64,000 nt of DNA from positions 32,001-96,000 of the forward strand of contig JBDHUY010000005.1 in the NCBI GenBank assembly GCA_039809385.1. Reading direction: 5' to 3'. Origin of the DNA: Candidatus Altimarinota bacterium (GTDB lineage: Bacteria > Patescibacteriota > Gracilibacteria > JBDHUY01). The notes under the pieces are model-generated. The model was not told the origin of the DNA and ran no database searches. It saw only the letters and a list, made by a program, of their open reading frames with translations. Shown here piece after piece: positions 1-64,000 of this stretch (the first letter of the stretch is position 1; each line of letters starts with the position of its first letter). The translations under genes and the position numbers were made by a program.

Positions 1-6
1 GTACCT

Positions 7-3000
7 TTGACCAGTACCAGCACATTTACAGCCCGCGCTACCGATCCAAGCGGGAATTTTACTCTTTCGACTGCCAATGCAACTGTCGGTCTTCGCGACG
101 TGGTTGCTACGGTAGATGGTTCCGGTCCCATGATTTCGGCTCTGACCTCCAGCGGTATTACCACGACTTCCGCCAATATTACCTGGACCACCGATGAAAG
201 CGCTACCAGTCAGGTGGAATATGGAACGAGCGCTTCGTATGGACACATTACTGCTTCTGACGCTACTGCCGATCTTTTGAGTCACGGGGTAACAATTACC
301 GGTCTGGAATGTGGTACTACCTATCATTTTCGAGCCATAAGTGCCGATGCTGAAGGAAATACTACTTTTTCCAGCGATTCTACTTTCACTACGCTGGCTT
401 GTACCGCACCGAGTTTCGATTTTCTGCCAGGCGGCGGGACCCGGATTCAGGAAGACCGGGCCTATAATGCCGGTGTGCTTAACGGAGCTCGCTATACCAT
501 CACGGGAGGTCCTGCCGGTACCAGCGATGCGGTTGATTTCTCTTTGAACGGTTCAAATTTTGCACCAGTAGACAATCCTACCAGTCTGGGACCGGTGAAT
601 GATAATTTTACGCCCGTTACCGGTACCAATACCTATCAGTTACGACTAACCCGCACATTCGCCGATGCGCCCGACGAAGTCTATCTGTCGCAAGTAGTTA
701 CGTTTTATGTCAATCCGTTGAATGCTCCGACCTTTACCTTTAATAGTGGAGCAGGTTTTGCAACTGACGGAGATGCTTTCCCATCCGGAACGATTACCGG
801 AGCCAACTATACCATTACAGATGGTGCTACCGGGTCTAGTCAAGCCGACAGTGTCGAATACTCGCTGAACGGTTCGCCTTTTGCCGCTGTCGACTCTCCG
901 GCTTCACTCGGACCGGTTACCGACGCTTTTACACCAGTTGATGGTGTCAATACCTATCAACTGCGTCTTACCCGTTCCTTTAGCGATGCGCCGACGCTGG
1001 TTTATTATTCCCAGACTCTGACGTTTTACATGAACCCGGCCGATGGTCCGGATTTTACGTTTACCGCACCGACTCCGGGACAAGTCATTCCGTTCCTGTC
1101 GTCTCCGACCGATGTCAGCTGGACCATCACAGGAGGACCGGCCGGAACCGACGAGGTTGAGTACTCGCTCAATGGTTCGACCTTTGCCGACGATGCAGAT
1201 GATCTGAGCCCTACTCCGATAGCTCCGATCGTGGGAGTCAATAGCTTTCAGTTAAAAGTCACCCGTACCCTTACGTCCAACGGACTTCAACAAGTCTACT
1301 ATTCTCAGACCCTGCTCTTTACGGTCGAACCTCCTATCGATGTCACTCCGCCTGCCGGCCTGACTGTGACCAACCCGGCTACGAATATTAATGTCAATGC
1401 CGAGGTCTATCTGGTGCAGGGTACGATCACCGCCGATACCGATAATGTCATTATCCGTCTCTATAGCGACAACGATGATAATGGCTCTATCGATGGTGCC
1501 GATGAAGTTGAGTCCACGGTGATCGTCTATGCCGGTCAGACCAACTGGGGCATTATCGCACCTTTGACGAGTAATTTCGCCAATAATTTTACCGTAACTG
1601 CGGAAGATGCCAGCGGCAATGAGAGTGCTCCGGTGAATGTAAACACGATTAATGAAGTTGACGGTCCGGTTGTGGTGATTACCGCCCCGACTCCGGGAAA
1701 TCCCGCAGTGAGTGGCACGGTTCCGGTAACATTTACGACGAATGGCGGCGCAACCACGGCTGCTGAAATTTCGATTGACGGCGCACCGTTTACTACAACC
1801 GGCGTAACTGACGGAAATCCTGGAACATTTAGTTGGGATACCACACCGTTGCCCAACGGCACTCATACGCTCCAGGTGCGTGATACGGTCAACGGCGTTC
1901 AGGGATATTCTCTGATCGTAGCGGTGGTCGTGAATAACGACAATGTGGCTGTTCCGGTCATAACTTCGCCGACTGCCGGCGCATCGATTGCTCAAAACGG
2001 TACCAACGATACGCCTGTAACATTCACTGTTTCCAACGGTCCGTCTCTGACCGACGAAATCAGCCTCAATGGCTCTGCCTGGGCTGCTTTTACCAGTGGT
2101 TCCAACCTTGGTCCGCTTCAGATTGGTGCCAATACCATCCAGATGCGTTCCAGCAAGACCGTCGGTGGGATCACCCTCTATGGGTATTCCGAAGTCCTGA
2201 CTGTTTACTATGCTGATCAGGATGCCCCTCCGGTACCGGTTATTACTACTCAGGATGCAACGGTTGATGCAGACTTTATTACAATTACCGGTACTGCAGG
2301 TCCCGATACTCCAGTTAATTCGATCCGTACGATTAAAGTAATTCGCCAAGCTCCTGGAACAAATACCGTTGTTGGCACCGCCCAGCTGCGTGCTACGGGT
2401 GGTGGTGCTGGTACGAATTGGTCGGTGGTTGTCCCTTTGATTCCCAACAGTGCCAATCATTTTGTGGCTCGCTCCGTAGATGAGGCTGGCAATGAAAGTG
2501 CTGTTAGCAGTCCCGATTTGGTGATTACCGAACAGGATTTGAATGTCTTTAGCTTTACCAATCCGACTCCCGGTGCGGCTCTGAACGATCCGGTCGGAAC
2601 AACAGATGCAACCTGGAATATTACGATTCCCAACAACTTTGCCGTTGACGATCAGGTTGAGTTCTCCCTGAACGGTTCCGATTGGGCTGACACTGATACC
2701 AACACGAGTGAAGACGATTTGAATACGGTTATTGGTACGAATACCTTACAGCTGCGTGCTACCCTGACAGATGGCAGTTCTACCATTACTGCTTACTCGC
2801 AAGTGCTCACTTTCTATATCAATCCTGAAAATGCTCCCAATGTAAGTTTCGTCAATCCGTCGCCAAACGAAGTGTTTGTTTCGACCGACGATATTGATGC
2901 ATCTTGGACGTTCAGCGCAGCTCCGACCGGCTACACCCAGGGTACGGTTGAGTACTCGTTAAATGGTTCCGACTGGGCAGCGACGACAACTGCGACCACA

Positions 3001-6000
3001 CAAGACGATCTGGATGATGCCGACAATGAAGGTACGAACACCTTCCAGATCCGGGCGGCGTATTCCAGTCTGAGCGGCCCCAGTTTTACCGTATATTCTC
3101 AGGTACTGACGTATTATGTGAACCTGCCGATTGCTCCGACGGTGAGCTTCATCAATCCAAGCGCCGGAGAAGTATTCCTCACGAGTGACGATATCGATGC
3201 CTCTTGGACGTTCAGCGCAGCGCCGGCCGGTTACACCCAGGGAACGGTTGAGTACTCGTTAAACGGTTCCGACTGGGCAGCTGCCACGTCTGCCACGACC
3301 CAGGACGACTTGGACGATATTGATATTGTCGGAACGAATACGTTCCAGATTCGCGCTGCGTACGCCAGTCCGGATGGTCCTGACTTTACCGTCTATTCTC
3401 AGGTTCTTAATTACTATGTGAATCCCGAGAATGCTCCGACGGTCTCCTTTGTCAACCCGTCTCCGAATGAAGTATTTGCTTCAACGGATGATATCGATGC
3501 GAGCTGGACGTTCAGCGCGGCTCCGACCGGTTACACCCAGGGTACGGTTGAGTACTCGCTAAACGGTTCCGACTGGGCAGCCACCACATCCGCTACTACT
3601 CAAGATGACTTGGACGATGCCGATAACGAAGGTACCAATACCTTCCAAATCCGGGCATTCTACACCAGTCCTTCGGGACCGAGCTTGACGACCTATTCGC
3701 AGGTGTTGACCTATTATGTGAACTTACCGATTGCACCTACCGTTACCTTTACGTCTCCTACCCCCGGACAGGTTTTCAGCAATGCCACTGCTTTCAATGG
3801 CGGCTGGACGTTTAGCGCAGCTCCTGCCGGCTATACGCAAGGGGCAGTCGAATACTCGTTGAACGGCTCGGACTGGGCAACTACCACTTCTGCCACCACC
3901 CTTACCGGCTTAAGCGGTCTCGATATTGTGGGAACGAATACTTTCCAGATCCGCGCTCCTTATACAAGTCCCGATGGTCCCGACTTTACGGTTTACTCGC
4001 AAGTATTGACCTATTACGTCAATCAGGCGAATGGTCCAAGCTTTGTTTTCTTCCCTGGCCCAGGTTTAAATCGCGCTTTCCCGGGACAGTCGTATCCGGA
4101 AGGATTCCTCGTCGGTACCCGCTATGCTATTACCGGCGGACCGACCGGAGCTACCAATACAGTAGCTTTCTCGCTCAACGGACTGCCTTTCCTGCCGGTT
4201 GACAGCCCTGCTTCGCTCGGAACCCTTGTTACTCCGACCAATGACAACTTTGGTATCTTGACGCCAAGCCGTGGTACCAATACCTATCAGCTCCGTGTTA
4301 CCCGCACATTCAACGATGCGCCGACCGAGGTATATTACGGTCCGGTCAACACCTTCTATGTCAATCCTGCCGACGGACCTGTTTTTACCTTTATTGGTAA
4401 TGAAAATACTAACAGTCCCGCCCCTGGATTTGCCTATCCTCTGGGACAGATCGTTCAGGTCGATTACGATATTGCCGGCGGGCCGACCGGGTCTCTCTTG
4501 ACGGGCAACAGTGTCGAATTCTCACTCAATGGTTCTCCATTTGCTTTGACCAGCTCTCCGAATTCTTTAGCGGCACAGCAATTGATCACTCCAGTCTTGG
4601 GAACCAACACCTTCCAGTTGAAAGTGACTCGTACCTTCAACGATGCGCCGACACAGGTCTACTATTCCCAAGTACTGAACTTCTTTGTCAATCCGGCTAA
4701 TTCGGCCGATGTGACCTTTACCAGTCCTACGGCCGGTCAGGTTTTCACCGCCAATGACAACTACAACGGTACCGGTTCTTTCATCAATGTTCCGCTGAAC
4801 TATAACCTGAACGTTAACTCCGTTCAGTACTCGCTGAACGGAGCTGATTGGGGTAATGTGAACCTTAATGTCAACGGACTGGATTTCACGATTGACGGAC
4901 TGGATGATATGGATCTGTTCGAGACCAATACCCTACAGGTACGCGGAACATTTACCAGCAGCGGCGGGCCCGATCAGGTTGTCGTCTCTCAGGTTCTCAA
5001 TTATTTCGTGAACGCTCCCGGAGCCCCGACAGTCGATTTTACCAGTCCGCTCCCGGGTTCGGTTCTCAATGAGAACGACAATTACAATGGGACCTGGACG
5101 TTCAGCGATACCCCGGCCAACTATAATCTGAACGCCTCCTCGGTCGAATATAGTGTTAATGGTTCCGCCTGGGCTCCAACGACCGGTACCAATAACCTCG
5201 ATGATCTCGACGATCTCGATACGATCGGCGATAATACCTTCCAGATCAGAGCGCTCTATCAGAGTGCTTCCGGTCCCGATCTCTACGTCTACTCGCAGGT
5301 TTTGCGGTACTTCGTCAATGTGGAAGGCGTCGCCGATGTGGAATTCACCGATCCGACTCCGGGCGAAGTATTTGCCGCCGCCGATGTATACAACGGCAAT
5401 GGAAACTTCAACATCATTTCCGCTAACTACAATCTGAACGCTTCCTCGGTCCAGTTCAGTCTCAACGGTTCTGCCTTTACCTCTGCCGGGATTGCAGTTG
5501 TCGGTAATACTTTTGAGATCAGCGGACTGTCGGCTCTGGACAACTTTGGAACAAATACCGTTCAAGTTCGCGGAACCTTGACCAGTAGTGTCGGTCCGAA
5601 TGTTACTATCTACTCTCCGGTTCTGACTTACTTTGTCAACTCTCCGAACGCTCCTACGGTTACGTTTACCACCCCAATTGCCGGCCAGTCATTTGCCTTT
5701 ACCAGCAACTTCAACGGTCAGTGGACGATTAACGGTATTCCGGGCGGCTATACCCTGAATACCGATACGGTCGAGTACAGTCTGAACGGTTCGGATTTTG
5801 CGCTCGCTACTTCCAATACGACCCTGGCAGGTTTACGCGGACTGAGTATTATCGGTCACAATACCTTCCAGGTACGCGGCGTGCTACACAGTGCTACCGG
5901 TCCCGATATCCTGTTTGCTTCTCAGGTGCTTAACTACTATGTTAATCCGCCCAACGCACCTATCGTTGTGATCACGAATCCGGCTCCGAGCTCTACTGTC

Positions 6001-7257
6001 AACGGCAACATCAACGGAACCTTTACGACCACCAACACAACCAATACCAACAGTGCCGAAATCTCGTTGGATGGAGAGCCCTTCGTCGCAGCAGGATTTG
6101 TGCCCTATAATCTGGCCAATACCGGCGGAAATGGAACCTTTGTTCTGGATACCACATCTCTGTTTAATGGAACACATACGCTGCAGGTCTGCGATACCGA
6201 AAACGGTGTGCGCGGTTGTTCCAACATTATAGCTTTCAAAGTCGACAACGATACCGAAGGTCCCGAGTTTGTCTTCTCTATTCCGGTTACCGGAGCTGTA
6301 CAGCTTTCGGTTCTGGCCGGTAATGTAACGGTTACCTATGACGAGCCTATCGCGATTGCCAATCAGGCCGCCATTACCATCGACGAAGTCGGTGGTGGCA
6401 GCGTCAAGAACGGAAACGCCACGGCACTTGGTAATGTGCTGACGATCCCTTATAACGCGCTCGATTACGGTACTTCTTATGTGGTCACCATTCCAACCGG
6501 AGCTATTCAGGATTTAGTCGGAAACGATGCTGCCCAGGTACAGATCTTCTTCACCACCCAATTGGGCACTGCTCCCGATATTACCGGATTGAGCGTTACG
6601 AACATCAATACCAACTCGGCGGTACTAAACTGGTCGACCGATATCACTCCGGATGCGGGTATGTATCGCGTTTCAACCATAGCCTACGGCGGCACCTGGA
6701 CTCCTCTTACCATCGGCGGCAATAGCGGTACCCAATCTGTTACCAGTCTCGCTCCCAATACGGTCTACTTCTACCAATTCCAGTTTACGAACCAAGGTGC
6801 TACGGTGTTTTCATCGCCCCTGACCTTTACAACCTCGGTAACCAATACCGGAATTGGTGTCGATCTCATCCAGATGACCAAGACCTTTGCGATTGCCGAC
6901 AACACGTATGCCAACGGCTGGTCCTGGAGGTTCAATGTAACGGTATTTGATCCGTCCGAAACTATGCTCAAGATGAAATTCGCTCAGTGGCTGAGCGGGG
7001 TCAATACCCTCGATGCCGCGAACAATATGCGCTACGGTCTCGATCTGAATAATAACGGTGTTCTCGACGGCGGCGACACGATCGTCAATATTACCGCCAA
7101 TGCGGCTTATCCGGCTACCCCGATCAATATCAGTGCGATCGATAATAATCCGCTGGTCGGCGGTCGCCAGGTCAGCATTCTGGTTGAAATGAAAGTTCCT
7201 GCTACAACTCCCGGCGGTTCGTACTCCACCAGCTATGGCATTCAGACTACCCCATAA
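7..7257 (+). CDS. Giant extracellular repeat protein (5' end probably outside window): Fn3, ~15 tandem ~100-aa Ig-like repeats, Big-type domains, distinct C-terminal domain
   Basis: 2416-aa T/N/S/G-rich ORF open from the window edge; Fn3 motif (ITWTTDESATSQVEYGT); recurring EYSLNGS...GTNTFQ...YSQVLTYYVN unit; no SLH or TM anchor at the C-terminus. Confidence 0.85.
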   Translation: MTSTSTFTARATDPSGNFTLSTANATVGLRDVVATVDGSGPMISALTSSGITTTSANITWTTDESATSQVEYGTSASYGHITASDATADLLSHGVTITGLECGTTYHFRAISADAEGNTTFSSDSTFTTLACTAPSFDFLPGGGTRIQEDRAYNAGVLNGARYTITGGPAGTSDAVDFSLNGSNFAPVDNPTSLGPVNDNFTPVTGTNTYQLRLTRTFADAPDEVYLSQVVTFYVNPLNAPTFTFNSGAGFATDGDAFPSGTITGANYTITDGATGSSQADSVEYSLNGSPFAAVDSPASLGPVTDAFTPVDGVNTYQLRLTRSFSDAPTLVYYSQTLTFYMNPADGPDFTFTAPTPGQVIPFLSSPTDVSWTITGGPAGTDEVEYSLNGSTFADDADDLSPTPIAPIVGVNSFQLKVTRTLTSNGLQQVYYSQTLLFTVEPPIDVTPPAGLTVTNPATNINVNAEVYLVQGTITADTDNVIIRLYSDNDDNGSIDGADEVESTVIVYAGQTNWGIIAPLTSNFANNFTVTAEDASGNESAPVNVNTINEVDGPVVVITAPTPGNPAVSGTVPVTFTTNGGATTAAEISIDGAPFTTTGVTDGNPGTFSWDTTPLPNGTHTLQVRDTVNGVQGYSLIVAVVVNNDNVAVPVITSPTAGASIAQNGTNDTPVTFTVSNGPSLTDEISLNGSAWAAFTSGSNLGPLQIGANTIQMRSSKTVGGITLYGYSEVLTVYYADQDAPPVPVITTQDATVDADFITITGTAGPDTPVNSIRTIKVIRQAPGTNTVVGTAQLRATGGGAGTNWSVVVPLIPNSANHFVARSVDEAGNESAVSSPDLVITEQDLNVFSFTNPTPGAALNDPVGTTDATWNITIPNNFAVDDQVEFSLNGSDWADTDTNTSEDDLNTVIGTNTLQLRATLTDGSSTITAYSQVLTFYINPENAPNVSFVNPSPNEVFVSTDDIDASWTFSAAPTGYTQGTVEYSLNGSDWAATTTATTQDDLDDADNEGTNTFQIRAAYSSLSGPSFTVYSQVLTYYVNLPIAPTVSFINPSAGEVFLTSDDIDASWTFSAAPAGYTQGTVEYSLNGSDWAAATSATTQDDLDDIDIVGTNTFQIRAAYASPDGPDFTVYSQVLNYYVNPENAPTVSFVNPSPNEVFASTDDIDASWTFSAAPTGYTQGTVEYSLNGSDWAATTSATTQDDLDDADNEGTNTFQIRAFYTSPSGPSLTTYSQVLTYYVNLPIAPTVTFTSPTPGQVFSNATAFNGGWTFSAAPAGYTQGAVEYSLNGSDWATTTSATTLTGLSGLDIVGTNTFQIRAPYTSPDGPDFTVYSQVLTYYVNQANGPSFVFFPGPGLNRAFPGQSYPEGFLVGTRYAITGGPTGATNTVAFSLNGLPFLPVDSPASLGTLVTPTNDNFGILTPSRGTNTYQLRVTRTFNDAPTEVYYGPVNTFYVNPADGPVFTFIGNENTNSPAPGFAYPLGQIVQVDYDIAGGPTGSLLTGNSVEFSLNGSPFALTSSPNSLAAQQLITPVLGTNTFQLKVTRTFNDAPTQVYYSQVLNFFVNPANSADVTFTSPTAGQVFTANDNYNGTGSFINVPLNYNLNVNSVQYSLNGADWGNVNLNVNGLDFTIDGLDDMDLFETNTLQVRGTFTSSGGPDQVVVSQVLNYFVNAPGAPTVDFTSPLPGSVLNENDNYNGTWTFSDTPANYNLNASSVEYSVNGSAWAPTTGTNNLDDLDDLDTIGDNTFQIRALYQSASGPDLYVYSQVLRYFVNVEGVADVEFTDPTPGEVFAAADVYNGNGNFNIISANYNLNASSVQFSLNGSAFTSAGIAVVGNTFEISGLSALDNFGTNTVQVRGTLTSSVGPNVTIYSPVLTYFVNSPNAPTVTFTTPIAGQSFAFTSNFNGQWTINGIPGGYTLNTDTVEYSLNGSDFALATSNTTLAGLRGLSIIGHNTFQVRGVLHSATGPDILFASQVLNYYVNPPNAPIVVITNPAPSSTVNGNINGTFTTTNTTNTNSAEISLDGEPFVAAGFVPYNLANTGGNGTFVLDTTSLFNGTHTLQVCDTENGVRGCSNIIAFKVDNDTEGPEFVFSIPVTGAVQLSVLAGNVTVTYDEPIAIANQAAITIDEVGGGSVKNGNATALGNVLTIPYNALDYGTSYVVTIPTGAIQDLVGNDAAQVQIFFTTQLGTAPDITGLSVTNINTNSAVLNWSTDITPDAGMYRVSTIAYGGTWTPLTIGGNSGTQSVTSLAPNTVYFYQFQFTNQGATVFSSPLTFTTSVTNTGIGVDLIQMTKTFAIADNTYANGWSWRFNVTVFDPSETMLKMKFAQWLSGVNTLDAANNMRYGLDLNNNGVLDGGDTIVNITANAAYPATPINISAIDNNPLVGGRQVSILVEMKVPATTPGGSYSTSYGIQTTP
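2821..4020 (+). repeat. Four intragenic tandem repeats with an exact 300-bp period
   Basis: tggacgtt(c/t)agcgc recurs at 2905, 3205, 3505 and 3805. Confidence 0.9.
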
Positions 7258-7268
7258 GGATTCTTTCT

Positions 7269-7303
7269 AAACCGGGCCGGTAATAAGCTGACCGGTCCGG
7301 TTT
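7269..7303 (+). terminator. GC-rich hairpin with a weak U tail (partial terminator or mRNA stabiliser)
   Basis: AAACCGGGCCGGT-loop-ACCGGTCCGGTTT just after the stop codon. Confidence 0.55.
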
Positions 7304-7340
7304 GCCCTCACACTTTACTTCTTTGTCGCTCCAACAGTTT

Positions 7341-8786
7341 ATGACACAATCCAGAAAAATATGGGGGCTATGGGGCTTGATGATGTTGCTCTTTGCAATA
7401 TTTTTGCCAAGCATCCAGGCCTCCGAACAGAACGGAACTATCGATACCGGTATCGGTACCGGTATTACCGGTACGGTTGTAGCTGCACCGACTTTTTCTC
7501 CGACACCCGGCTCTTTTTCTTCACCGATTGGCGTGACGATGACAGCTGCCGGTTCTGCGGCTATTTGTTATCGTATCGACGGCACCGATCCTACCTGTAG
7601 CACCACTACAGCCAGTGCTTGCGGCGCCGGATCTACACTCTTTACCGGCCCCGTGACGATTACCAACACAACTACATTTCGGGCTCGTTCGTGCTATGTT
7701 GGTAATTTGAATACGCCCATTGTTTCCTCGCCCGTTTCGACCGCAACCTATACCCGTGCTGCCAGTGGTAGTAGTGGGGGAGGTGGCGGAGGGGGTGGTG
7801 GAGGTGGCGGCGGAGGACCCAGCGCCACCGAAGTCTCGATTGTTGCCAAGGAACCTGCTCCCCTAGCCGGAGATAAACCCCGCGATCAGCGGATTGTTTG
7901 CCGTGCCATGGATAACCAAGCTTCAAATCCCGGTCTGGTGAAAGATACCGCGATCATGACGATAAACGGCCAGACCGTGACTCCGACTCTGGTGGTAGTC
8001 CAAAACGGGGGAAATTCAAACGCTAACGGAATTCTCCATTCTATCAAAGTTCTGGATATGATCTATGAGCCGGGATCAAATCTATTGCCCGGCGGAAGTC
8101 TGATTTCTGTCTATTGCGAAATTAAAACCGCCAACGATAAAAAAGGTGCCGTTACCTTTCAATTTACTACCGGCGGGGCTGTGAGTGGACAGCAAAACGG
8201 TAATACGAACGGCGGTGGAGGAGTCGGCGGTGAAACATTTAATGATACTACCGGACATTTTGCCGAAGATTATATCGAAGAGTTGTATAAACAGTGTGGC
8301 GTATTAGGGTATAAAGATTTGGATGGAAATCTTTTGCATGAATATCGGCCCAATAATTCAATCTCGCGTGCCGAGTTTGTAAAAATGGTCGTCGGCTGCC
8401 GTCCATGTGCCGTAGGAGAGACTGACGGCGTGGCTTCGTTTCCAGACGTTCCCTCGACTCACTGGGCTTACGATTCAGTGATATGTGCCAAAAAACGGGG
8501 TATCGTGGAGGGATTTAAAGATGGTACCTTCCGCCCTGACCAGTTCATCACTCGTGCCGAAGCGACCAAAGTATTGGAGTACTTCAAAGGATTCACCGAG
8601 CTTTTGATCGCAGTTAATATTTTCTCGGACGTGAATTCCGGCGACTGGTTTTACGGAATCATTCTCCATGCCTTGGCCCAGGCGCACGTGAAGGGATATC
8701 CCGACGGTACTTTCCGGCCCAACCGCAATGTAACTCGCGGAGAAACGGCCGTTTTGATTGGAAGAATCTTGCTGGGATTGCCCTAG
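7341..8786 (+). CDS. Secreted SLH-domain protein with an Fn3-associated/chitobiase-C-like domain and a poly-Gly linker
   Basis: Signal peptide; APTFSPTPGSF...ICYRIDGTDP domain; three SLH repeats (GFKDGTFRPDQFITRAE, GYPDGTFRPNRNVTRGE). Confidence 0.85.
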   Translation: MTQSRKIWGLWGLMMLLFAIFLPSIQASEQNGTIDTGIGTGITGTVVAAPTFSPTPGSFSSPIGVTMTAAGSAAICYRIDGTDPTCSTTTASACGAGSTLFTGPVTITNTTTFRARSCYVGNLNTPIVSSPVSTATYTRAASGSSGGGGGGGGGGGGGGPSATEVSIVAKEPAPLAGDKPRDQRIVCRAMDNQASNPGLVKDTAIMTINGQTVTPTLVVVQNGGNSNANGILHSIKVLDMIYEPGSNLLPGGSLISVYCEIKTANDKKGAVTFQFTTGGAVSGQQNGNTNGGGGVGGETFNDTTGHFAEDYIEELYKQCGVLGYKDLDGNLLHEYRPNNSISRAEFVKMVVGCRPCAVGETDGVASFPDVPSTHWAYDSVICAKKRGIVEGFKDGTFRPDQFITRAEATKVLEYFKGFTELLIAVNIFSDVNSGDWFYGIILHALAQAHVKGYPDGTFRPNRNVTRGETAVLIGRILLGLP

Positions 8787-8817
8787 TACGGAACTTTTCT
8801 TTTATAGTACTCTTTCC

Positions 8818-8845
8818 AAAAAGACCCGCCGCGGCGGGTCTTTTT
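8818..8845 (+). terminator. Rho-independent terminator
   Basis: AAAAAGACCCGCC-GC-GGCGGGTCTTTTT. Confidence 0.85.
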
Positions 8846-9160
8846 GTGTATACATTTTCTTGAAACAAAATTAGTTGAAAAGCGTTTAACAGGTGTTGTT
8901 GCCGTTCGATATGTAAATCAAACTTTACACTTTTCTCAAGCCAAAAATAGCTTGCGTGGAACCGGATTTTTGCTACAGTAATCTCTAGTCTTTGGCACGA
9001 TAGAAACTATACTCTGCTAACTTGAAACATCAGCATGGTTGAGGCCGACAGTAATTTTTTAGTTCTTTCCTTTTTATTTTCACCAAAAAGAAAATAGGCT
9101 GTGTCTATTTCTTTTTATACGATCTTTTTATTTTTTTATTTCATTATTTTTTCATCTTGT

Positions 9161-12100
9161 ATGAAATATATACTTTCCCGTCTTGGGAAAACAGTGCTGC
9201 TAAGTTCAGCGTTGTTTCTTCTGAGCGTGCTCTTTATCCAGGTAGCTGATGCGGCTTCCACTCTCACCAAAGATGGGAGCGGTAATTTTACCCTACAGGC
9301 CGATGATGGTGGTGCTAACGCCATTGTTGTCAATGTATCCGGCGCCAATACGCTTATTTTTGATTCCGATGATATCGATTTTAGTGCAGTTGTCGGAGAT
9401 TGTAGTCAACCTGGCGGGGCAGGTACGGATGTTGTCTGTACTACCAGCTCACTGAACTCCCTCACCGTAAATGCTGATCTTACAACGGCCTATTCCGATA
9501 CGCTAAGCGTGCATAATGTTACTGTTCCACTTCAGCTTAATGGATTAAATGGGGATGATACATTTAATATTCGGGGTAATAATGCGGCAGTAGGCGTTTC
9601 CGCCGGATCTGGGGTAGACAATATCTTTGTTGGAAATGCAATTAATCGGCTTGATGACATTAATGCCACTGTTAATTTGACCGGGGGGTCTCTGGACACC
9701 GTTACTTTCTATAATAATGGTAATAATACCGCCCAATCCTATACGGTAAATACGACCACCGGTGGTTCGGTCGTTTTGCCTAATGGTCAGTCAGTTACAT
9801 TTGGAAGCGTTCTAGGTGATATCTATCTCTATGGTAGTAGTGCAATTGATACGGTTAATGTGGTGGGCTCTTCCATGGCATTTTTCTATGATGGAACTTT
9901 GTCCCAGGACAGTGTTACTATTGGTACGGGCGGATCACTGGATACTATTCAAGGACAGGTTTCGCTTGATAATAACTCTGGACTCAACGATATCGTCGTG
10001 GACAATTCTGCTGACACCAATGCTATGGGGACGGTCACACTCAATGCAACTACTCTCAGTGGCATTGCTCCTGCCAATATCGTTTATGATCCTACAACGG
10101 TAAATAATTTTACCATCAATGGTGGAACCAGTGCTTCTGCCTATGACATCCAAGCTTCTTTTCAGCAGAATGCCGGTGTTCTGACAGTCAATGGTGGTGC
10201 TGCGCAGGATATATTCAGTATTGATAATGGCAGCACGATTAGCAGTACCAACTTTGGTCCCGGTGATATTACATTGAATGGCAACGGTTCTGCGATTGAC
10301 GCAATTAACTTTGATGACACCAGCGGTACGGGGCAAACTGTTACGTTTAACGCAACTCAAGCCTTCTTTTCAGGAATCGCCAATTTTAATGTTACGTATT
10401 CCAATATTGAAAATTATAGCGTCTTGCAGGGGGGCAACTCCGATACCCTGGAGGTAAATGACCTGGCCAGTGGAAAGTCGCTGACCGCTTCTCAGGGGGG
10501 TGGAGCAGATACACTGTTCTTTACCAATCTAGCCGGTTCTTTGGCTGCTAATGGTCAGGCCGGAAATGATACTCTGGCTGCCAGCACATATAGCGGGGGT
10601 ACCTTCACTGTCAATGATGAGGCTGGTGATGCGGTTGATTATTTTGTCAGCGGAACTCAGACCGGGAATGTCGGTTTGACAACTTCGACAGTTCAGGGTG
10701 CTGGAACACTTGGACTGAATGGTTCGATTATATTTGATATTGGCGATATACCAGCTGCTGCTAGTGATTTTGACCTCCTGGTTCCAGTAGCCAACGGAAC
10801 GATGGTTGGTACAGTAGACAAGCGTGGTGCTGGTTTGATGAAGATTACAGGGAACAATAGCTACACTGGAGGGACCATTATCAATCAAACAGGTACTCTG
10901 TATGCTGGTCTAAATAATAATGCTCTTTCTACTACAGGAACTGTTACGATCAACGATCCAGCAGTTTTGCAAATCGCTGACTCACTCACTATTCCTTCGG
11001 GCGTAAATTTTACGGTTAATAGTGCGACCAATCCTGCTATTGCTGCTGTATCCCCCGGAGCCACCAAGACTATCAGCGGAACTGTTACCTTAAATACCCC
11101 AACGGCGATTATTTCCGTTGATCCTAGTACGGAGCTAATTCTTACCGGTGTGTTGGCCGAAGCGGGCGGTTCCCGCAATTTGACTAAAAACGGTACAGGA
11201 ACTTTAACCTTTTCTACGGCAACCGGTAACACCTATACCGGAAATACTACGGTAAGCGTCGGTACTCTGAAGTTGGGGACTTCGAATGGAAATATTCCGA
11301 ATGGTGTTGGAAGCGGGACTGTGACGGTTGCCGATCTCACTACTTTCGATGTAAACGGCATGAGCGAAGTTGTCGGTAATATCGCCGGAGCCGGTAATAT
11401 TATGCTTGGCTCAGGACTGCTTTTCTTTGGAGACAATAATACCAGTCAGACATTTAGTGGAGTAATTAGTGAAAGCGGTACATTAACCAAACATGGTACG
11501 GGTGTTAACATACTGTCAGGTGTGAACACCTATACTGGTCAGACCAATGTTACTAATGGTGCTCTCAACACGACTAACGCCAGCTCTTTGGGAACCTCTG
11601 ATGGGAAAACGGTTATTGATTCCGGTGCAACTGTCTATTTTTCCACTAATGCTTTTACTACAGCAGAATCCTTTGACATAGCCGGTATTGGGAACGTTAG
11701 TAGCGGTGCTCTCAATTCCTTTAGCGGCGGCGTGCATACAGTAACTGGGAATATTACTCTGTTGGCCAATAGTCGAATACAGTCAAATAACGCTGCTCCT
11801 ATGGTGATTAATGGCGTGATCGATGATGGCGCCTCTACATTTAATCTTGAGTTGACTGCTGGAAGCAACTTGACGGATGTAATGACTCTCAATGGTAATA
11901 ATACCTATAATGGCACTACTACTATTTATGGAGGAAAGATTCTCTTTAATGGTAGTAATGCAACTGATGGAGTCGTACTGAATGGAAGTCCTGTTGTAGG
12001 AGGATCCGGTTCAATTGCCGGAACACTTACTCTCAATAATACTGCCGTTGTTGCTCCCGGCACTAGTCCTGGTGTTTTGACTGCAGGAAATACTACCTTT

Positions 12101-13528
12101 GCCTCCACAAGCAATCTCAATCTTGAGTTAAATGGCACCACAGTCGGAACACAGTACGACCAGCTCAACAGCACCGGAAGTGTCAATCTCAACAATGCGA
12201 CCCTCAATACGACTTTCGGTTTCAGTCCTGTTCCCGGTAACACCTTTACGATTGTTCAGGCTACGGGTGGTGTTAGTGGGATCTTTAATGGTATGCCCAA
12301 TGGTGCCGGTCTCAATATCGGCGGATTTAAGTTTACGATCACTTATACACCCACGGCAGTCATTCTAACCCGCCTATCTACCGGTTCTGGTAGCAGTGGC
12401 GGCGGCGGTGGAGGAGGAGGGGGTGGCTCGACCGCGTTCGATCCTTCCATTTCGGTCTTGCAGCCCAGTTCTCTTACCGGAACCAAAGACCGCAACCAGA
12501 AAATCGTTTGTCGCGCTACCGATTTGAATACCACGAATACCGGTCTCAAGCCAGAAACAGCCAAAATGTTGATTAACGGAATTGAAGTAAATGCCAATGT
12601 TTCCGTTACTGAGTATGTCGCCAATTCCAACGCCAACAACGGCAATGCCAACGGTAACGGCAACACGAATAGCAATAATGTCGCCAAAACGCTGGAAATA
12701 AGTTATATGCCTGGCAGTGCCAACCTCTATCCCGCCAACGGCACGGTCAACGCATCCTGCGAGGTTTACAATAAAAACAATCGCCAGGGTAAGAATGCTT
12801 TCCAGTTTACTACCAACGACCAGGTAGGTAGTGGAAATACTAACAGTTCCAATACCAACAGCGGCTCCGGTAGCTCCAATGGGAATATCAATAGAAATAC
12901 GAATAGCGCCAATGGGAATAATAACGGAGCGATTGGCGGTGGATTCTTCTTTAAAGATGTTGAAGGGCATTGGGCTGCGCTGTATATCGAAGAACTGAAA
13001 GAACGCTGCAATGTGTTGGGCTATCAGGACAGTGCTGGAAATCTGCTGAATCTGTTTAAACCCGATAATCTGATTACCCGCGGCGAGTTAGCTAAGATCG
13101 TGGCGCAATGCCGTTTCCGCCAACTGCCTTCGGTTACCGAAAAACCGTTTCCGGATGTTTCCGAAGAGCATTTTGCGGCTTCCGCCATTTTGCGACTGAA
13201 ACAATTCGGTGTGTTGCAAGGGTATCCTGACGGTACATTCCGTCCCGATGTTCCCGTCAACCGGGCAGAGGCATTAAAGATTGTGCTGCGTTCAGTATTC
13301 AACGACGAAGAACTAACCAGCAGTTTCATCTCTCCGTGTACCGACGTCGACCAGAATGCCTGGTATGCCCGTTTCTTCAATTTTGCGATGGAGAAGAAAT
13401 ATATCAGTGGCGATCTCACTCCCGAGGGAGATCCGCTGAACCGGTGTCGACCGGGCGGTAATACAACCCGCGCCGAAATGGCCAAGATGGCGGTCAATAT
13501 TATCGATCCAACCAAGAAGACCGAATAA
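9161..13528 (+). CDS. Secreted beta-helical adhesin-like protein with autotransporter-associated beta-strand repeats and C-terminal SLH domains
   Basis: Signal peptide; LTKNGTGTLTF...NTYTGNTTVSVGTL-type repeats; APGTSPGVLT...YDQL motif; SLH repeats (GYPDGTFRPDVPVNRAE); no beta-barrel. Confidence 0.85.
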   Translation: MKYILSRLGKTVLLSSALFLLSVLFIQVADAASTLTKDGSGNFTLQADDGGANAIVVNVSGANTLIFDSDDIDFSAVVGDCSQPGGAGTDVVCTTSSLNSLTVNADLTTAYSDTLSVHNVTVPLQLNGLNGDDTFNIRGNNAAVGVSAGSGVDNIFVGNAINRLDDINATVNLTGGSLDTVTFYNNGNNTAQSYTVNTTTGGSVVLPNGQSVTFGSVLGDIYLYGSSAIDTVNVVGSSMAFFYDGTLSQDSVTIGTGGSLDTIQGQVSLDNNSGLNDIVVDNSADTNAMGTVTLNATTLSGIAPANIVYDPTTVNNFTINGGTSASAYDIQASFQQNAGVLTVNGGAAQDIFSIDNGSTISSTNFGPGDITLNGNGSAIDAINFDDTSGTGQTVTFNATQAFFSGIANFNVTYSNIENYSVLQGGNSDTLEVNDLASGKSLTASQGGGADTLFFTNLAGSLAANGQAGNDTLAASTYSGGTFTVNDEAGDAVDYFVSGTQTGNVGLTTSTVQGAGTLGLNGSIIFDIGDIPAAASDFDLLVPVANGTMVGTVDKRGAGLMKITGNNSYTGGTIINQTGTLYAGLNNNALSTTGTVTINDPAVLQIADSLTIPSGVNFTVNSATNPAIAAVSPGATKTISGTVTLNTPTAIISVDPSTELILTGVLAEAGGSRNLTKNGTGTLTFSTATGNTYTGNTTVSVGTLKLGTSNGNIPNGVGSGTVTVADLTTFDVNGMSEVVGNIAGAGNIMLGSGLLFFGDNNTSQTFSGVISESGTLTKHGTGVNILSGVNTYTGQTNVTNGALNTTNASSLGTSDGKTVIDSGATVYFSTNAFTTAESFDIAGIGNVSSGALNSFSGGVHTVTGNITLLANSRIQSNNAAPMVINGVIDDGASTFNLELTAGSNLTDVMTLNGNNTYNGTTTIYGGKILFNGSNATDGVVLNGSPVVGGSGSIAGTLTLNNTAVVAPGTSPGVLTAGNTTFASTSNLNLELNGTTVGTQYDQLNSTGSVNLNNATLNTTFGFSPVPGNTFTIVQATGGVSGIFNGMPNGAGLNIGGFKFTITYTPTAVILTRLSTGSGSSGGGGGGGGGGSTAFDPSISVLQPSSLTGTKDRNQKIVCRATDLNTTNTGLKPETAKMLINGIEVNANVSVTEYVANSNANNGNANGNGNTNSNNVAKTLEISYMPGSANLYPANGTVNASCEVYNKNNRQGKNAFQFTTNDQVGSGNTNSSNTNSGSGSSNGNINRNTNSANGNNNGAIGGGFFFKDVEGHWAALYIEELKERCNVLGYQDSAGNLLNLFKPDNLITRGELAKIVAQCRFRQLPSVTEKPFPDVSEEHFAASAILRLKQFGVLQGYPDGTFRPDVPVNRAEALKIVLRSVFNDEELTSSFISPCTDVDQNAWYARFFNFAMEKKYISGDLTPEGDPLNRCRPGGNTTRAEMAKMAVNIIDPTKKTE

Positions 13529-13557
13529 TCTTGTTTCATTTCCACTTGGATTTTCAG

Positions 13558-13589
13558 AAAAGGGCCCCGGGAGAACCGGGCCCTTTTTT
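13558..13589 (+). terminator. Rho-independent terminator
   Basis: AAAAGGGCCCCGG-GAGAA-CCGGGCCCTTTTTT. Confidence 0.8.
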
Positions 13590-13668
13590 GTATATCCCGA
13601 TCTTGACCATTTTGCAGGGTTTTATACAATACAAGATGATTATTTCATGTACTTTATTACTGTTTTGT

Positions 13669-15531
13669 ATGAAACGGATTTTTGCCCCCTTGTTGGCAAC
13701 GTGTATCGCCCTGTTTTTTTTATTTTTGTTCTCTACATTCCAGGTTTCGGTGGGAGAAGCGGTAACCGATACAACTTCTCCGACATCCGCTGCCACTATT
13801 GCGCGGAACCGTTACGGTCCCGGCACCTTTAGCGCCACTACTTCGATTCAGGGAACCGCGACCGACAATAGTGCTATCAATAACGTGACCGCCTATATTC
13901 AGCGCCAATCCGACGACAAATATTTCAACGGTTCTTCCTGGGGAACATCTCCTATCTCGTTGACTACCAGTGTCAATAAGAGCGGCAGCGGAGCGACGTG
14001 GGTCTATAACGCCAATTCGCTGGTAAACCAGCTGGACGAAGGAATCACATATAAGGTTACGCCTCTGGCGGTCGATACCTCCAACAATTCAAAAGAAGGA
14101 ACCGACGATTCGTTTGTGTGGGACGAGACTTCACCCGACGTTACGATCAATAACCCACAAGACGGCGACACTGTAGGAACGAATTTCTCGCTTTCGGTAA
14201 CGTCTTCGGAATCCAGTACTTGTCAATACCGTCAGGATAACGGTAATTTTTCTACCCTTACTTCTTCGCTGCAAACCAGTCATACCAAAGCTTTTGTGCT
14301 GTCCAACGGAGACTACACATTGGAGGTTAAGTGTACCGACGAGGCCGGGAATGTCAGTGCCCTCGAAGAGACCAATTTTACCGTCAACCGTAACAGTAAT
14401 TCGTCCGGGAGTGGCAGCTCATCCAACAGTAACAAGAATAAAAATACTAATTCGTCTTCGGTGAGCGCCCCCGCTGTCTCGCTGTTGATTCCCGGTAATC
14501 TGAGCGGAAAAAAACCTCGCAACCAGACTATTGTCTGCCGTGCGATCGATACGAATACGAGCAATGCCGGTTTTGATCTTTCCAGGACCAAAATAACGAT
14601 CAATAACACGAATGTAAACGTCACTGTTACCAACATCAATCAGAACACGAACGCTAATCAAAACAATAACGCCAATACGAATACCAATAAAAACAAAAAC
14701 AGCAATACCAACAGTAGCAAGGGAAGCGAGAGAATCATCGATATCTCTTATACCCCTTCCGAATCAAGTTTGTTTGCCGCCGAATCCACGGTAGAAGGCG
14801 AGTGTGAAGTATGGAATAAAAACGGCAAAAAGGATACTGAGTCTTTCCGCTTCGACGTCGGTACGGAGATTGCCAGCCTCAATTCCAATACCAATGCGGG
14901 TACCAATACCAACGCGAATGTCTCCAACGCAAATACCAATGCTTCGTCCGGTACCTCTTTCTTTACCGACACCAAAGATCACTGGGCTAAAGATTATGCC
15001 GAGAAACTTCACAATGTGTGCGGTGTGGACGGTTTAAAGGACGAAACCGGCGCTTTGAAAATGCAATTTGCTCCCGATCAGCCCATCACTCGTGCAGAGC
15101 TCGTGGCGATGGTTCTGAGGTGCAAAAAAATTGATGTTTCAAGCTTGCCTGTTTCACTCAATCCTTTTTCAGACGTACCTTCCGTACACTGGGCGGTGCG
15201 GTATATTATTGAGGGAAATACTAGTGGTCTCATTGACGGATATAGCGACAAAACATTCCGCCCGGATCAACCAGTTCTCAGGGCCGAAAGTTGGAAGATC
15301 ATGCTGCTTGGATGGCTGGCACTGGCTGATATTCGCGGAGGGGAAAGTTCCTTTACCGATACGGTTGCCGGTGCGTGGTATATGAAGTTTCTGAATTTTT
15401 TGGTTTTAAACCAGATTCTATCGGGGTATACTAATCCCGACGGCACGCCTCAGCATAAAGTCGGACCGGAAAGGCCGATTACCCGGGCCGAAGTATCGAA
15501 AATTTTGTCGATTTTGATCGAAAAGTATTAG
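13669..15531 (+). CDS. Secreted SLH-domain protein with Ig-like (Big) domains and Asn-rich linkers
   Basis: Signal/TM segment; DETSPDVTINNP...VKCTDEAGN Ig domain; SLH repeats (GYSDKTFRPDQPVLRAE). Confidence 0.85.
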   Translation: MKRIFAPLLATCIALFFLFLFSTFQVSVGEAVTDTTSPTSAATIARNRYGPGTFSATTSIQGTATDNSAINNVTAYIQRQSDDKYFNGSSWGTSPISLTTSVNKSGSGATWVYNANSLVNQLDEGITYKVTPLAVDTSNNSKEGTDDSFVWDETSPDVTINNPQDGDTVGTNFSLSVTSSESSTCQYRQDNGNFSTLTSSLQTSHTKAFVLSNGDYTLEVKCTDEAGNVSALEETNFTVNRNSNSSGSGSSSNSNKNKNTNSSSVSAPAVSLLIPGNLSGKKPRNQTIVCRAIDTNTSNAGFDLSRTKITINNTNVNVTVTNINQNTNANQNNNANTNTNKNKNSNTNSSKGSERIIDISYTPSESSLFAAESTVEGECEVWNKNGKKDTESFRFDVGTEIASLNSNTNAGTNTNANVSNANTNASSGTSFFTDTKDHWAKDYAEKLHNVCGVDGLKDETGALKMQFAPDQPITRAELVAMVLRCKKIDVSSLPVSLNPFSDVPSVHWAVRYIIEGNTSGLIDGYSDKTFRPDQPVLRAESWKIMLLGWLALADIRGGESSFTDTVAGAWYMKFLNFLVLNQILSGYTNPDGTPQHKVGPERPITRAEVSKILSILIEKY

Positions 15532-15556
15532 GCGGAAGGCTGGGAAGAGAAATGTA

Positions 15557-16318
15557 TTGTTTGGCTTCTTTTCTTATTCCTTCATCCTTTATCCTATTGA
15601 TACTTCTCAGCAGAATTGGGATTTTTCCCATCTCTCCGCTGTGTTTATCAATTGTACGCTAAAGCCTTCTCCGCAACTGTCCCATACCCAGGGGTTGGTG
15701 GAAATTTCCAAGAGTATTATGGAAAAACACGGGGTCAAGGTTGAGGTAATTCGAGCAGTGGATCACGATATTCCGCCAGGGGTCTGGCCGGATATGACCG
15801 AACATGGATTTAGCAAGGACGACTGGCCCGGGATTTTCAAGAAGGTTATGGATGCCGATATCTTGATCCTTACTTCGCCGATCTGGCTGGGGGAGAAATC
15901 TTCGATCTGTACGCGAGTGATTGAGCGATTGTACGGCAATTCCGGACAACTCAATAAAGACGGCCAGTATGCCTATTACGGACGAGTAGGCGGATGCCTC
16001 ATCACCGGAAACGAGGACGGTATCAAGCATTGTTCGATGAATATTCTGTATTCTTTGCAGCATTTAGGCTTTGTCATACCGCCCCAGGCCGATGCGGGCT
16101 GGATCGGTGAAGCAGGTCCGGGCCCCTCGTACCTTGATCCCGGCTCAGGCGGACCGGAAAACGATTTCACCAACCGTAATACAACGTTTATGACGTGGAA
16201 CCTGATGCATCTGGCGCAGATGCTGAAAAAGAATGGGGGTATTCCAGCTTACGGCAATCAGCGTTCCAAATGGGATGCAGGGGCCCGGTTTGATTTTCCA
16301 AATCCGGAATATCGTTAA
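15557..16318 (+). CDS. Flavodoxin family protein / NADPH-dependent FMN reductase
   Basis: INCTLKPSP, ADILILTSPIWLG, ITGNEDGIKH motifs; start uncertain (see findings). Confidence 0.85.
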   Translation: MFGFFSYSFILYPIDTSQQNWDFSHLSAVFINCTLKPSPQLSHTQGLVEISKSIMEKHGVKVEVIRAVDHDIPPGVWPDMTEHGFSKDDWPGIFKKVMDADILILTSPIWLGEKSSICTRVIERLYGNSGQLNKDGQYAYYGRVGGCLITGNEDGIKHCSMNILYSLQHLGFVIPPQADAGWIGEAGPGPSYLDPGSGGPENDFTNRNTTFMTWNLMHLAQMLKKNGGIPAYGNQRSKWDAGARFDFPNPEYR

Positions 16319-16427
16319 GATCTAAGCCAAGTCGGTCTCTTTGTCGACCTTCCCGCAACGGTTGGAATTTTCAGAGGTCTCGATACAGACGTTGATCATC
16401 TTTATTTTTCCAATATCCGAATGAATT

Positions 16428-16790
16428 ATGCAATGGAAAAAGTCTCCGCCCGAGCTTATCTCTTTGTTTGAAGAGTTGGTTCCGCCCGATCCGGTGGTTG
16501 AAAAACGTAAAATGTTTGGGTATCCCTGCTGTTTCGTGAATGGGAATATGATGATGGGGCTGCATCAGGATAACCTTATTCTGCGTATGGGCGAAGCCGA
16601 CCGGCAGGAATTCCTAACGCACCAGGGCACTTCCCGTTTCGAACCGATGAAAGGGCATATTATGAAAGAATATGTGGCTGTTTCGGATAGTATGAAAAAT
16701 AGCCCGCAGATTCTTATGAACTGGGTGCAGCGGTCGCTAGACTATGTACGTGCTTTGCCGGTGAAGGTTAAGAAGAGCAGAAAACAATAA
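16428..16790 (+). CDS. TfoX/Sxy N-terminal domain protein
   Basis: KRKMFGYPCCFVNGNM and FEPMKGHIMKEYV motifs. Confidence 0.8.
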   Translation: MQWKKSPPELISLFEELVPPDPVVEKRKMFGYPCCFVNGNMMMGLHQDNLILRMGEADRQEFLTHQGTSRFEPMKGHIMKEYVAVSDSMKNSPQILMNWVQRSLDYVRALPVKVKKSRKQ

Positions 16791-16997
16791 AAAATGGTAA
16801 CGATTTGTGTGCTACTTTGACATGAACTAATTTTATTATGGACATACTGGACAGTCGCTGCTTTTATAATAGGTATGTCCTTGGGAACAGATGACTTTTC
16901 CGGGTGGTTTTTTCATTGTGGAATTACATGAGTGATAAACTTCCTTCAGCAAGACAAGTAGACAAAATTTGATGTATATATTTGCTAATATAATTTA

Positions 16998-17531
16998 TTA
17001 TACTAGTAAAGCGGCTATCTTTTGGGTAGTGGCGTAGTTGCGGATAGTCATGGCTTGATAGATCTTTTTGCCGGCCAGTTTGCTGAAAGAGCTTTTAGTC
17101 ACATTGCTCAATATAGTTGACATATAGATGACCCCGTTTCCGCCCTGAATAAAATCAATACCGTCTTTTGTATCGATTGTTTCCAGGATTCCCTTTGTCG
17201 TGCTCGGCTCTTTGATAAATGCTATGTAGCAGCGTAAATCGTCCCGAGTATTCCAAGTTACGGGCACGTCTCTGAGAACCCTTTGTACTTCCTCTGCAGA
17301 TCGAACCAATACGCGGGCTTCATAGGCGAATCTTTTTGATAGTGCTTGCTCGATCTTTTCTTCCAATTCTTGTGTTGAAATCTTAGCGAACTCGAAAATA
17401 ACATTGCCGCTCTGGATATATGTTGATACGTTCCGAAAACCGTTCTGTTCAAAGCAGAGCTTCAGGTCGGCCATTTTAATAATATTCTTTCCGCCGACGT
17501 TGATGCCTCTAAGGAGTCCGACAAATTTCAT
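16998..17531 (-). CDS. DUF1697 family protein
   Basis: LLRGINVGGKN...TYIQSGNVIF...TIRNY signature. Confidence 0.85.
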   Translation of the reverse strand: MKFVGLLRGINVGGKNIIKMADLKLCFEQNGFRNVSTYIQSGNVIFEFAKISTQELEEKIEQALSKRFAYEARVLVRSAEEVQRVLRDVPVTWNTRDDLRCYIAFIKEPSTTKGILETIDTKDGIDFIQGGNGVIYMSTILSNVTKSSFSKLAGKKIYQAMTIRNYATTQKIAALLV

Positions 17532-17552
17532 ATATATAATTTCATCTTAATT

Positions 17553-17855
17553 CTATCGGGAGGTGTCTTTTTCGTTAGCATCAAGCGTGGCGGCTTGTTC
17601 CTCTGTAAGTAGCATGGCGACAGCCCGACTAGGATCCAAAGTTCGCAGAATTTCTTTATCCTGATCACTATAATTCCCTTCTAGTAAAAGGACTTCCCTT
17701 TTTACAACCATGCTACAAAACCTACTTACCTGATCGTCGGGAAGTGTGAAGAGTAAATCGTGTTGTTTTCGTGTAATCAACGCTTGTTCCAGCCAATGAG
17801 CAAGAATTTTTTCCAATTGCTTTGTTCTTTCAGAAGTTTCAGATGGTTGGTTCAT
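17553..17855 (-). CDS. Hypothetical protein
   Basis: 100-aa ORF co-oriented between two real genes; no recognisable motif. Confidence 0.55.
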   Translation of the reverse strand: MNQPSETSERTKQLEKILAHWLEQALITRKQHDLLFTLPDDQVSRFCSMVVKREVLLLEGNYSDQDKEILRTLDPSRAVAMLLTEEQAATLDANEKDTSR

Positions 17856-17918
17856 TGAGATGCTACCAAGATAAATAAAATAGTCTACCTCCTTGGTATA
17901 AACTAGTTTGTGTAAAAA

Positions 17919-18758
17919 TCAAGCCGATGGTATTTTCTTTTGAGCCGCTTCCCACCCAATCATCGCGGTTTTGCGCGTACTGCCCCAGCGGTATTTTCCG
18001 ACGATTCCCATCGATCTGATCACGCGGTGGCAGGGGATAAGGAAACCTACCGGATTTTTGGCGATTGCTGTTCCTGCCGCTCTGCGATGTTCAGGTTTGC
18101 CTACCGTTGTGGCTATGTCGGTGTAGGATTGAAGCTGTCCTTCCGGAATTTGTAGCAACGCTTCCCAGATTTTGAGCTGAAACGGTGTGCCTTTCAAGTG
18201 GAGTGGAATAACGGCTTTATTCTCTAATTTGTTCTCAAAAAAACGCTTAACGTTGGTATGCAATGGCGTTTCTTGTTCTGTTAGTTTTGCTTGCGGCCAC
18301 TGAGCTTGGACCTCCCGAAGAGCTTTTTCCCGGCTCTCTTCATAAAAGAACAAATTGCAGACACCCTGAGAGGTAGAGGCTACCAAATAATCGCCAAAAC
18401 GCGAATTGCCAAAGCTATAACATATTTCTAAGTATTTGCCGCCGTTTTTATATTCCCCGGGAGTCATTCCTTCCAGTTTGACAAACAGATCGTGCAGACG
18501 TCCCGACCCCGAGAGGCCGGTCGTGTAGGCAGCTCCCAGGATCGAATTTTGCTTTTTCAGAAGCTCTTTGGCATGAGTCACATTAATATATTGTAGAAAC
18601 TGCTTAGGGCTGACCCCGGCCCATTCACTAAAAATACGCTGAAAATGGAATGGACTCATGTGCAAATGCTTGGCGATTTCGTCCAGACCGGGCTGATTTT
18701 TTCGATTTTCCTGAATATAGGCAAGCGCTTTAGCAATAGTACTGTAGTGATCCATCAT
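17919..18758 (-). CDS. ada: Ada-like bifunctional AraC-HTH / methylated-DNA--protein-cysteine methyltransferase
   Basis: SPFHFQRIFSEWAGVSPK HTH; GTPFQLKIWEAL; active-site IPCHRV; start moved to MMDHY. Confidence 0.9.
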   Translation of the reverse strand: MMDHYSTIAKALAYIQENRKNQPGLDEIAKHLHMSPFHFQRIFSEWAGVSPKQFLQYINVTHAKELLKKQNSILGAAYTTGLSGSGRLHDLFVKLEGMTPGEYKNGGKYLEICYSFGNSRFGDYLVASTSQGVCNLFFYEESREKALREVQAQWPQAKLTEQETPLHTNVKRFFENKLENKAVIPLHLKGTPFQLKIWEALLQIPEGQLQSYTDIATTVGKPEHRRAAGTAIAKNPVGFLIPCHRVIRSMGIVGKYRWGSTRKTAMIGWEAAQKKIPSA

Positions 18759-18929
18759 TTTTAGCTGAAAATTAAAAGACCGCGTATACCATACCGTATC
18801 CGCTTGTCTCTGAAAACCCATTTCTTGCGGAAAAGACAGGAAAGATTCTGGCTTATTATTCGGCTTTTTTTGTCTCACTATGGAAAGATCCTAGAAACGT
18901 GGTAGATTCAAAACATCCTATAAACGATC

Positions 18930-19901
18930 ATGAATACCAACGCTTCTCCACTGAATCGGTTAACCTTTAGCGGCAATATCAAGCCGCTTCTGGATCGAGT
19001 GTGTCGATCTTATCAAATTGGCATGCTGAACAGCTTTTCGATTTTGGACGTCGGGTATGAAGATTGTAACGTGCAATTGCATACCGAAAAGGGCGATTTT
19101 CTAGCCAAGATATTTTCCAAAAGCCGTAGTCCGGAGACGATTACCCGCTATGTTGATATAATGCAAAAGATACTGGAAAACGGAGTATCTCATCCCCGTA
19201 TTCTTGCTTCCGGGGATGAGCGGATTTTATATCATGACCCTGAATTGAACGGTGTATGTCTGGTATTGATGGAATATATACACGGAAAAACCTTTCTGGA
19301 TATGGATCGGGCTCCGGACGAAGCCGAACTGCGTAGCATTATAGAACAGGCGATCCTGATCAACCGAATCGAGTATAGGCCCGCTTTTCTCTTCGATTCC
19401 TGGGCTATTCCCAATATCGAGGTTCTGTTTGAAAAAACGCGTGCGTTTATGCAACCTGCCGATCTGCCGCTGGTCGAGCTGGCGATCCGGTCCTATCTTC
19501 GTATACCCGTGAAAACGCTGCCGTCTTGTTTTGTGCATGGTGATTTTACCAAAGCCAATATTCTAAAATCCGATACCGGAAAGATCTATATCCTGGATTT
19601 TTCGGTAGCCAACTGGTACCCCCGCATTCAGGAACTGGCCGTAATTGCCGCCAATCTCATGCATGACGCTTCTGGAAACACTCCGCTGCGCAAAAGAATA
19701 GAACTGGTAGCCGAACTATACCATGAGCGTAATCCCCTGACCTCCCACGAGCATTCGTATCTTTATGACTATACTCTGGCTGCTCTGGCCATGGAGTTCA
19801 TGGGAGCTTATCAGGAGAAGTATATCAACGGTAATGATACGCCCGAAACTGACTATTGGCTACATTTGGGGCGCGAAGGACTTACCCGGGAGTTGCTTTG
19901 A
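18930..19901 (+). CDS. APH/homoserine kinase type II-like phosphotransferase
   Basis: HGDFTKANIL (Brenner motif) and ILDF. Confidence 0.8.
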   Translation: MNTNASPLNRLTFSGNIKPLLDRVCRSYQIGMLNSFSILDVGYEDCNVQLHTEKGDFLAKIFSKSRSPETITRYVDIMQKILENGVSHPRILASGDERILYHDPELNGVCLVLMEYIHGKTFLDMDRAPDEAELRSIIEQAILINRIEYRPAFLFDSWAIPNIEVLFEKTRAFMQPADLPLVELAIRSYLRIPVKTLPSCFVHGDFTKANILKSDTGKIYILDFSVANWYPRIQELAVIAANLMHDASGNTPLRKRIELVAELYHERNPLTSHEHSYLYDYTLAALAMEFMGAYQEKYINGNDTPETDYWLHLGREGLTRELL

Positions 19902-19986
19902 TTTTGAACTCTTTTCCCGTCAGGCTTGTAAGCTCAACTTCTTGAGGAGAACTTTAGACTTTGGACTTTTCACTTTAGACTATCTC

Positions 19987-20061
19987 TGGTGTCTCCAGGG
20001 GGAGTCGAACCCTCATCACTCCCTTCGGAGGGGAGTACTCTATCCATTGAGCTATGGAGAC
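19987..20061 (-). tRNA. tRNA-Arg(CCG)
   Basis: Reverse complement folds into a cloverleaf: acceptor stem GTCTCCA/TGGAGAC, anticodon arm CTCCC-CTCCGAA-GGGAG, TTCGA loop, encoded CCA. Confidence 0.95.
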
Positions 20062-20135
20062 AAGACAGCAAGCAGTGTAAAATGAAAAGCTTGTCCTGAC
20101 AATAGGAAGGATGCAAAATGCAAAGTGAAAAATCA

Positions 20136-20191
20136 TTGATTTTTTCAAAATAAAGATATACTATAAATGTGCAGAAAGTCTGAATATCAGA
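20136..20191 (+). promoter_or_regulatory. Putative sigma70 promoter and autoregulatory operator of the TA operon
   Basis: TTGATT-17 nt-TACTAT followed by the palindrome TCTGA-ATA-TCAGA just before ATG 20200. Confidence 0.45.
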
Positions 20192-20199
20192 AAATCTCC

Positions 20200-20493
20200 A
20201 TGAATACTACCACCATAACGATCGGGAAACGAGGTACTCTGGTGCTTCCCGTAAAAATGAGGAAAGACTTTGGCTTTGATGAAGGCAAAAACGTTTTGAT
20301 TGAGTCTACCACCGACGGAATTCTCATCCGGCCGGTATTTTCTGTTCCTATCGAGATGTATAGCAAAGACCGTAAAGCAGAATTTCTATTGAATAATGCT
20401 GTTACCTTTGATGAATATCAACAACTTCGGGATGAGGTGGTGAGCATGGGAATCGACCCTGACAGCATTCCTCATACTCCGCCACCTAAATAA
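20200..20493 (+). CDS. AbrB/MazE/SpoVT family antitoxin (VapB-like)
   Basis: TIGKRGTLVLPVKMRKDFGF..G swapped-hairpin motif; directly upstream of a PIN gene. Confidence 0.8.
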   Translation: MNTTTITIGKRGTLVLPVKMRKDFGFDEGKNVLIESTTDGILIRPVFSVPIEMYSKDRKAEFLLNNAVTFDEYQQLRDEVVSMGIDPDSIPHTPPPK

Positions 20494-20499
20494 ATTTTT

Positions 20500-20904
20500 G
20501 TGGATCGTATATTTCTCGATGCAAACGTATTGTTTTCCGTTGCCTATAAACCGGACTCTGTCTTGTTACAGCTCTGGAAGTTAGAGCACGTAGCTTTATG
20601 TACCTCGGATTATGCCGTTGAAGAGGCTGTCAGGAACTTGGATGAGTCGCATGTACCCGGCTTGAAAAAGCTGCTGCAAGAAGTAGATATTGTTTCTACG
20701 ATTATGCCTCAGGCATTTGAAATCGATAATCTTATCAAACTTCGTCCGAAAGATCAGCCTATTCTTTACGCTGCCCTTCAGGCAAAAGCGACGCATCTTT
20801 TGACAGGCGATATTCGTGACTTTGGTGCCTACTTTGGACAAAATATTGCGGGAATTTTAATACTAAGACCGGTAGATTATCTTGTGCTGAAAATAGGAAA
20901 GTGA
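20500..20904 (+). CDS. PIN-domain toxin (VapC-like)
   Basis: IFLDANVL, E..RNL, KDQPIL, LLTGD..DF PIN acidic residues. Confidence 0.85.
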   Translation: MDRIFLDANVLFSVAYKPDSVLLQLWKLEHVALCTSDYAVEEAVRNLDESHVPGLKKLLQEVDIVSTIMPQAFEIDNLIKLRPKDQPILYAALQAKATHLLTGDIRDFGAYFGQNIAGILILRPVDYLVLKIGK

Positions 20905-20931
20905 AAAATCATATATTTTCTTTGGGTTTGT

Positions 20932-21405
20932 ATGTACAACCATGTTTTGGCCGATTATGTCTGTCCGATTTGTCTGGGGATTGAGGGGGTCGAGAACGAA
21001 CATACTCTTTTACAGAGAAACGATCTGGTATACCGGGATGAACTTGTGGCCGTTTTTATGAATTCTTTTTCGATCGATAAGAATCCCGGCCGGGTTATCG
21101 TGGTTCCTAATGCGCATTTTGAAAATATGTACGACCTGCCTCCGGTATATGGAGCCCGTATCTTTGAGATATCGCAAAAAATGGCGCTGGCCTTCAAGGA
21201 AGTCTATCACTGCGATGGCGTTACTATACTCCAGAATAACGAACCTGCCGGAAACCAGCATGCCTTTCATTATCACCTTCATATTTTCCCGCGCTATACC
21301 GACGATCGCTTATACGAGCATATTTCGCAAAAGCAAATTGCTCTGCCGGAAGAGCGTCAAGCCTATGCCAAACAACTCAAAGAATGGCTCGAAAAGAATC
21401 CCTAA
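20932..21405 (+). CDS. HIT family protein
   Basis: CPIC N-terminus and AGNQHAFHYHLHIFPR histidine triad. Confidence 0.9.
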   Translation: MYNHVLADYVCPICLGIEGVENEHTLLQRNDLVYRDELVAVFMNSFSIDKNPGRVIVVPNAHFENMYDLPPVYGARIFEISQKMALAFKEVYHCDGVTILQNNEPAGNQHAFHYHLHIFPRYTDDRLYEHISQKQIALPEERQAYAKQLKEWLEKNP

Positions 21406-21556
21406 TTCGATCTGAATTCTTACTGTTCATAGACCGTCTTGTCCGAGCTCTCTTTTTCAAAGAAAATCAGCTTTTCTCAGCGACACAAAGCCAAATTTGT
21501 ATATTATGCTCTTGTCTTTCATATGCTGTTTTGACAACAAAAAATAATTGCCGCTA

Positions 21557-22741
21557 TTATACAACAATTTTGTTGCTTAGTTCCAGCAAGATATATTGTC
21601 CCTCCGTGGCCCGGTAATAACTCTCGATGTCGGGAGTGGCGCTTCCCAAAATTACGGCCGTGCCGAGTTTGCGGTTCATTTCAACCACCACGCTACGGGT
21701 ATGATAGCGCGGATTCTGGTCGCTCTTATAGCTCCATTCGTGCTCTTCGTCGATCACAATCGTCCCCAGATCCTGAAACGGCGAAAAAAGAGCGCTGCGC
21801 GATCCGATGACAACGCTCGATTCGCGATTTTTGATCCGTACCCACTCGGTAAACCGTTCTCCGTCGGAGAGTTGGGAATGAATCACCGAGATCGATTTAC
21901 CAAACACTTTGAAAAAATAGCCGATCAATTGGGGCGTTAAGGCTATTTCGGGTACCAGAATCAAAGTTTGTCTACCGTGTCTATAATCGTTATAGGCAAG
22001 ATGAAGGTATATTTCGGTCTTTCCTGATCCGGTAATTCCGTGTAAAAGGAATACTTTCTGTCCATTGTCCAGGATCGCTTGATAGGCCTTTTCTTGAGCC
22101 ACGGTTAACTTTTTCAAGCCCTTTTCGTCTATTACCGCGATCGATCCCAGATCGTATTCTTTGAAATAGGGCGGAACGATATCTCCCTCTCTCAAAGATA
22201 GGATGCCTTTCTCTGCTAATTTCCTAAGATACGGTTTTGATACCTCCAGTTCTCTAGACATGTCCTGGAAGGTTTTTTCACGGTGAAATATCAGCCACTC
22301 GGCGATTCTTTTTTCTTTGGTTCCCCGCGCCAGGCTGGCATCCAGGAGGGTAACATGGATTTCCCGATTGACCCAATCTTCCTGTTTCTCTTCCCAGGCC
22401 AGCTTTGGCACGAACAAATCGATGGTCTTAAACAACGGGCACCGGTAATACTCGGCGATCCAGTAAGCCAGCTCGATCTGCCAGACGGCTAAAATCGGTG
22501 TCGGATTCAGTACCCGGCGGATTTCTTTCAGATTTGCGCTTTCTTCTGCTTCCTTTAAGCCTACGACAATGGCTTTTTCGAGTTTGTTGCGAAACGGGAC
22601 CTCTACCAGCATACCAACCCTCACGTCCGTAGAGACGCCCCGCCACGGCGGGGCGTCTCTACATGGAATGATATCCGGTATCGCATAGCTAAAAGCTTCG
22701 CGCGGTAGTGAATAGGACTCCAGGATGACTTCGGCAATCAT
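21557..22741 (-). CDS. priA: Primosomal protein N' (PriA), N-terminal half only
   Basis: V.VPFR 3'-binding domain, WIAEYY, GITGSGKTEIY, PEIALTPQ, DEEH, LGSATP; ends before the Cys-rich region and second helicase lobe. Confidence 0.85.
   Translation of the reverse strand: MIAEVILESYSLPREAFSYAIPDIIPCRDAPPWRGVSTDVRVGMLVEVPFRNKLEKAIVVGLKEAEESANLKEIRRVLNPTPILAVWQIELAYWIAEYYRCPLFKTIDLFVPKLAWEEKQEDWVNREIHVTLLDASLARGTKEKRIAEWLIFHREKTFQDMSRELEVSKPYLRKLAEKGILSLREGDIVPPYFKEYDLGSIAVIDEKGLKKLTVAQEKAYQAILDNGQKVFLLHGITGSGKTEIYLHLAYNDYRHGRQTLILVPEIALTPQLIGYFFKVFGKSISVIHSQLSDGERFTEWVRIKNRESSVVIGSRSALFSPFQDLGTIVIDEEHEWSYKSDQNPRYHTRSVVVEMNRKLGTAVILGSATPDIESYYRATEGQYILLELSNKIVV
22629..22662. repeat. GTAG-type REP-like palindrome inside priA
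   Basis: GTAGAGACGCCCCGCC-AC-GGCGGGGCGTCTCTAC (perfect 16-bp stem). Confidence 0.85.
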
Positions 22742-22819
22742 GAGGGACGAATAAAGAATCTAGAATCACGCATCAAGGTTTTCGAATTTCCTTTGAACAG
22801 GGAGTGTGTTTGGCAACCA

Positions 22820-22847
22820 GTAGAGACGCAATGCATTGCGTCTCTAC
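22820..22847. repeat. GTAG-type REP-like palindrome (intergenic)
   Basis: GTAGAGACGCAATGCATTGCGTCTCTAC, perfect palindrome with the same 10-bp arms as the priA copy. Confidence 0.85.
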
Positions 22848-22920
22848 GTGAATTTTGTAATCTTTTATCAAAAAGTGTATTATTTCCTTTAGAAACTGCT
22901 TATACTTTAATCTCTCGTTT

Positions 22921-24474
22921 ATGAAAAAGAAAGCACAAATATGGCTGACCGGGGCCCTGACGGGCCTTGCGGCGGTTCTGGTTCTTGCGTTGATGTTTCC
23001 GCCCGCTCCTTCTTCGGTTCCGTCGCTTTCAGGGGGTGCACCTTTTTCCTATTCGCATATTACCTCCTCCGAAAAACCGCAGTATTTTTTGAGCAATCTA
23101 GCCAACGCCCAAGAGTCTTTGGATAAAGGCCAAACCGAAGTGACGGTCTATAACAGCGATCTGGCTCTGGTAAAAGAAAAGCGCGAACTGGATTTGAAAA
23201 AAGGCTATAATCTGATCAAGTATGTCGATGTGCCAACTCTGATCAATACCACTTCGGTCTTTTTTCAGGATCTGGTCGACCCTAAAGCCCAGGTGGTCGA
23301 GCAGTCCTATCAAAATGATCTGATCGGCCAGGATAAACTGCTCGAAAAGTACCTGGACAAGGATTTGACTATTCAGGTCAAAGAAGGCGACGGAGTCAAA
23401 GAATACAAAGGAAAGCTTCTTTCCTATCAGGACGGCGTTATTTTGCTCCAGACCGAGGGCGGCGTGAAAAGTTTTCGCGATGTCTCCTCGATCGCTTTTT
23501 CCGAGATCCCCGGCGGTTTGCTGACAAAGCCGACACTAGTCTGGTCCGTTTATACCGAAAAAGAGGGCAAACACGACGCGCAAACCAGCTATCTGACCGG
23601 CGGTCTGACCTGGAATGCCGACTATATTGCCGTAGTAGACAATGATGACAAGAAGGTAGACATCAAAGGCTGGACTACGATTAAAAACGAGTCCGGAACT
23701 GGCTTTCCTAATGCAAAGCTTAAATTGGTAGCCGGTGATGTTAACCGCGTTCAGCCACCGGCCTCCGGTGGCTTTGCGTATGAAGAATCCCGGTTAGATA
23801 AGGCCGCAGACGCGGCCCCTGCCCCTCAGTTTAACGAACAAAGTTTCTTCGAATACCATCTCTATACCCTGGAGCGCCGGACCGATCTTTTGAACAACGA
23901 ATCCAAGCAGATCTCTTTGCTGGAGGCTAAAAATGTTTCCGGAGAAAAAGAGTATGTCTTTGATTCGAACAGCTATAATTATTACTATCGCGGTTCGGGT
24001 GACACGAAGGGAAAGGTTCAGGTCAAAATGAAGATGAAAAACAGCGAAGATAAAGGCTTGGGCTTGCCTCTGCCCAAGGGAATCGTGCGCGTCTATAAAG
24101 CCGATACCGACGGACAGTTGCAGTTCATCGGCGAAGACCAGATCGATCATACGCCCAAGGACGAAGAGATTGAGTTATTGCTCGGGAATGCCTTTGATCT
24201 GACGGCCGAGAAAAAGCAAACCGATAGTAAATCGACGACCGGATTGTTTGGTTTTGGCAACTGTACAACGACCAGCTACGAAGTGAAACTGGCCAATCAT
24301 AAAAAAGAGAACGTCACGATCAAGGTGGTCGAAAATACCTATGCGACCAATCTGGAGGTGCTGGATAACAATTTCAAGTTTGACAAAGAAGAGGCCGGGA
24401 AACTGAACTTCCTGGTGCCGGTTGCTCAGGATAAGGAAGAGACGCTGAAGTACTCGCTGCGCAATTGTTACTAG
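22921..24474 (+). CDS. DUF4139 domain-containing protein
   Basis: VTVYNSDLALVKE, SYLTGGLTWNADY, EYHLY, PLPKGIVRVY, GEDQIDHTP motifs; N-terminal TM. Confidence 0.85.
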   Translation: MKKKAQIWLTGALTGLAAVLVLALMFPPAPSSVPSLSGGAPFSYSHITSSEKPQYFLSNLANAQESLDKGQTEVTVYNSDLALVKEKRELDLKKGYNLIKYVDVPTLINTTSVFFQDLVDPKAQVVEQSYQNDLIGQDKLLEKYLDKDLTIQVKEGDGVKEYKGKLLSYQDGVILLQTEGGVKSFRDVSSIAFSEIPGGLLTKPTLVWSVYTEKEGKHDAQTSYLTGGLTWNADYIAVVDNDDKKVDIKGWTTIKNESGTGFPNAKLKLVAGDVNRVQPPASGGFAYEESRLDKAADAAPAPQFNEQSFFEYHLYTLERRTDLLNNESKQISLLEAKNVSGEKEYVFDSNSYNYYYRGSGDTKGKVQVKMKMKNSEDKGLGLPLPKGIVRVYKADTDGQLQFIGEDQIDHTPKDEEIELLLGNAFDLTAEKKQTDSKSTTGLFGFGNCTTTSYEVKLANHKKENVTIKVVENTYATNLEVLDNNFKFDKEEAGKLNFLVPVAQDKEETLKYSLRNCY

Positions 24475-26276
24475 TACACAATCGCCGGTGGCATCCCGTC
24501 GCACAGCAGCACTTTTTCTTTACCGGGTCCGTTTTTGCTGATGACCGCCTCCCATATACTTGCTTCGCTGATCGCACCGTTGGTTTGGGTCCGTACCTGA
24601 TTGGCAAACTCGGCCACTTCTTCGCGATGATTCTGCAGATTCTCCTGCGCAAAAGCGATCACGTTCGCTCCCGTGCTGTTAAAAAATTTCTCGGTTCCGT
24701 TCTCTGTGCAGCTTTTCCCGCTTTGAATATTAGCCAGTGGGATGGCGCCGTTGGAAAAGCCTTCGTTGCTGCAAGCGTCAAAATTTCTTTTCAGCGAACG
24801 CGCAAACTGGGCAATACTATTTGAATCAGCCGCAGGATTATTTTTATAGACACTTTCGTACCACAGGACAAATAACTGTGATGCCACCACCCGCTCGTAG
24901 GCTTCACGTATTGAGGCAGGATCTTTGCCGAATACAACCACGACGCTTTGTTTGCGCGACACATCCTGGGCATAAACAGTCTCAATTATGTCTATTCCAT
25001 GAGACTGTAAGGCATACGCTGGGATCCCAAGCATACCAGTTGGAGCCCCATAACGACTTTGACATTCGTCGACTTGGGCTTCGGTCGGTTTCACGCAATC
25101 ATAGACAATATTTGGACAATTCGACGGCGAAGCGTTGCCTTCGTTCCGTCCGGTGCATTTTTCCATTGAACAACGTGCTAACATAAGATCTCGTATGTTG
25201 TTTTGTCTCTGTTCCAGATCAGGAAACCATCGTTGAGAGTCTTGCGCATCCTTAGGACTAAGCGGGGGAATGGCACCATCGCGAGGTATGTCATTTTTAG
25301 GGGGATTTAGATAATCATCGAGCGGATACTCAACACAATTTTGAACTGTATCACCTTCCTTGAACGTGGGGCAGTTCGGTTCGATTTTGGTTTCAAGTCC
25401 GGGATTAAGTGCTTCCGGACGGCTCGGATCGTTTAAGTATTTCTCGATCTCCGCCGCCGTCAATTTTTCGTCGTCGTAAAAGGCAAAGATGGAGAGTGCC
25501 TGATAACCGTCGGTTACCACATCCAGCGCTACTTTTATCTCACCCGTGGCGTCGGTTTTTACTTTACGCGTCTGTAAAACCAGGCTACGGTCCTTGTTGG
25601 CTACGACAATCAGAACATTCGCATTAGGCGCGGCTTTTACCGCGATATCGAAACGTACCGCCCCACCGGGGTCCGTACATCCGACTTGAGCCGGGCCGGT
25701 GACAACGGCCTGAGCTATGGGCACGGTAAAATAGATACTGGCGCTTTGCGGAGAGATCAAAAGCAGGCTGTTACCGCTGTCGGACTGATCGGTTACATCG
25801 CACCGGGCCGATAAACGGTAATTCTGATAAGTACTCTTTCTAAGCGGTGCCAAATACGTATCGACGTTTTCCTGAATCAGTTCGTTATTTTTCTTGAGAT
25901 AAATCCTAACATGATCTCCCTCAAATTCGGAAAATCTTAGCTGTATAGTACTGGCAATTTCCCATAAACCCGTATCCTGACGTTGTCCTTCAAATACTAG
26001 TTCACCTTCGTTATTAAGACATACCGGCGATTTGAGAATATCGAACAAAATATTGGCCGGCTGTTCACAGATATCTTTTAACGCTTCGCCCGGTTTGGGA
26101 TTACCCCGGCAGATCCACAGATCGCCTTTGATAAACTGAAAATTGGTACCGCTTACCGGCTCGATTACACGCAAATAACGTTTGACCGTAGTTTGTCCCT
26201 GTCCGGGAGTTGCGGCCAGCGTAAAAAGTAACAAGACCGGCAACGCGTATCGAAACATAATAGAAACGTATCTCAT
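24471..26276 (-). CDS. Secreted hypothetical protein (N-terminal region paralogous to 28126..30138)
   Basis: Signal peptide; Cys-rich; last gene of a three-gene operon. Confidence 0.7.
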   Translation of the reverse strand: MRYVSIMFRYALPVLLLFTLAATPGQGQTTVKRYLRVIEPVSGTNFQFIKGDLWICRGNPKPGEALKDICEQPANILFDILKSPVCLNNEGELVFEGQRQDTGLWEIASTIQLRFSEFEGDHVRIYLKKNNELIQENVDTYLAPLRKSTYQNYRLSARCDVTDQSDSGNSLLLISPQSASIYFTVPIAQAVVTGPAQVGCTDPGGAVRFDIAVKAAPNANVLIVVANKDRSLVLQTRKVKTDATGEIKVALDVVTDGYQALSIFAFYDDEKLTAAEIEKYLNDPSRPEALNPGLETKIEPNCPTFKEGDTVQNCVEYPLDDYLNPPKNDIPRDGAIPPLSPKDAQDSQRWFPDLEQRQNNIRDLMLARCSMEKCTGRNEGNASPSNCPNIVYDCVKPTEAQVDECQSRYGAPTGMLGIPAYALQSHGIDIIETVYAQDVSRKQSVVVVFGKDPASIREAYERVVASQLFVLWYESVYKNNPAADSNSIAQFARSLKRNFDACSNEGFSNGAIPLANIQSGKSCTENGTEKFFNSTGANVIAFAQENLQNHREEVAEFANQVRTQTNGAISEASIWEAVISKNGPGKEKVLLCDGMPPAIVY

Positions 26277-26289
26277 GAAAAAGGGAGGG

Positions 26290-28029
26290 TTATGGATTGG
26301 CGCTTGTCTCATCAGCGTCGGACAAAGCGCTCACGACGGTTAAAAAATTGACAACCGTTCCGTTGGTCAAAACGGCTTCGCCCTGAAAGAAGTAGGCCGG
26401 AGAAAGGTAAGCTTGCGGTAAGAGCACCGAGCGATTCAAATAGCCCACGCGAACGTCAGTAATCTTGGCGCGGGTACTCACCGCTTCTCCGCTGGGAAAC
26501 AGTGTCGCGCGGCTGCTGCCCTCGACCGAACCAACCGGGTTTATCCACTGTACTATCCCTTTCCCCTGTTGCAGGCGCTTCAATGCTTCCTCCGAGGAGA
26601 TCAGCGAGAATCTTCCGAGGGATCGCTTTACGCGTCGCATCCGGTAATCGATATAGAGAACCGTTTTGCTTGCGCGATCGACCTCCACGGTAATCGTGTT
26701 GGCATCATTCAGACGGGCCATACCGTCAAAACCGTCCGAAGTATCATAGACGGACGGATCGCTTTTGCGGATGTTGTCGGTTTCGAGCGTATTACTCTGC
26801 AGGAGCTGTAATCCTTTCAATACCGGAGTCTTCGTGCCATCCAGACTCTCGGCCCGCTTTATTTCTACCAGCAACGTATTTCGATTTTTTTGACGATACG
26901 TTGCGCTGACCAGATAGCCCGGGAGTGGTTGAAGCTTGGTCTGCTCCAGATAGCCCACGGCGATACGTGATAATTCTTCCTTTTCAGTCGGGCTCATGGT
27001 GTTGTTTTGAATGTCTGTAGAGAGCGTAAAATAACCGGGGGCAAAATAGCGAAAAGCTCCTGAATTCTTAGCGATTTCGATACGGGCTCCGTTCTCATCC
27101 TGAATCAGATAACTGGAAAAATCCGGCTTGTCGGCCGACCCAGTCATTCCCAGCTGCCTGCCGAGTTTTTCGGCGTCTCCAAAACCCAGGCTGTGGTATA
27201 ATTCGTAGACTTCGGTTGTAGCCGGGATCGATACTTGGATGGTATTGTCCAGCGTGTACCCCGAAATTTTCTTTTTGACGTTAATATCCGAAGCTTCGGC
27301 ATTATAAAATTTCTTACTTACCGGATCCTGGCCGGTAGCGTCGAGCGCCGCGTTTGCCATTGTTTCGGCTTTGGGAGGAATCGGCCCCAGATCCGGTGTC
27401 TGTGCCAGATCCTGCTTTATTTTTACGATATTCTGACTAAGAGTTTTACACGATTCTTCCGGGTTGTCGAACACGGCGGCTTTGAGCATCGCGGTTTCGC
27501 GTCGTTTCCATAGATCCGGGATATAATCGGGTTGGGCGATGCTTTTTAGCGTATCTTCGCTTAGCGGTTTCCCGGCTTTCAGGTTTTCGGCTTCGGCGGA
27601 CGGTAAAAGCTTGTTTATCAATTGTGAACATTCCTGTTTTTTGAGACCGGTCTCAACCTTTTGTGTTTCGCTTTTATACGCCTGTAACTCCGAGAAAATG
27701 GTCTTGGCCGAATTATTTCCCTGCTGGGCCTGCTCCTGGAGTTGATATTCGATACGACGCAGTTTTGCGGCACGGGTCTGGTCTTCGATCTCGCCGGGAA
27801 AGGTTAGTTCGTAAAAAGTTTCCTGCTTGATCTCGTTCGTTGCAAACAGGCCGCCGAATTCGTCGAGATTTAAAACCGCGACGGGCGTATTCAGATTTTT
27901 ATTTTGCACGGCCGGGTTTGATTGAATTCCGCCGGGATTTTTGGGCTGACTCATCGTTACCAGAACCACAATCCCAATGAGAACCAGGACGCCGATCAGG
28001 CTTGCCGAGAACAAATATTTTTTGTTCAT
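26290..28029 (-). CDS. Membrane-anchored hypothetical protein, C-terminus YycH/YycI-like
   Basis: N-terminal TM; LISSEEALKRL...ITDVRVGY...YLSPAYFF motif. Confidence 0.65.
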   Translation of the reverse strand: MNKKYLFSASLIGVLVLIGIVVLVTMSQPKNPGGIQSNPAVQNKNLNTPVAVLNLDEFGGLFATNEIKQETFYELTFPGEIEDQTRAAKLRRIEYQLQEQAQQGNNSAKTIFSELQAYKSETQKVETGLKKQECSQLINKLLPSAEAENLKAGKPLSEDTLKSIAQPDYIPDLWKRRETAMLKAAVFDNPEESCKTLSQNIVKIKQDLAQTPDLGPIPPKAETMANAALDATGQDPVSKKFYNAEASDINVKKKISGYTLDNTIQVSIPATTEVYELYHSLGFGDAEKLGRQLGMTGSADKPDFSSYLIQDENGARIEIAKNSGAFRYFAPGYFTLSTDIQNNTMSPTEKEELSRIAVGYLEQTKLQPLPGYLVSATYRQKNRNTLLVEIKRAESLDGTKTPVLKGLQLLQSNTLETDNIRKSDPSVYDTSDGFDGMARLNDANTITVEVDRASKTVLYIDYRMRRVKRSLGRFSLISSEEALKRLQQGKGIVQWINPVGSVEGSSRATLFPSGEAVSTRAKITDVRVGYLNRSVLLPQAYLSPAYFFQGEAVLTNGTVVNFLTVVSALSDADETSANP

Positions 28030-28125
28030 AAAAAATGTCAACGAAACAAACTTGACTCTTATTATATAAATCGCACTGTCATCCCGCAAGCAAACCGGGG
28101 TTTATCTTGCAAACGTGTGCCTCTT

Positions 28126-30138
28126 TTATTTTATGTATACTCCCAGTTCTAAGAGAAACGAGTCGAAACTGGCAGGATCGGGCACTCCTGATAGAAGCGG
28201 TTCTTCCACGTTGACAGGAGTTTGAATGCCTTCGATATAGAGCATGATCCGTTTGCGTTCCTGCACGGCCGGACTTGTTTCCAGGACAATGGTATTCTCC
28301 CACTCCTGTTCGTCCACCAGTCCTATAAAGTAGTAAGGCGATGATTTGATGCGGGGAATAATGTCTTCCAGGTATGCTTGCTTTTGCGCGTTGTTCAGTC
28401 CCAACCGTTCCATAATCGTATCTAGGAGAAAACCTTGCAAATTCTCTTGGGCAACCACAAAACCTTTTTCGGGTTTCGTTAGCTTCATCCCTTTACGAAG
28501 CGTGAATTCGTAAAACAGGTACGGTGCCAGCACAAGATCCTTTTTCAAATCTTCCAGGGCCGTTTTTATGGTGACCGGATTCAGCGGATTTTTTCCTAAA
28601 ATTTCAATAAACGCCTCCAGCAGTTTTTTTGTTTTTACGGCAATCAAAGTTTTGTTTGATATAGTAAGCACATTCCAGGTTGCCTTGGTTGTCTCGCTGC
28701 GTACAAGCTCTCCTTGAGGTGAAATGGATATCTGTTCAGGTGCTTGGGTTGGTGGCGGATCGAAAACCGGAAGGGTCCCGCGCCGGTTATCCAAGCGGAT
28801 GGTAAACATGGTTGGTTCTTTGGAAAACACGTAGACTAATGGAGATATATGGGTTACCTTTCCAGTCTTCAGATTTGTACAATCCATCGAATACGCACAA
28901 GGTTGGTTGGGCACATCATTTATGGTACAGACTTCGCGCGGCGGTGTTACTTCTTCACAAAATTCATCCATACCTATATCGCACTCTGGTCCCACACATT
29001 CCGGTCCGGGTAGATTATATGGCTGTGACGCTTGGGGCGGGATATCGACCTGAATGTCGCAACTGGCCTTTTCTCCGCTCTCGGAAACCTCTTGCCTTTT
29101 TTCCCCTACATCCAGACTAATGATCTCGTTGCTCGGTGGAGCGAAGGTGCTTCTTTCTCGGTCCGGAATAACCGCGAATTTCCCCCGGACTCCTGGAATG
29201 CGTTTGAGTCCGGCAATGGCAAATTTACTTCCGTCTTGATTTGTACATTGTCCCCTGCTGTGCTGATCGAGTGGAATACAGGCGGGCAGCTGAACCGTCG
29301 CGCCCGTATTCAAGGCTACCAGACTTTCGGGTATCGTCATCAGTTTTTCGATTGCCGCCCCCGAAAGATTTGCCCTTTTGGAACCGAAGAATCCGACGAT
29401 CTGGATCTTCTCGGCGTTTCCTTTTGCGAGTCCGTTGAGACTGTATTCGGCTTTTCCCGTTTCATCGGTCTGAACCCGCACGTCGGTCAAGATCTCTTTG
29501 GTCGCCTGATCCATAACTACCAGCAATACTTCGACCGACGGAAAGGCTTGAATCTCAAGATCGATCTTTCCCAATCGATTTTCAATGCAGACCGGTTGAT
29601 TTTTTGCCCTTACATTCGCTTGTCCCAACGGCACGAAAAAATCGGGTTGGCTTTTGTCGCTCACCAGTACCGGGCTGCCGCTCCCGTCACTGCCCGAACT
29701 TCCCGTTTCGTAGCTGGGATATAGGGTATATTTTTGAAAAACGCCGACCATGCCGTTCTCACCCATAAAATATCTTTCCATATTTTCCCGGTTGAATTCG
29801 CCGTTGCTAACGAACGGAATTCGAATATGATTGTTATCACCCGCCTGATAGATTTCTCCTACGAGAGGCGAGATTTGCGATTCGTCTTTTCCCATGATCT
29901 CAACCTTTACCGGCGTTCTGGCCGGGGCCAGCAGATCGAAACCGAAGTCTACGGCTTTTTGGCAATCCGGTACGCTTTCCTGCATTTTGCATATCTGGAG
30001 CGTATCTCCCTGCAACGAATAATATTGGCCGGATTGTGGCTCGATCACTGTGGCATAGGATGCCAATACATCTTTGACATGTATTAGACTAAAAAATAAA
30101 AATGTCCCAGTGATAAACCAACGAGTTTTGAAAGTCAT
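28126..30138 (-). CDS. Secreted hypothetical protein with a C-terminal KPVIYLYP...EWGG-like domain
   Basis: Signal peptide; SPLVYVF, YLFYE, KGFVV, LGLN, LETSP...R and LELG motifs. Confidence 0.65.
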   Translation of the reverse strand: MTFKTRWFITGTFLFFSLIHVKDVLASYATVIEPQSGQYYSLQGDTLQICKMQESVPDCQKAVDFGFDLLAPARTPVKVEIMGKDESQISPLVGEIYQAGDNNHIRIPFVSNGEFNRENMERYFMGENGMVGVFQKYTLYPSYETGSSGSDGSGSPVLVSDKSQPDFFVPLGQANVRAKNQPVCIENRLGKIDLEIQAFPSVEVLLVVMDQATKEILTDVRVQTDETGKAEYSLNGLAKGNAEKIQIVGFFGSKRANLSGAAIEKLMTIPESLVALNTGATVQLPACIPLDQHSRGQCTNQDGSKFAIAGLKRIPGVRGKFAVIPDRERSTFAPPSNEIISLDVGEKRQEVSESGEKASCDIQVDIPPQASQPYNLPGPECVGPECDIGMDEFCEEVTPPREVCTINDVPNQPCAYSMDCTNLKTGKVTHISPLVYVFSKEPTMFTIRLDNRRGTLPVFDPPPTQAPEQISISPQGELVRSETTKATWNVLTISNKTLIAVKTKKLLEAFIEILGKNPLNPVTIKTALEDLKKDLVLAPYLFYEFTLRKGMKLTKPEKGFVVAQENLQGFLLDTIMERLGLNNAQKQAYLEDIIPRIKSSPYYFIGLVDEQEWENTIVLETSPAVQERKRIMLYIEGIQTPVNVEEPLLSGVPDPASFDSFLLELGVYIK

Positions 30139-30478
30139 GCTGACAGTCTTTATTGAACATTCTGTACAGTATACCATAGAGAAACTATTTCTTTCAATGC
30201 AGTACCGGCGGCGATTTTTTTTCTCCGGATTACAGCTTGACTCGTCTTGTACCTGCTGGTAGTTTTAAGCAAACAAACCAAAACGCAGACATGATATTGT
30301 TGGCTTTTGGCGTATTCGATATAGGTAAGAATAATGCGGAGAGTCCCTGCAACGTTCTACCTAACAACATTCATGGCAGGTATCTCTTCCTCAGAAATCT
30401 TCTCATAAGAAAATATGCGTATAGGATAAAAACATAATCGATTCTTCCTCCGCATTTTATTTTTTACTTATTTCCCGT

Positions 30479-31189
30479 ATGTCCAAGCAATCATCCGGTA
30501 TGTTGCTCGTTGGTCTGCTCCTGGGAGCTAGTTTGACCTTTTCTTTTCAGTATGCGGTCGGCATCGATAAAGATCCCGAACCTTCCGGTACTGCCACACT
30601 TTCCTTAACAGCTCCCAAATCGGTCAGTGTCTTAACAAATACAGGCGGATTTACCGTTCCAACGATACTTCAATATAAACAAAACAGTTGTACTTCCTGC
30701 AGCGGACAAGATGTGGTAAATGAGATCATGATCGATGTAAACGGCGATGGGTTGACCGATATCGCGAATGTGGACAAGGATCCATACACTGGAAATAATA
30801 CCTATCTGAATAACGGCGACGGAACATGGGTGGTGGGAAAAGGCGTACAGGAATATGACGGCTATAACTATGTGTACCACTATACGGATATTAACGGAGA
30901 TGGAAAAGTTGAGCAGCTCCAGACTCAGTGGCAGCCGAGTGGTGACGGGTATTATTTTGTTACAATTAGCGGTACGGGGCTTGTTACTAATGCAAGTGTC
31001 AAAGTTCTCTCCACTCGACCATTTGAACGTGGCTTGCATTTTATGGATGTCAATGGCGACAGTTTACCCGATATGGTCATATCCGGGTATGATTTTCAAG
31101 GATCTTCCGGCTCGAATTACCTATACAAAGCCGTATTTCTGAATACCGGAACAGGCTGGGAAAAAGTGTACGAGGCAGTTGGTTCATAA
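30479..31189 (+). CDS. Exported FG-GAP/VCBS-repeat protein
   Basis: N-terminal hydrophobic segment; DVNGDGLTDI, DINGDGK, DVNGDSLPDM, YLNNGDGTW, FLNTGTGW. Confidence 0.85.
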   Translation: MSKQSSGMLLVGLLLGASLTFSFQYAVGIDKDPEPSGTATLSLTAPKSVSVLTNTGGFTVPTILQYKQNSCTSCSGQDVVNEIMIDVNGDGLTDIANVDKDPYTGNNTYLNNGDGTWVVGKGVQEYDGYNYVYHYTDINGDGKVEQLQTQWQPSGDGYYFVTISGTGLVTNASVKVLSTRPFERGLHFMDVNGDSLPDMVISGYDFQGSSGSNYLYKAVFLNTGTGWEKVYEAVGS

Positions 31190-31225
31190 GCTGTAGCTAC
31201 GCTTTATTCCTCTTCTTTGATTCTT

Positions 31226-34200
31226 ATGAACTTCTCTATACAACTACAGCGACGTCAGGTGCGTGCCGGTTCTGTACTCCTTGTCATCCTTATCGCGCAA
31301 TTGCTTTTCTCATCAACAGCTTTGGCTCAGGAAACAGGAAATATCCCCGGGGATATCGCCCCGCCGACCGCTTCAGGATCAGAAGTGGGGACAACTACCC
31401 TTATACCGGAAGCAACTGAAATCTCAGATGAAACGGGATCAGACAGTTTTGACGTATCTACTCACAATGCCTCTGCGGAAAAACGTCTGGAAAAGATTGC
31501 GCCGGAAACTGCGTCGGCTTCTACCGAACCTGACACGCTACCTCCTTTTAATCCGGGAGGAATAGCACACCACGCAAATCAGGGCGATACGCTGCAAGAA
31601 TTCAGCGGGACCTTCAATGCCGATCTTTTTAGCGGAAGCGCATCCTTTACCTACCCGTTGCAACTTCCCCCGGGACGGAACAATCTGACTCCGGTACTCG
31701 GCTTGCACTATTCATCGGCAAATTCACGCCCGGACAGTCTGGCCGGTTTTGGGTGGGATAGTACGTCTTCATCGATTACCAGAACAAGCAAAAAACCGAT
31801 TCAGGATATTTTTACGGATACTACATTCACTTCCTCTATTTTTGGTCAAAACGAAGAACTTGTCCTGGTAAATGCGGCCACCGGCGAATACCGTCCCAAG
31901 GTAGAAGGGTCCTTTCGTATATATACCCTGAACAACAATACCTGGCTTGTGAAAGATAAAAATGGAACCGTGTATACGTTTGGCAACTCATCCGCAAGCA
32001 GACAGGATGATCCTCTGGATGCCAGCCATATCTATCAATGGATGCTCGAAAAGATCGAAGACCGGAATGGCAATACCATGCTGTTTTCCTATACCAAAAA
32101 CCAGGGATACGTCTATCCCGACACCATACGATATACCGGCAATGGGAACGACCCGGGAATATATCAAGTCCAGTTCGGATATGCCCCGCATCCCCGCCCA
32201 GTAGAGCGATATGCTACTGGTTTTTTCGTTAAGTTATCCCAGCGGTTGACTAGTATCAATATTCAGGTCAAGCATGGCGCCTCCTATGAAACGGTCAATA
32301 GCTACCAACTCTCCTATGATGATAGCGATGTGCGGGGCCTTTTGTCTCAAATCCAGATTGTCACGGCCAGTGGAACGCTTCCGCCCACTAGGTTTGGTTA
32401 TACCCATGATGCTCCGGTCGGGACGCCGTATATACCGAGCGGACTTCTCCAATTGATCCAGACTCCGTACGGAGCAAGTACTCAATTGATGTATCGGTCA
32501 TCGGCGCAGTATATCGATGCTATCGGTATGAGACTGAACCCGAAATTGCCGTTTACCATGACCACGGTTGCGCAAGTAAGTACCAAAAATACTTCGGCAG
32601 ATGTGCCCAAAGTTATGACATACGAATATGCCCAGGGGCATTATTTCACTGATTTTTATGACCACACCAAACGCGAATATGCCGGATTCGGTATAGTGAC
32701 GGTGAAAGATGCGGCTGGAAATGTACAAAAGAACTATTTTCATCAGAGTGAGAAAGATTTCAGCAATACAGCTGCCGCCGCTTGGGGCGAATACCAGGAT
32801 CATTTGAGTAAAAAAGGGCTGATATACCGATCGGAAAGCTATGACCATGCCGGACATCTCTATGCTGTTTCGGTCAACAAATACGATCGTACCGACTTGG
32901 GGAATGCTCGTAACTTTCCTTTCCTGGTGCAATCGGTGAGTATGAGTTACGACGGTACCGCTACGCATCGCGACACGGCCGTCTCCTATACCTATGATGC
33001 CTATGGCAATGTTCTGACACAAAAAAATTGGGGCGAAGTGGTCGCTGACAATGCTGGTTCGTTTACCGACTTGGGAAATGATACGGTTATACGGGAGACA
33101 TCGTATGCTCTCAATGCTGCCGCGTATATTACTGCACTACCCCAGCAGGTGGTTATCAAGGACGGTTCGAATAGCATCTTGCAACAACAACGTTTCTACT
33201 ACGATGGATTAGCGCTGGGGGAGGTTTCAAAGGGCAATGTAACCAAACAGGAGGACTGGCTCAAGGAATCTGACCGGTTTATCCCTGTAAAACAACAGGC
33301 GTTCAACGCATTAGGGCTTCCCACATCTGTCACCGATGCCCGCGGAAAAGTTACGGCATATACCTATGATACGTTCAATCTTTATCCATTGGCTGTTACG
33401 AACCCGCTGGGACATGGGTTCTCTTTTGTGTACGATTATGATTCCGGGAAAGTCAAAGAGACACTCGATCCTAATGGAGCCAAAACCACGAACACGTATG
33501 ACAGCTTGGGAAGATTGCTCGAGACCAGAGTTACCAACCCGACCAATCCCAGCTCCCAGCTGATAGCCAGCAGTATGCAGTATTTTGATGCCGAGATTCC
33601 GGTTAGAATCGTTACAACCCAGTTTAATGGTCAACCTGGAGATGTGGGCAAACTGACGATCAAGTTTTTCGATGGGTTCGGCCATTTGTTGCAAACCAGA
33701 AATACCGCCGAAGCAGTGAACGAGTATGCCGTTACCTCGATCCTGTATGATGAACAGAACCGTGTGAAAAAAGAGTTGCTGCCCATATTTGAGACCGGTG
33801 CCTCCTTTACAGTTCCAAATGCTAATGCTCCGGGAAGCAGTTTCAGCTATGATTCGCTGGATCGTGTCCTTGCCGTCAGTAATAGTCTGGGTACAACTGC
33901 AACGAGCTATGACAAATGGACCAAACTCGTAACTGACGCCAACGGTCATCAAAAGAAGTTTTATTTTGATGCTTACCAAAATCTTGTTCAGGTTGATGAA
34001 AAGAACGGATCTGCTACATACACGACCCGCTATGACTATGACCGCTTGCAAAGATTGGCAGCGATTACCGATGCCGAAGGTAACGTTCGTAATTTTACTT
34101 ATGACTCGCTCTCGAGATTACTTTCCCAGGATATGCTGCACAAGCCGACAGCTAACAGCTCACAGCTGACGGCTTGGAACTATACATATGATGATACCGG

Positions 34201-37200
34201 TAATGTTGTACAGAAGACTGATCCGAATGGCCAGGTGGTCAGCTATACTTACGACGATTTGAACCGTCCGTTGACGGAAGATTTTGCTGGAACAGCCGGA
34301 GTGGAAGTGAGTAATGAATATGATATCGGGATCTACGCCAAGGGCAAAGTAAACAAAGTGAGTACCGCCGGATTGGTGCAGGAATTTGGATATGGCATTT
34401 TGGGAAATCAAGAAGTCCTAACACAGCGAATTGACGGAAAGGTCTATAATACCTATACTTCATATGATCTGCTGGGGAACGTGCTGAATGTGTCTTATAA
34501 TAATTTTAAGACGATCAGTTATCAGTACAACAAAGCCTATTTGATCGATCGGGTGACGGAGGGGCTCAATGTCCTGGTAGCCAATGTGGACTACAATCCG
34601 CAGGGACTCATTAGCAAAATTGATTTTGGTAACGGCACGAGTACGGTCAACACCTACGATCCACAGAAGCTGTATCGTTTGACAAACAAAAAAACGACCA
34701 AGGGCGCGAATATTGTCTACCAGAATATCGATTATACTTACGATCCGGTTGGAAATCTGATCAATATTACCGAGAACGCTGCTACCGCGGCCCAACGCAA
34801 CGCTGTATATACATATGACGATCTTGATCGGCTTCTCTCTGCGACGACGATCCGCACTGATTCTCTTTCTGCCAATCAGAATACATTTATACAAAACTTT
34901 GACCAGCTTGTGGCTGCCCGTGTAGTCGAAGGTGATGTTGTAGCAAAAGACCTGACTTCCGCTGTGACAAGCTCTGCTGTAACTTTGACCAGTCTGACCC
35001 CAGGTAGTGGCCTGGCAGGTGCAAGTATAGTGGCTTTGGGGACAAATTTTGCGCCGACTAATAACGAGGTCAATTTTGTCGGATGTCAATCCGCGACAAC
35101 AATTTATGGTATCTCTTCGGCAAACGGTACAACTTTGAATTTTGCTGTCCCTTTTTCATCAAACATCTCTGATAACTGTATTGTGATGATTCGAAGTAAT
35201 AACGTATTGAGCAACGGACTTCCTTTTACTATAGTGGCCAGCAACTCCAATACAAATTCCAGTAACCAGAATCAGAATACCAATTCTCTTACCCAAACAT
35301 TTAGCTATAGTCCTACTGGTAATATCCTGTCCAATTCACTTCTGGGCAACTACGTCTATAATGGAACGTCCAACGCCAATCCCCAGGCTGTGACGCACAT
35401 AGGATCGGAACGCAGCTATATGTACGATAAAAATGGGAATGTTATCGCAACAGCAAATGCCGGTGTATCTCACAACCTGCGCTATGATTATCGTAACAAC
35501 ATGGTCGAGTCCAGCACAGGGACAAGTGTGACCAAGTATATGTATGACGCCAGACATGGTCGCATGAAAAAATGGAATGTTCCATCCCCCGCAGCTGTTT
35601 GGCATAATACTATTGCCGATACCGACTGGTCGAACTTGCTCGTCCAGGTCGGAGAAACGGATACAGCCACTGAGACCCCGGTTATTCTGGCGGCTGCCGT
35701 AACCGGCCCTGTAACGCTCTCCGGATTGAATCCGACCAGCGGCCCCCCCGGAACCGTAGTAACCTTGACCGGAACAAATTTTAGCAGTACGTCCAACCGG
35801 GTCCGCATGGAATGTACGGGGACGGGCGGAGGGCAAAAAAATATAAGCGAACTATCTTCTGCCAACGGAACCTCTCTCTCTTTTACCGTTCCAAGCAGTC
35901 TCTCGGGTTTTCAGGGAGCGTGTACGGTCAGTGCCAGAAACAGTACCGTCGCGACCTATAGCAATGGCTTGGTCTTTACGGTGAACGGAGTCGCTACGCT
36001 TGCCGGGCTCTCGCCTGCGAGCGGACCTCCCGTTACCAATGTTACCGTCACCGGAACCAACTTCACCAGTACGGGAAATACAGTTCAAATGAAGTGTGGT
36101 ACGGCCGGAGTAAAAAGTATCGCGAACCTCGTTTCCGCGAATGGTACTAGCCTCACGTTCTCTGTTCCCGCCGCATTGTCAACCTATCAGGGAAACTGTA
36201 TGGTCAGTGTACGAAACAGTAAAGTCAGTCTCTATAGTGCCGAATTGCCTTTCACGGTCAAGGGAGGCGTTACACTGTCCGGTGTAAATCCGGCTGCCGG
36301 ACCGGTGGGAACGGCTGTTACGCTGGCTGGTGAAAATTTCAGCAGTACCGGAAATACCGTCAAAATGGTGTGTAGCGGTACGGGCGGAGGAACCAAAACC
36401 ATAGCTTCAATCGATTCTCCCAGCGGAACATCGGTCGTCTTTACGGTTCCGGCTACTCTGTCTGCCTTTACTGGCAATTGCAACGTGAGCGCGCGCAGTT
36501 CCGCCATTGCGACGTACAGTAACTCGCTGGTGTATAGGGTGGGGACTGTTGCCACGAATGGGAATGGAAACAGTTCCAACCAAAACACCAATGCTCAAAA
36601 CGCGAATAGCAATGGGGCTAATTCCAATATAAACAGTGGCAGTAGTAATGCTAATGTGAACGCTTCCAATCAGAATATCAATGCAGCCAACGTTAATATA
36701 AATCTGAATGTCAACAGCCCGGCCGGTAATACAAATGCCAATATGGCAAATCAAAACCTGAACGCTCCCCAGGGAGTTCCGGTTATCTCCACGGTCACCC
36801 CCGACTCCGGTGCGGCTGGTACGCTGGTAACGCTGCATGGTTCAGGGTTTACCGCTACGGGCAATACGGTGACGTTCAAGAAGTGTTCACCTTTGTATCA
36901 GTCGGCATCTGTCTCCAATCTATCCTCGACCAATGGCACTGACCTGGTCTTTGCCATTCCCGCGACTCTGACCGAGCCGGGCCTCTGTCAGTCCCTTCTG
37001 GTCGGGAATCCCAATGGATTTAGCAACAGTGTCTCTTTTACGATCACCACAGGCACTTCAAATGTAAATACCAATCTGAATGGCAATGGGAATACCAATG
37101 GCGAGAATGGTAATACGAACGGAAACGGGGGGAACGGTAATACAAATGCTCCGGCCAGTAATATGACGCTCTATCTGGGGGGCTATGAGGTAGAGGGAAC

Positions 37201-38293
37201 CGCCGATCCGAACGGTGTTTTGACAACGCAGAATCTCAAGCGGCTGAATATCAACCTGGGGTCTGACCAGGGGGTTTCGATTGAGACCGATCTGTCCAGT
37301 AATGTGACAAGGTATGTCTATCATCATACCGATTTTCTGACCGGCGGTTCGGTGGATACCGACCAGAATGGCTATATGCTCCAGGTGCAGGATTATATGC
37401 CTTTTGGGACGAATCGGGTTGATCAGCGGTTTTCATCGTATGCGAATAAGAAGAAATTTACGGGGAAAGAGCTGGATGGCGAAAGCGGGCTGTATTACTA
37501 TGGGGCGAGGTATTATGACAGCGATATTGGCCGGTGGATGGGGTTGGATCCGCTGGTACTGGGGGAGGTAAAGGAGAAGAAGATCGCGGATCTCCTGATG
37601 AATCCCCAGGAGCTAAACGGATATACGTATGTTTTGAACAATCCGCTCAAATATGTGGATATAACGGGATTACTTACCCAAGTCATTGTTCGGTCTGCCC
37701 GAGGATTGGCTGACATTAAGGACTTTGGGCATGTGGCAATCAGTATCAATGGAAGATGTTATGATTTTTACCCTATAAGTAACGATGCAGGTAAAAATCT
37801 TACAACGGGAAATCAGATGGTTCGAAATGTAGGAACTATATCGGACTTTATTAATGATCCAACGAATAAACCTGGTGATGTATTTTCGATATTTACCTTA
37901 AGCAGCAATATTTCTCTAGAACAAGAGAAAATGATTGAGGAGTATCTTAAGTCATATAATCTATCAGATAATGGGTATTCGGTTGGAGGTGCTTTCATAG
38001 AGAATGGTGGCGAAGTTTGTACAACGGTAGTGATTAACGCACTTAAAGCTGGGAATGTCTCCATCCCTCGTGTGGTAGATCCAGAGGGTCTAAGAGTCAA
38101 CTTAATGCTATATTATGTTGCTTCACAATTGGGGCATGTTAATAGTATTGTAAGTTCAGTAGAAATTATAACACTTAAAGAGGCTATGAAAAAATTCCAA
38201 GGCGGTATATTTACAAACATTGTTAATCCTGCTCCCATCTATGGGCCGCCTGCTCCTTCAAAGAAAGGACAGAATTCCGGCGCCTATCCATAA
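31226..38293 (+). CDS. Sec-exported SpvB/TcB-like YD-repeat RHS protein with five IPT/TIG domains and a variable C-terminal domain
   Basis: Signal peptide; SGSASFTYPLQLPPGRNNLTP.L.L.YSS...GFGW (SpvB); REYAGFG.V; YD repeats; FTGKELDGESGLYYYGARYYD...NNPLKYVDITG RHS core. Confidence 0.9.
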   Translation: MNFSIQLQRRQVRAGSVLLVILIAQLLFSSTALAQETGNIPGDIAPPTASGSEVGTTTLIPEATEISDETGSDSFDVSTHNASAEKRLEKIAPETASASTEPDTLPPFNPGGIAHHANQGDTLQEFSGTFNADLFSGSASFTYPLQLPPGRNNLTPVLGLHYSSANSRPDSLAGFGWDSTSSSITRTSKKPIQDIFTDTTFTSSIFGQNEELVLVNAATGEYRPKVEGSFRIYTLNNNTWLVKDKNGTVYTFGNSSASRQDDPLDASHIYQWMLEKIEDRNGNTMLFSYTKNQGYVYPDTIRYTGNGNDPGIYQVQFGYAPHPRPVERYATGFFVKLSQRLTSINIQVKHGASYETVNSYQLSYDDSDVRGLLSQIQIVTASGTLPPTRFGYTHDAPVGTPYIPSGLLQLIQTPYGASTQLMYRSSAQYIDAIGMRLNPKLPFTMTTVAQVSTKNTSADVPKVMTYEYAQGHYFTDFYDHTKREYAGFGIVTVKDAAGNVQKNYFHQSEKDFSNTAAAAWGEYQDHLSKKGLIYRSESYDHAGHLYAVSVNKYDRTDLGNARNFPFLVQSVSMSYDGTATHRDTAVSYTYDAYGNVLTQKNWGEVVADNAGSFTDLGNDTVIRETSYALNAAAYITALPQQVVIKDGSNSILQQQRFYYDGLALGEVSKGNVTKQEDWLKESDRFIPVKQQAFNALGLPTSVTDARGKVTAYTYDTFNLYPLAVTNPLGHGFSFVYDYDSGKVKETLDPNGAKTTNTYDSLGRLLETRVTNPTNPSSQLIASSMQYFDAEIPVRIVTTQFNGQPGDVGKLTIKFFDGFGHLLQTRNTAEAVNEYAVTSILYDEQNRVKKELLPIFETGASFTVPNANAPGSSFSYDSLDRVLAVSNSLGTTATSYDKWTKLVTDANGHQKKFYFDAYQNLVQVDEKNGSATYTTRYDYDRLQRLAAITDAEGNVRNFTYDSLSRLLSQDMLHKPTANSSQLTAWNYTYDDTGNVVQKTDPNGQVVSYTYDDLNRPLTEDFAGTAGVEVSNEYDIGIYAKGKVNKVSTAGLVQEFGYGILGNQEVLTQRIDGKVYNTYTSYDLLGNVLNVSYNNFKTISYQYNKAYLIDRVTEGLNVLVANVDYNPQGLISKIDFGNGTSTVNTYDPQKLYRLTNKKTTKGANIVYQNIDYTYDPVGNLINITENAATAAQRNAVYTYDDLDRLLSATTIRTDSLSANQNTFIQNFDQLVAARVVEGDVVAKDLTSAVTSSAVTLTSLTPGSGLAGASIVALGTNFAPTNNEVNFVGCQSATTIYGISSANGTTLNFAVPFSSNISDNCIVMIRSNNVLSNGLPFTIVASNSNTNSSNQNQNTNSLTQTFSYSPTGNILSNSLLGNYVYNGTSNANPQAVTHIGSERSYMYDKNGNVIATANAGVSHNLRYDYRNNMVESSTGTSVTKYMYDARHGRMKKWNVPSPAAVWHNTIADTDWSNLLVQVGETDTATETPVILAAAVTGPVTLSGLNPTSGPPGTVVTLTGTNFSSTSNRVRMECTGTGGGQKNISELSSANGTSLSFTVPSSLSGFQGACTVSARNSTVATYSNGLVFTVNGVATLAGLSPASGPPVTNVTVTGTNFTSTGNTVQMKCGTAGVKSIANLVSANGTSLTFSVPAALSTYQGNCMVSVRNSKVSLYSAELPFTVKGGVTLSGVNPAAGPVGTAVTLAGENFSSTGNTVKMVCSGTGGGTKTIASIDSPSGTSVVFTVPATLSAFTGNCNVSARSSAIATYSNSLVYRVGTVATNGNGNSSNQNTNAQNANSNGANSNINSGSSNANVNASNQNINAANVNINLNVNSPAGNTNANMANQNLNAPQGVPVISTVTPDSGAAGTLVTLHGSGFTATGNTVTFKKCSPLYQSASVSNLSSTNGTDLVFAIPATLTEPGLCQSLLVGNPNGFSNSVSFTITTGTSNVNTNLNGNGNTNGENGNTNGNGGNGNTNAPASNMTLYLGGYEVEGTADPNGVLTTQNLKRLNINLGSDQGVSIETDLSSNVTRYVYHHTDFLTGGSVDTDQNGYMLQVQDYMPFGTNRVDQRFSSYANKKKFTGKELDGESGLYYYGARYYDSDIGRWMGLDPLVLGEVKEKKIADLLMNPQELNGYTYVLNNPLKYVDITGLLTQVIVRSARGLADIKDFGHVAISINGRCYDFYPISNDAGKNLTTGNQMVRNVGTISDFINDPTNKPGDVFSIFTLSSNISLEQEKMIEEYLKSYNLSDNGYSVGGAFIENGGEVCTTVVINALKAGNVSIPRVVDPEGLRVNLMLYYVASQLGHVNSIVSSVEIITLKEAMKKFQGGIFTNIVNPAPIYGPPAPSKKGQNSGAYP

Positions 38294-38329
38294 TAAAAGG
38301 AAATCTGTGAAATAAAAAATAGCGTAAAA

Positions 38330-38370
38330 GAAAAAGCCCCGTGTATCCGGTAGGACACACGGGGCTTTTC
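38330..38370 (+). terminator. Rho-independent terminator (possibly bidirectional)
   Basis: AAAAGCCCCGTGT...ACACGGGGCTTTT. Confidence 0.85.
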
Positions 38371-38602
38371 GGTCTTTTCTGATCCATCGTTGCGCTGCGT
38401 GATCAGGTTTTTATATATTCTACTGTTTCTAAATCAATCGCCTAGATAGCAGAATATTTACAAATGCGGTCTTGGTCTGGCCAGGTTCGGTAGAAGCTCT
38501 CCAAATTTTTATTGCCCCAAATAAAGCTCGAAAATCTGTGCGATATTCCGGACTCTGGACAAGCCAGCGTGAAGTGCCGGCTACTCGATTTTATGACAAA
38601 TC

Positions 38603-39331
38603 TTATCTTTCCGGCCCTCTTCTAAAATCAATGTCAACAATGCCGACATTCACTCGCAAATCAAGAGCTCTGGTTAGCGCCGGGTAGGCGCGTCCTTCCA
38701 TAATCGTTTGTGTTAAAACATCCAACTTCCCCATACCCGGATACAGTATGGCGGTGTAGTAGACAGGATTTTCTAATGTTCTTATTCCGCCGACAAAATA
38801 TGGCAATTCATGCAGAATGTATAGGGCGACAGCTTCAAGTCTTTTTATCTCCGGACTTCTTCCTCTGCCCTCGACAATATTTTTGGCAATTTCCAGCACA
38901 CTGTGGTAAAAATCCGATTGCCTGGAGAACTCCCTGAAGAATATTTCCCGTCTTTTGATACACACAGGATCGCACGTTTCGTCATAATTTGCTACGGTAA
39001 TCTTTGCTTGTTGCTTCACAGGAAGCCTTAACACGATCGCGGTAATAGTATCTTTCATCCTGTCTTCATCCGCAAAAGCCCGCCTCAGTGATTCAGCTCT
39101 GCCGAATTTTTCAAAGTAGTAATAGTTGGTGGCTTGTATTCTTCCCGGTACCCAGATAAGGATTTTCTCTTTTGTGTATTGTAGCGCAAAATCGAGCATG
39201 GCCCTGATATGTTCTGAATCGAATAGCCTATTTGAAAGGCTAATACCGATCCATATATTATGTCTACGTGCATATATTTCTTCGAGATGGATGCCCATAC
39301 TTGTCATCGCGTTGACTTGGAATTTTGACAT
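38603..39331 (-). CDS. tRNA-dependent cyclodipeptide synthase (CDPS)
   Basis: HNIWIGISLSN (HxxxGIS motif with catalytic Ser), YILHELP (YxxxExP), ILYP; 242 aa. Confidence 0.85.
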   Translation of the reverse strand: MSKFQVNAMTSMGIHLEEIYARRHNIWIGISLSNRLFDSEHIRAMLDFALQYTKEKILIWVPGRIQATNYYYFEKFGRAESLRRAFADEDRMKDTITAIVLRLPVKQQAKITVANYDETCDPVCIKRREIFFREFSRQSDFYHSVLEIAKNIVEGRGRSPEIKRLEAVALYILHELPYFVGGIRTLENPVYYTAILYPGMGKLDVLTQTIMEGRAYPALTRALDLRVNVGIVDIDFRRGPER

Positions 39332-39925
39332 AAGGAATTACTATCAAGACGAAATAGACGACATTTATTTTACGCCATCGGGTCTATAAAATCTATGTTC
39401 AAAGCGTTACAATCTATCATTTGTACTTCTCCTTTGATACTAATTCCAAATCTACATGATAAAAAGCCAAGATCACAGCAGGATACCCAATATTAAAGTT
39501 CGAAAAAATTTGTGACAGGCAAGTATGATGCATGGCTTCTACATTTGATATTGGATATTTGAGTTTATTTTGGCATTTGGATTTTGAGCTTTGAGATTAA
39601 CGAATACACGTATATCACGTTGAAGTGGAACTAGTTTGAGAGGATCGTTTCTGAAAAGTTTTCAAGACATGACTTCAAGAAGCAACGTAGATAGTTCTAA
39701 GAAAACATAGCCATAACGTCGCGCTGACTCTTCTCTAGATAGAAGTAGTATAATTTCTGCACCTTGTATCAGAGTTCTGTCTACTTTTTATTTGTCTCCC
39801 CAAGCCGGAATTCGTATAGTAATACCACATATGCCAAAGCGGGAATCTTATAATCTTTGTCATGTGTATCCAGTTAAAAATTAAAATAATTTCTTGTAAT
39901 TTATCTTTCATAATTTGCCTTCTCT

Positions 39926-41851
39926 ATGCTTTCCGCTCTCGATATTCAGCAGCGATTCCTCCGCTTTTTCGGCGAGGCGCCCCGCGACCACAAACGTATT
40001 CCGAATGTTTCTTTGGTTCCGCATAACGATCCGTCTTTGCTTTTCGTCAATTCGGGCATGTTTCCCCTGGTTCCGTATTTATCCGGCGAACCGCACCCGC
40101 TGGGAAAACGGCTCTGCAATTTTCAGCGTAGTATCCGGACCATGGCCGAGGATCTGGAGGAGATCGGCGATGCCCGCCATACCACCTGTTTTAACATGAT
40201 GGGCAACTGGAGTCTGGGCGATTTCTGGAAAACCGAGCAGATTCCCTGGATCGCCGAATTATATATCAAAGAGTTCGGTCTGGATATCAACCGCTTCTTC
40301 GTTTCTGTCTTTAAAGGCGATACCGATGCTCCCCGCGATGACGACGCCATCGAGATGTGGAAAAAAGTCTTTGCCCAATATGGCATCGAAGCTCAGGTGA
40401 GCGACGACCCTTACGACGTCATGAAAAATTATGACAACAGCGGTAATCTTTTGCCAGATCAGTCGAAGTCCTATCGAATCTTTGCCTATGAAAAGAAGAA
40501 AAACTGGTGGCAGCGCGGCCATGCGGCCGGTGAGCTCGGAGGTCCTTCGAGTGAAATGTTTTACGATTGCGGGGCTCCGCTCGAGGGCGAGTATAAAAAT
40601 GCCTATCATATCAATGACGACAGCGGCAAATTCATCGAGGTTGGTAACAACGTTTTCATGGAATATTACCTCGATGAGGGTTTGAAATGGCAGAAGCTCA
40701 AGCAGCGCAATATCGACTTTGGCGGCGGGTTTGAACGGGTAGTTTTTTGCACCCAGAACAAGATGGACATTTTCGACACCGAACTCTATTTACCGGCTAT
40801 TCAGGTTATCGAACAGCTTTCAGGTTTGAAATACCACGATCTGTCTGAAACGGCCAAAAAGCCGTTCCGGGTAATTGTCGACCATATTCGCGCCGCGACG
40901 TTCATCATGGGCGACGAAGTCCTGCCGAGTAACAAGGAACAGGGGTATATCTTGCGCCGCTTTATTCGGCGTGCGATCAACTTTGGCAGAAAGTTGAATC
41001 TGGACAAAGGCTTTACCGGAGAGGTGGGGGCCCGGTTTGTAGACATACTGACACAGTTTGACGACTATGTTTTTTTGAAGGAGAAAAAGGAAATGATTGT
41101 GGCCGAACTGCTTAAAGAAGAAGACAAGTTTCATAAAACCCTGTCGCAGGGGATTCGCGAACTGGACAAATATCTGTCTACGAGTCCAACGTTGTCGGGG
41201 GAGCAGGCATTTTATATTTTTGAAACGTTCGGTTTTCCGTTTGATCTGATTGTGGACGAGCTAATTAGTCGTGCGATTCCTTTTGACTGGAACAACCTTG
41301 AAGCCGATTTTAAAAAGGCTATGCAGCAGCACCGCGCTCAAAGTAATGCCGGAGCCGAACATGTCTTTAAGGGCGGGCTGGCCGACACCAAGGTTGAGAC
41401 AACCCGGCTGCATACGACGCACCATATTTTACTGGCGACGTTACGCAAAATCTTGGGGCCGCATGTCCATCAGCGAGGGAGCAATATTACGGCGGAGCGG
41501 CTGCGGATGGATTTTTCGCATACCGAAAAAATGACGCCCGAGCAGCTGCAAATTACCGAGGATATGGTGAATGAGGTTATTTCGAAAGACTATACTATGG
41601 TCCGCCGCGAGATGAAGTTTGACGAGGCGGTCAACCAGGGCGCCGAGATGGAATTTGGACAAAAATATGGCGATGTCGTGTCTGTCTACTTTCTCGAGGA
41701 TGCCGAGGGTAATGCCTTCAGCAAGGAGTTTTGCGGCGGGCCGCATGTCCAACATACGTCCGAAATTCGCGAGGGCGGGAGGTTCAAGATTATGAAGGAA
41801 GAGGCGGTGGGGAGCGGGGTGAGGAGGATTAAGGGGGTGTTGGTTAAGTAA
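39926..41851 (+). CDS. alaS: Alanine--tRNA ligase, short form without C-Ala
   Basis: DPSLLFVNSGMFP, ARHTTCFNMMGNWSLGD, IDFGGGFER, DHIRAA, editing HTTHH...EFCGGPHV; ends at GVRRIKG. Confidence 0.95.
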   Translation: MLSALDIQQRFLRFFGEAPRDHKRIPNVSLVPHNDPSLLFVNSGMFPLVPYLSGEPHPLGKRLCNFQRSIRTMAEDLEEIGDARHTTCFNMMGNWSLGDFWKTEQIPWIAELYIKEFGLDINRFFVSVFKGDTDAPRDDDAIEMWKKVFAQYGIEAQVSDDPYDVMKNYDNSGNLLPDQSKSYRIFAYEKKKNWWQRGHAAGELGGPSSEMFYDCGAPLEGEYKNAYHINDDSGKFIEVGNNVFMEYYLDEGLKWQKLKQRNIDFGGGFERVVFCTQNKMDIFDTELYLPAIQVIEQLSGLKYHDLSETAKKPFRVIVDHIRAATFIMGDEVLPSNKEQGYILRRFIRRAINFGRKLNLDKGFTGEVGARFVDILTQFDDYVFLKEKKEMIVAELLKEEDKFHKTLSQGIRELDKYLSTSPTLSGEQAFYIFETFGFPFDLIVDELISRAIPFDWNNLEADFKKAMQQHRAQSNAGAEHVFKGGLADTKVETTRLHTTHHILLATLRKILGPHVHQRGSNITAERLRMDFSHTEKMTPEQLQITEDMVNEVISKDYTMVRREMKFDEAVNQGAEMEFGQKYGDVVSVYFLEDAEGNAFSKEFCGGPHVQHTSEIREGGRFKIMKEEAVGSGVRRIKGVLVK

Positions 41852-41926
41852 TGAGTGCTATATTTATTTATCGTGACTATTAAAGGCGACAATGATAAAT
41901 TGTTGCTGTTATTTATAAACATGTAT

Positions 41927-42469
41927 ATGAAAAAATTGTTCATTGCTCTGTTGCTTGTCAGTGTATTGTTTACAACTGCATGTAATACACGAACTTCCTC
42001 TTCAAAAAATTTAGATTCAACCGCGTCGACCCTTCATGCAATCAATCAAGACTATGTCGCAGATCATGAAAATGTGTATTATAGCTTAGGTGGTGCTGAT
42101 CCAAAGACATTTCGGCTTTTGGATCAAGATTATGCCCGAGATAAAAATACAATATTTTACCATGGCAGGCGGCTCTCTCAGGTCGATCCTGATTCTTTTG
42201 TTGTTCAAAATGAAATTGCCCGGGATAAAAACTCGGTCTTTTTTGACGGTATGCCTATGGACGGTCCTGACCCCCTCAGTTTTGAGAGCCTGGGTGCAGC
42301 AACTTCTTTCTATAAAGACAAAAATGCTGTATATATGCTCATGGGGCAACAGCAAATTCTGCATAAGGTCATCGGGGCCAATCCTACAACATTTAGAGTC
42401 CCTCAGGATAATGGTCTTCCTCCTGATGAACTTCATTATTCCTATGAAGAAGTAAAAGTGAAAAATTAA
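41927..42469 (+). CDS. DKNYY-repeat lipoprotein
   Basis: Lipobox-like FTTAC; ADPKTF...YARDKN repeats. Confidence 0.8.
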   Translation: MKKLFIALLLVSVLFTTACNTRTSSSKNLDSTASTLHAINQDYVADHENVYYSLGGADPKTFRLLDQDYARDKNTIFYHGRRLSQVDPDSFVVQNEIARDKNSVFFDGMPMDGPDPLSFESLGAATSFYKDKNAVYMLMGQQQILHKVIGANPTTFRVPQDNGLPPDELHYSYEEVKVKN

Positions 42470-42485
42470 CGCCGAAATTGTAATT

Positions 42486-42986
42486 CAAAATCTATGAACT
42501 TATTCGATAAAAAGTACGGCTTTGTCGAAGACGAAAAAGTGCGCGACTTTCATAGGAGTCGCCCCTTTCCGGTTCCAGTTTGCAACTGGAATCCCACAAT
42601 GTTTTGTAAGATCGGCTTACCGCTGCGAGCGATCTTCCTGTTCTTTTCTCGACAAAATCGGCAGACTTTTATGTAAAGCAGGATAATCCCGCCAATAGTA
42701 AGGGTATAAACAGAACCATAAAGACAGTTGTATGAAAGAAGAGTACATAGTATACTACCGCCCCAGGCTTTTTCTTGAAAAATTTCACAGCAATGACCCT
42801 TTCTGGTTCCAGTTTGCAACTGGAACCCTAATGTCTTGGCACTTATAGTGCTGCGAGATTTATGAGGCTGTTACTCGCCGACTAGCTTTATAATTCTCTT
42901 CCACAAAGCCAAAATATATGAACTTCTTTGATAAAAAGCACGGCTTTGTCGAAGGCGGAAAGATGTACTACTTTCAGAGAAGTAGC
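42486..42986. repeat. Mosaic of two duplicated units (~75-bp direct repeat and a palindromic unit)
   Basis: caaaat(c/a)tatgaactt...cggctttgtcgaag at 42486 and 42910; GGTTCCAGTTTGCAACTGGAA at 42571 and 42805. Confidence 0.75.
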
Positions 42987-43079
42987 AAGATATTTTTTTT
43001 CAAAGGGCAGCGTATACGGATTTAATCTTCGAGGATTAGAAATATTGTCTTCATATTTTGATTCTCTTCTTCCATCCCT

Positions 43080-43430
43080 ATGAGTATCAAAAAAATTATC
43101 TGCTGGCTTCCACGAATTCTTGGTATTGGATTCGTGCTATTCCTCTCGTTATTCTCACTGGATGTATTCCCATCATACAGCGGTTGGGAACTATTGCCGG
43201 CTCTTTTTATGCATCTTATTCCTTCTCTGCTACTGCTATTCGTTCTGCTTATTGCTTGGAAGTATGAACTTGTGGGGACCGCAGTATTTTTGCTGTTTGC
43301 AATCTACTACGTCTGGTCGGTCGGTCTTGACCGTCATTGGAGCTGGTATGCTTCTATAGCTCTTCCCACTGGCCTCGTTGGAGTTCTCTTTTTGGTCAGC
43401 TGGTTCGGAAAAAAGCATGGGAAGAAATAA
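43080..43430 (+). CDS. Small multi-pass membrane protein
   Basis: WLPRILGI...FSLDVF...MHLIP...IAWK; mostly hydrophobic. Confidence 0.75.
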   Translation: MSIKKIICWLPRILGIGFVLFLSLFSLDVFPSYSGWELLPALFMHLIPSLLLLFVLLIAWKYELVGTAVFLLFAIYYVWSVGLDRHWSWYASIALPTGLVGVLFLVSWFGKKHGKK

Positions 43431-43715
43431 AATTCAGGCTTCTTTCTGTCCAGTGTTCTGCTCCGCATTTGACCCATACGGCTTTAGCATATCTCAAGCT
43501 ACATAATGTGGTATAGAGATTCTTCCAAATGGATCATCTTCTGCTCATCCGTGTCATCATCCCCTCTTTTTTGGGGCAACATTTTCAGTATCTTACCTTC
43601 CTTTGATTAGGGGAATTCTGTATGGATGAAAATTATATTGTCACCGTAAACTGTTGACACTCTTTTTTTCCTGTTAGTATCGATTCTCTTTTTATTTTCC
43701 TGTTACCATACCGCT

Positions 43716-44102
43716 ATGGCAGATACCACCATGACAGAAACCGGTCCGTATCCTGAAGATTTACAACCTATCAGTTTTGAGGATTTTATTCAGTATGAGT
43801 ATAAAAATGGCCTTAATCTGCCAAGCAAGGCGCTGACCTTTCTCGTTATTTATTTTTACGATCCGAAGAAAAAATATTCTCAATATAAACAAAAGCCCTG
43901 CTTTGTGCGTCTTTGTAGCGAGCATTTAGCATTGTGTCGCCAGGTAAGCGACGGGTTGGTCTCTTTTCTGACCGGACACTCGACGGAATCCCAACGCCAT
44001 GATTTTTACCAAAACCTGTATGCTGCGTATTGCATAATGCGTAAGTACGGCATATCGGATCAGGAAATTTTCCGGTATAGCCCGGAATTGTCTCTTTCTT
44101 GA
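43716..44102 (+). CDS. Hypothetical protein
   Basis: 128-aa ORF after an AT-rich leader. Confidence 0.55.
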   Translation: MADTTMTETGPYPEDLQPISFEDFIQYEYKNGLNLPSKALTFLVIYFYDPKKKYSQYKQKPCFVRLCSEHLALCRQVSDGLVSFLTGHSTESQRHDFYQNLYAAYCIMRKYGISDQEIFRYSPELSLS

Positions 44103-44167
44103 TCCAGGCATCTGTGTTAATCTGAAATTGTTGTCACTTTCCGTTTTATTCCGTTTACTTCTTTCTG

Positions 44168-45280
44168 ATGGGAATCGAACAAGAATTGCCTACTCTGTCT
44201 CGATACATGACTCCGCAACAGCGGCAGGAGTACAATACTCCCGATCCGCTTTGGGGAAATCTTGTAAGTCGTAGAAAAGCTATTGCTGCCATAGTCAGTT
44301 TTCTGGTAGCAAGCGGTCTGGCTAGTTTCGCTGCCACTGCTGAAAGTGATTTGGCTATTCCGGAAAATCCGGAAGGATCGAGCATGACTACTACGCCCTA
44401 TCCGGTGGCCAAAGTCTTGATGGAACTCGAAAAGTTGCGTCGTGCAGGGGTTGAACCAAATGTAGCCAACGCAGCTTTCCTGAAAAGAATGCCGGAACTG
44501 CGCAGCCATATTGTCTAGCTTACTCCCTGGCTGTCCACCAAGGTAGGATTTGGAAAGTCTGGTTATGCGGCTGTGAATCAATTTCTCCGTTCCAGAGGCT
44601 TTTCTATAAGCCTCGACGCGAATAATGCCGGCTACCGGGATGCCGCAGTCGCCGCGGTGATGGATATGAAAGTTGCATGGGATGTAACGGGCGAAGCTTC
44701 TACTATTCCGGTGCGATATTCAAAGAAGGCCGATCATCCGGTTGAGGAAGTTCCCAGTGTCGATATGGATGCCCAGAATTGCCGCTTTTACAAAGTCTCC
44801 GGGTTCACCAATGAAATTTTGGAAGTCCGAACCAAAGACAAAACTCGTGTCAATATGATGAAAACCGACGCAGCCGGATTTCACGGTCCCGAAGACCTGA
44901 AAACCTTTATCAAAAATATAGCCCAGCACATGCAGCAGCAAGAGGCTTCGGGATATGACAAAGCTTCTTTTCCCATGGTTGATTTTCGTGAAAAGGGGAC
45001 AAACCCTTGGTTAGTCGGAACGACTGTGGGGAAGACTTATATCCGTCAGGCTGTCTATCAAAACAGTATTCAGATGAACGAAAATGGCGCGCGTTTCCGT
45101 GCCGCGGCAGCGGTAGAGGATGTTGTGATGGGTGTTCACGAAACAAAATGGTTTCTGATAGACGGTCCTTTCATGATGTGGTTTGTCCGTGATCTGAAAA
45201 TTGACGGGAAGATCAAACCGGTAACGTTGTTTAACGCCTTTACCGACCGGTCTCATATGAAAAATCCGGGAGTTTTCTAG
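44168..45280 (+). pseudogene. Serpin-like protein interrupted by a single in-frame TAG (44516-44518)
   Basis: ORFs 44168..44518 and 44573..45280 are in one frame with 18 sense codons between them; C-terminal IQMNENGA..AAAA...FLIDGPFMMWF resembles a serpin hinge and signature. Confidence 0.6.
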
Positions 45281-46437
45281 AACGGTATTCTCGAAATATC
45301 TGTCAGTAAAGACATCATATCAAGTTTTGCTGTATAGAGCTTTGTAATCTTCTTGCCAAATTCGTCAAAGCTGGTTACCTCCATCAGAACAAAAACATCT
45401 GGGGGAAACAGCGCCGTGAGATCTTTTCCACCTGGCGATTCTTGCAAAATCTCCTTGCCGCCTTCTTTATGGGAGCCTCCTCCAAGTAACTGTCTCAGGA
45501 ATTGGCGTCGCGATGATATTTTAGGTGATTTTTCTTTTTCTTTCTCCGCTCGTACCTCCTCGGCAATGGTATTGGCAGTTTTTCCATCAATTACCAAAGG
45601 TTCTTCGACGACTGCAGGGTGTTCGGATGATCCAGCCGGTATCTGAATCTTGTATGTTTCATGATAATTTTTGTAGTATGTTTTTCCATCGGTCGATAAT
45701 CCCCAACGTACACTGGTTTCTTTTGGCTCTGACGCTATATTTTTGAAAAAAATCGGGTAATAAAAAATACCGGTTCCCGGCAGGACACCGATCTTACGGG
45801 GGAAAAGACAGGTTACTGCCTCACTCGTGGTGGTATTCGTATCGATAGAGTCTTCTCCCTCTTCTTTTTCAGGTAATTGATCATAATGGTTCTCTGCTGG
45901 GGCTTTCTGGTCACTTGCTCTATCTCCTTGTTCTGCGGTTTGATTATTCGAATGCGATACCGGATATATTGTACCAAGACCGGTTTGGTTCCAATAGGTA
46001 TCCCATAGATCCTTAAATTCTGCCTCTGACAGTTCTCTTCCCGATTCCCGACAGAGGAAGCGGTATAAATCTGTCCGGGATACGAGTCTGGGATATTGGT
46101 ATCGATCAGGCGATCCCACCGATTCCGTTATGATCGAGCTGTATTCGGGGGTTCCCTGCATCCGCTCGTCCAGCTTTTCCAGAAATATTCCTACTCTGGA
46201 TAATAGGTCGGGGTCTACTTCTCGATCGATGCTAATTCGTTCAGCGGGTGTCGTGTTTTTCCCCAGCAGCGAAAATGCTTTCACCCTTTCCGGTAAACTA
46301 AATACCAGACCCGTGACAACAGTGGCCAGGTTAGCTAAAAAGGACCTTCTCGTTCTGTCCACTACCTGTAAACTATCCGTTGGAACGGTCGTCAATGTCC
46401 TCTCTTCAGCGACCTCTTCTCTTGAACGTAGAATCAT
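45277..46437 (-). CDS. Hypothetical protein with twin-arginine-like motifs
   Basis: TRRSFL followed by a hydrophobic helix; internal SRRQFL. Confidence 0.65.
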   Translation of the reverse strand: MILRSREEVAEERTLTTVPTDSLQVVDRTRRSFLANLATVVTGLVFSLPERVKAFSLLGKNTTPAERISIDREVDPDLLSRVGIFLEKLDERMQGTPEYSSIITESVGSPDRYQYPRLVSRTDLYRFLCRESGRELSEAEFKDLWDTYWNQTGLGTIYPVSHSNNQTAEQGDRASDQKAPAENHYDQLPEKEEGEDSIDTNTTTSEAVTCLFPRKIGVLPGTGIFYYPIFFKNIASEPKETSVRWGLSTDGKTYYKNYHETYKIQIPAGSSEHPAVVEEPLVIDGKTANTIAEEVRAEKEKEKSPKISSRRQFLRQLLGGGSHKEGGKEILQESPGGKDLTALFPPDVFVLMEVTSFDEFGKKITKLYTAKLDMMSLLTDISRIPF

Positions 46438-46607
46438 GATGATTTGTTATTGTTGACATTTGTATTATAGATCGTTTCATCCACGAGGCAATCGATTCTT
46501 CGAAAATAATCATGAAAAAAAACGATGTGTTGTATTGCTAGTTGTCTTTTTTTCTTGTACATTCACCATCATATGAGCTTTATACTCTCACTTGATATTC
46601 GCAAGGT

Positions 46608-47246
46608 ATGTCAACAATACGCCATAAACGGAATCCTTTACAATCGTTTCTGCGCTCTTTCCAGCGGGGAGTTCTCACCAAAACCCGTCTGGAAGCTTTT
46701 AGCGACGGGGTATTTGCCATCGTCGTAACGCTGCTGGTCCTGGAAATTCACGTTCCTCACGATGCCCATACCATGTCTGAATTGATTGACGGGCTGTTCC
46801 TGCTATTTCCTAAAATCCTTAGCTGGATTATTTCGTTCTTTATTATTATTGTCATTTGGATAGACCACCATGCGATCATCCATCATGCCAAAAGTTCCGA
46901 CTATGGATTACTGTGGATTAATGCCGTAGTCTTGTTGTCCGTATCGTTTATCCCTTTTCTTTCTGCGTTGCTGGGACAATACCCGGACTCTTCACTGGCT
47001 ATTACCATTTTTTCTTTAAGTATGGCTATACTAGGAGGTTTAATGACTTTTATGCGGATGTATGTAGAACGCTATCTCACGGATGAGGGGCATATGGTAA
47101 GCCCGAAGTTTTTCGTGCGTTTATTGGTTTTTGGCAGCGGTGCCTACGTTTTAGCGGCTCTACTGGCCTGGGTTCATAGTTATCTGTCCTATGCGCTCCT
47201 CCTATTTGTACCGTTCTATTTTCTTCTGCCCAAAGAAGAATACTAG
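46608..47246 (+). CDS. TMEM175 family potassium channel (DUF1211)
   Basis: RLEAFSDGVFAIVVTLLVLEI signature; SFF...W..HH. Confidence 0.9.
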   Translation: MSTIRHKRNPLQSFLRSFQRGVLTKTRLEAFSDGVFAIVVTLLVLEIHVPHDAHTMSELIDGLFLLFPKILSWIISFFIIIVIWIDHHAIIHHAKSSDYGLLWINAVVLLSVSFIPFLSALLGQYPDSSLAITIFSLSMAILGGLMTFMRMYVERYLTDEGHMVSPKFFVRLLVFGSGAYVLAALLAWVHSYLSYALLLFVPFYFLLPKEEY

Positions 47247-47371
47247 AGATGTACGTCTGGTAGTAAAATGGCCTTGATCTTATACTAGCGTCAAGGATTT
47301 TTTATCTATTTTCGCTTGATTTGATGCATACTCGCGTCTACAATCCTGCCAATATTTTTCTTCATTATCAC

Positions 47372-48499
47372 ATGATGGAGCCGGGTCTTTCCTTTGATAG
47401 GTTTGATCAATTGCCCATGGCCGATTGTCATTTACATCTGGATGGAGCAATCCCGCCTGATGTTCTGTATGAAGTTGCCCAAAAGCACCAAATCATCATT
47501 CCGGAATTACGAGATCAGTCTTTAGCTGCCTTGTCTGAAGTCTATCCCAATCCCGGCCCTTTTTCCGGGAAAAACGCCCAGGATTTCAGTCTCTTTTTAA
47601 AGCAATTCGAACGTTCTTTGTCCGTTATGCAGACTCCCCAGTCGATCTATGATACAACGCTTGGAGTTATTCATGATTTGAAAAAGCAAAATATTATCTA
47701 TGCCGAGCTGCGCTTTGCGCCCTCTTATCATCTGCAAAACGGTCATTCGATGAAAGAGATGACCGAAGCGGTTTTACGGGCTATGAAACAGGGAGAACAA
47801 GAGACCGGTGTTATGACTCGGCTACTGGTGATTATTCCGCGCGAGATTGCCTACCTTGCTAACGAACAATACCATGGCCCAAATGCTGACCAGATTGTGT
47901 CGGTGGCCTTAGAATTCCAAAATGAAGGCGTTGCAGGGATCGATCTGGCTTGTAATGAAGTATTATACGGCCCCGAAGCTTATGAAAGACAGTTCCAAAA
48001 AACTTTTGGCACTCGTTTAAAGCGTACAGTTCATGCAGGAGAATCCGGAGATAACCGGCAAAGGAATATAGAATTTGCGCTTAAAAACTTACAGGCCGAC
48101 GGTCTGGGGCATGCCCTCGATCTGACCTCAATGCCTGTAGAGTGGAAAAATTACGTTTTAGCCAAGAAGATCCGGGTCGAGCGTAGCCCTGTATCAAACC
48201 AGATTTTAGGCGTAGGAGACGCTCGCTTAGACGACTTTTCGTCACTGTATCATGCTTCTACGCTCGTAACCATAAATAGCGATGACCCCGGCGTATTTGG
48301 GGAGACGTGCAGGTTAGCCGCTAACTATAAGAAGGTTTTCGACTCTTATAACTGGGGCATCGAGCACTTTCTGCGATTGACCCGTAATGCCATAGACAGC
48401 GCTTTTGTTGACAAATATGGAAGAGAAGATCTCCTTAATCGTTTTTGTGAGGCGCTAAAACCTCACGAATTGAAACTCCCCGATCCTCTGTTGCAATAG
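47372..48499 (+). CDS. add: Adenosine deaminase family protein
   Basis: HLHLDG, YAELRFAP, TVHAGE, GH, SP.SN, INSDDP. Confidence 0.85.
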   Translation: MMEPGLSFDRFDQLPMADCHLHLDGAIPPDVLYEVAQKHQIIIPELRDQSLAALSEVYPNPGPFSGKNAQDFSLFLKQFERSLSVMQTPQSIYDTTLGVIHDLKKQNIIYAELRFAPSYHLQNGHSMKEMTEAVLRAMKQGEQETGVMTRLLVIIPREIAYLANEQYHGPNADQIVSVALEFQNEGVAGIDLACNEVLYGPEAYERQFQKTFGTRLKRTVHAGESGDNRQRNIEFALKNLQADGLGHALDLTSMPVEWKNYVLAKKIRVERSPVSNQILGVGDARLDDFSSLYHASTLVTINSDDPGVFGETCRLAANYKKVFDSYNWGIEHFLRLTRNAIDSAFVDKYGREDLLNRFCEALKPHELKLPDPLLQ

Positions 48500-48549
48500 G
48501 AAAGTTTTTAGGGTAAAGAGGATGTAGTTGTCTTCTTACTCTTTTCTCT

Positions 48550-49725
48550 ATGACCAAGAAATTCTGGTTTGTTTTTACGATCCTTGTCCTCCTGGTTAGC
48601 TCGTCGGGAGAATTGTCTTTGCCTGCTGTGAGCGGCCAGAGCGGCTGTACTGCTCCGGATACCATCTTTGAGCAAAATCTCGACGACGGTATTCGCTATA
48701 CTACTTTGGAGAGATCCTGTAGACAGGACGGAACTGTCGGACCCTGGAGTATCCGCATGTTGGATGTCGATCCTCAAAAGGCCCGCCTGCGCCTTGTCTC
48801 AGGGCTCGACGAATCGTTGGGGACTGAAACAGTTCGTTCTATGTCTACGCGCTATGCCGCGCTGGCTGCGCTTAATGCCGGGTATTTCCGTACCCAGGGA
48901 CTCTATCGGGGGGAGGCTGACGGTGCGCTCAAAATTCAGGGAAAAATCTTAAGTGAACCGCGTACGGGCAGAAGCAGTATCGGTTTTGTACAAACTGAAA
49001 ATGGCTATAGGGCATTATTCGGACGGTTACGATTCTATGGCTTTGTCGAAAACAGGGATAAAGCTCAGCGCTTTCCGTTAAGTGGTATTAATCGTCCGCG
49101 CTATGACAACGAAATTATTCTGTATACTCCCGAATTTCACCGCACCACGCTTACCAATCCAGGTGGGGTTGAAATAATTGTCAAACATAATAAAGTCGCG
49201 GCAATCTCTCCTACTATGGGCAGCAGCGTCATTCCCGACGACGGTTTTGTTCTATCGGCCAGCGCCGAAATGGGCCCTGCTTTGCTCCATTATTTCACCG
49301 TTTCTTCGCCCCTGAGAGTCTTTACCAACTTGATTGCCGAAGATAGTTCCCAGCAGGCCGATTGGGACAAAACTGAATTTATCATGAGTGCCGGACCGCG
49401 CATTTTGACTGACGGAAGCGTTGATCTCGATGGACCACGCGAAGATATTCCCGCTGCGCTGATTAACGGTTCATTTGCCCGGACGGCCATGGGGATTACC
49501 GACGAAGGACATTTCTTGTTTATCACGGTCGATGATTCCGCTACCAGCAAGGGTATGAATTTGCGTGATCTTGCCGATTTTTTCTTGGAACGCGGCATCG
49601 ATAATGCCGTCAATCTCGACGGAGGAACTTCAACGACCATGGTTGTATCTGGACAAGTAGTCAATACGCCTGTTGATAATGTCGAACGAGGTGTCAGCGA
49701 GGCAATCTTACTCTTTCCCTCATAA
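48550..49725 (+). CDS. Phosphodiester glycosidase family (NAGPA-like) exported protein
   Basis: ALNAGYF, AGPRIL, ARTAMGI, AVNLDGGTST motifs; signal peptide. Confidence 0.85.
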   Translation: MTKKFWFVFTILVLLVSSSGELSLPAVSGQSGCTAPDTIFEQNLDDGIRYTTLERSCRQDGTVGPWSIRMLDVDPQKARLRLVSGLDESLGTETVRSMSTRYAALAALNAGYFRTQGLYRGEADGALKIQGKILSEPRTGRSSIGFVQTENGYRALFGRLRFYGFVENRDKAQRFPLSGINRPRYDNEIILYTPEFHRTTLTNPGGVEIIVKHNKVAAISPTMGSSVIPDDGFVLSASAEMGPALLHYFTVSSPLRVFTNLIAEDSSQQADWDKTEFIMSAGPRILTDGSVDLDGPREDIPAALINGSFARTAMGITDEGHFLFITVDDSATSKGMNLRDLADFFLERGIDNAVNLDGGTSTTMVVSGQVVNTPVDNVERGVSEAILLFPS

Positions 49726-49788
49726 CCAAATACTCTTTTTTTCGAATCTATTTTGTTTATACTGTGGTTACCTTAGAAAATACTTCGT

Positions 49789-50685
49789 ATGAAATATCAA
49801 ATCCTGCTCTATTATCGCTATGTCCATATTGATGATCCGGCTCGACTTGCAGAAGAGCAGCGTGCCGTATGTCAGAAATTAAAGCTTAAGGGGCGTATCA
49901 TTGTTGCGCATGAAGGCATAAATGGAACACTCGAAGGAGATCTTGAAAATACAGAAAAATATATTGCCTGGATGCTAGCTGATACTCGTTTTGCCGATAC
50001 TGATTTCAAAAAAAGCACTGGAACCGGAGCCGCTTTTCCCAAATTGTCCATAAAAGTCCGCGATGAAATTGTCAGCGGTCATTTGGGACCAGATGATCTG
50101 AATCCTCTTGAAACTACGGGGAAATATCTCACTGCCGAAGAACTGCATGCCTGGATTCATGGCAACAAAGAGTTTTATATTGTCGACATGCGTAACGACT
50201 ACGAACATGCGGTCGGTTTTTTCAAAAATTCGATTTTGCCGCCGCTGAAGAACTTCCGAGATCTATCCAATATCTTACCTTCTTTACAACATCTCAAAGA
50301 CAAAACTGTCGTCACCGTTTGTACTGGCGGAGTGCGTTGCGAAAAGGCTTCGGGTTTTTTACTGAAGCACGGTTTTACCGATGTCTATCAGTTGCAGAAT
50401 GGTATTGTGACCTATATGGAAAAGTATCCGAACGAGGATTTCCTGGGAAAGCTGTATGTCTTTGACGGACGGGTGGTTATGGGCTTTCACTTGGACGATC
50501 CCAAGCATACGATTGTCGGCAAATGTCTGCATTGTGGACACCCCTGTGACCGCTATGTCGACTGTGCGCTTTTGTCCTGTAAGCAGCCGACCAGACATTA
50601 TGTTTGCTGCTATGCCTGCGAAATAAAAACTGCGCTTTTTTGCAGCCGGGAATGCCGAGAAAGCCAAGCAATAGTTCCTGCTTAG
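49789..50685 (+). CDS. trhO: Rhodanese-related sulfurtransferase / tRNA U34 hydroxylase TrhO (UPF0176)
   Basis: GRIIVAHEGINGT, DMRNDYE..VG.F, CTGGVRCEK, GKLYVFDGR. Confidence 0.9.
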   Translation: MKYQILLYYRYVHIDDPARLAEEQRAVCQKLKLKGRIIVAHEGINGTLEGDLENTEKYIAWMLADTRFADTDFKKSTGTGAAFPKLSIKVRDEIVSGHLGPDDLNPLETTGKYLTAEELHAWIHGNKEFYIVDMRNDYEHAVGFFKNSILPPLKNFRDLSNILPSLQHLKDKTVVTVCTGGVRCEKASGFLLKHGFTDVYQLQNGIVTYMEKYPNEDFLGKLYVFDGRVVMGFHLDDPKHTIVGKCLHCGHPCDRYVDCALLSCKQPTRHYVCCYACEIKTALFCSRECRESQAIVPA

Positions 50686-50793
50686 ATTTTAGCATCGCGA
50701 TTACCAACTTTCTACAAAGGAGTAAAGAACGGTAAGAATTAATAACATTTTTACGGAAGTTCGAAAGCTCTGAACGGTAGACAACTTTTTGTA

Positions 50794-51360
50794 CTACGCC
50801 TCTAACGACCTGCGATGTTTGAGAATCTTTCTTCTCGCTGACAGAGACCACTTCATTAAACCTTTTTGACTAACCCCACGTAGTACTCTTGTCAGCATTT
50901 CGACTGCCATTTCTTCCGCATTAGCTTTTCTATACAAAATCATCCAGTGATGCATAGGGTGCTCAATCAGGTCATACATGTAATCAACAACAAGTGGCCG
51001 GTCTGATATTGAGAAGCATGAAGCGTCCGTTAACTGCGCTGCTGTCAAACTATGTACACGAGTTTGAATGTTTGCAAATGCTCGATCAAGATCAGATCGA
51101 ATTCTGTCCCAAGTCAGTTTGTTCCGCAATTTCCATGCTTGACGATTCAACTCTAAATAATCGCGGGTATCGATCAGAGTCTTTGAGTGGATACGAGCGT
51201 CAATGTTATACGAGAAAGCTCCCAGCCAGTATGTTACATGTGCGAACACATCTTTGGCTGACCATGTATCGGCCTCCCCTTTGGCATCGTGCATCTTCGG
51301 TGGGATATGCGATTCCAGCACAACAAACTCGTGCTTGGCAACCTCTAAGATATTGTCCAT
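50794..51360 (-). CDS. DinB/ClbS-like four-helix protein
   Basis: WSAKDVFAHVTYW and a late EHPMHH motif; start uncertain. Confidence 0.65.
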   Translation of the reverse strand: MDNILEVAKHEFVVLESHIPPKMHDAKGEADTWSAKDVFAHVTYWLGAFSYNIDARIHSKTLIDTRDYLELNRQAWKLRNKLTWDRIRSDLDRAFANIQTRVHSLTAAQLTDASCFSISDRPLVVDYMYDLIEHPMHHWMILYRKANAEEMAVEMLTRVLRGVSQKGLMKWSLSARRKILKHRRSLEA

Positions 51361-51824
51361 GTAGAAATAAATATCGGCTTTCATGTCGTAGAAATTTAGT
51401 GAAAAGAGTCTCGGAGTCCAGTATGCCGACAACCTTTGCCGGTACAAATTAGTTACAATGGTTGTGAAAACCCGTTAATAAGGGTTTTCAAAGCGGTGGC
51501 CATTGAAGTTTGAGGGGACGATCCTCTACCTTTTGAAGTACTTGAACTAAAGCAACCCTACCATATGAAAATATTGTCGTCAAAGGCCGGTCTTGTCTAA
51601 CACTGTCAGTTCAGATCTTGTAAAACCGAATTCGAGGCAGGAAAGGTATGCGTGGTTACAATGATTGTTCCTTATATCGGAAACTCCATATTTTTGACAA
51701 AGTCTGCTTTGTAAAACAAGGAGACGCGGTCTGAGACCTAGCCTTACGTAAAGTACATTTGTTGTCACAAGTGGCCATGAAGTCGTTCTGTTTCTCTCGA
51801 AGGCTTGTTTTCGATATCTCTGAA

Positions 51825-52586
51825 TTATTCTTTTTCCTTCTCCGGGACAAACCGGAAATTGTTTCGACTCCAAAACCACAGCGGAGCATGCATGTCGATC
51901 GGTGATATCCCGCTGCCTTGCAGGATTTCGCGCCAACGTGCCGAGATATCTTCTCTTTTCATGGTTGCGGCTTCGATTTTGCTGATAACGCCTAATTGAA
52001 CCGAACATTTGGTAATATGCGTATCCGGGGCAATATCGATACGATCTGAATTCTTTAGCTTGATCTGACCGTATTCTTGAATAATGAAGCTCCAATAATG
52101 AAAAATCTTCGGTCCCGAAAGATACGGAAATCCGCTTTTCCATTCCTTTTGCACTGCCTCTTGCAATTTCAGAAAATCATAATTGACCCACGTTAATAGA
52201 TTTGCCAACGTTCGCCAGTTTTCCCTAATCGTACGGGTAATTCTATGCCAGGTGGTGATATGTTTGTTTGGCTGCAAAGCCAGTTTATAACGGGTCAGAT
52301 ACTCACGCAGCAGAGCTTCTTCCAGACTGGCACAAGCCCGGATGTCAAATACAATACGCGTCTCGGTATCGAGAAAGGTATTAAGTGCGGATTCCCAGAG
52401 TTTGTAGCTGTTCCTCTGGTAATTCAGACTCATCGGCAATGTGAAATATGCCAAACGTTCTTCTTGTTGTTGCGCTGAAAAATCGGGATGCGCGTCTTCC
52501 GGCATCGTTGTATCTCCCAACCGGCCCGCGCGGTATCCTTCCAGCAAAACTTTGCATCGCGCAATGATTTTTTGTCTGGATTCCAT
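51825..52586 (-). CDS. Hypothetical protein, possibly HhH DNA-glycosylase-like
   Basis: FPYLSGPKI...IAPDTHI...LW pattern resembling HhH-GPD enzymes. Confidence 0.55.
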   Translation of the reverse strand: MESRQKIIARCKVLLEGYRAGRLGDTTMPEDAHPDFSAQQQEERLAYFTLPMSLNYQRNSYKLWESALNTFLDTETRIVFDIRACASLEEALLREYLTRYKLALQPNKHITTWHRITRTIRENWRTLANLLTWVNYDFLKLQEAVQKEWKSGFPYLSGPKIFHYWSFIIQEYGQIKLKNSDRIDIAPDTHITKCSVQLGVISKIEAATMKREDISARWREILQGSGISPIDMHAPLWFWSRNNFRFVPEKEKE

Positions 52587-52674
52587 GGATAGCCACACAA
52601 GGGATATTTTGAGTATACAGTCTGTTCTGGTAGCTCTCGATTCTACTTCAGCAAGTTCCGTACCAGAAGAATCC

Positions 52675-53748
52675 TTATAAGCCGCTTTCTGCCAGTTTCC
52701 GTGCTTGATCTTCCAGAATCATATCCGACACGATATCTTCAATATTCCCTTCCATAATACTTGGCAAGTTGCTCCAGTTTTTATGAACGCGGTGATCGGT
52801 CAGGCGATCCTGAGGAAAATTATAGGTACGGATCTTTTCGCTCCGATCGCCTGTTCCTACCTGCGAGAGCCGTTTTTCGCCCAGTTCTTTCATTCTCTTC
52901 ATCTCTTCCATTTCATATAACTTTGCTCGCATCAGGATAAGGGCCTTTTGCTTGTTCTGAAGCTGGGAACGTTCGTCCTGGCATTCCACGACGAGGCCGC
53001 TGGGTTTGTGGACCATTCGCACCGCCGAAGAGGTCTTATTTACCTTTTGACCTCCTGCTCCCGAAGAACGCGATGTAGTAATTTCCAGATCTTCATCTCT
53101 GATCTCGACGTCTACTTCGTCTACTTCGGGTAAAACCGCAACGGTCACCGTAGATGTATGAACTCGTCCCTTGGCTTCGGTCACGGGGATACGCTGGACA
53201 CGATGGACACCGCTTTCGAATTTAAGCTTTGAATAGACATTTTTGCCCGCAACTGACAATACCAGCTCTTTTATTCCACCCGATTCCGTTTCGCTTTGAC
53301 TCAGGATTTCGACTTTCCAGTGCTCGTTTTCGGCAAAACGCATATACATGCGGCTCAGCTCGCTAGCAAAAAGTGAGGCCTCGTCACCGCCGGCCGCCGG
53401 GCGTATTTCCAGAATGATATTTTTGGCATCGTTGGGGTCCTGGGGTAAAAGCGCGACCTTTATTTTTTCCTGCAGCACAGTTTCTCGCTCCTCCAGGCAG
53501 CTCAATTCCTCCTTGGCTAGCTGGATCATCCCCGCATCCTGTTCAGTATTTAGCATATTCTGGGCCTCTTGTTTATGCTTGGACACTTGTTTCAATTCAC
53601 GGTATAGCATAACAGCCGGCTCAATCTCGTCTTTGCGGTTTACGATTGAGCGTAGGTCCCGCTGATTCTTGAGCACCTCTGGATCCTGCATTTTTGTCTC
53701 GATGGCTATCAGTTCTTGTTCGAGTTTGTCGAGAGTGGGATTATTCAT
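52675..53748 (-). CDS. prfA: Peptide chain release factor 1
   Basis: GGQ motif (SSGAGGQ) and RF1-specific PVT tripeptide (RVQRIPVTE). Confidence 0.97.
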   Translation of the reverse strand: MNNPTLDKLEQELIAIETKMQDPEVLKNQRDLRSIVNRKDEIEPAVMLYRELKQVSKHKQEAQNMLNTEQDAGMIQLAKEELSCLEERETVLQEKIKVALLPQDPNDAKNIILEIRPAAGGDEASLFASELSRMYMRFAENEHWKVEILSQSETESGGIKELVLSVAGKNVYSKLKFESGVHRVQRIPVTEAKGRVHTSTVTVAVLPEVDEVDVEIRDEDLEITTSRSSGAGGQKVNKTSSAVRMVHKPSGLVVECQDERSQLQNKQKALILMRAKLYEMEEMKRMKELGEKRLSQVGTGDRSEKIRTYNFPQDRLTDHRVHKNWSNLPSIMEGNIEDIVSDMILEDQARKLAESGL

Positions 53749-53761
53749 AAGGGAAAAAGTA

Positions 53762-54418
53762 TCAATAGGAACCAGATTCCATGCTAGTTACCGTTCTTTC
53801 TGTTTGGAAATAAGCACGTCGTTCCAAATATAATCCGGATATATAATAGACGGTTACGGGAAGCAGTATACCGGCCATCACGTCCAGAATATAGTGTTGT
53901 CCGGTAAAGAGCGTGGAAAACAGTATAAGCCAAAATATCGTGAGCCACAATGGCTTTTGGCGCGGGTACCACCGTGTCCACATGAGCGTAATCATCGTGG
54001 TAATATACATATGGGCGCTCGGAAGAGCATTGTAGGGTTTATCATGCTCGTAAATCCAAGTTAGCATGTCCGCAAACAGATCACTATTCTCCGGAAGAGT
54101 GCGAACGACATAGGTCGGAAAAAACCAGAAGGTTAGCATCGCAATGGTGATCGTGGCAAAGGCTGTGATAAAAAAATGCCGGAATTCTGCATCCGACCGA
54201 TTATATACCAGCCACAAAAAACAGGCCGGCCACCAGAGTTGCCAGAGAATATAAGGTATGGTCCAAACCGGCCATACCGGAATAAGCTGGTCGAGAAAAA
54301 TGTGGGTAGCAATGCCATTGCTACCCAGATGATTCAAGGGGAAATAAATAGCCTGTAATCCGATTAGGAGACAGACCAACCAGAATCTGTTCCAGATCAT
54401 ACAAGCAAGTCGTTTCAT
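53762..54418 (-). CDS. PAP2 family membrane phosphatase/phosphotransferase
   Basis: NALPSAH and STLFTGQHYILD motifs; ATGA overlap with lgt. Confidence 0.85.
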   Translation of the reverse strand: MKRLACMIWNRFWLVCLLIGLQAIYFPLNHLGSNGIATHIFLDQLIPVWPVWTIPYILWQLWWPACFLWLVYNRSDAEFRHFFITAFATITIAMLTFWFFPTYVVRTLPENSDLFADMLTWIYEHDKPYNALPSAHMYITTMITLMWTRWYPRQKPLWLTIFWLILFSTLFTGQHYILDVMAGILLPVTVYYISGLYLERRAYFQTERTVTSMESGSY

Positions 54419-55233
54419 GCCTTTGTCTTGTCAGCGAGCGGGATATGGTTTTCAGCTTTTTTTCGCAGAGTCATAATTCCCATTACGCCAATCAAAATCA
54501 AGGGAATGCTGAGTACTTGTCCCATCGTAAAACCAAATGGCAGGAAGCCGATTTGCAGGTCGGGTTCGCGAAAGAATTCAACGAAACTACGGAATATGCC
54601 GTAGAGAATGAGAAACGTGAAAAATAAGGTCCCGCGCTTGACTTCTTTACGCGAGAGTTGTTGCATAATAATAAAAAGTACTACCCCTTCCAGAAAAAAC
54701 TCGTAAAGCTGGGAAGGGTGCCGGCATCCGGCGACATTCGGAAATTCCATACACCACGGCACATCGGTGATACGGCCGTACAGTTCGGCATTAATGAAAT
54801 TTCCCAGCCGGCCGAGACCCAGTCCTATGGGAACGCCTACCGCAAGCAGATCGGCCAGATCGATCAGTTTGATCTTTTTCAAGCGACAGAACAGCCAGCC
54901 GCACAACGCTACTCCAATAAGACCGCCGTGAAACGACATGCCTCCCTCCCAGACCGCAAATATCTGGAGTGGATTACTCAGGTAATAGGGAAGATTATAA
55001 AACAGTACATATCCCAATCTTCCTCCGAGCACTACTCCCAGTAGAACGAAAAAAAGCATATCGTAGAGATCTTCCGAACCTATCCCCATCTTCATGAAAC
55101 GTTTCCTTTTTAACAAATTGCGCAAAATCCAGTAGCCAATCAAAAACGAGGCCGCATACATCAGGCCGTACCAGCGCAGTTCTACCGGACCGATCGTCAG
55201 AAATGTGGGTGATATCTGGGGATAGGTAATCAT
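54415..55233 (-). CDS. lgt: Prolipoprotein diacylglyceryl transferase
   Basis: RWYGLMY, GGRLGY, GGMSFHGG, GRLGNFINAEL, HPSQLYE, EFFREPD. Confidence 0.97.
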   Translation of the reverse strand: MITYPQISPTFLTIGPVELRWYGLMYAASFLIGYWILRNLLKRKRFMKMGIGSEDLYDMLFFVLLGVVLGGRLGYVLFYNLPYYLSNPLQIFAVWEGGMSFHGGLIGVALCGWLFCRLKKIKLIDLADLLAVGVPIGLGLGRLGNFINAELYGRITDVPWCMEFPNVAGCRHPSQLYEFFLEGVVLFIIMQQLSRKEVKRGTLFFTFLILYGIFRSFVEFFREPDLQIGFLPFGFTMGQVLSIPLILIGVMGIMTLRKKAENHIPLADKTKA

Positions 55234-55290
55234 GAAAAATAAAGAAAAAACAAAAAGTAAAAACCTGGCGTGATCACTTGATTGCTTTTT

Positions 55291-55614
55291 TTAGTAGACT
55301 CTCTCTACATAGTAGTTGTCACAATAGACGTTTTCGGGACGGTATTCATTTCTCTAGCTAAAGTTATCTCTCTAATCAGTTGAAAATAATAATGAAAACA
55401 TCTCTTTTTGGCTGAGCGACGATTTTCTGAAATAGAGAGTGCGCTCGTTCTTGAAAGCCAGACGATGCTGGTAGCGGCATTGCGGGCAGAGGGTAGGTGG
55501 GGAGAGCGGATACTTTTTCCCGTTGAAAACAGGGGACACCTTGTCGTAAAAGGCCAGATCTTCGTCTTCTATGGAAAAACCGTTCCGGCATTGTCGACAT
55601 TGTTTTCTTTCCAT
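55291..55614 (-). pseudogene. Internally deleted remnant of a CPR-type Zn-ribbon repeat protein
   Basis: N-terminus CRQC...EDLAFY...PPTLCPQCR...NERTLY, then a stop, then a family-like C-terminus YRPENVYCDNYYVERVY*. Confidence 0.65.
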
Positions 55615-55627
55615 GTAGTAAGGACTG

Positions 55628-56920
55628 TTATGAACCGGCTTGTATTTGCTCGCTCAGGAGTTCTATCGCCTTGTCCAGCTGGGTGTCTTTTTCATTTTGT
55701 CCATCGTCTTCTTCGGGCATGATTTCGATATCGGGTGTCAGTCCGCCGTTTTCGACACTACGGTTTTTGGGAGTATACCATTTGGCGATCGTGATTCGGA
55801 TACTCGAGCCGTCCGAGAGCGGCTGGAGTTCCTGCACCGAGCCTTTGCCGAAGGTTTTTTGTCCCAGCAGTTTGCCGCGACCGTAGTCCTGGATGGCTCC
55901 CGCCACGATTTCGGAGGCTGAGGCGCTTCCTTCGTTGACCAGGACAAGAAGAGGTAATTTTGCCAGGCGGGCGTGACCGTGGACCTTTTGTTCTTCGTGT
56001 GCCAGTTCGTCTTTATTTTCACGTTTACTGATACTGGTAACAATACCGCTTTCGACAAATTCGGAGACAATGTCGACCGCCCCATCCAGGTATCCGCCTC
56101 CGTTGAAACGCAGATCGAGGATAACCCCTTTCGCTTTTTTGAGCAGAATCTCGTTAATCGCTTTGCTGAATTCCTGCGTGGTATCGTCGCCGAACTGGTT
56201 AATACTAATATAGGCTATATCGTTGCCCTTCATTTCCCAAGAAACGCTCGGTACTTTGATCTCCTGACGTTTGATGGTAAATTCCAGTGGCTCGTTCTGA
56301 TTTCCCCGTAAAATGGAGAGAGACACGCTGCTGCCTTTTTCCCCCCGAATTTTTCCCACCGCTTCGGAAAGGGACATATTTGTCGTCAACTCTTCTCCGA
56401 TTTTGTAAATAATATCGCCCGGTTTCAACCCGGCTGCTTCGGCCGGAGAATTTTTCAAAGGCGAAACGATGACCAGATGATCGTTTTTTACCGAGAGTTC
56501 GGCGCCGATCCCTTCCAGATCGCCGCTCAGGTTGTTCTTGAAATCTTCGGTTTCCTTGGGATCCATGTAGATCGTATAGGGATCTTTGAGCGATTCCACG
56601 ACCCCCCGGATGGCTCCGTAGGTCATCTGTGTATAATCGATCTTTTTTTGATCAATATAAAGACGTTCCAGCATATCCCATACCTGCCAGAAGAGCGACA
56701 GATCGACATCTTTGGGGTTATGATAGGAATTGGACGGGTAATTAGGAAGTCCCGGCACAGTTGTGAAGTTGCCGTTTTGCTGCACGACGCCGTAACTGGT
56801 TTGACGCACCTGCTCGTACCCTACTGTATATCCGAGCAAAAAAGTAACGAACGGGATCAAAATGATACCGAAGTATTGGGTGTAATTGCGTCGTTTAGAA
56901 AATTTGAAAAATTGGTCCAT
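55628..56920 (-). CDS. ctpA: S41 family carboxy-terminal processing protease
   Basis: DPYT, GIGA, PDZ domain, LDLRFNGGG, SASASEIVAGA, FGKGSVQ. Confidence 0.95.
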   Translation of the reverse strand: MDQFFKFSKRRNYTQYFGIILIPFVTFLLGYTVGYEQVRQTSYGVVQQNGNFTTVPGLPNYPSNSYHNPKDVDLSLFWQVWDMLERLYIDQKKIDYTQMTYGAIRGVVESLKDPYTIYMDPKETEDFKNNLSGDLEGIGAELSVKNDHLVIVSPLKNSPAEAAGLKPGDIIYKIGEELTTNMSLSEAVGKIRGEKGSSVSLSILRGNQNEPLEFTIKRQEIKVPSVSWEMKGNDIAYISINQFGDDTTQEFSKAINEILLKKAKGVILDLRFNGGGYLDGAVDIVSEFVESGIVTSISKRENKDELAHEEQKVHGHARLAKLPLLVLVNEGSASASEIVAGAIQDYGRGKLLGQKTFGKGSVQELQPLSDGSSIRITIAKWYTPKNRSVENGGLTPDIEIMPEEDDGQNEKDTQLDKAIELLSEQIQAGS

Positions 56921-56984
56921 AAATTATGACGATCGAGGCTATCTTAAAGAACAAAGCGGTATAAGTCAATCGCGGTCTGTCTCC

Positions 56985-58226
56985 TCACTCGTGGCGAAGC
57001 GATTCGATCGGGTTCAGCCGGGAAGCCTGCCGCGCCGGCGCATATCCGAAGATAATGCCAAATGCGGCCGATACTCCAAACGAAAGTATGATCGCATTGA
57101 GCGGAACCGCAAAATTCACCTGAAATCCGGCAAAATTGGCAGCAAAACTCAGCAGTGTGGAAAGACCCGTCCCCAACGCAATACCGATCCCGCCGCCCAG
57201 CAGAGTAATCAGTACCGCTTCGATCAGGAATTGCATGAGAATCAGCCGCGGTGAAGCGCCGATCGCTTTTCTCAACCCGATTTCGCGGATCCTTTCAGTA
57301 ACGGTTACATACATGACGTTCATGATCCCGATCCCTCCCACGATTAGCGAAATTACCGAAATCGACAGTAACAAAAGCGATATTCCTCCTGTCACGGCTC
57401 CGACTATGTTGAGGGCTTCCTGCGAGGTTGTGATGGCAAAGTCGTCTTTGGCCGGATCTTTTATACCATGATTATCCCTTAAAACCCTTTCGATCCCGCG
57501 GATAGTACTGGCGGACAAATCTGTATTGACTACCTGTACTACAAATTCGGGAATATAGTTGACCCCAAATATTCTTTGTTGTCCGGTTTGAAGAGGGATG
57601 AAAACAACTTCATCGAAATTAAAAAAGCCCTGCGAACCGATTTTTTCCATCACCCCGATCACCCGGAAATTGACCTGTTTTATTTTGATATTTTTGCCGA
57701 GCGCTTCGTTGTCGCCAAAAAGAATTTTTTTCAGCTCTTGTCCCAATACGACTACCTGTGCGCCGTTATTTTCTTCTTCTTCGGTAAATAAACGGCCGGA
57801 GATCGCTTCGTATCGAAAAATACTGAAATAAGCCGGCTGTAGTCCCAGAATATAGGTTTTTTTCTGGTTATTTTCAAAAACCACTTTTTCCTGTCCCAGA
57901 CGATACCCTGAAGCTGCCAATACATTGGGGAGCTGTGCCACATCTTTGACGTCTTCGACTTTCATGGTCGTGATCTGAACTCCACTGGCCACGGCCCCGG
58001 CGGTTTGATTTGTTTTTGCCTTTGAAGGCACACGGCTCTCGACCGAAATAAGGTCGGGGGTAAAACTACTTAATTGTGAGAGAATAAAACCTTTGGCCCC
58101 TTCTCCGATCGAGATGACCATGATCACGGTCGACGTTCCCACGATGATCCCCAGCATGGTCAGAAACGTGCGTGCTTTGTTCAGCAGCAGCGCCCGCAAT
58201 GATAGGCGAAACAGAGTGAAGAACAT
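56985..58226 (-). CDS. MacB/FtsX-like ABC transporter permease
   Basis: RTFLTMLGIIVG, VGGIGIMNVM, ERIREIGLRKAIGA, NPIESLRHE. Confidence 0.92.
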   Translation of the reverse strand: MFFTLFRLSLRALLLNKARTFLTMLGIIVGTSTVIMVISIGEGAKGFILSQLSSFTPDLISVESRVPSKAKTNQTAGAVASGVQITTMKVEDVKDVAQLPNVLAASGYRLGQEKVVFENNQKKTYILGLQPAYFSIFRYEAISGRLFTEEEENNGAQVVVLGQELKKILFGDNEALGKNIKIKQVNFRVIGVMEKIGSQGFFNFDEVVFIPLQTGQQRIFGVNYIPEFVVQVVNTDLSASTIRGIERVLRDNHGIKDPAKDDFAITTSQEALNIVGAVTGGISLLLLSISVISLIVGGIGIMNVMYVTVTERIREIGLRKAIGASPRLILMQFLIEAVLITLLGGGIGIALGTGLSTLLSFAANFAGFQVNFAVPLNAIILSFGVSAAFGIIFGYAPARQASRLNPIESLRHE

Positions 58227-58393
58227 GGAGAAGTCGAAAGTCTATAAAGTCATAAAGTTCGTAAAGCCAAGCAGGGAGACCGTAGCGGCAGACCCATGTG
58301 TCTGCCAGGGTAAAGTATAACCCTCGCAAGTTCATGATTTTTTGATTCTTTTTTGCTAGCCGCTGGTCGCTGACCGCTGAATGCCTCTTGCCC

Positions 58394-59632
58394 CTACTCG
58401 TACCGCAAGGCCTCGATCGGATTTAGCCGGGAAGCTTTGCGGGCGGGATAAAATCCGAACAGAATTCCTACGATCAGCGAAACGCTCAAAGATACAACGA
58501 TCGAGTCAGCGGAGATCAGAAAATCCCAGTTATATTCGAGATTTTTAGCCACAATTGCCACCAAGTACGCCACCAAACTGCCGATACTCATGCCAATCAG
58601 TCCGCCGATACCGGTCAGTACCATACTTTCAATAACGAACTGGTTCTGGATCTGGCGCGGGGTAGCTCCAATCGCTTTTCTCAAACCAATTTCGCGCGTT
58701 CGTTCTTTGACGGTCATCAGCATGATATTCATCACGCCGATCCCTCCGACCAACAGCGAAATTGCGGCAATACAGGCCAGAAAAAGTTTCAGCGCGTCGG
58801 TTACCACGGTAAAGATCGCCAGGGCTTGCTCAAGGCTGGTAACAGTAAAATCGTCGTCCTCGGGTCGTTTAATGTCGTGCCTGAACCGGAGCGTACTACG
58901 GATTTGTTCCATAGCCGGAGCAATATTCTCGGCTCGGTCAATCTTGATTCGCATCAAGCCCAAATGTCGGATTCCCAACAAGAGCTTTTGGGCTGCCGTG
59001 ATCGGAATCAACACCTGCTGATCGGGGTTGCTGAACCCAGCCTGTCCTTTCTTGGCCAGCACCCCAATAACGGTAAAGGCTTCGTTCTTGATCTTGATCT
59101 TTTCTCCCAACGGATTGGATGTATTGGGAAAAAGCTCGCGGAAGAGTTCGTCTCCCAGAACTGCAACTCTGGCGGCACTTTGTTCTTCCTGAACGTCAAA
59201 AAACCGTCCCAATGCGACCTCGTGATTTTCTACCGACGGATAAGACGCGGTGATCCCGCTAAAAGTTCCTTCGGTCTGCACGTTGCCGGCGGTCATTTCA
59301 CCAAATCCGCGCGAATAAGCCGATACGCCCTCGACGCCCGGCAGCTTTTCGATCGCTTTGGCGTCGTCGAGCGTCAGGGTCGTTATGACGATTCCTAGTA
59401 CGGCCGCCGGTGGGCCGCTGTCGCCGCCCTTACCGGGTAGTACCCCTACCAGATTGGTGCCGATGCTGCGGATCGAATTGGTGATCAGGCTCTGCGCGCC
59501 CGCGCCGACCGATATGATAATGATGACCGAGGCAATCCCGATAATGATCCCCAGCATGGTCAAAAGCGTGCGGCCTTTGTTTACCAGCAAGCCCCGAATC
59601 GCGAGTTTTATGGTAAGAAAAATACTGGGCAT
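58394..59632 (-). CDS. MacB/FtsX-like ABC transporter permease
   Basis: RTLLTMLGIIIG, ERTREIGLRKAIGA, NPIEALRYE. Confidence 0.92.
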   Translation of the reverse strand: MPSIFLTIKLAIRGLLVNKGRTLLTMLGIIIGIASVIIIISVGAGAQSLITNSIRSIGTNLVGVLPGKGGDSGPPAAVLGIVITTLTLDDAKAIEKLPGVEGVSAYSRGFGEMTAGNVQTEGTFSGITASYPSVENHEVALGRFFDVQEEQSAARVAVLGDELFRELFPNTSNPLGEKIKIKNEAFTVIGVLAKKGQAGFSNPDQQVLIPITAAQKLLLGIRHLGLMRIKIDRAENIAPAMEQIRSTLRFRHDIKRPEDDDFTVTSLEQALAIFTVVTDALKLFLACIAAISLLVGGIGVMNIMLMTVKERTREIGLRKAIGATPRQIQNQFVIESMVLTGIGGLIGMSIGSLVAYLVAIVAKNLEYNWDFLISADSIVVSLSVSLIVGILFGFYPARKASRLNPIEALRYE

Positions 59633-59942
59633 GGGGGAAAAAGATCAAAGGTCATGCAAAAGTCAAAACCGAATTATATCGCTGTTTATGCATTCGATAC
59701 ATAATCTCTCGATACTCATCTATCAACGACGCTGCCTGTTTTTCCTAGAACTTCTGGAGCTTCAGTCTTCAATCTATTCGGGAGTAAAATTACTATGGTT
59801 TGGTATTTCTATTCGTTTGTCAATTATCAATATTGCAAGAGCGTTTCGATGAATTCCTATTAATTTCCATAAATTTCTTTTCATCTGTGGGTGGTAGCTA
59901 TTTTTTCCAACTTTAGTCTTTTTATTTTTCGTCCTTCCTCTG

Positions 59943-60638
59943 TCAGGACAAGCTTTTCACTGCCTTATCCTCGACGATCACCCCATCCTTGAGGCGGATG
60001 ATCCGTTTAGCATTGGCGGCTACGTCTTCTTCGTGGGTGACCATGATAATCGTTTTGCCTTCCCTGTTGAGTGTTTTAAATATTTCCATAATTTCCACAC
60101 TGGACTTACTATCGAGATTGCCGGTCGGCTCGTCGGCAAACAGGATGCGGGGTTGATTGACAAGAGCTCGGGCGATTGCCACGCGTTGTTGTTGTCCTCC
60201 CGACAGTTCGCTCGGTGTATGCTCCATTCTTTCGCCTAATCCGACCGCTTCCAGCGCAGCTTTTGCTCTTTTTTGCTGCTCGGAAGCTTTAATATGGGCG
60301 TAAATCATGGGCAATTTTACATTTTCCAGGGCGCTCGTCCGGGCCAACAGATGAAATTGCTGAAACACGAAGCCTACTTTCTTGTTACGAATCTCGGCCA
60401 AATCTTCTTCATCAAGTTTTTCTACCGGTTTATTATCGAAGAAATAGTGCCCAGAAGTCGGAATATCCAGAAACCCGATAATATTCATCAAAGTCGATTT
60501 ACCCGAACCCGAAGGGCCCATGATGGCCACGAACTCGCCTTCTTCGATTTTCAGTGATACACCTTTCAAAACGTGCGTCACTAAGTTCTTGCCCATTACA
60601 TAATCTTTCGTAATGTTCTGAATATCAATAAGCGACAT
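59943..60638 (-). CDS. ABC transporter ATP-binding protein (MacB/LolD-like)
   Basis: GPSGSGKST, LSGGQQQR, DEPTGNLD, H-loop. Confidence 0.95.
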   Translation of the reverse strand: MSLIDIQNITKDYVMGKNLVTHVLKGVSLKIEEGEFVAIMGPSGSGKSTLMNIIGFLDIPTSGHYFFDNKPVEKLDEEDLAEIRNKKVGFVFQQFHLLARTSALENVKLPMIYAHIKASEQQKRAKAALEAVGLGERMEHTPSELSGGQQQRVAIARALVNQPRILFADEPTGNLDSKSSVEIMEIFKTLNREGKTIIMVTHEEDVAANAKRIIRLKDGVIVEDKAVKSLS

Positions 60639-60784
60639 AGGGCGGGTAATTTCTAAAAACTAAATGCTAAATCCGAAATAAATAACGTCAATCTGTGGAG
60701 GAGAAATGACAAATCAAGTTCAAATGATAAAGCGCAAAGTTCAATCCGCCGTGGCGGATAAATATCAAATAACCAACTTTGAAA

Positions 60785-62770
60785 TTAAACCTTTTTTTCT
60801 CCCAAGATGACCATATCGCCTTCGTTTAGGCCTTCCAGAATCTCCACGGTCTTGGTGCCCGAAAGTCCGAGTTTCACGGTTACTTCGCTCGGTTGTCCGT
60901 CTTTGAGCAGCTTCACAAACGGCTTGTTGTCGCGATACTGGATCGCCTGAGGAGAAATGGTGAGCGTGCTGTTCCTTTTTTCGGTGGTTAAATCGAGATT
61001 GGCGGTCATTCCCGGTTTGATACGATTGTCGGTCTGGTCGAATACCACTTTGATCTGATAGTAGATAACTCCCTGCACAATCGTTTCGGCAGGATCGATC
61101 GAGGCTACTTTCCCGGTAAAAACATCATCCAGGCTGAGCGCGTCAAAGGTCATACGAACCGGGTCGTTGACCTTGACTTTGGCAATATCGGTTTCGGAAA
61201 TATTGGCCCGGATCTTCAGTTCGGGCGAAATAAGCACGAACATGATATCGGCCGAGGAAACGCTCTCGCCCACTTTTTTGTTTACCTGGGTGATGGTCCC
61301 ATCGGCAGGAGAGACCAGCTCCATCTCTCTGATATTCTGCAAAGCCAATTGGTACGCAGCCTGGGCCGCATTAACCTGAGCTGCTAAAGAGGCGGTATCG
61401 ACCGGACGAGGTGCCGCAGCTTTGGCATCGTAGGAACTTTTGGCCGTATTGATCGCCACTTGCTTGAGTGAGACTTCTGACTGGGCCGAAGCTAGCAATT
61501 TCTGATTTTCAATTAAGGTTTGCTCGAGTGAGGATCGGGCGGTTAACAGACTATTTTCAGCTGTATCGATGCCGGAAATTGCTTTATCCAGCAAATCCTT
61601 AGCAGTATCGACGGCGGCTTTGGCATTGTCTATACTGGTACCCGTCGAGACATCTTTCCCGGAAATATCCAAACGGGCGTTTTTAATCGACTGGGTAGTA
61701 TTCTGAAGCGAATTGATACTGTCGGTGATAGCTTTTTCCTGGGTAGCCATTGAAGTTTTCAGATTTTCCAACTCGCTTAAGGTAAAACTGCCCGAAGAAA
61801 TCGTATTGTTCAGCAATGTAAAAACGTTGCTGAGCAGGCTTTTGTTTTTAATCAGCGCATCCTGCGTTATCGAAATCAATCGATCCACTTCGTTTTCCTG
61901 CCAGGTTCCGTAGATCCGATTATATTCGCTTTCGGCACTGGCCGCAGCCGTCTTGGCGGGAATATAGCCATCATATGCCCGATTGATGCTTTCCGAGTTC
62001 AGAACTCCCAAATAGTCTTCAAACTCGTCGTTCAGATTTTGTTGCTCAATGCCTAGTACGCTGTCGGTTGCCGGGATAGCCGATTTCATCTGAATCAAAG
62101 CGATATTGATCACAGACCGGGCATTATCGTAGGCGTTTTTTAAAGCCTGCACTGCCACTTCTTTTGTATTCGTTTGTGAGAGTAACGCGTTCTGGTATTG
62201 TTTCTCGGCGTTTTTGACCGCGATTTCAGCATTTGTTTTCTGGATGCGTGCGTTTTCCAGAGTTTTTTGGGCGCTGTCGATGCCTACCTGCGACTTTCTC
62301 TCGTTTTCCTGAGCTGTAGAACGCGCCAATTCCAAATTTATCAACGCCGTGTCATAGCCTACCTGCGCGCTGTCTATCTGTTTTTGCAAGACATCGAGTT
62401 CCTGGCTTGGCGCTCCGGCTTGCCGGGCAGCCAGGCTGCCTTGGGCTGAGGCAACGTTGGCCCGGGCCTGTTCGGCCTGTATTTCCAGTGTAGCGGTGTC
62501 GAGTTTTGCCAGCAAAGTATTTGTGGATACTATTTGTCCTACTTCGGCATTTATATCGCGAATTGTGCCCGGTTTTTCAAATCTCAATTCGATGCGGTCA
62601 TCCGATTCGGCCGTGCCGGTGGCGGATACAATCTGCTCAACGTCAGACCGTACCACTGTTTCGGTCAGATATTCGATTTTGACTGGTTTCGGCCAGAAGG
62701 CATAAGCAATCAAAACGAGGATAATGAGAACGACTCCGTATTTTATCAGTCGGCGGATTTTCTTTTTCAT
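60785..62770 (-). CDS. Efflux membrane-fusion (MacA/HlyD-like) adaptor with a very long coiled coil
   Basis: N-terminal TM; lipoyl halves (G..V...LAKLD / SPADGTI); ISETDIAKV; KPGMTA; GLNEGD. Confidence 0.9.
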   Translation of the reverse strand: MKKKIRRLIKYGVVLIILVLIAYAFWPKPVKIEYLTETVVRSDVEQIVSATGTAESDDRIELRFEKPGTIRDINAEVGQIVSTNTLLAKLDTATLEIQAEQARANVASAQGSLAARQAGAPSQELDVLQKQIDSAQVGYDTALINLELARSTAQENERKSQVGIDSAQKTLENARIQKTNAEIAVKNAEKQYQNALLSQTNTKEVAVQALKNAYDNARSVINIALIQMKSAIPATDSVLGIEQQNLNDEFEDYLGVLNSESINRAYDGYIPAKTAAASAESEYNRIYGTWQENEVDRLISITQDALIKNKSLLSNVFTLLNNTISSGSFTLSELENLKTSMATQEKAITDSINSLQNTTQSIKNARLDISGKDVSTGTSIDNAKAAVDTAKDLLDKAISGIDTAENSLLTARSSLEQTLIENQKLLASAQSEVSLKQVAINTAKSSYDAKAAAPRPVDTASLAAQVNAAQAAYQLALQNIREMELVSPADGTITQVNKKVGESVSSADIMFVLISPELKIRANISETDIAKVKVNDPVRMTFDALSLDDVFTGKVASIDPAETIVQGVIYYQIKVVFDQTDNRIKPGMTANLDLTTEKRNSTLTISPQAIQYRDNKPFVKLLKDGQPSEVTVKLGLSGTKTVEILEGLNEGDMVILGEKKV

Positions 62771-62995
62771 ACAACGCGGGCAAGAAATAAACTGAAGGTA
62801 TTAATATATTACTTTTTTGGTAAACGCTTCAAGGTCTTTTGGGTGTCAGGCAGCATAGTCTCGATCTCCTGTCGCAGGGAGTTATACATCTCCTGCAGAT
62901 CAGAGGCCTTGATTAGTCCGATGGCCTGATCGTCTTTAAGCAATACCAGCAACTGGTCGCCTTCTTGTAATTTCAAAATATCCCGGACTTCCTTA

Positions 62996-63837
62996 GGTTG
63001 TGTTAACATAAGTAAGGTGATAGAATACTAGGAGTATATAACCCAATGCCTATGTACCAAATGCTTACAGAAGATCAGTTCAAGCTGATTGCCCCGTTGT
63101 TTCCAAAACCAAGAAAGCCCGAAACAATATCACTACGAAGATGCTTTGACGCGATCTGCTATGTACTCAAGAGTGGATGTGGCTGGAGACAACTACCGTA
63201 CGACTACCGCGAAAAAGAGGGGGACTGGCATACAATATACACACGATACAAACGTTGGAGTGAGTCGGGATTGATGGGAAGAATCCTGAGAGCGTTGGAG
63301 GTTGCGGACGTCCTGCAAGTGCGGATCGCCTTTCTGGACAGTACGACGGTTCGAGCACATCATGCGGCATCCGGTGCGCTTAAAAAAAGGGCCCTCAATC
63401 ACTTGGGAGATCCAAAGGAGGGTTTACTACCAAAATCCATATGATCGCAGGAGATCCAGATCATGGAATGCATTTCTCTCTTTCACCGGCAAATACCAGC
63501 GACTTCAGTGCCGGAATGAAACTGATTCATGAGTACCAGTTCCCAGATTCGGTTACTCATCTGGTCATGGATAAAGGATATTCATCCTATGAAACACTCA
63601 GGGTGTGCAATGAAAAACAGATTGAAGCGGTCGTTCCACCCAAATCAAATTTTAAATACCCCTGGTTGTACAACAAAAACATGTATCTCTATCGCAACGA
63701 GATTGAACGTCATTTCAACCGACTCAAAAACTTCAGAAGAATCGCTACCAGATATGATAAACTTGATCTCACCTATTCGGCTTTCATTCTCATCGGTATC
63801 ATTGCTCTCATTCTTAAAGTTATATGTTAACAGCTCC
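62996..63837 (+). mobile_element. IS5-family insertion sequence (IS427-like group), 842 bp
   Basis: Imperfect 15-bp terminal IRs GGTTGTGTTAACATA / GGAGCTGTTAACATA; TA target duplication at 62994-62995 and 63838-63839. Confidence 0.9.
63046..63830 (+). CDS. IS5-family transposase encoded in two frames (-1 shift at an A7 run, 63382-63388)
   Basis: OrfA ...GCGWRQLP...FLDSTTVRAH; -1 frame gives GRSKGGFTTKIH...MDKGY...YRNEIERHFNRLKNFRRIATRYDK. Confidence 0.9.
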
Positions 63838-64000
63838 TAGGGATTACGATCTGGCCTTTGCTTCCGAGGGTAGCCGTTCCGTATATTTTGCACCAGTGGG
63901 CTAGATTTTTGGCAATTGGTGGTGATGACTTTTTCATAAAACGCATGGATAAGAAATCTCACTGGACAGTATAACTAGTTGGAAAAGTATGATCAAGCGA

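Follow-up and report, generated by a model that had tools for sequence, protein, structure and literature searches.

The locus raises the question of what takes over from the beta-propeller in an SpvB-RHS protein that has none, and whether a small FG-GAP blade protein encoded directly upstream does so. SpvB-propeller-RHS proteins are a widespread secreted toxin class. In the window, which is the whole 64,000-nucleotide stretch of DNA that was analysed, the two genes concerned are P0001 (30479..31189), which encodes a predicted exported protein of 236 aa with three FG-GAP blades, and P0002 (31217..38293), which encodes an SpvB-midN-RHS polymorphic toxin of 2358 aa with predicted Sec export and no propeller; both genes and their parts lie on the + strand. 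A preliminary description of the locus had proposed that the missing propeller is encoded by the upstream gene and caps or anchors the RHS cocoon in trans. The open reading frames and their translations confirmed that both genes are present and that P0001 contains the strings DVNGDGLTDI, DVNGDSLPDM and FLNTGTGW quoted for it.

An SpvB-RHS protein without an internal propeller

P0002 has alternative start codons, a TTG at 31217 and an ATG at 31226. A signal peptide judged by eye from the sequence (31226..31327, with cleavage between ..SSTALA and QE) is followed by an SpvB domain (31631..32104, residues 139-296; Pfam PF03534, 4.7e-18), a TcdB_toxin_midN region (32270..32734, residues 352-506; PF12256, 1.2e-11) and the first part of an RHS/YD-repeat shell (32735..34861; PF05593, 8.1e-33; TIGR01643, 4.2e-22), which is 52% identical across 1209 aa to the paralogue in this genome. 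Further downstream are IPT/TIG inserts with Asn-rich linkers, broken by an RHS-repeat stretch (34904..37096; PF01833, 2.1e-15, four stretches), the RHS repeat-associated core (37394..37672, residues 2060-2152; TIGR03696, 4.9e-19) and a C-terminal variable domain of 202 aa (37685..38290), the presumed toxin, which belongs to no known family and matched no Pfam family at E<=0.1. The IPT/TIG inserts are missing from the paralogue. As for a cognate immunity gene, no co-oriented ORF of at least 80 aa was found within 38293-39926.

The preliminary description had joined the SpvB and midN landmarks by a short linker from which the propeller was missing, and this was borne out. TLPPTRFGY begins at nt 32375, and 13 residues separate it from GLLQLIQ. 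Alignment with TcdB2, which had been suggested as a check of the deletion, left ~376 TcdB2 residues without a counterpart in P0002: phmmer aligned P0002 140-293 to TcdB2 35-205, and a second, weak alignment (i-Evalue 130) paired P0002 413-503 with TcdB2 701-793. A profile of the propeller-less N-terminus was split in 99 of the 120 best homologues at exactly this site, P0002 residues 400-405, so that the propeller-insertion junction was placed at 32414..32431 by this profile and by the TcdB2 alignment. The inserts in these 99 proteins had a median length of 356 aa (range 245-626) and carried 2-7 DxNxDG motifs each, against 0 at that site in the 21 of 120 homologues that were unsplit. In P0002, neither an FG-GAP match nor a DxNxDG motif was detected and the profile alignment runs unsplit across the site; by both comparisons, the TcA-binding propeller of TcB is absent. 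A single-sequence PDB search with the midN region gave nothing significant, with TcdB1 at E 0.75.

Contigs from four runs in two studies were identical to the locus, with zero differences. The spacer between P0001 and P0002 was bridged by contigs of both studies, and the propeller-less junction was spanned by a single contig, which belongs to the study of the likely source.

Two features of RHS/YD polymorphic toxins, a repeat shell and a core preceding a variable C-terminal domain, were found in P0002, as was one feature of the TcdB/TcaC type of Zhang et al. [quoted passage not shown] The comparisons established P0002 as a predicted SpvB-class (TcdB/TcaC-like) polymorphic RHS toxin that has lost its internal FG-GAP/VCBS beta-propeller. 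Its nearest homologues among the best database matches (32-50% identity) belong to the SpvB-propeller-RHS class, with which it shares the signal peptide, SpvB, midN, RHS shell, Rhs core and variable C-terminal domain, and from which it differs in lacking a cis propeller and in having a blade protein encoded separately upstream. P0002 also resembles the BC cocoon of Tc toxins (TcdB2-TccC3, YenBC), since its SpvB and midN regions align to TcdB2 and its Rhs core to TccC3, and an encapsulating-shell architecture is presumed to be common to both. Unlike the Tc proteins, however, P0002 combines B and C in one chain without the six-bladed propeller gate, and is apparently exported by a Sec signal peptide.

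The upstream protein and its family

P0001 begins with a hydrophobic stretch (30479..30562, residues 1-28), which by eye could be either a signal peptide or an anchor at the N-terminus. Blade 1 (30689..30829; DVNGDGLTDI ... YLNNGDGTW, motif at residue 86) gave a match of 19.4 bits at residues 71-117 to the HMM of the small blade-protein family, and blade 3 (31010..31174; DVNGDSLPDM ... FLNTGTGWEKVYE) one of 42.5 bits (4.1e-13) at residues 178-232; the match to blade 2, whose core DINGDG (30866..30904) has its motif at residue 137, was weak (i-Evalue 0.54). Pfam FG-GAP_3 (PF13517) matched P0001 at 6.6e-9 (36.7 bits vs a cut-off of 26.9), and a PDB search gave no match. Blade 3 is closest to a small family of exported RHS-type blade proteins, defined here by alignment A2, with a BLASTP value of 5e-8 against the member P0010 from a second locus of this genome. 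P0001 combines a putative signal peptide, an RHS-type blade (DxNGDGLxD ... LNNGxGW) and a position directly 5' of a propeller-less SpvB-RHS gene, and is, by its sequence, a divergent three-blade member of this family. It is called divergent because the N-terminal PxCxDNYxxWPxS motif and the C-terminal YRC...YYGDCA tail, with four conserved Cys, are missing from it, while P0010 has both.

With three motifs or blades in 236 aa, P0001 is not a closed one-chain ring of ~6-7 blades. The proposal that the upstream gene is the missing propeller was not upheld in that form, as there are three blades here and one in most relatives, against ~5-7 in cis propellers; the gene cannot stem from a simple split of an internal domain. 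Membrane tethering, which had also been suggested, was not supported either: inspection by eye showed no lipobox, and the cleavage sites of the typical relatives are AxA-like.

The spacer between the two genes (31190..31225) is 27 nt long if P0002 starts at the TTG and 36 nt if it starts at the ATG. No terminator-like site was found in it on the + strand, promoter and terminator scans gave nothing beyond chance level, and P0001 and P0002 are probably co-transcribed. At the second locus, P0010 is followed by a 1690-aa SpvB-RHS-barnase gene and then by a barstar gene. Among the 16,644 open frames of this genome, the family HMM matched only these two upstream genes, and no homology was found between the divergent genes that flank one locus and those that flank the other.

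The usual relatives of P0001 consist of one blade and the four-cysteine tail, and occur in 1-4 tandem copies. An alignment of 29 family sequences has invariant Cys, Asp and Gly columns, and the ORFs are intact with signal peptides. The 149 representatives newly listed at 50% identity included 46 single-module and 14 multi-module proteins. Some single-blade members score weakly in Pfam. In code-25 lineages, exported proteins of 389-771 aa end in the blade module as their C-terminal domain, and five of the seven that were scanned had a Laminin_G_3 match at E<=0.01, a LamG lectin-like fusion. An alignment of the P0001 subtype (A5) was used as a profile on 55 metagenome loci, of which 28 had the blades within RHS frames, 12 were other FG-GAP frames and 15 were unmatched; the three-blade subtype as a separate gene before an RHS gene was found at 0 of the 55.

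Single blades of RHS propellers matched the family HMM at 1e-9 to 1e-12, and hhalign of the family against the end of SpvB plus blade 1 gave a probability of 98.8 (E 8e-17), with the N-terminal motif of the family aligned to the LPxTxFxY strand that precedes blade 1. At the sequence level, these matches demonstrated that the blade family is homologous to RHS propeller blades. The cis propellers had 5, 6 and 7 HMM stretches in 13, 32 and 30 of 89 large proteins, respectively. A pattern in which blade numbers are divisors of six was rejected, given these 5/6/7-stretch propellers and a locus with four tandem genes. When loci were compared in pairs, conservation was lower for the blade proteins than for the RHS N-termini in 200 of 210 pairs (median identities 27% and 40%). 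An Atlas search returned generic FG-GAP clusters only, and the Atlas model of one member was poor (pLDDT 0.45, pTM 0.35).

Pairing of blade and RHS genes across genomes

The preliminary description had asked whether propeller-less RHS genes co-occur with an adjacent FG-GAP gene across genomes, or whether the propeller is lost irrespective of such a neighbour; the latter was mostly not seen. Of 32 propeller-less SpvB-RHS loci, 30 had a co-oriented exported blade gene directly upstream, mostly no more than 60 nt away; among propeller-bearing loci of the same class, the figures were 3/37 by motif and 0/37 by HMM. As the family HMM was built from proteins upstream of propeller-less loci, its 30/32 is circular and its 0/37 is not. 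The propeller-bearing set omits matches at a contig start (G240:C74, G073:C9, G157:C14 and G106:C10) and second-half-only matches, and locus L034 of genome G001 was unused. The three motif matches were not retained: those at L036 and L037 lie 1.1 kb upstream and have no Pfam or family-HMM support, and that at L041 is a different protein of 915 aa with a six-repeat FG-GAP_3 and CBM_4_9.

The reverse search, which covered 185,579 species genomes, found stand-alone blade loci followed by an RHS N-terminus in 17 of 21 cases, and this N-terminus was unsplit across the junction in 16 of the 17; about 9 of the 21 loci appear to repeat those of the class sample and about 12 are new. The pairs included Saccharibacteria, Uhrbacteria, a Bacteroidales genome in which four blade genes lie in tandem, and Tenacibaculum xiamenense WJ-1(T). 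When 401 genomes were searched by profile, only four full-length matches to the family lay elsewhere than before propeller-less RHS genes, and the partial matches were blades within propeller-bearing RHS proteins. The blade family is encoded almost only ahead of propeller-less SpvB-RHS genes, and the gene pairing is specific, conserved and cross-phylum, and is not due to chance.

Exceptions occurred in both directions. At two of the 32 propeller-less loci, both of family f3, the blade gene was missing, and none was found elsewhere in those genomes. The RHS frame at one of these two loci is only 847 aa long. Blade genes apart from the usual arrangement were found in genome G069 (88% complete), where three blade-family loci lie amid housekeeping genes and no RHS N-terminus was matched, at the orphan locus L096, and at L085, where they lie between an RHS gene on their 5' side and lepA and recJ on their 3' side. 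A candidate in-frame fusion of blade and RHS in G203/L013 was rejected, as 100 N separate the blade module from the RHS gene.

In the phylogenetic tree, the Bacteroidota and Uhrbacteria RHS proteins were nested within the main CPR clade, which indicates that blade and RHS genes moved together as a pair. The propeller-less sequences fell into four groups, every one of them with blade genes. A single propeller-less clade was rejected marginally by the AU test on the 80-row tree (p = 0.031) and was not rejected on the 69-row tree (p = 0.338). Since related sequences are not independent and a single origin was not firmly rejected, the association could rest on one or two ancient events. A full-text search of the literature showed no account in which blade genes accompany SpvB-RHS genes that lack a propeller, and the pairing points to a two-part toxin system that is apparently undescribed so far.

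Possible roles of the blade protein

We consider that P0001 has about an even chance of being a dedicated extracellular partner or adaptor of P0002 that replaces the role of the cis propeller, with docking and targeting as its presumed functions. A conserved blade scaffold would dock on the RHS protein and supply that role in trans, and the loops, which evolve fast, would bind a surface or target, as would the lectin-like domains to which the blade is fused in certain lineages. With docking and binding divided in this way, the partner could be swapped or duplicated with the 2000-aa shell untouched. Physical binding, a docking site and a targeting role are inferred. Fast divergence of the blades argues against a large co-evolving interface. 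Furthermore, it is possible that nothing needs to replace the propeller, since the Rhs cocoon of the T6SS effector RhsA of P. protegens is sealed by a plug domain alone; according to the RhsA study (PMC8765631), this plug is homologous to a TcB domain. P0002 resembles the T6SS Rhs effectors as an Rhs cocoon lacking a propeller, and by analogy its own cocoon could plausibly be sealed by a plug alone, with midN as a putative plug. In contrast to these effectors, P0002 has no PAAR, prePAAR or VgrG context, its N-terminus is of the SpvB type behind a Sec signal, and a blade protein is its putative partner. Teneurins, as described in the same source (PMC8765631), have their FN-plug and their NHL propeller in cis; the YD shell with accessory domains at the N-terminal end, as in teneurins and bacterial YD-shell proteins, is comparable to that of P0002, in which Pfam detected neither an FN-plug nor an NHL propeller.

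A more literal form of trans-complementation, in which the products of 1-4 genes with 1-3 blades each form a non-covalent ring at the SpvB-midN linker and cap or gate the cocoon, seems unlikely. It would agree with the complementary distribution of blade genes and cis propellers, with the homology of the blades and the position of the N-terminal motif relative to blade 1, with the expectation that a lone blade is not stable, to which the poor Atlas model may be added, and with the six-bladed propeller that closes and gates the Tc cocoon (PMC6868009, PMC8765631). However, loci differ in their number of blades, between 1 and 4, and keep to no set total, the four conserved cysteines suggest a self-standing disulfide-stabilised module, large LamG fusions would be a poor match for a six- or seven-subunit ring, and the fast divergence of the blades is unlike that of a structural gate. 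Nor was a TcA-like partner that needs a gate found, as the TcA translocator families PF18276 and PF03538 had 0 matches in this genome (95% complete), although the control genomes also had 0. Lectin examples exist of propellers assembled from few-blade subunits. Such assembly is also said to have been treated by Afanasieva and colleagues in 2019 (as cited in PMC8023676). The blade family is similar to these in consisting of short proteins of 1-3 blades, for which oligomerising would be the only way to a propeller, and differs in the added N-terminal motif and four-Cys tail, and its oligomerisation is putative. Subunits of one, two or three blades that assemble non-covalently into a propeller on the RHS cocoon, as a split and exchangeable gate or targeting head whose parts are duplicated, swapped, fused to lectins and moved with the toxin between phyla, are likewise a doubtful prospect.

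Other explanations were weighed. The blade proteins might be independent secreted adhesins or surface proteins that were captured once beside an ancestral propeller-less RHS gene and kept by co-regulation or cassette transfer. The single origin that the tree tests do not firmly reject, the orphan blade genes in G069 and at L096, the two propeller-less loci without blade genes, and LamG fusions and hypervariability typical of adhesins would all fit. This explanation is nevertheless improbable, because the adjacency is kept down to ~30% RHS identity, across a code change and through transfer into Bacteroidota, because the blade family is found nowhere else in this genome, and because the likeness to RHS propeller blades would be a coincidence. 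The small size, export alongside the toxin and probably operonic arrangement would also suit an exported chaperone, maturation factor or immunity-like protein, which we regard as very unlikely: the C-terminal toxin domains vary between loci that share the conserved blade family, at the paralogous locus the barnase domain is already followed by a barstar gene for immunity, and according to Zhang et al. 2012 (PMC3482391) no beta-propeller domains had been seen among immunity proteins. Misassembly, a decaying pseudogene fragment or a chance ORF is hardly credible, for its sole point in favour is that Pfam scores are weak for some of the single-blade members, and it is opposed by the identical independent contigs of two studies, by the intact ORFs, signal peptides and invariant columns of the family, and by its many single- and multi-module representatives.

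If P0001 is a dedicated partner of P0002, its significance lies in part in what the pair can reveal about the propeller. A lineage without a propeller and with an adjacent blade protein is a natural experiment on the job of the propeller outside Tc (ABC) toxins, in which the blade protein, being small and separable, is open to expression, deletion and swapping. Oligomerisation of the blades would bear on the evolution of propellers from single blades, and assembly of blade subunits on the cocoon would represent a natural propeller of one-blade subunits and a modular means of retargeting an encapsulated toxin. Members of the family are frequent in CPR/Patescibacteria, for whose life on host cells surface toxins may be important, and its presence in the cultured type strain of Tenacibaculum makes these possibilities testable at the bench.

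The P0001 and P0002 genes and the missing propeller

P0001 (window 30479-31189, plus strand) is a 236-aa blade protein. Its N-terminus is hydrophobic, calcium-loop motifs of the FG-GAP type occur at three positions (residues 86, 137 and 190), and it matches FG-GAP_3 in Pfam at 6.6e-9. The co-oriented gene for P0002, an SpvB-midN-RHS polymorphic toxin of 2358 aa, starts 27 nt (TTG) or 36 nt (ATG) 3' of P0001 and ends at 38293. P0002 consists of a signal peptide, read by eye as ending in ..SSTALA before QE, a low-complexity linker, SpvB (residues 139-296), TcdB_toxin_midN (residues 352-506), RHS repeats with IPT/TIG inserts, an Rhs-associated core (residues 2060-2152), and a 202-aa C-terminal domain without a known family in Pfam. 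No terminator-like site was found in the P0001-P0002 spacer, which is bridged with zero differences by contigs from two studies, and the SpvB-midN junction is spanned by one contig. The genome (1.87 Mb, 26 contigs, 95% complete) belongs to a class that includes lineages reading TGA as sense; runs containing the window sequence come from activated sludge and wastewater, and the closest named P0002 homologues among the matches listed carry the label Candidatus Peregrinibacteria.

The preliminary description located the end of SpvB and the start of midN correctly, and its proposal that the shell protein lacks the FG-GAP propeller was upheld by two comparisons. Alignment against solved structures paired P0002 residues 140-293 with TcdB2 35-205 and, weakly, residues 413-503 with TcdB2 701-793; these blocks skip the middle of TcdB2, and therefore approximately 376 TcdB2 residues have no counterpart in P0002. 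In Tc toxins, the corresponding domain forms a propeller of six blades, which serves in TcA binding and in the gating of release (PMC6868009). Among the best 120 of 294 database matches to P0002 residues 120-620, 21 homologues, counting the record of the window itself and the paralogue, aligned over about 97-100% of the query and had no FG-GAP Pfam domain, and 99 aligned over only about half of it. A profile of propeller-less N-termini was split in these 99 homologues at a point corresponding to P0002 residues 400-405, by inserts with a median length of 356 aa (range 245-626) and two to seven DxNxDG motifs each.

A second SpvB locus on a different contig of the same genome (L003:6614-13056) encodes P0010, a predicted exported protein of 179 aa with one FG-GAP-like repeat, followed by a SpvB-midN-RHS gene and a barstar gene. 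The RHS protein of this locus (1690 aa) ends in a barnase-type RNase and is 52% identical to P0002 over 1209 aa; both RHS proteins lack the propeller. Alignment of P0001 with P0010 is restricted to the blades. The barstar gene is followed by an Ntox33-like ORF and a DUF4279 ORF.

Linkage of blade genes to propeller-less RHS genes

When 401 genomes of the class were searched with P0002 residues 139-620, 69 had matches. Loci with a one-piece match were taken as propeller-less (n = 32) and those with a split match as propeller-bearing; all 32 of the former and 37 of the latter were fetched for comparison. An upstream co-oriented ORF with a hydrophobic N-terminus and DxNxDG was present at 30 of the 32 propeller-less loci versus 3 of the 37 propeller-bearing loci. 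The family HMM found an upstream blade gene at 30/32 versus 0/37, of which only 0/37 is independent because the HMM was built from the propeller-less set. The co-occurrence of propeller-less RHS genes with an adjacent FG-GAP gene, which the preliminary description proposed as a check, was observed across genomes of the class. The distance from the blade ORF to the RHS start was mostly ≤ 60 nt. Among 16,644 frames of the genome under study, the HMM matched the two upstream genes only; generic FG-GAP_3 repeats also occurred in two unrelated large frames. A blade-profile search of the same 401 genomes gave matches in 36, with full-length matches preceding propeller-less RHS genes at 30 loci and partial matches representing blades within propeller-bearing RHS frames.

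When 185,579 species genomes were scanned with the blade family, 38 loci were identified, 17 with blades inside propeller-bearing RHS frames and 21 with stand-alone blade genes, about nine of which seem to repeat contigs of the class sample. An RHS N-terminus lay immediately 3' of the stand-alone blade genes at 17 of the 21 loci; it was unsplit through the junction in 16, and the remaining contig ends too early to tell. At two further loci the contig ends straight after the blade genes, at L085 the blade genes are downstream of the RHS gene, and L096 is an orphan blade locus. New loci were found in Saccharibacteria, Uhrbacteria, Bacteroidales UBA6680 (L082, four tandem blade genes) and the isolate Tenacibaculum xiamenense WJ-1(T) (L083, 421-kb contig), the last being a cultured type strain. 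Blade genes show a strong and specific association with propeller-less RHS genes, and this association is conserved across phyla. A full-text literature search found no description of this arrangement, which is a new variation on the known SpvB-RHS polymorphic toxin theme.

In the main tree (80 rows, propeller columns excluded), the RHS proteins of Bacteroidota and Uhrbacteria were nested within the main CPR clade. Because of this nesting, the RHS gene and its blade partner appear to have moved together, suggesting that the cassette was passed between phyla, with Bacteroidota among the carriers. Propeller-less rows fell into four groups, and the Saccharibacteria group was within a well-supported set holding 12 propeller-bearing rows. 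Constraining all propeller-less rows together cost 48 log-likelihood units (AU p = 0.031) in this tree and gave p = 0.338 in a smaller 69-row tree; therefore, more than one origin of the propeller-less form is suggested, short of being established. Some propeller-less RHS genes (L080, L083, L004, and those of proteins P0020 and P0024) encode only about 1310-1340 aa and may end before the Rhs core, like the TcB/TcC split in two genes.

The blade family and its possible role

A typical family member has 130-200 aa and consists of a signal peptide (AxA-like site), a variable linker, the motif PxCxDNYxxWPxS..K....W, one blade (DxNGDGLxDyxY ... CVyLNNGxGWDxxYRC) and a YYGDCA tail, with four conserved cysteines. 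Each locus carries one to four tandem blade genes, or fused proteins with two or three modules. The family blade specifically resembles RHS propeller blades at the sequence level: individual blades of propeller-bearing RHS homologues matched the HMM at 1e-9 to 1e-12, and in a profile-profile comparison the family matched the end of SpvB plus the first blade with a probability of 98.8 (E 8e-17), the N-terminal motif falling on the LPxTxFxY strand. Against 1.84 billion representatives, the blade profile found 178 proteins at E ≤ 1e-30; the 149 newly listed comprised 46 small single-module proteins, 14 with two or three modules, and 89 large proteins, mostly SpvB-RHS.

P0001 is atypical, with three blades and no Cys tail. 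It has only three close relatives, on contigs too short for context, and a metagenome scan for a P0001-type protein adjoining an RHS gene gave no further example. The P0001 form looks derived, because its RHS protein and the one from the second locus, which is typical, are sisters.

The preliminary description envisaged a two-part system in which the upstream gene encodes the missing propeller. The gene linkage, found in both directions, favours two parts; the upstream gene is a blade-family partner rather than an excised propeller, and literal assembly of blade proteins into a propeller is unlikely. The Atlas model of one family member was of low confidence. In TGA-recoded (code-25) lineages (L024-L030), exported proteins of 389-771 aa carry the blade module as their C-terminal domain, and of seven that were scanned, five matched Laminin_G_3, a concanavalin A-like lectin domain, at E ≤ 0.01; many homologous RHS proteins carry Laminin_G_3 in cis. 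Blade-protein identity was below that of the RHS N-termini in 200 of 210 locus pairs (median 27% versus 40%), and in one genome two RHS N-termini were 93% identical versus 28% for the proximal blade proteins, which are possibly not orthologues. This combination of a conserved scaffold, loops that vary and lectin domains fused in some cases resembles an adaptor or a subunit for targeting.

Several results run against a partner role. Two of the 32 propeller-less loci, both of one family (f3), are preceded by housekeeping genes, and their genomes yielded no blade gene at any position. In another genome (G069, 88% complete), which gave no match to the RHS N-terminus, three blade loci (L072-L074) lie amid housekeeping genes resembling argS, mgsA and an epimerase gene; these orphan blade genes encode 142, 335 and 410 aa. 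Furthermore, the type VI secretion protein RhsA is closed by a plug domain, described by the authors of that work as a homologue of a TcB domain (PMC8765631); a propeller-less cocoon may thus do without a cap. Overall, a functional partnership of the blade protein with the toxin is considered probable, an adaptor or docking role substituting for the cis propeller has about an even chance, and capping of the cocoon in trans is hypothesised. An apparent in-frame blade-RHS fusion in one genome was dismissed, as it contained a run of 100 N.

Other features of the loci

L041:340-3084 encodes a 915-aa protein that combines six FG-GAP_3 repeats with CBM_4_9 carbohydrate-binding modules; 17 nt separate its gene from the propeller-bearing RHS gene that follows. 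The protein lies outside the small blade family and represents another FG-GAP and glycan-binding neighbour of an RHS toxin.

The IPT/TIG domains of P0002 are inserted in the RHS shell at two places (window 34904-37096), with long Asn-rich linkers between them. Four were detected by Pfam and a fifth looks alike by eye (approximately residues 1249-1335); they are missing from the paralogue of the second locus and may be surface-exposed binding domains. In the segment that begins with the 202-aa C-terminal domain of P0002 (window 37685-39926), no co-oriented immunity-like ORF follows the toxin gene. A cyclodipeptide-synthase-like gene (window 38603-39331, minus strand; PF16715, 3.4e-9) is located between the P0002 gene and the alanyl-tRNA synthetase gene (39926-41851), which is immediately followed by a DKNYY-family gene (41855-42469; PF13644, 4.9e-21).

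Divergent from the P0001 gene are three successive minus-strand ORFs (window 24471-30177) of 613, 599 and 683 aa with no Pfam matches; the 683-aa ORF did not resemble the corresponding neighbour of the second locus. Window 1-15531 is occupied by very large surface proteins in succession. The first is a 2418-aa frame (fn3, Big_7) whose 5' end is open, and the next three are S-layer homology domain proteins of 494, 1475 and 666 aa.
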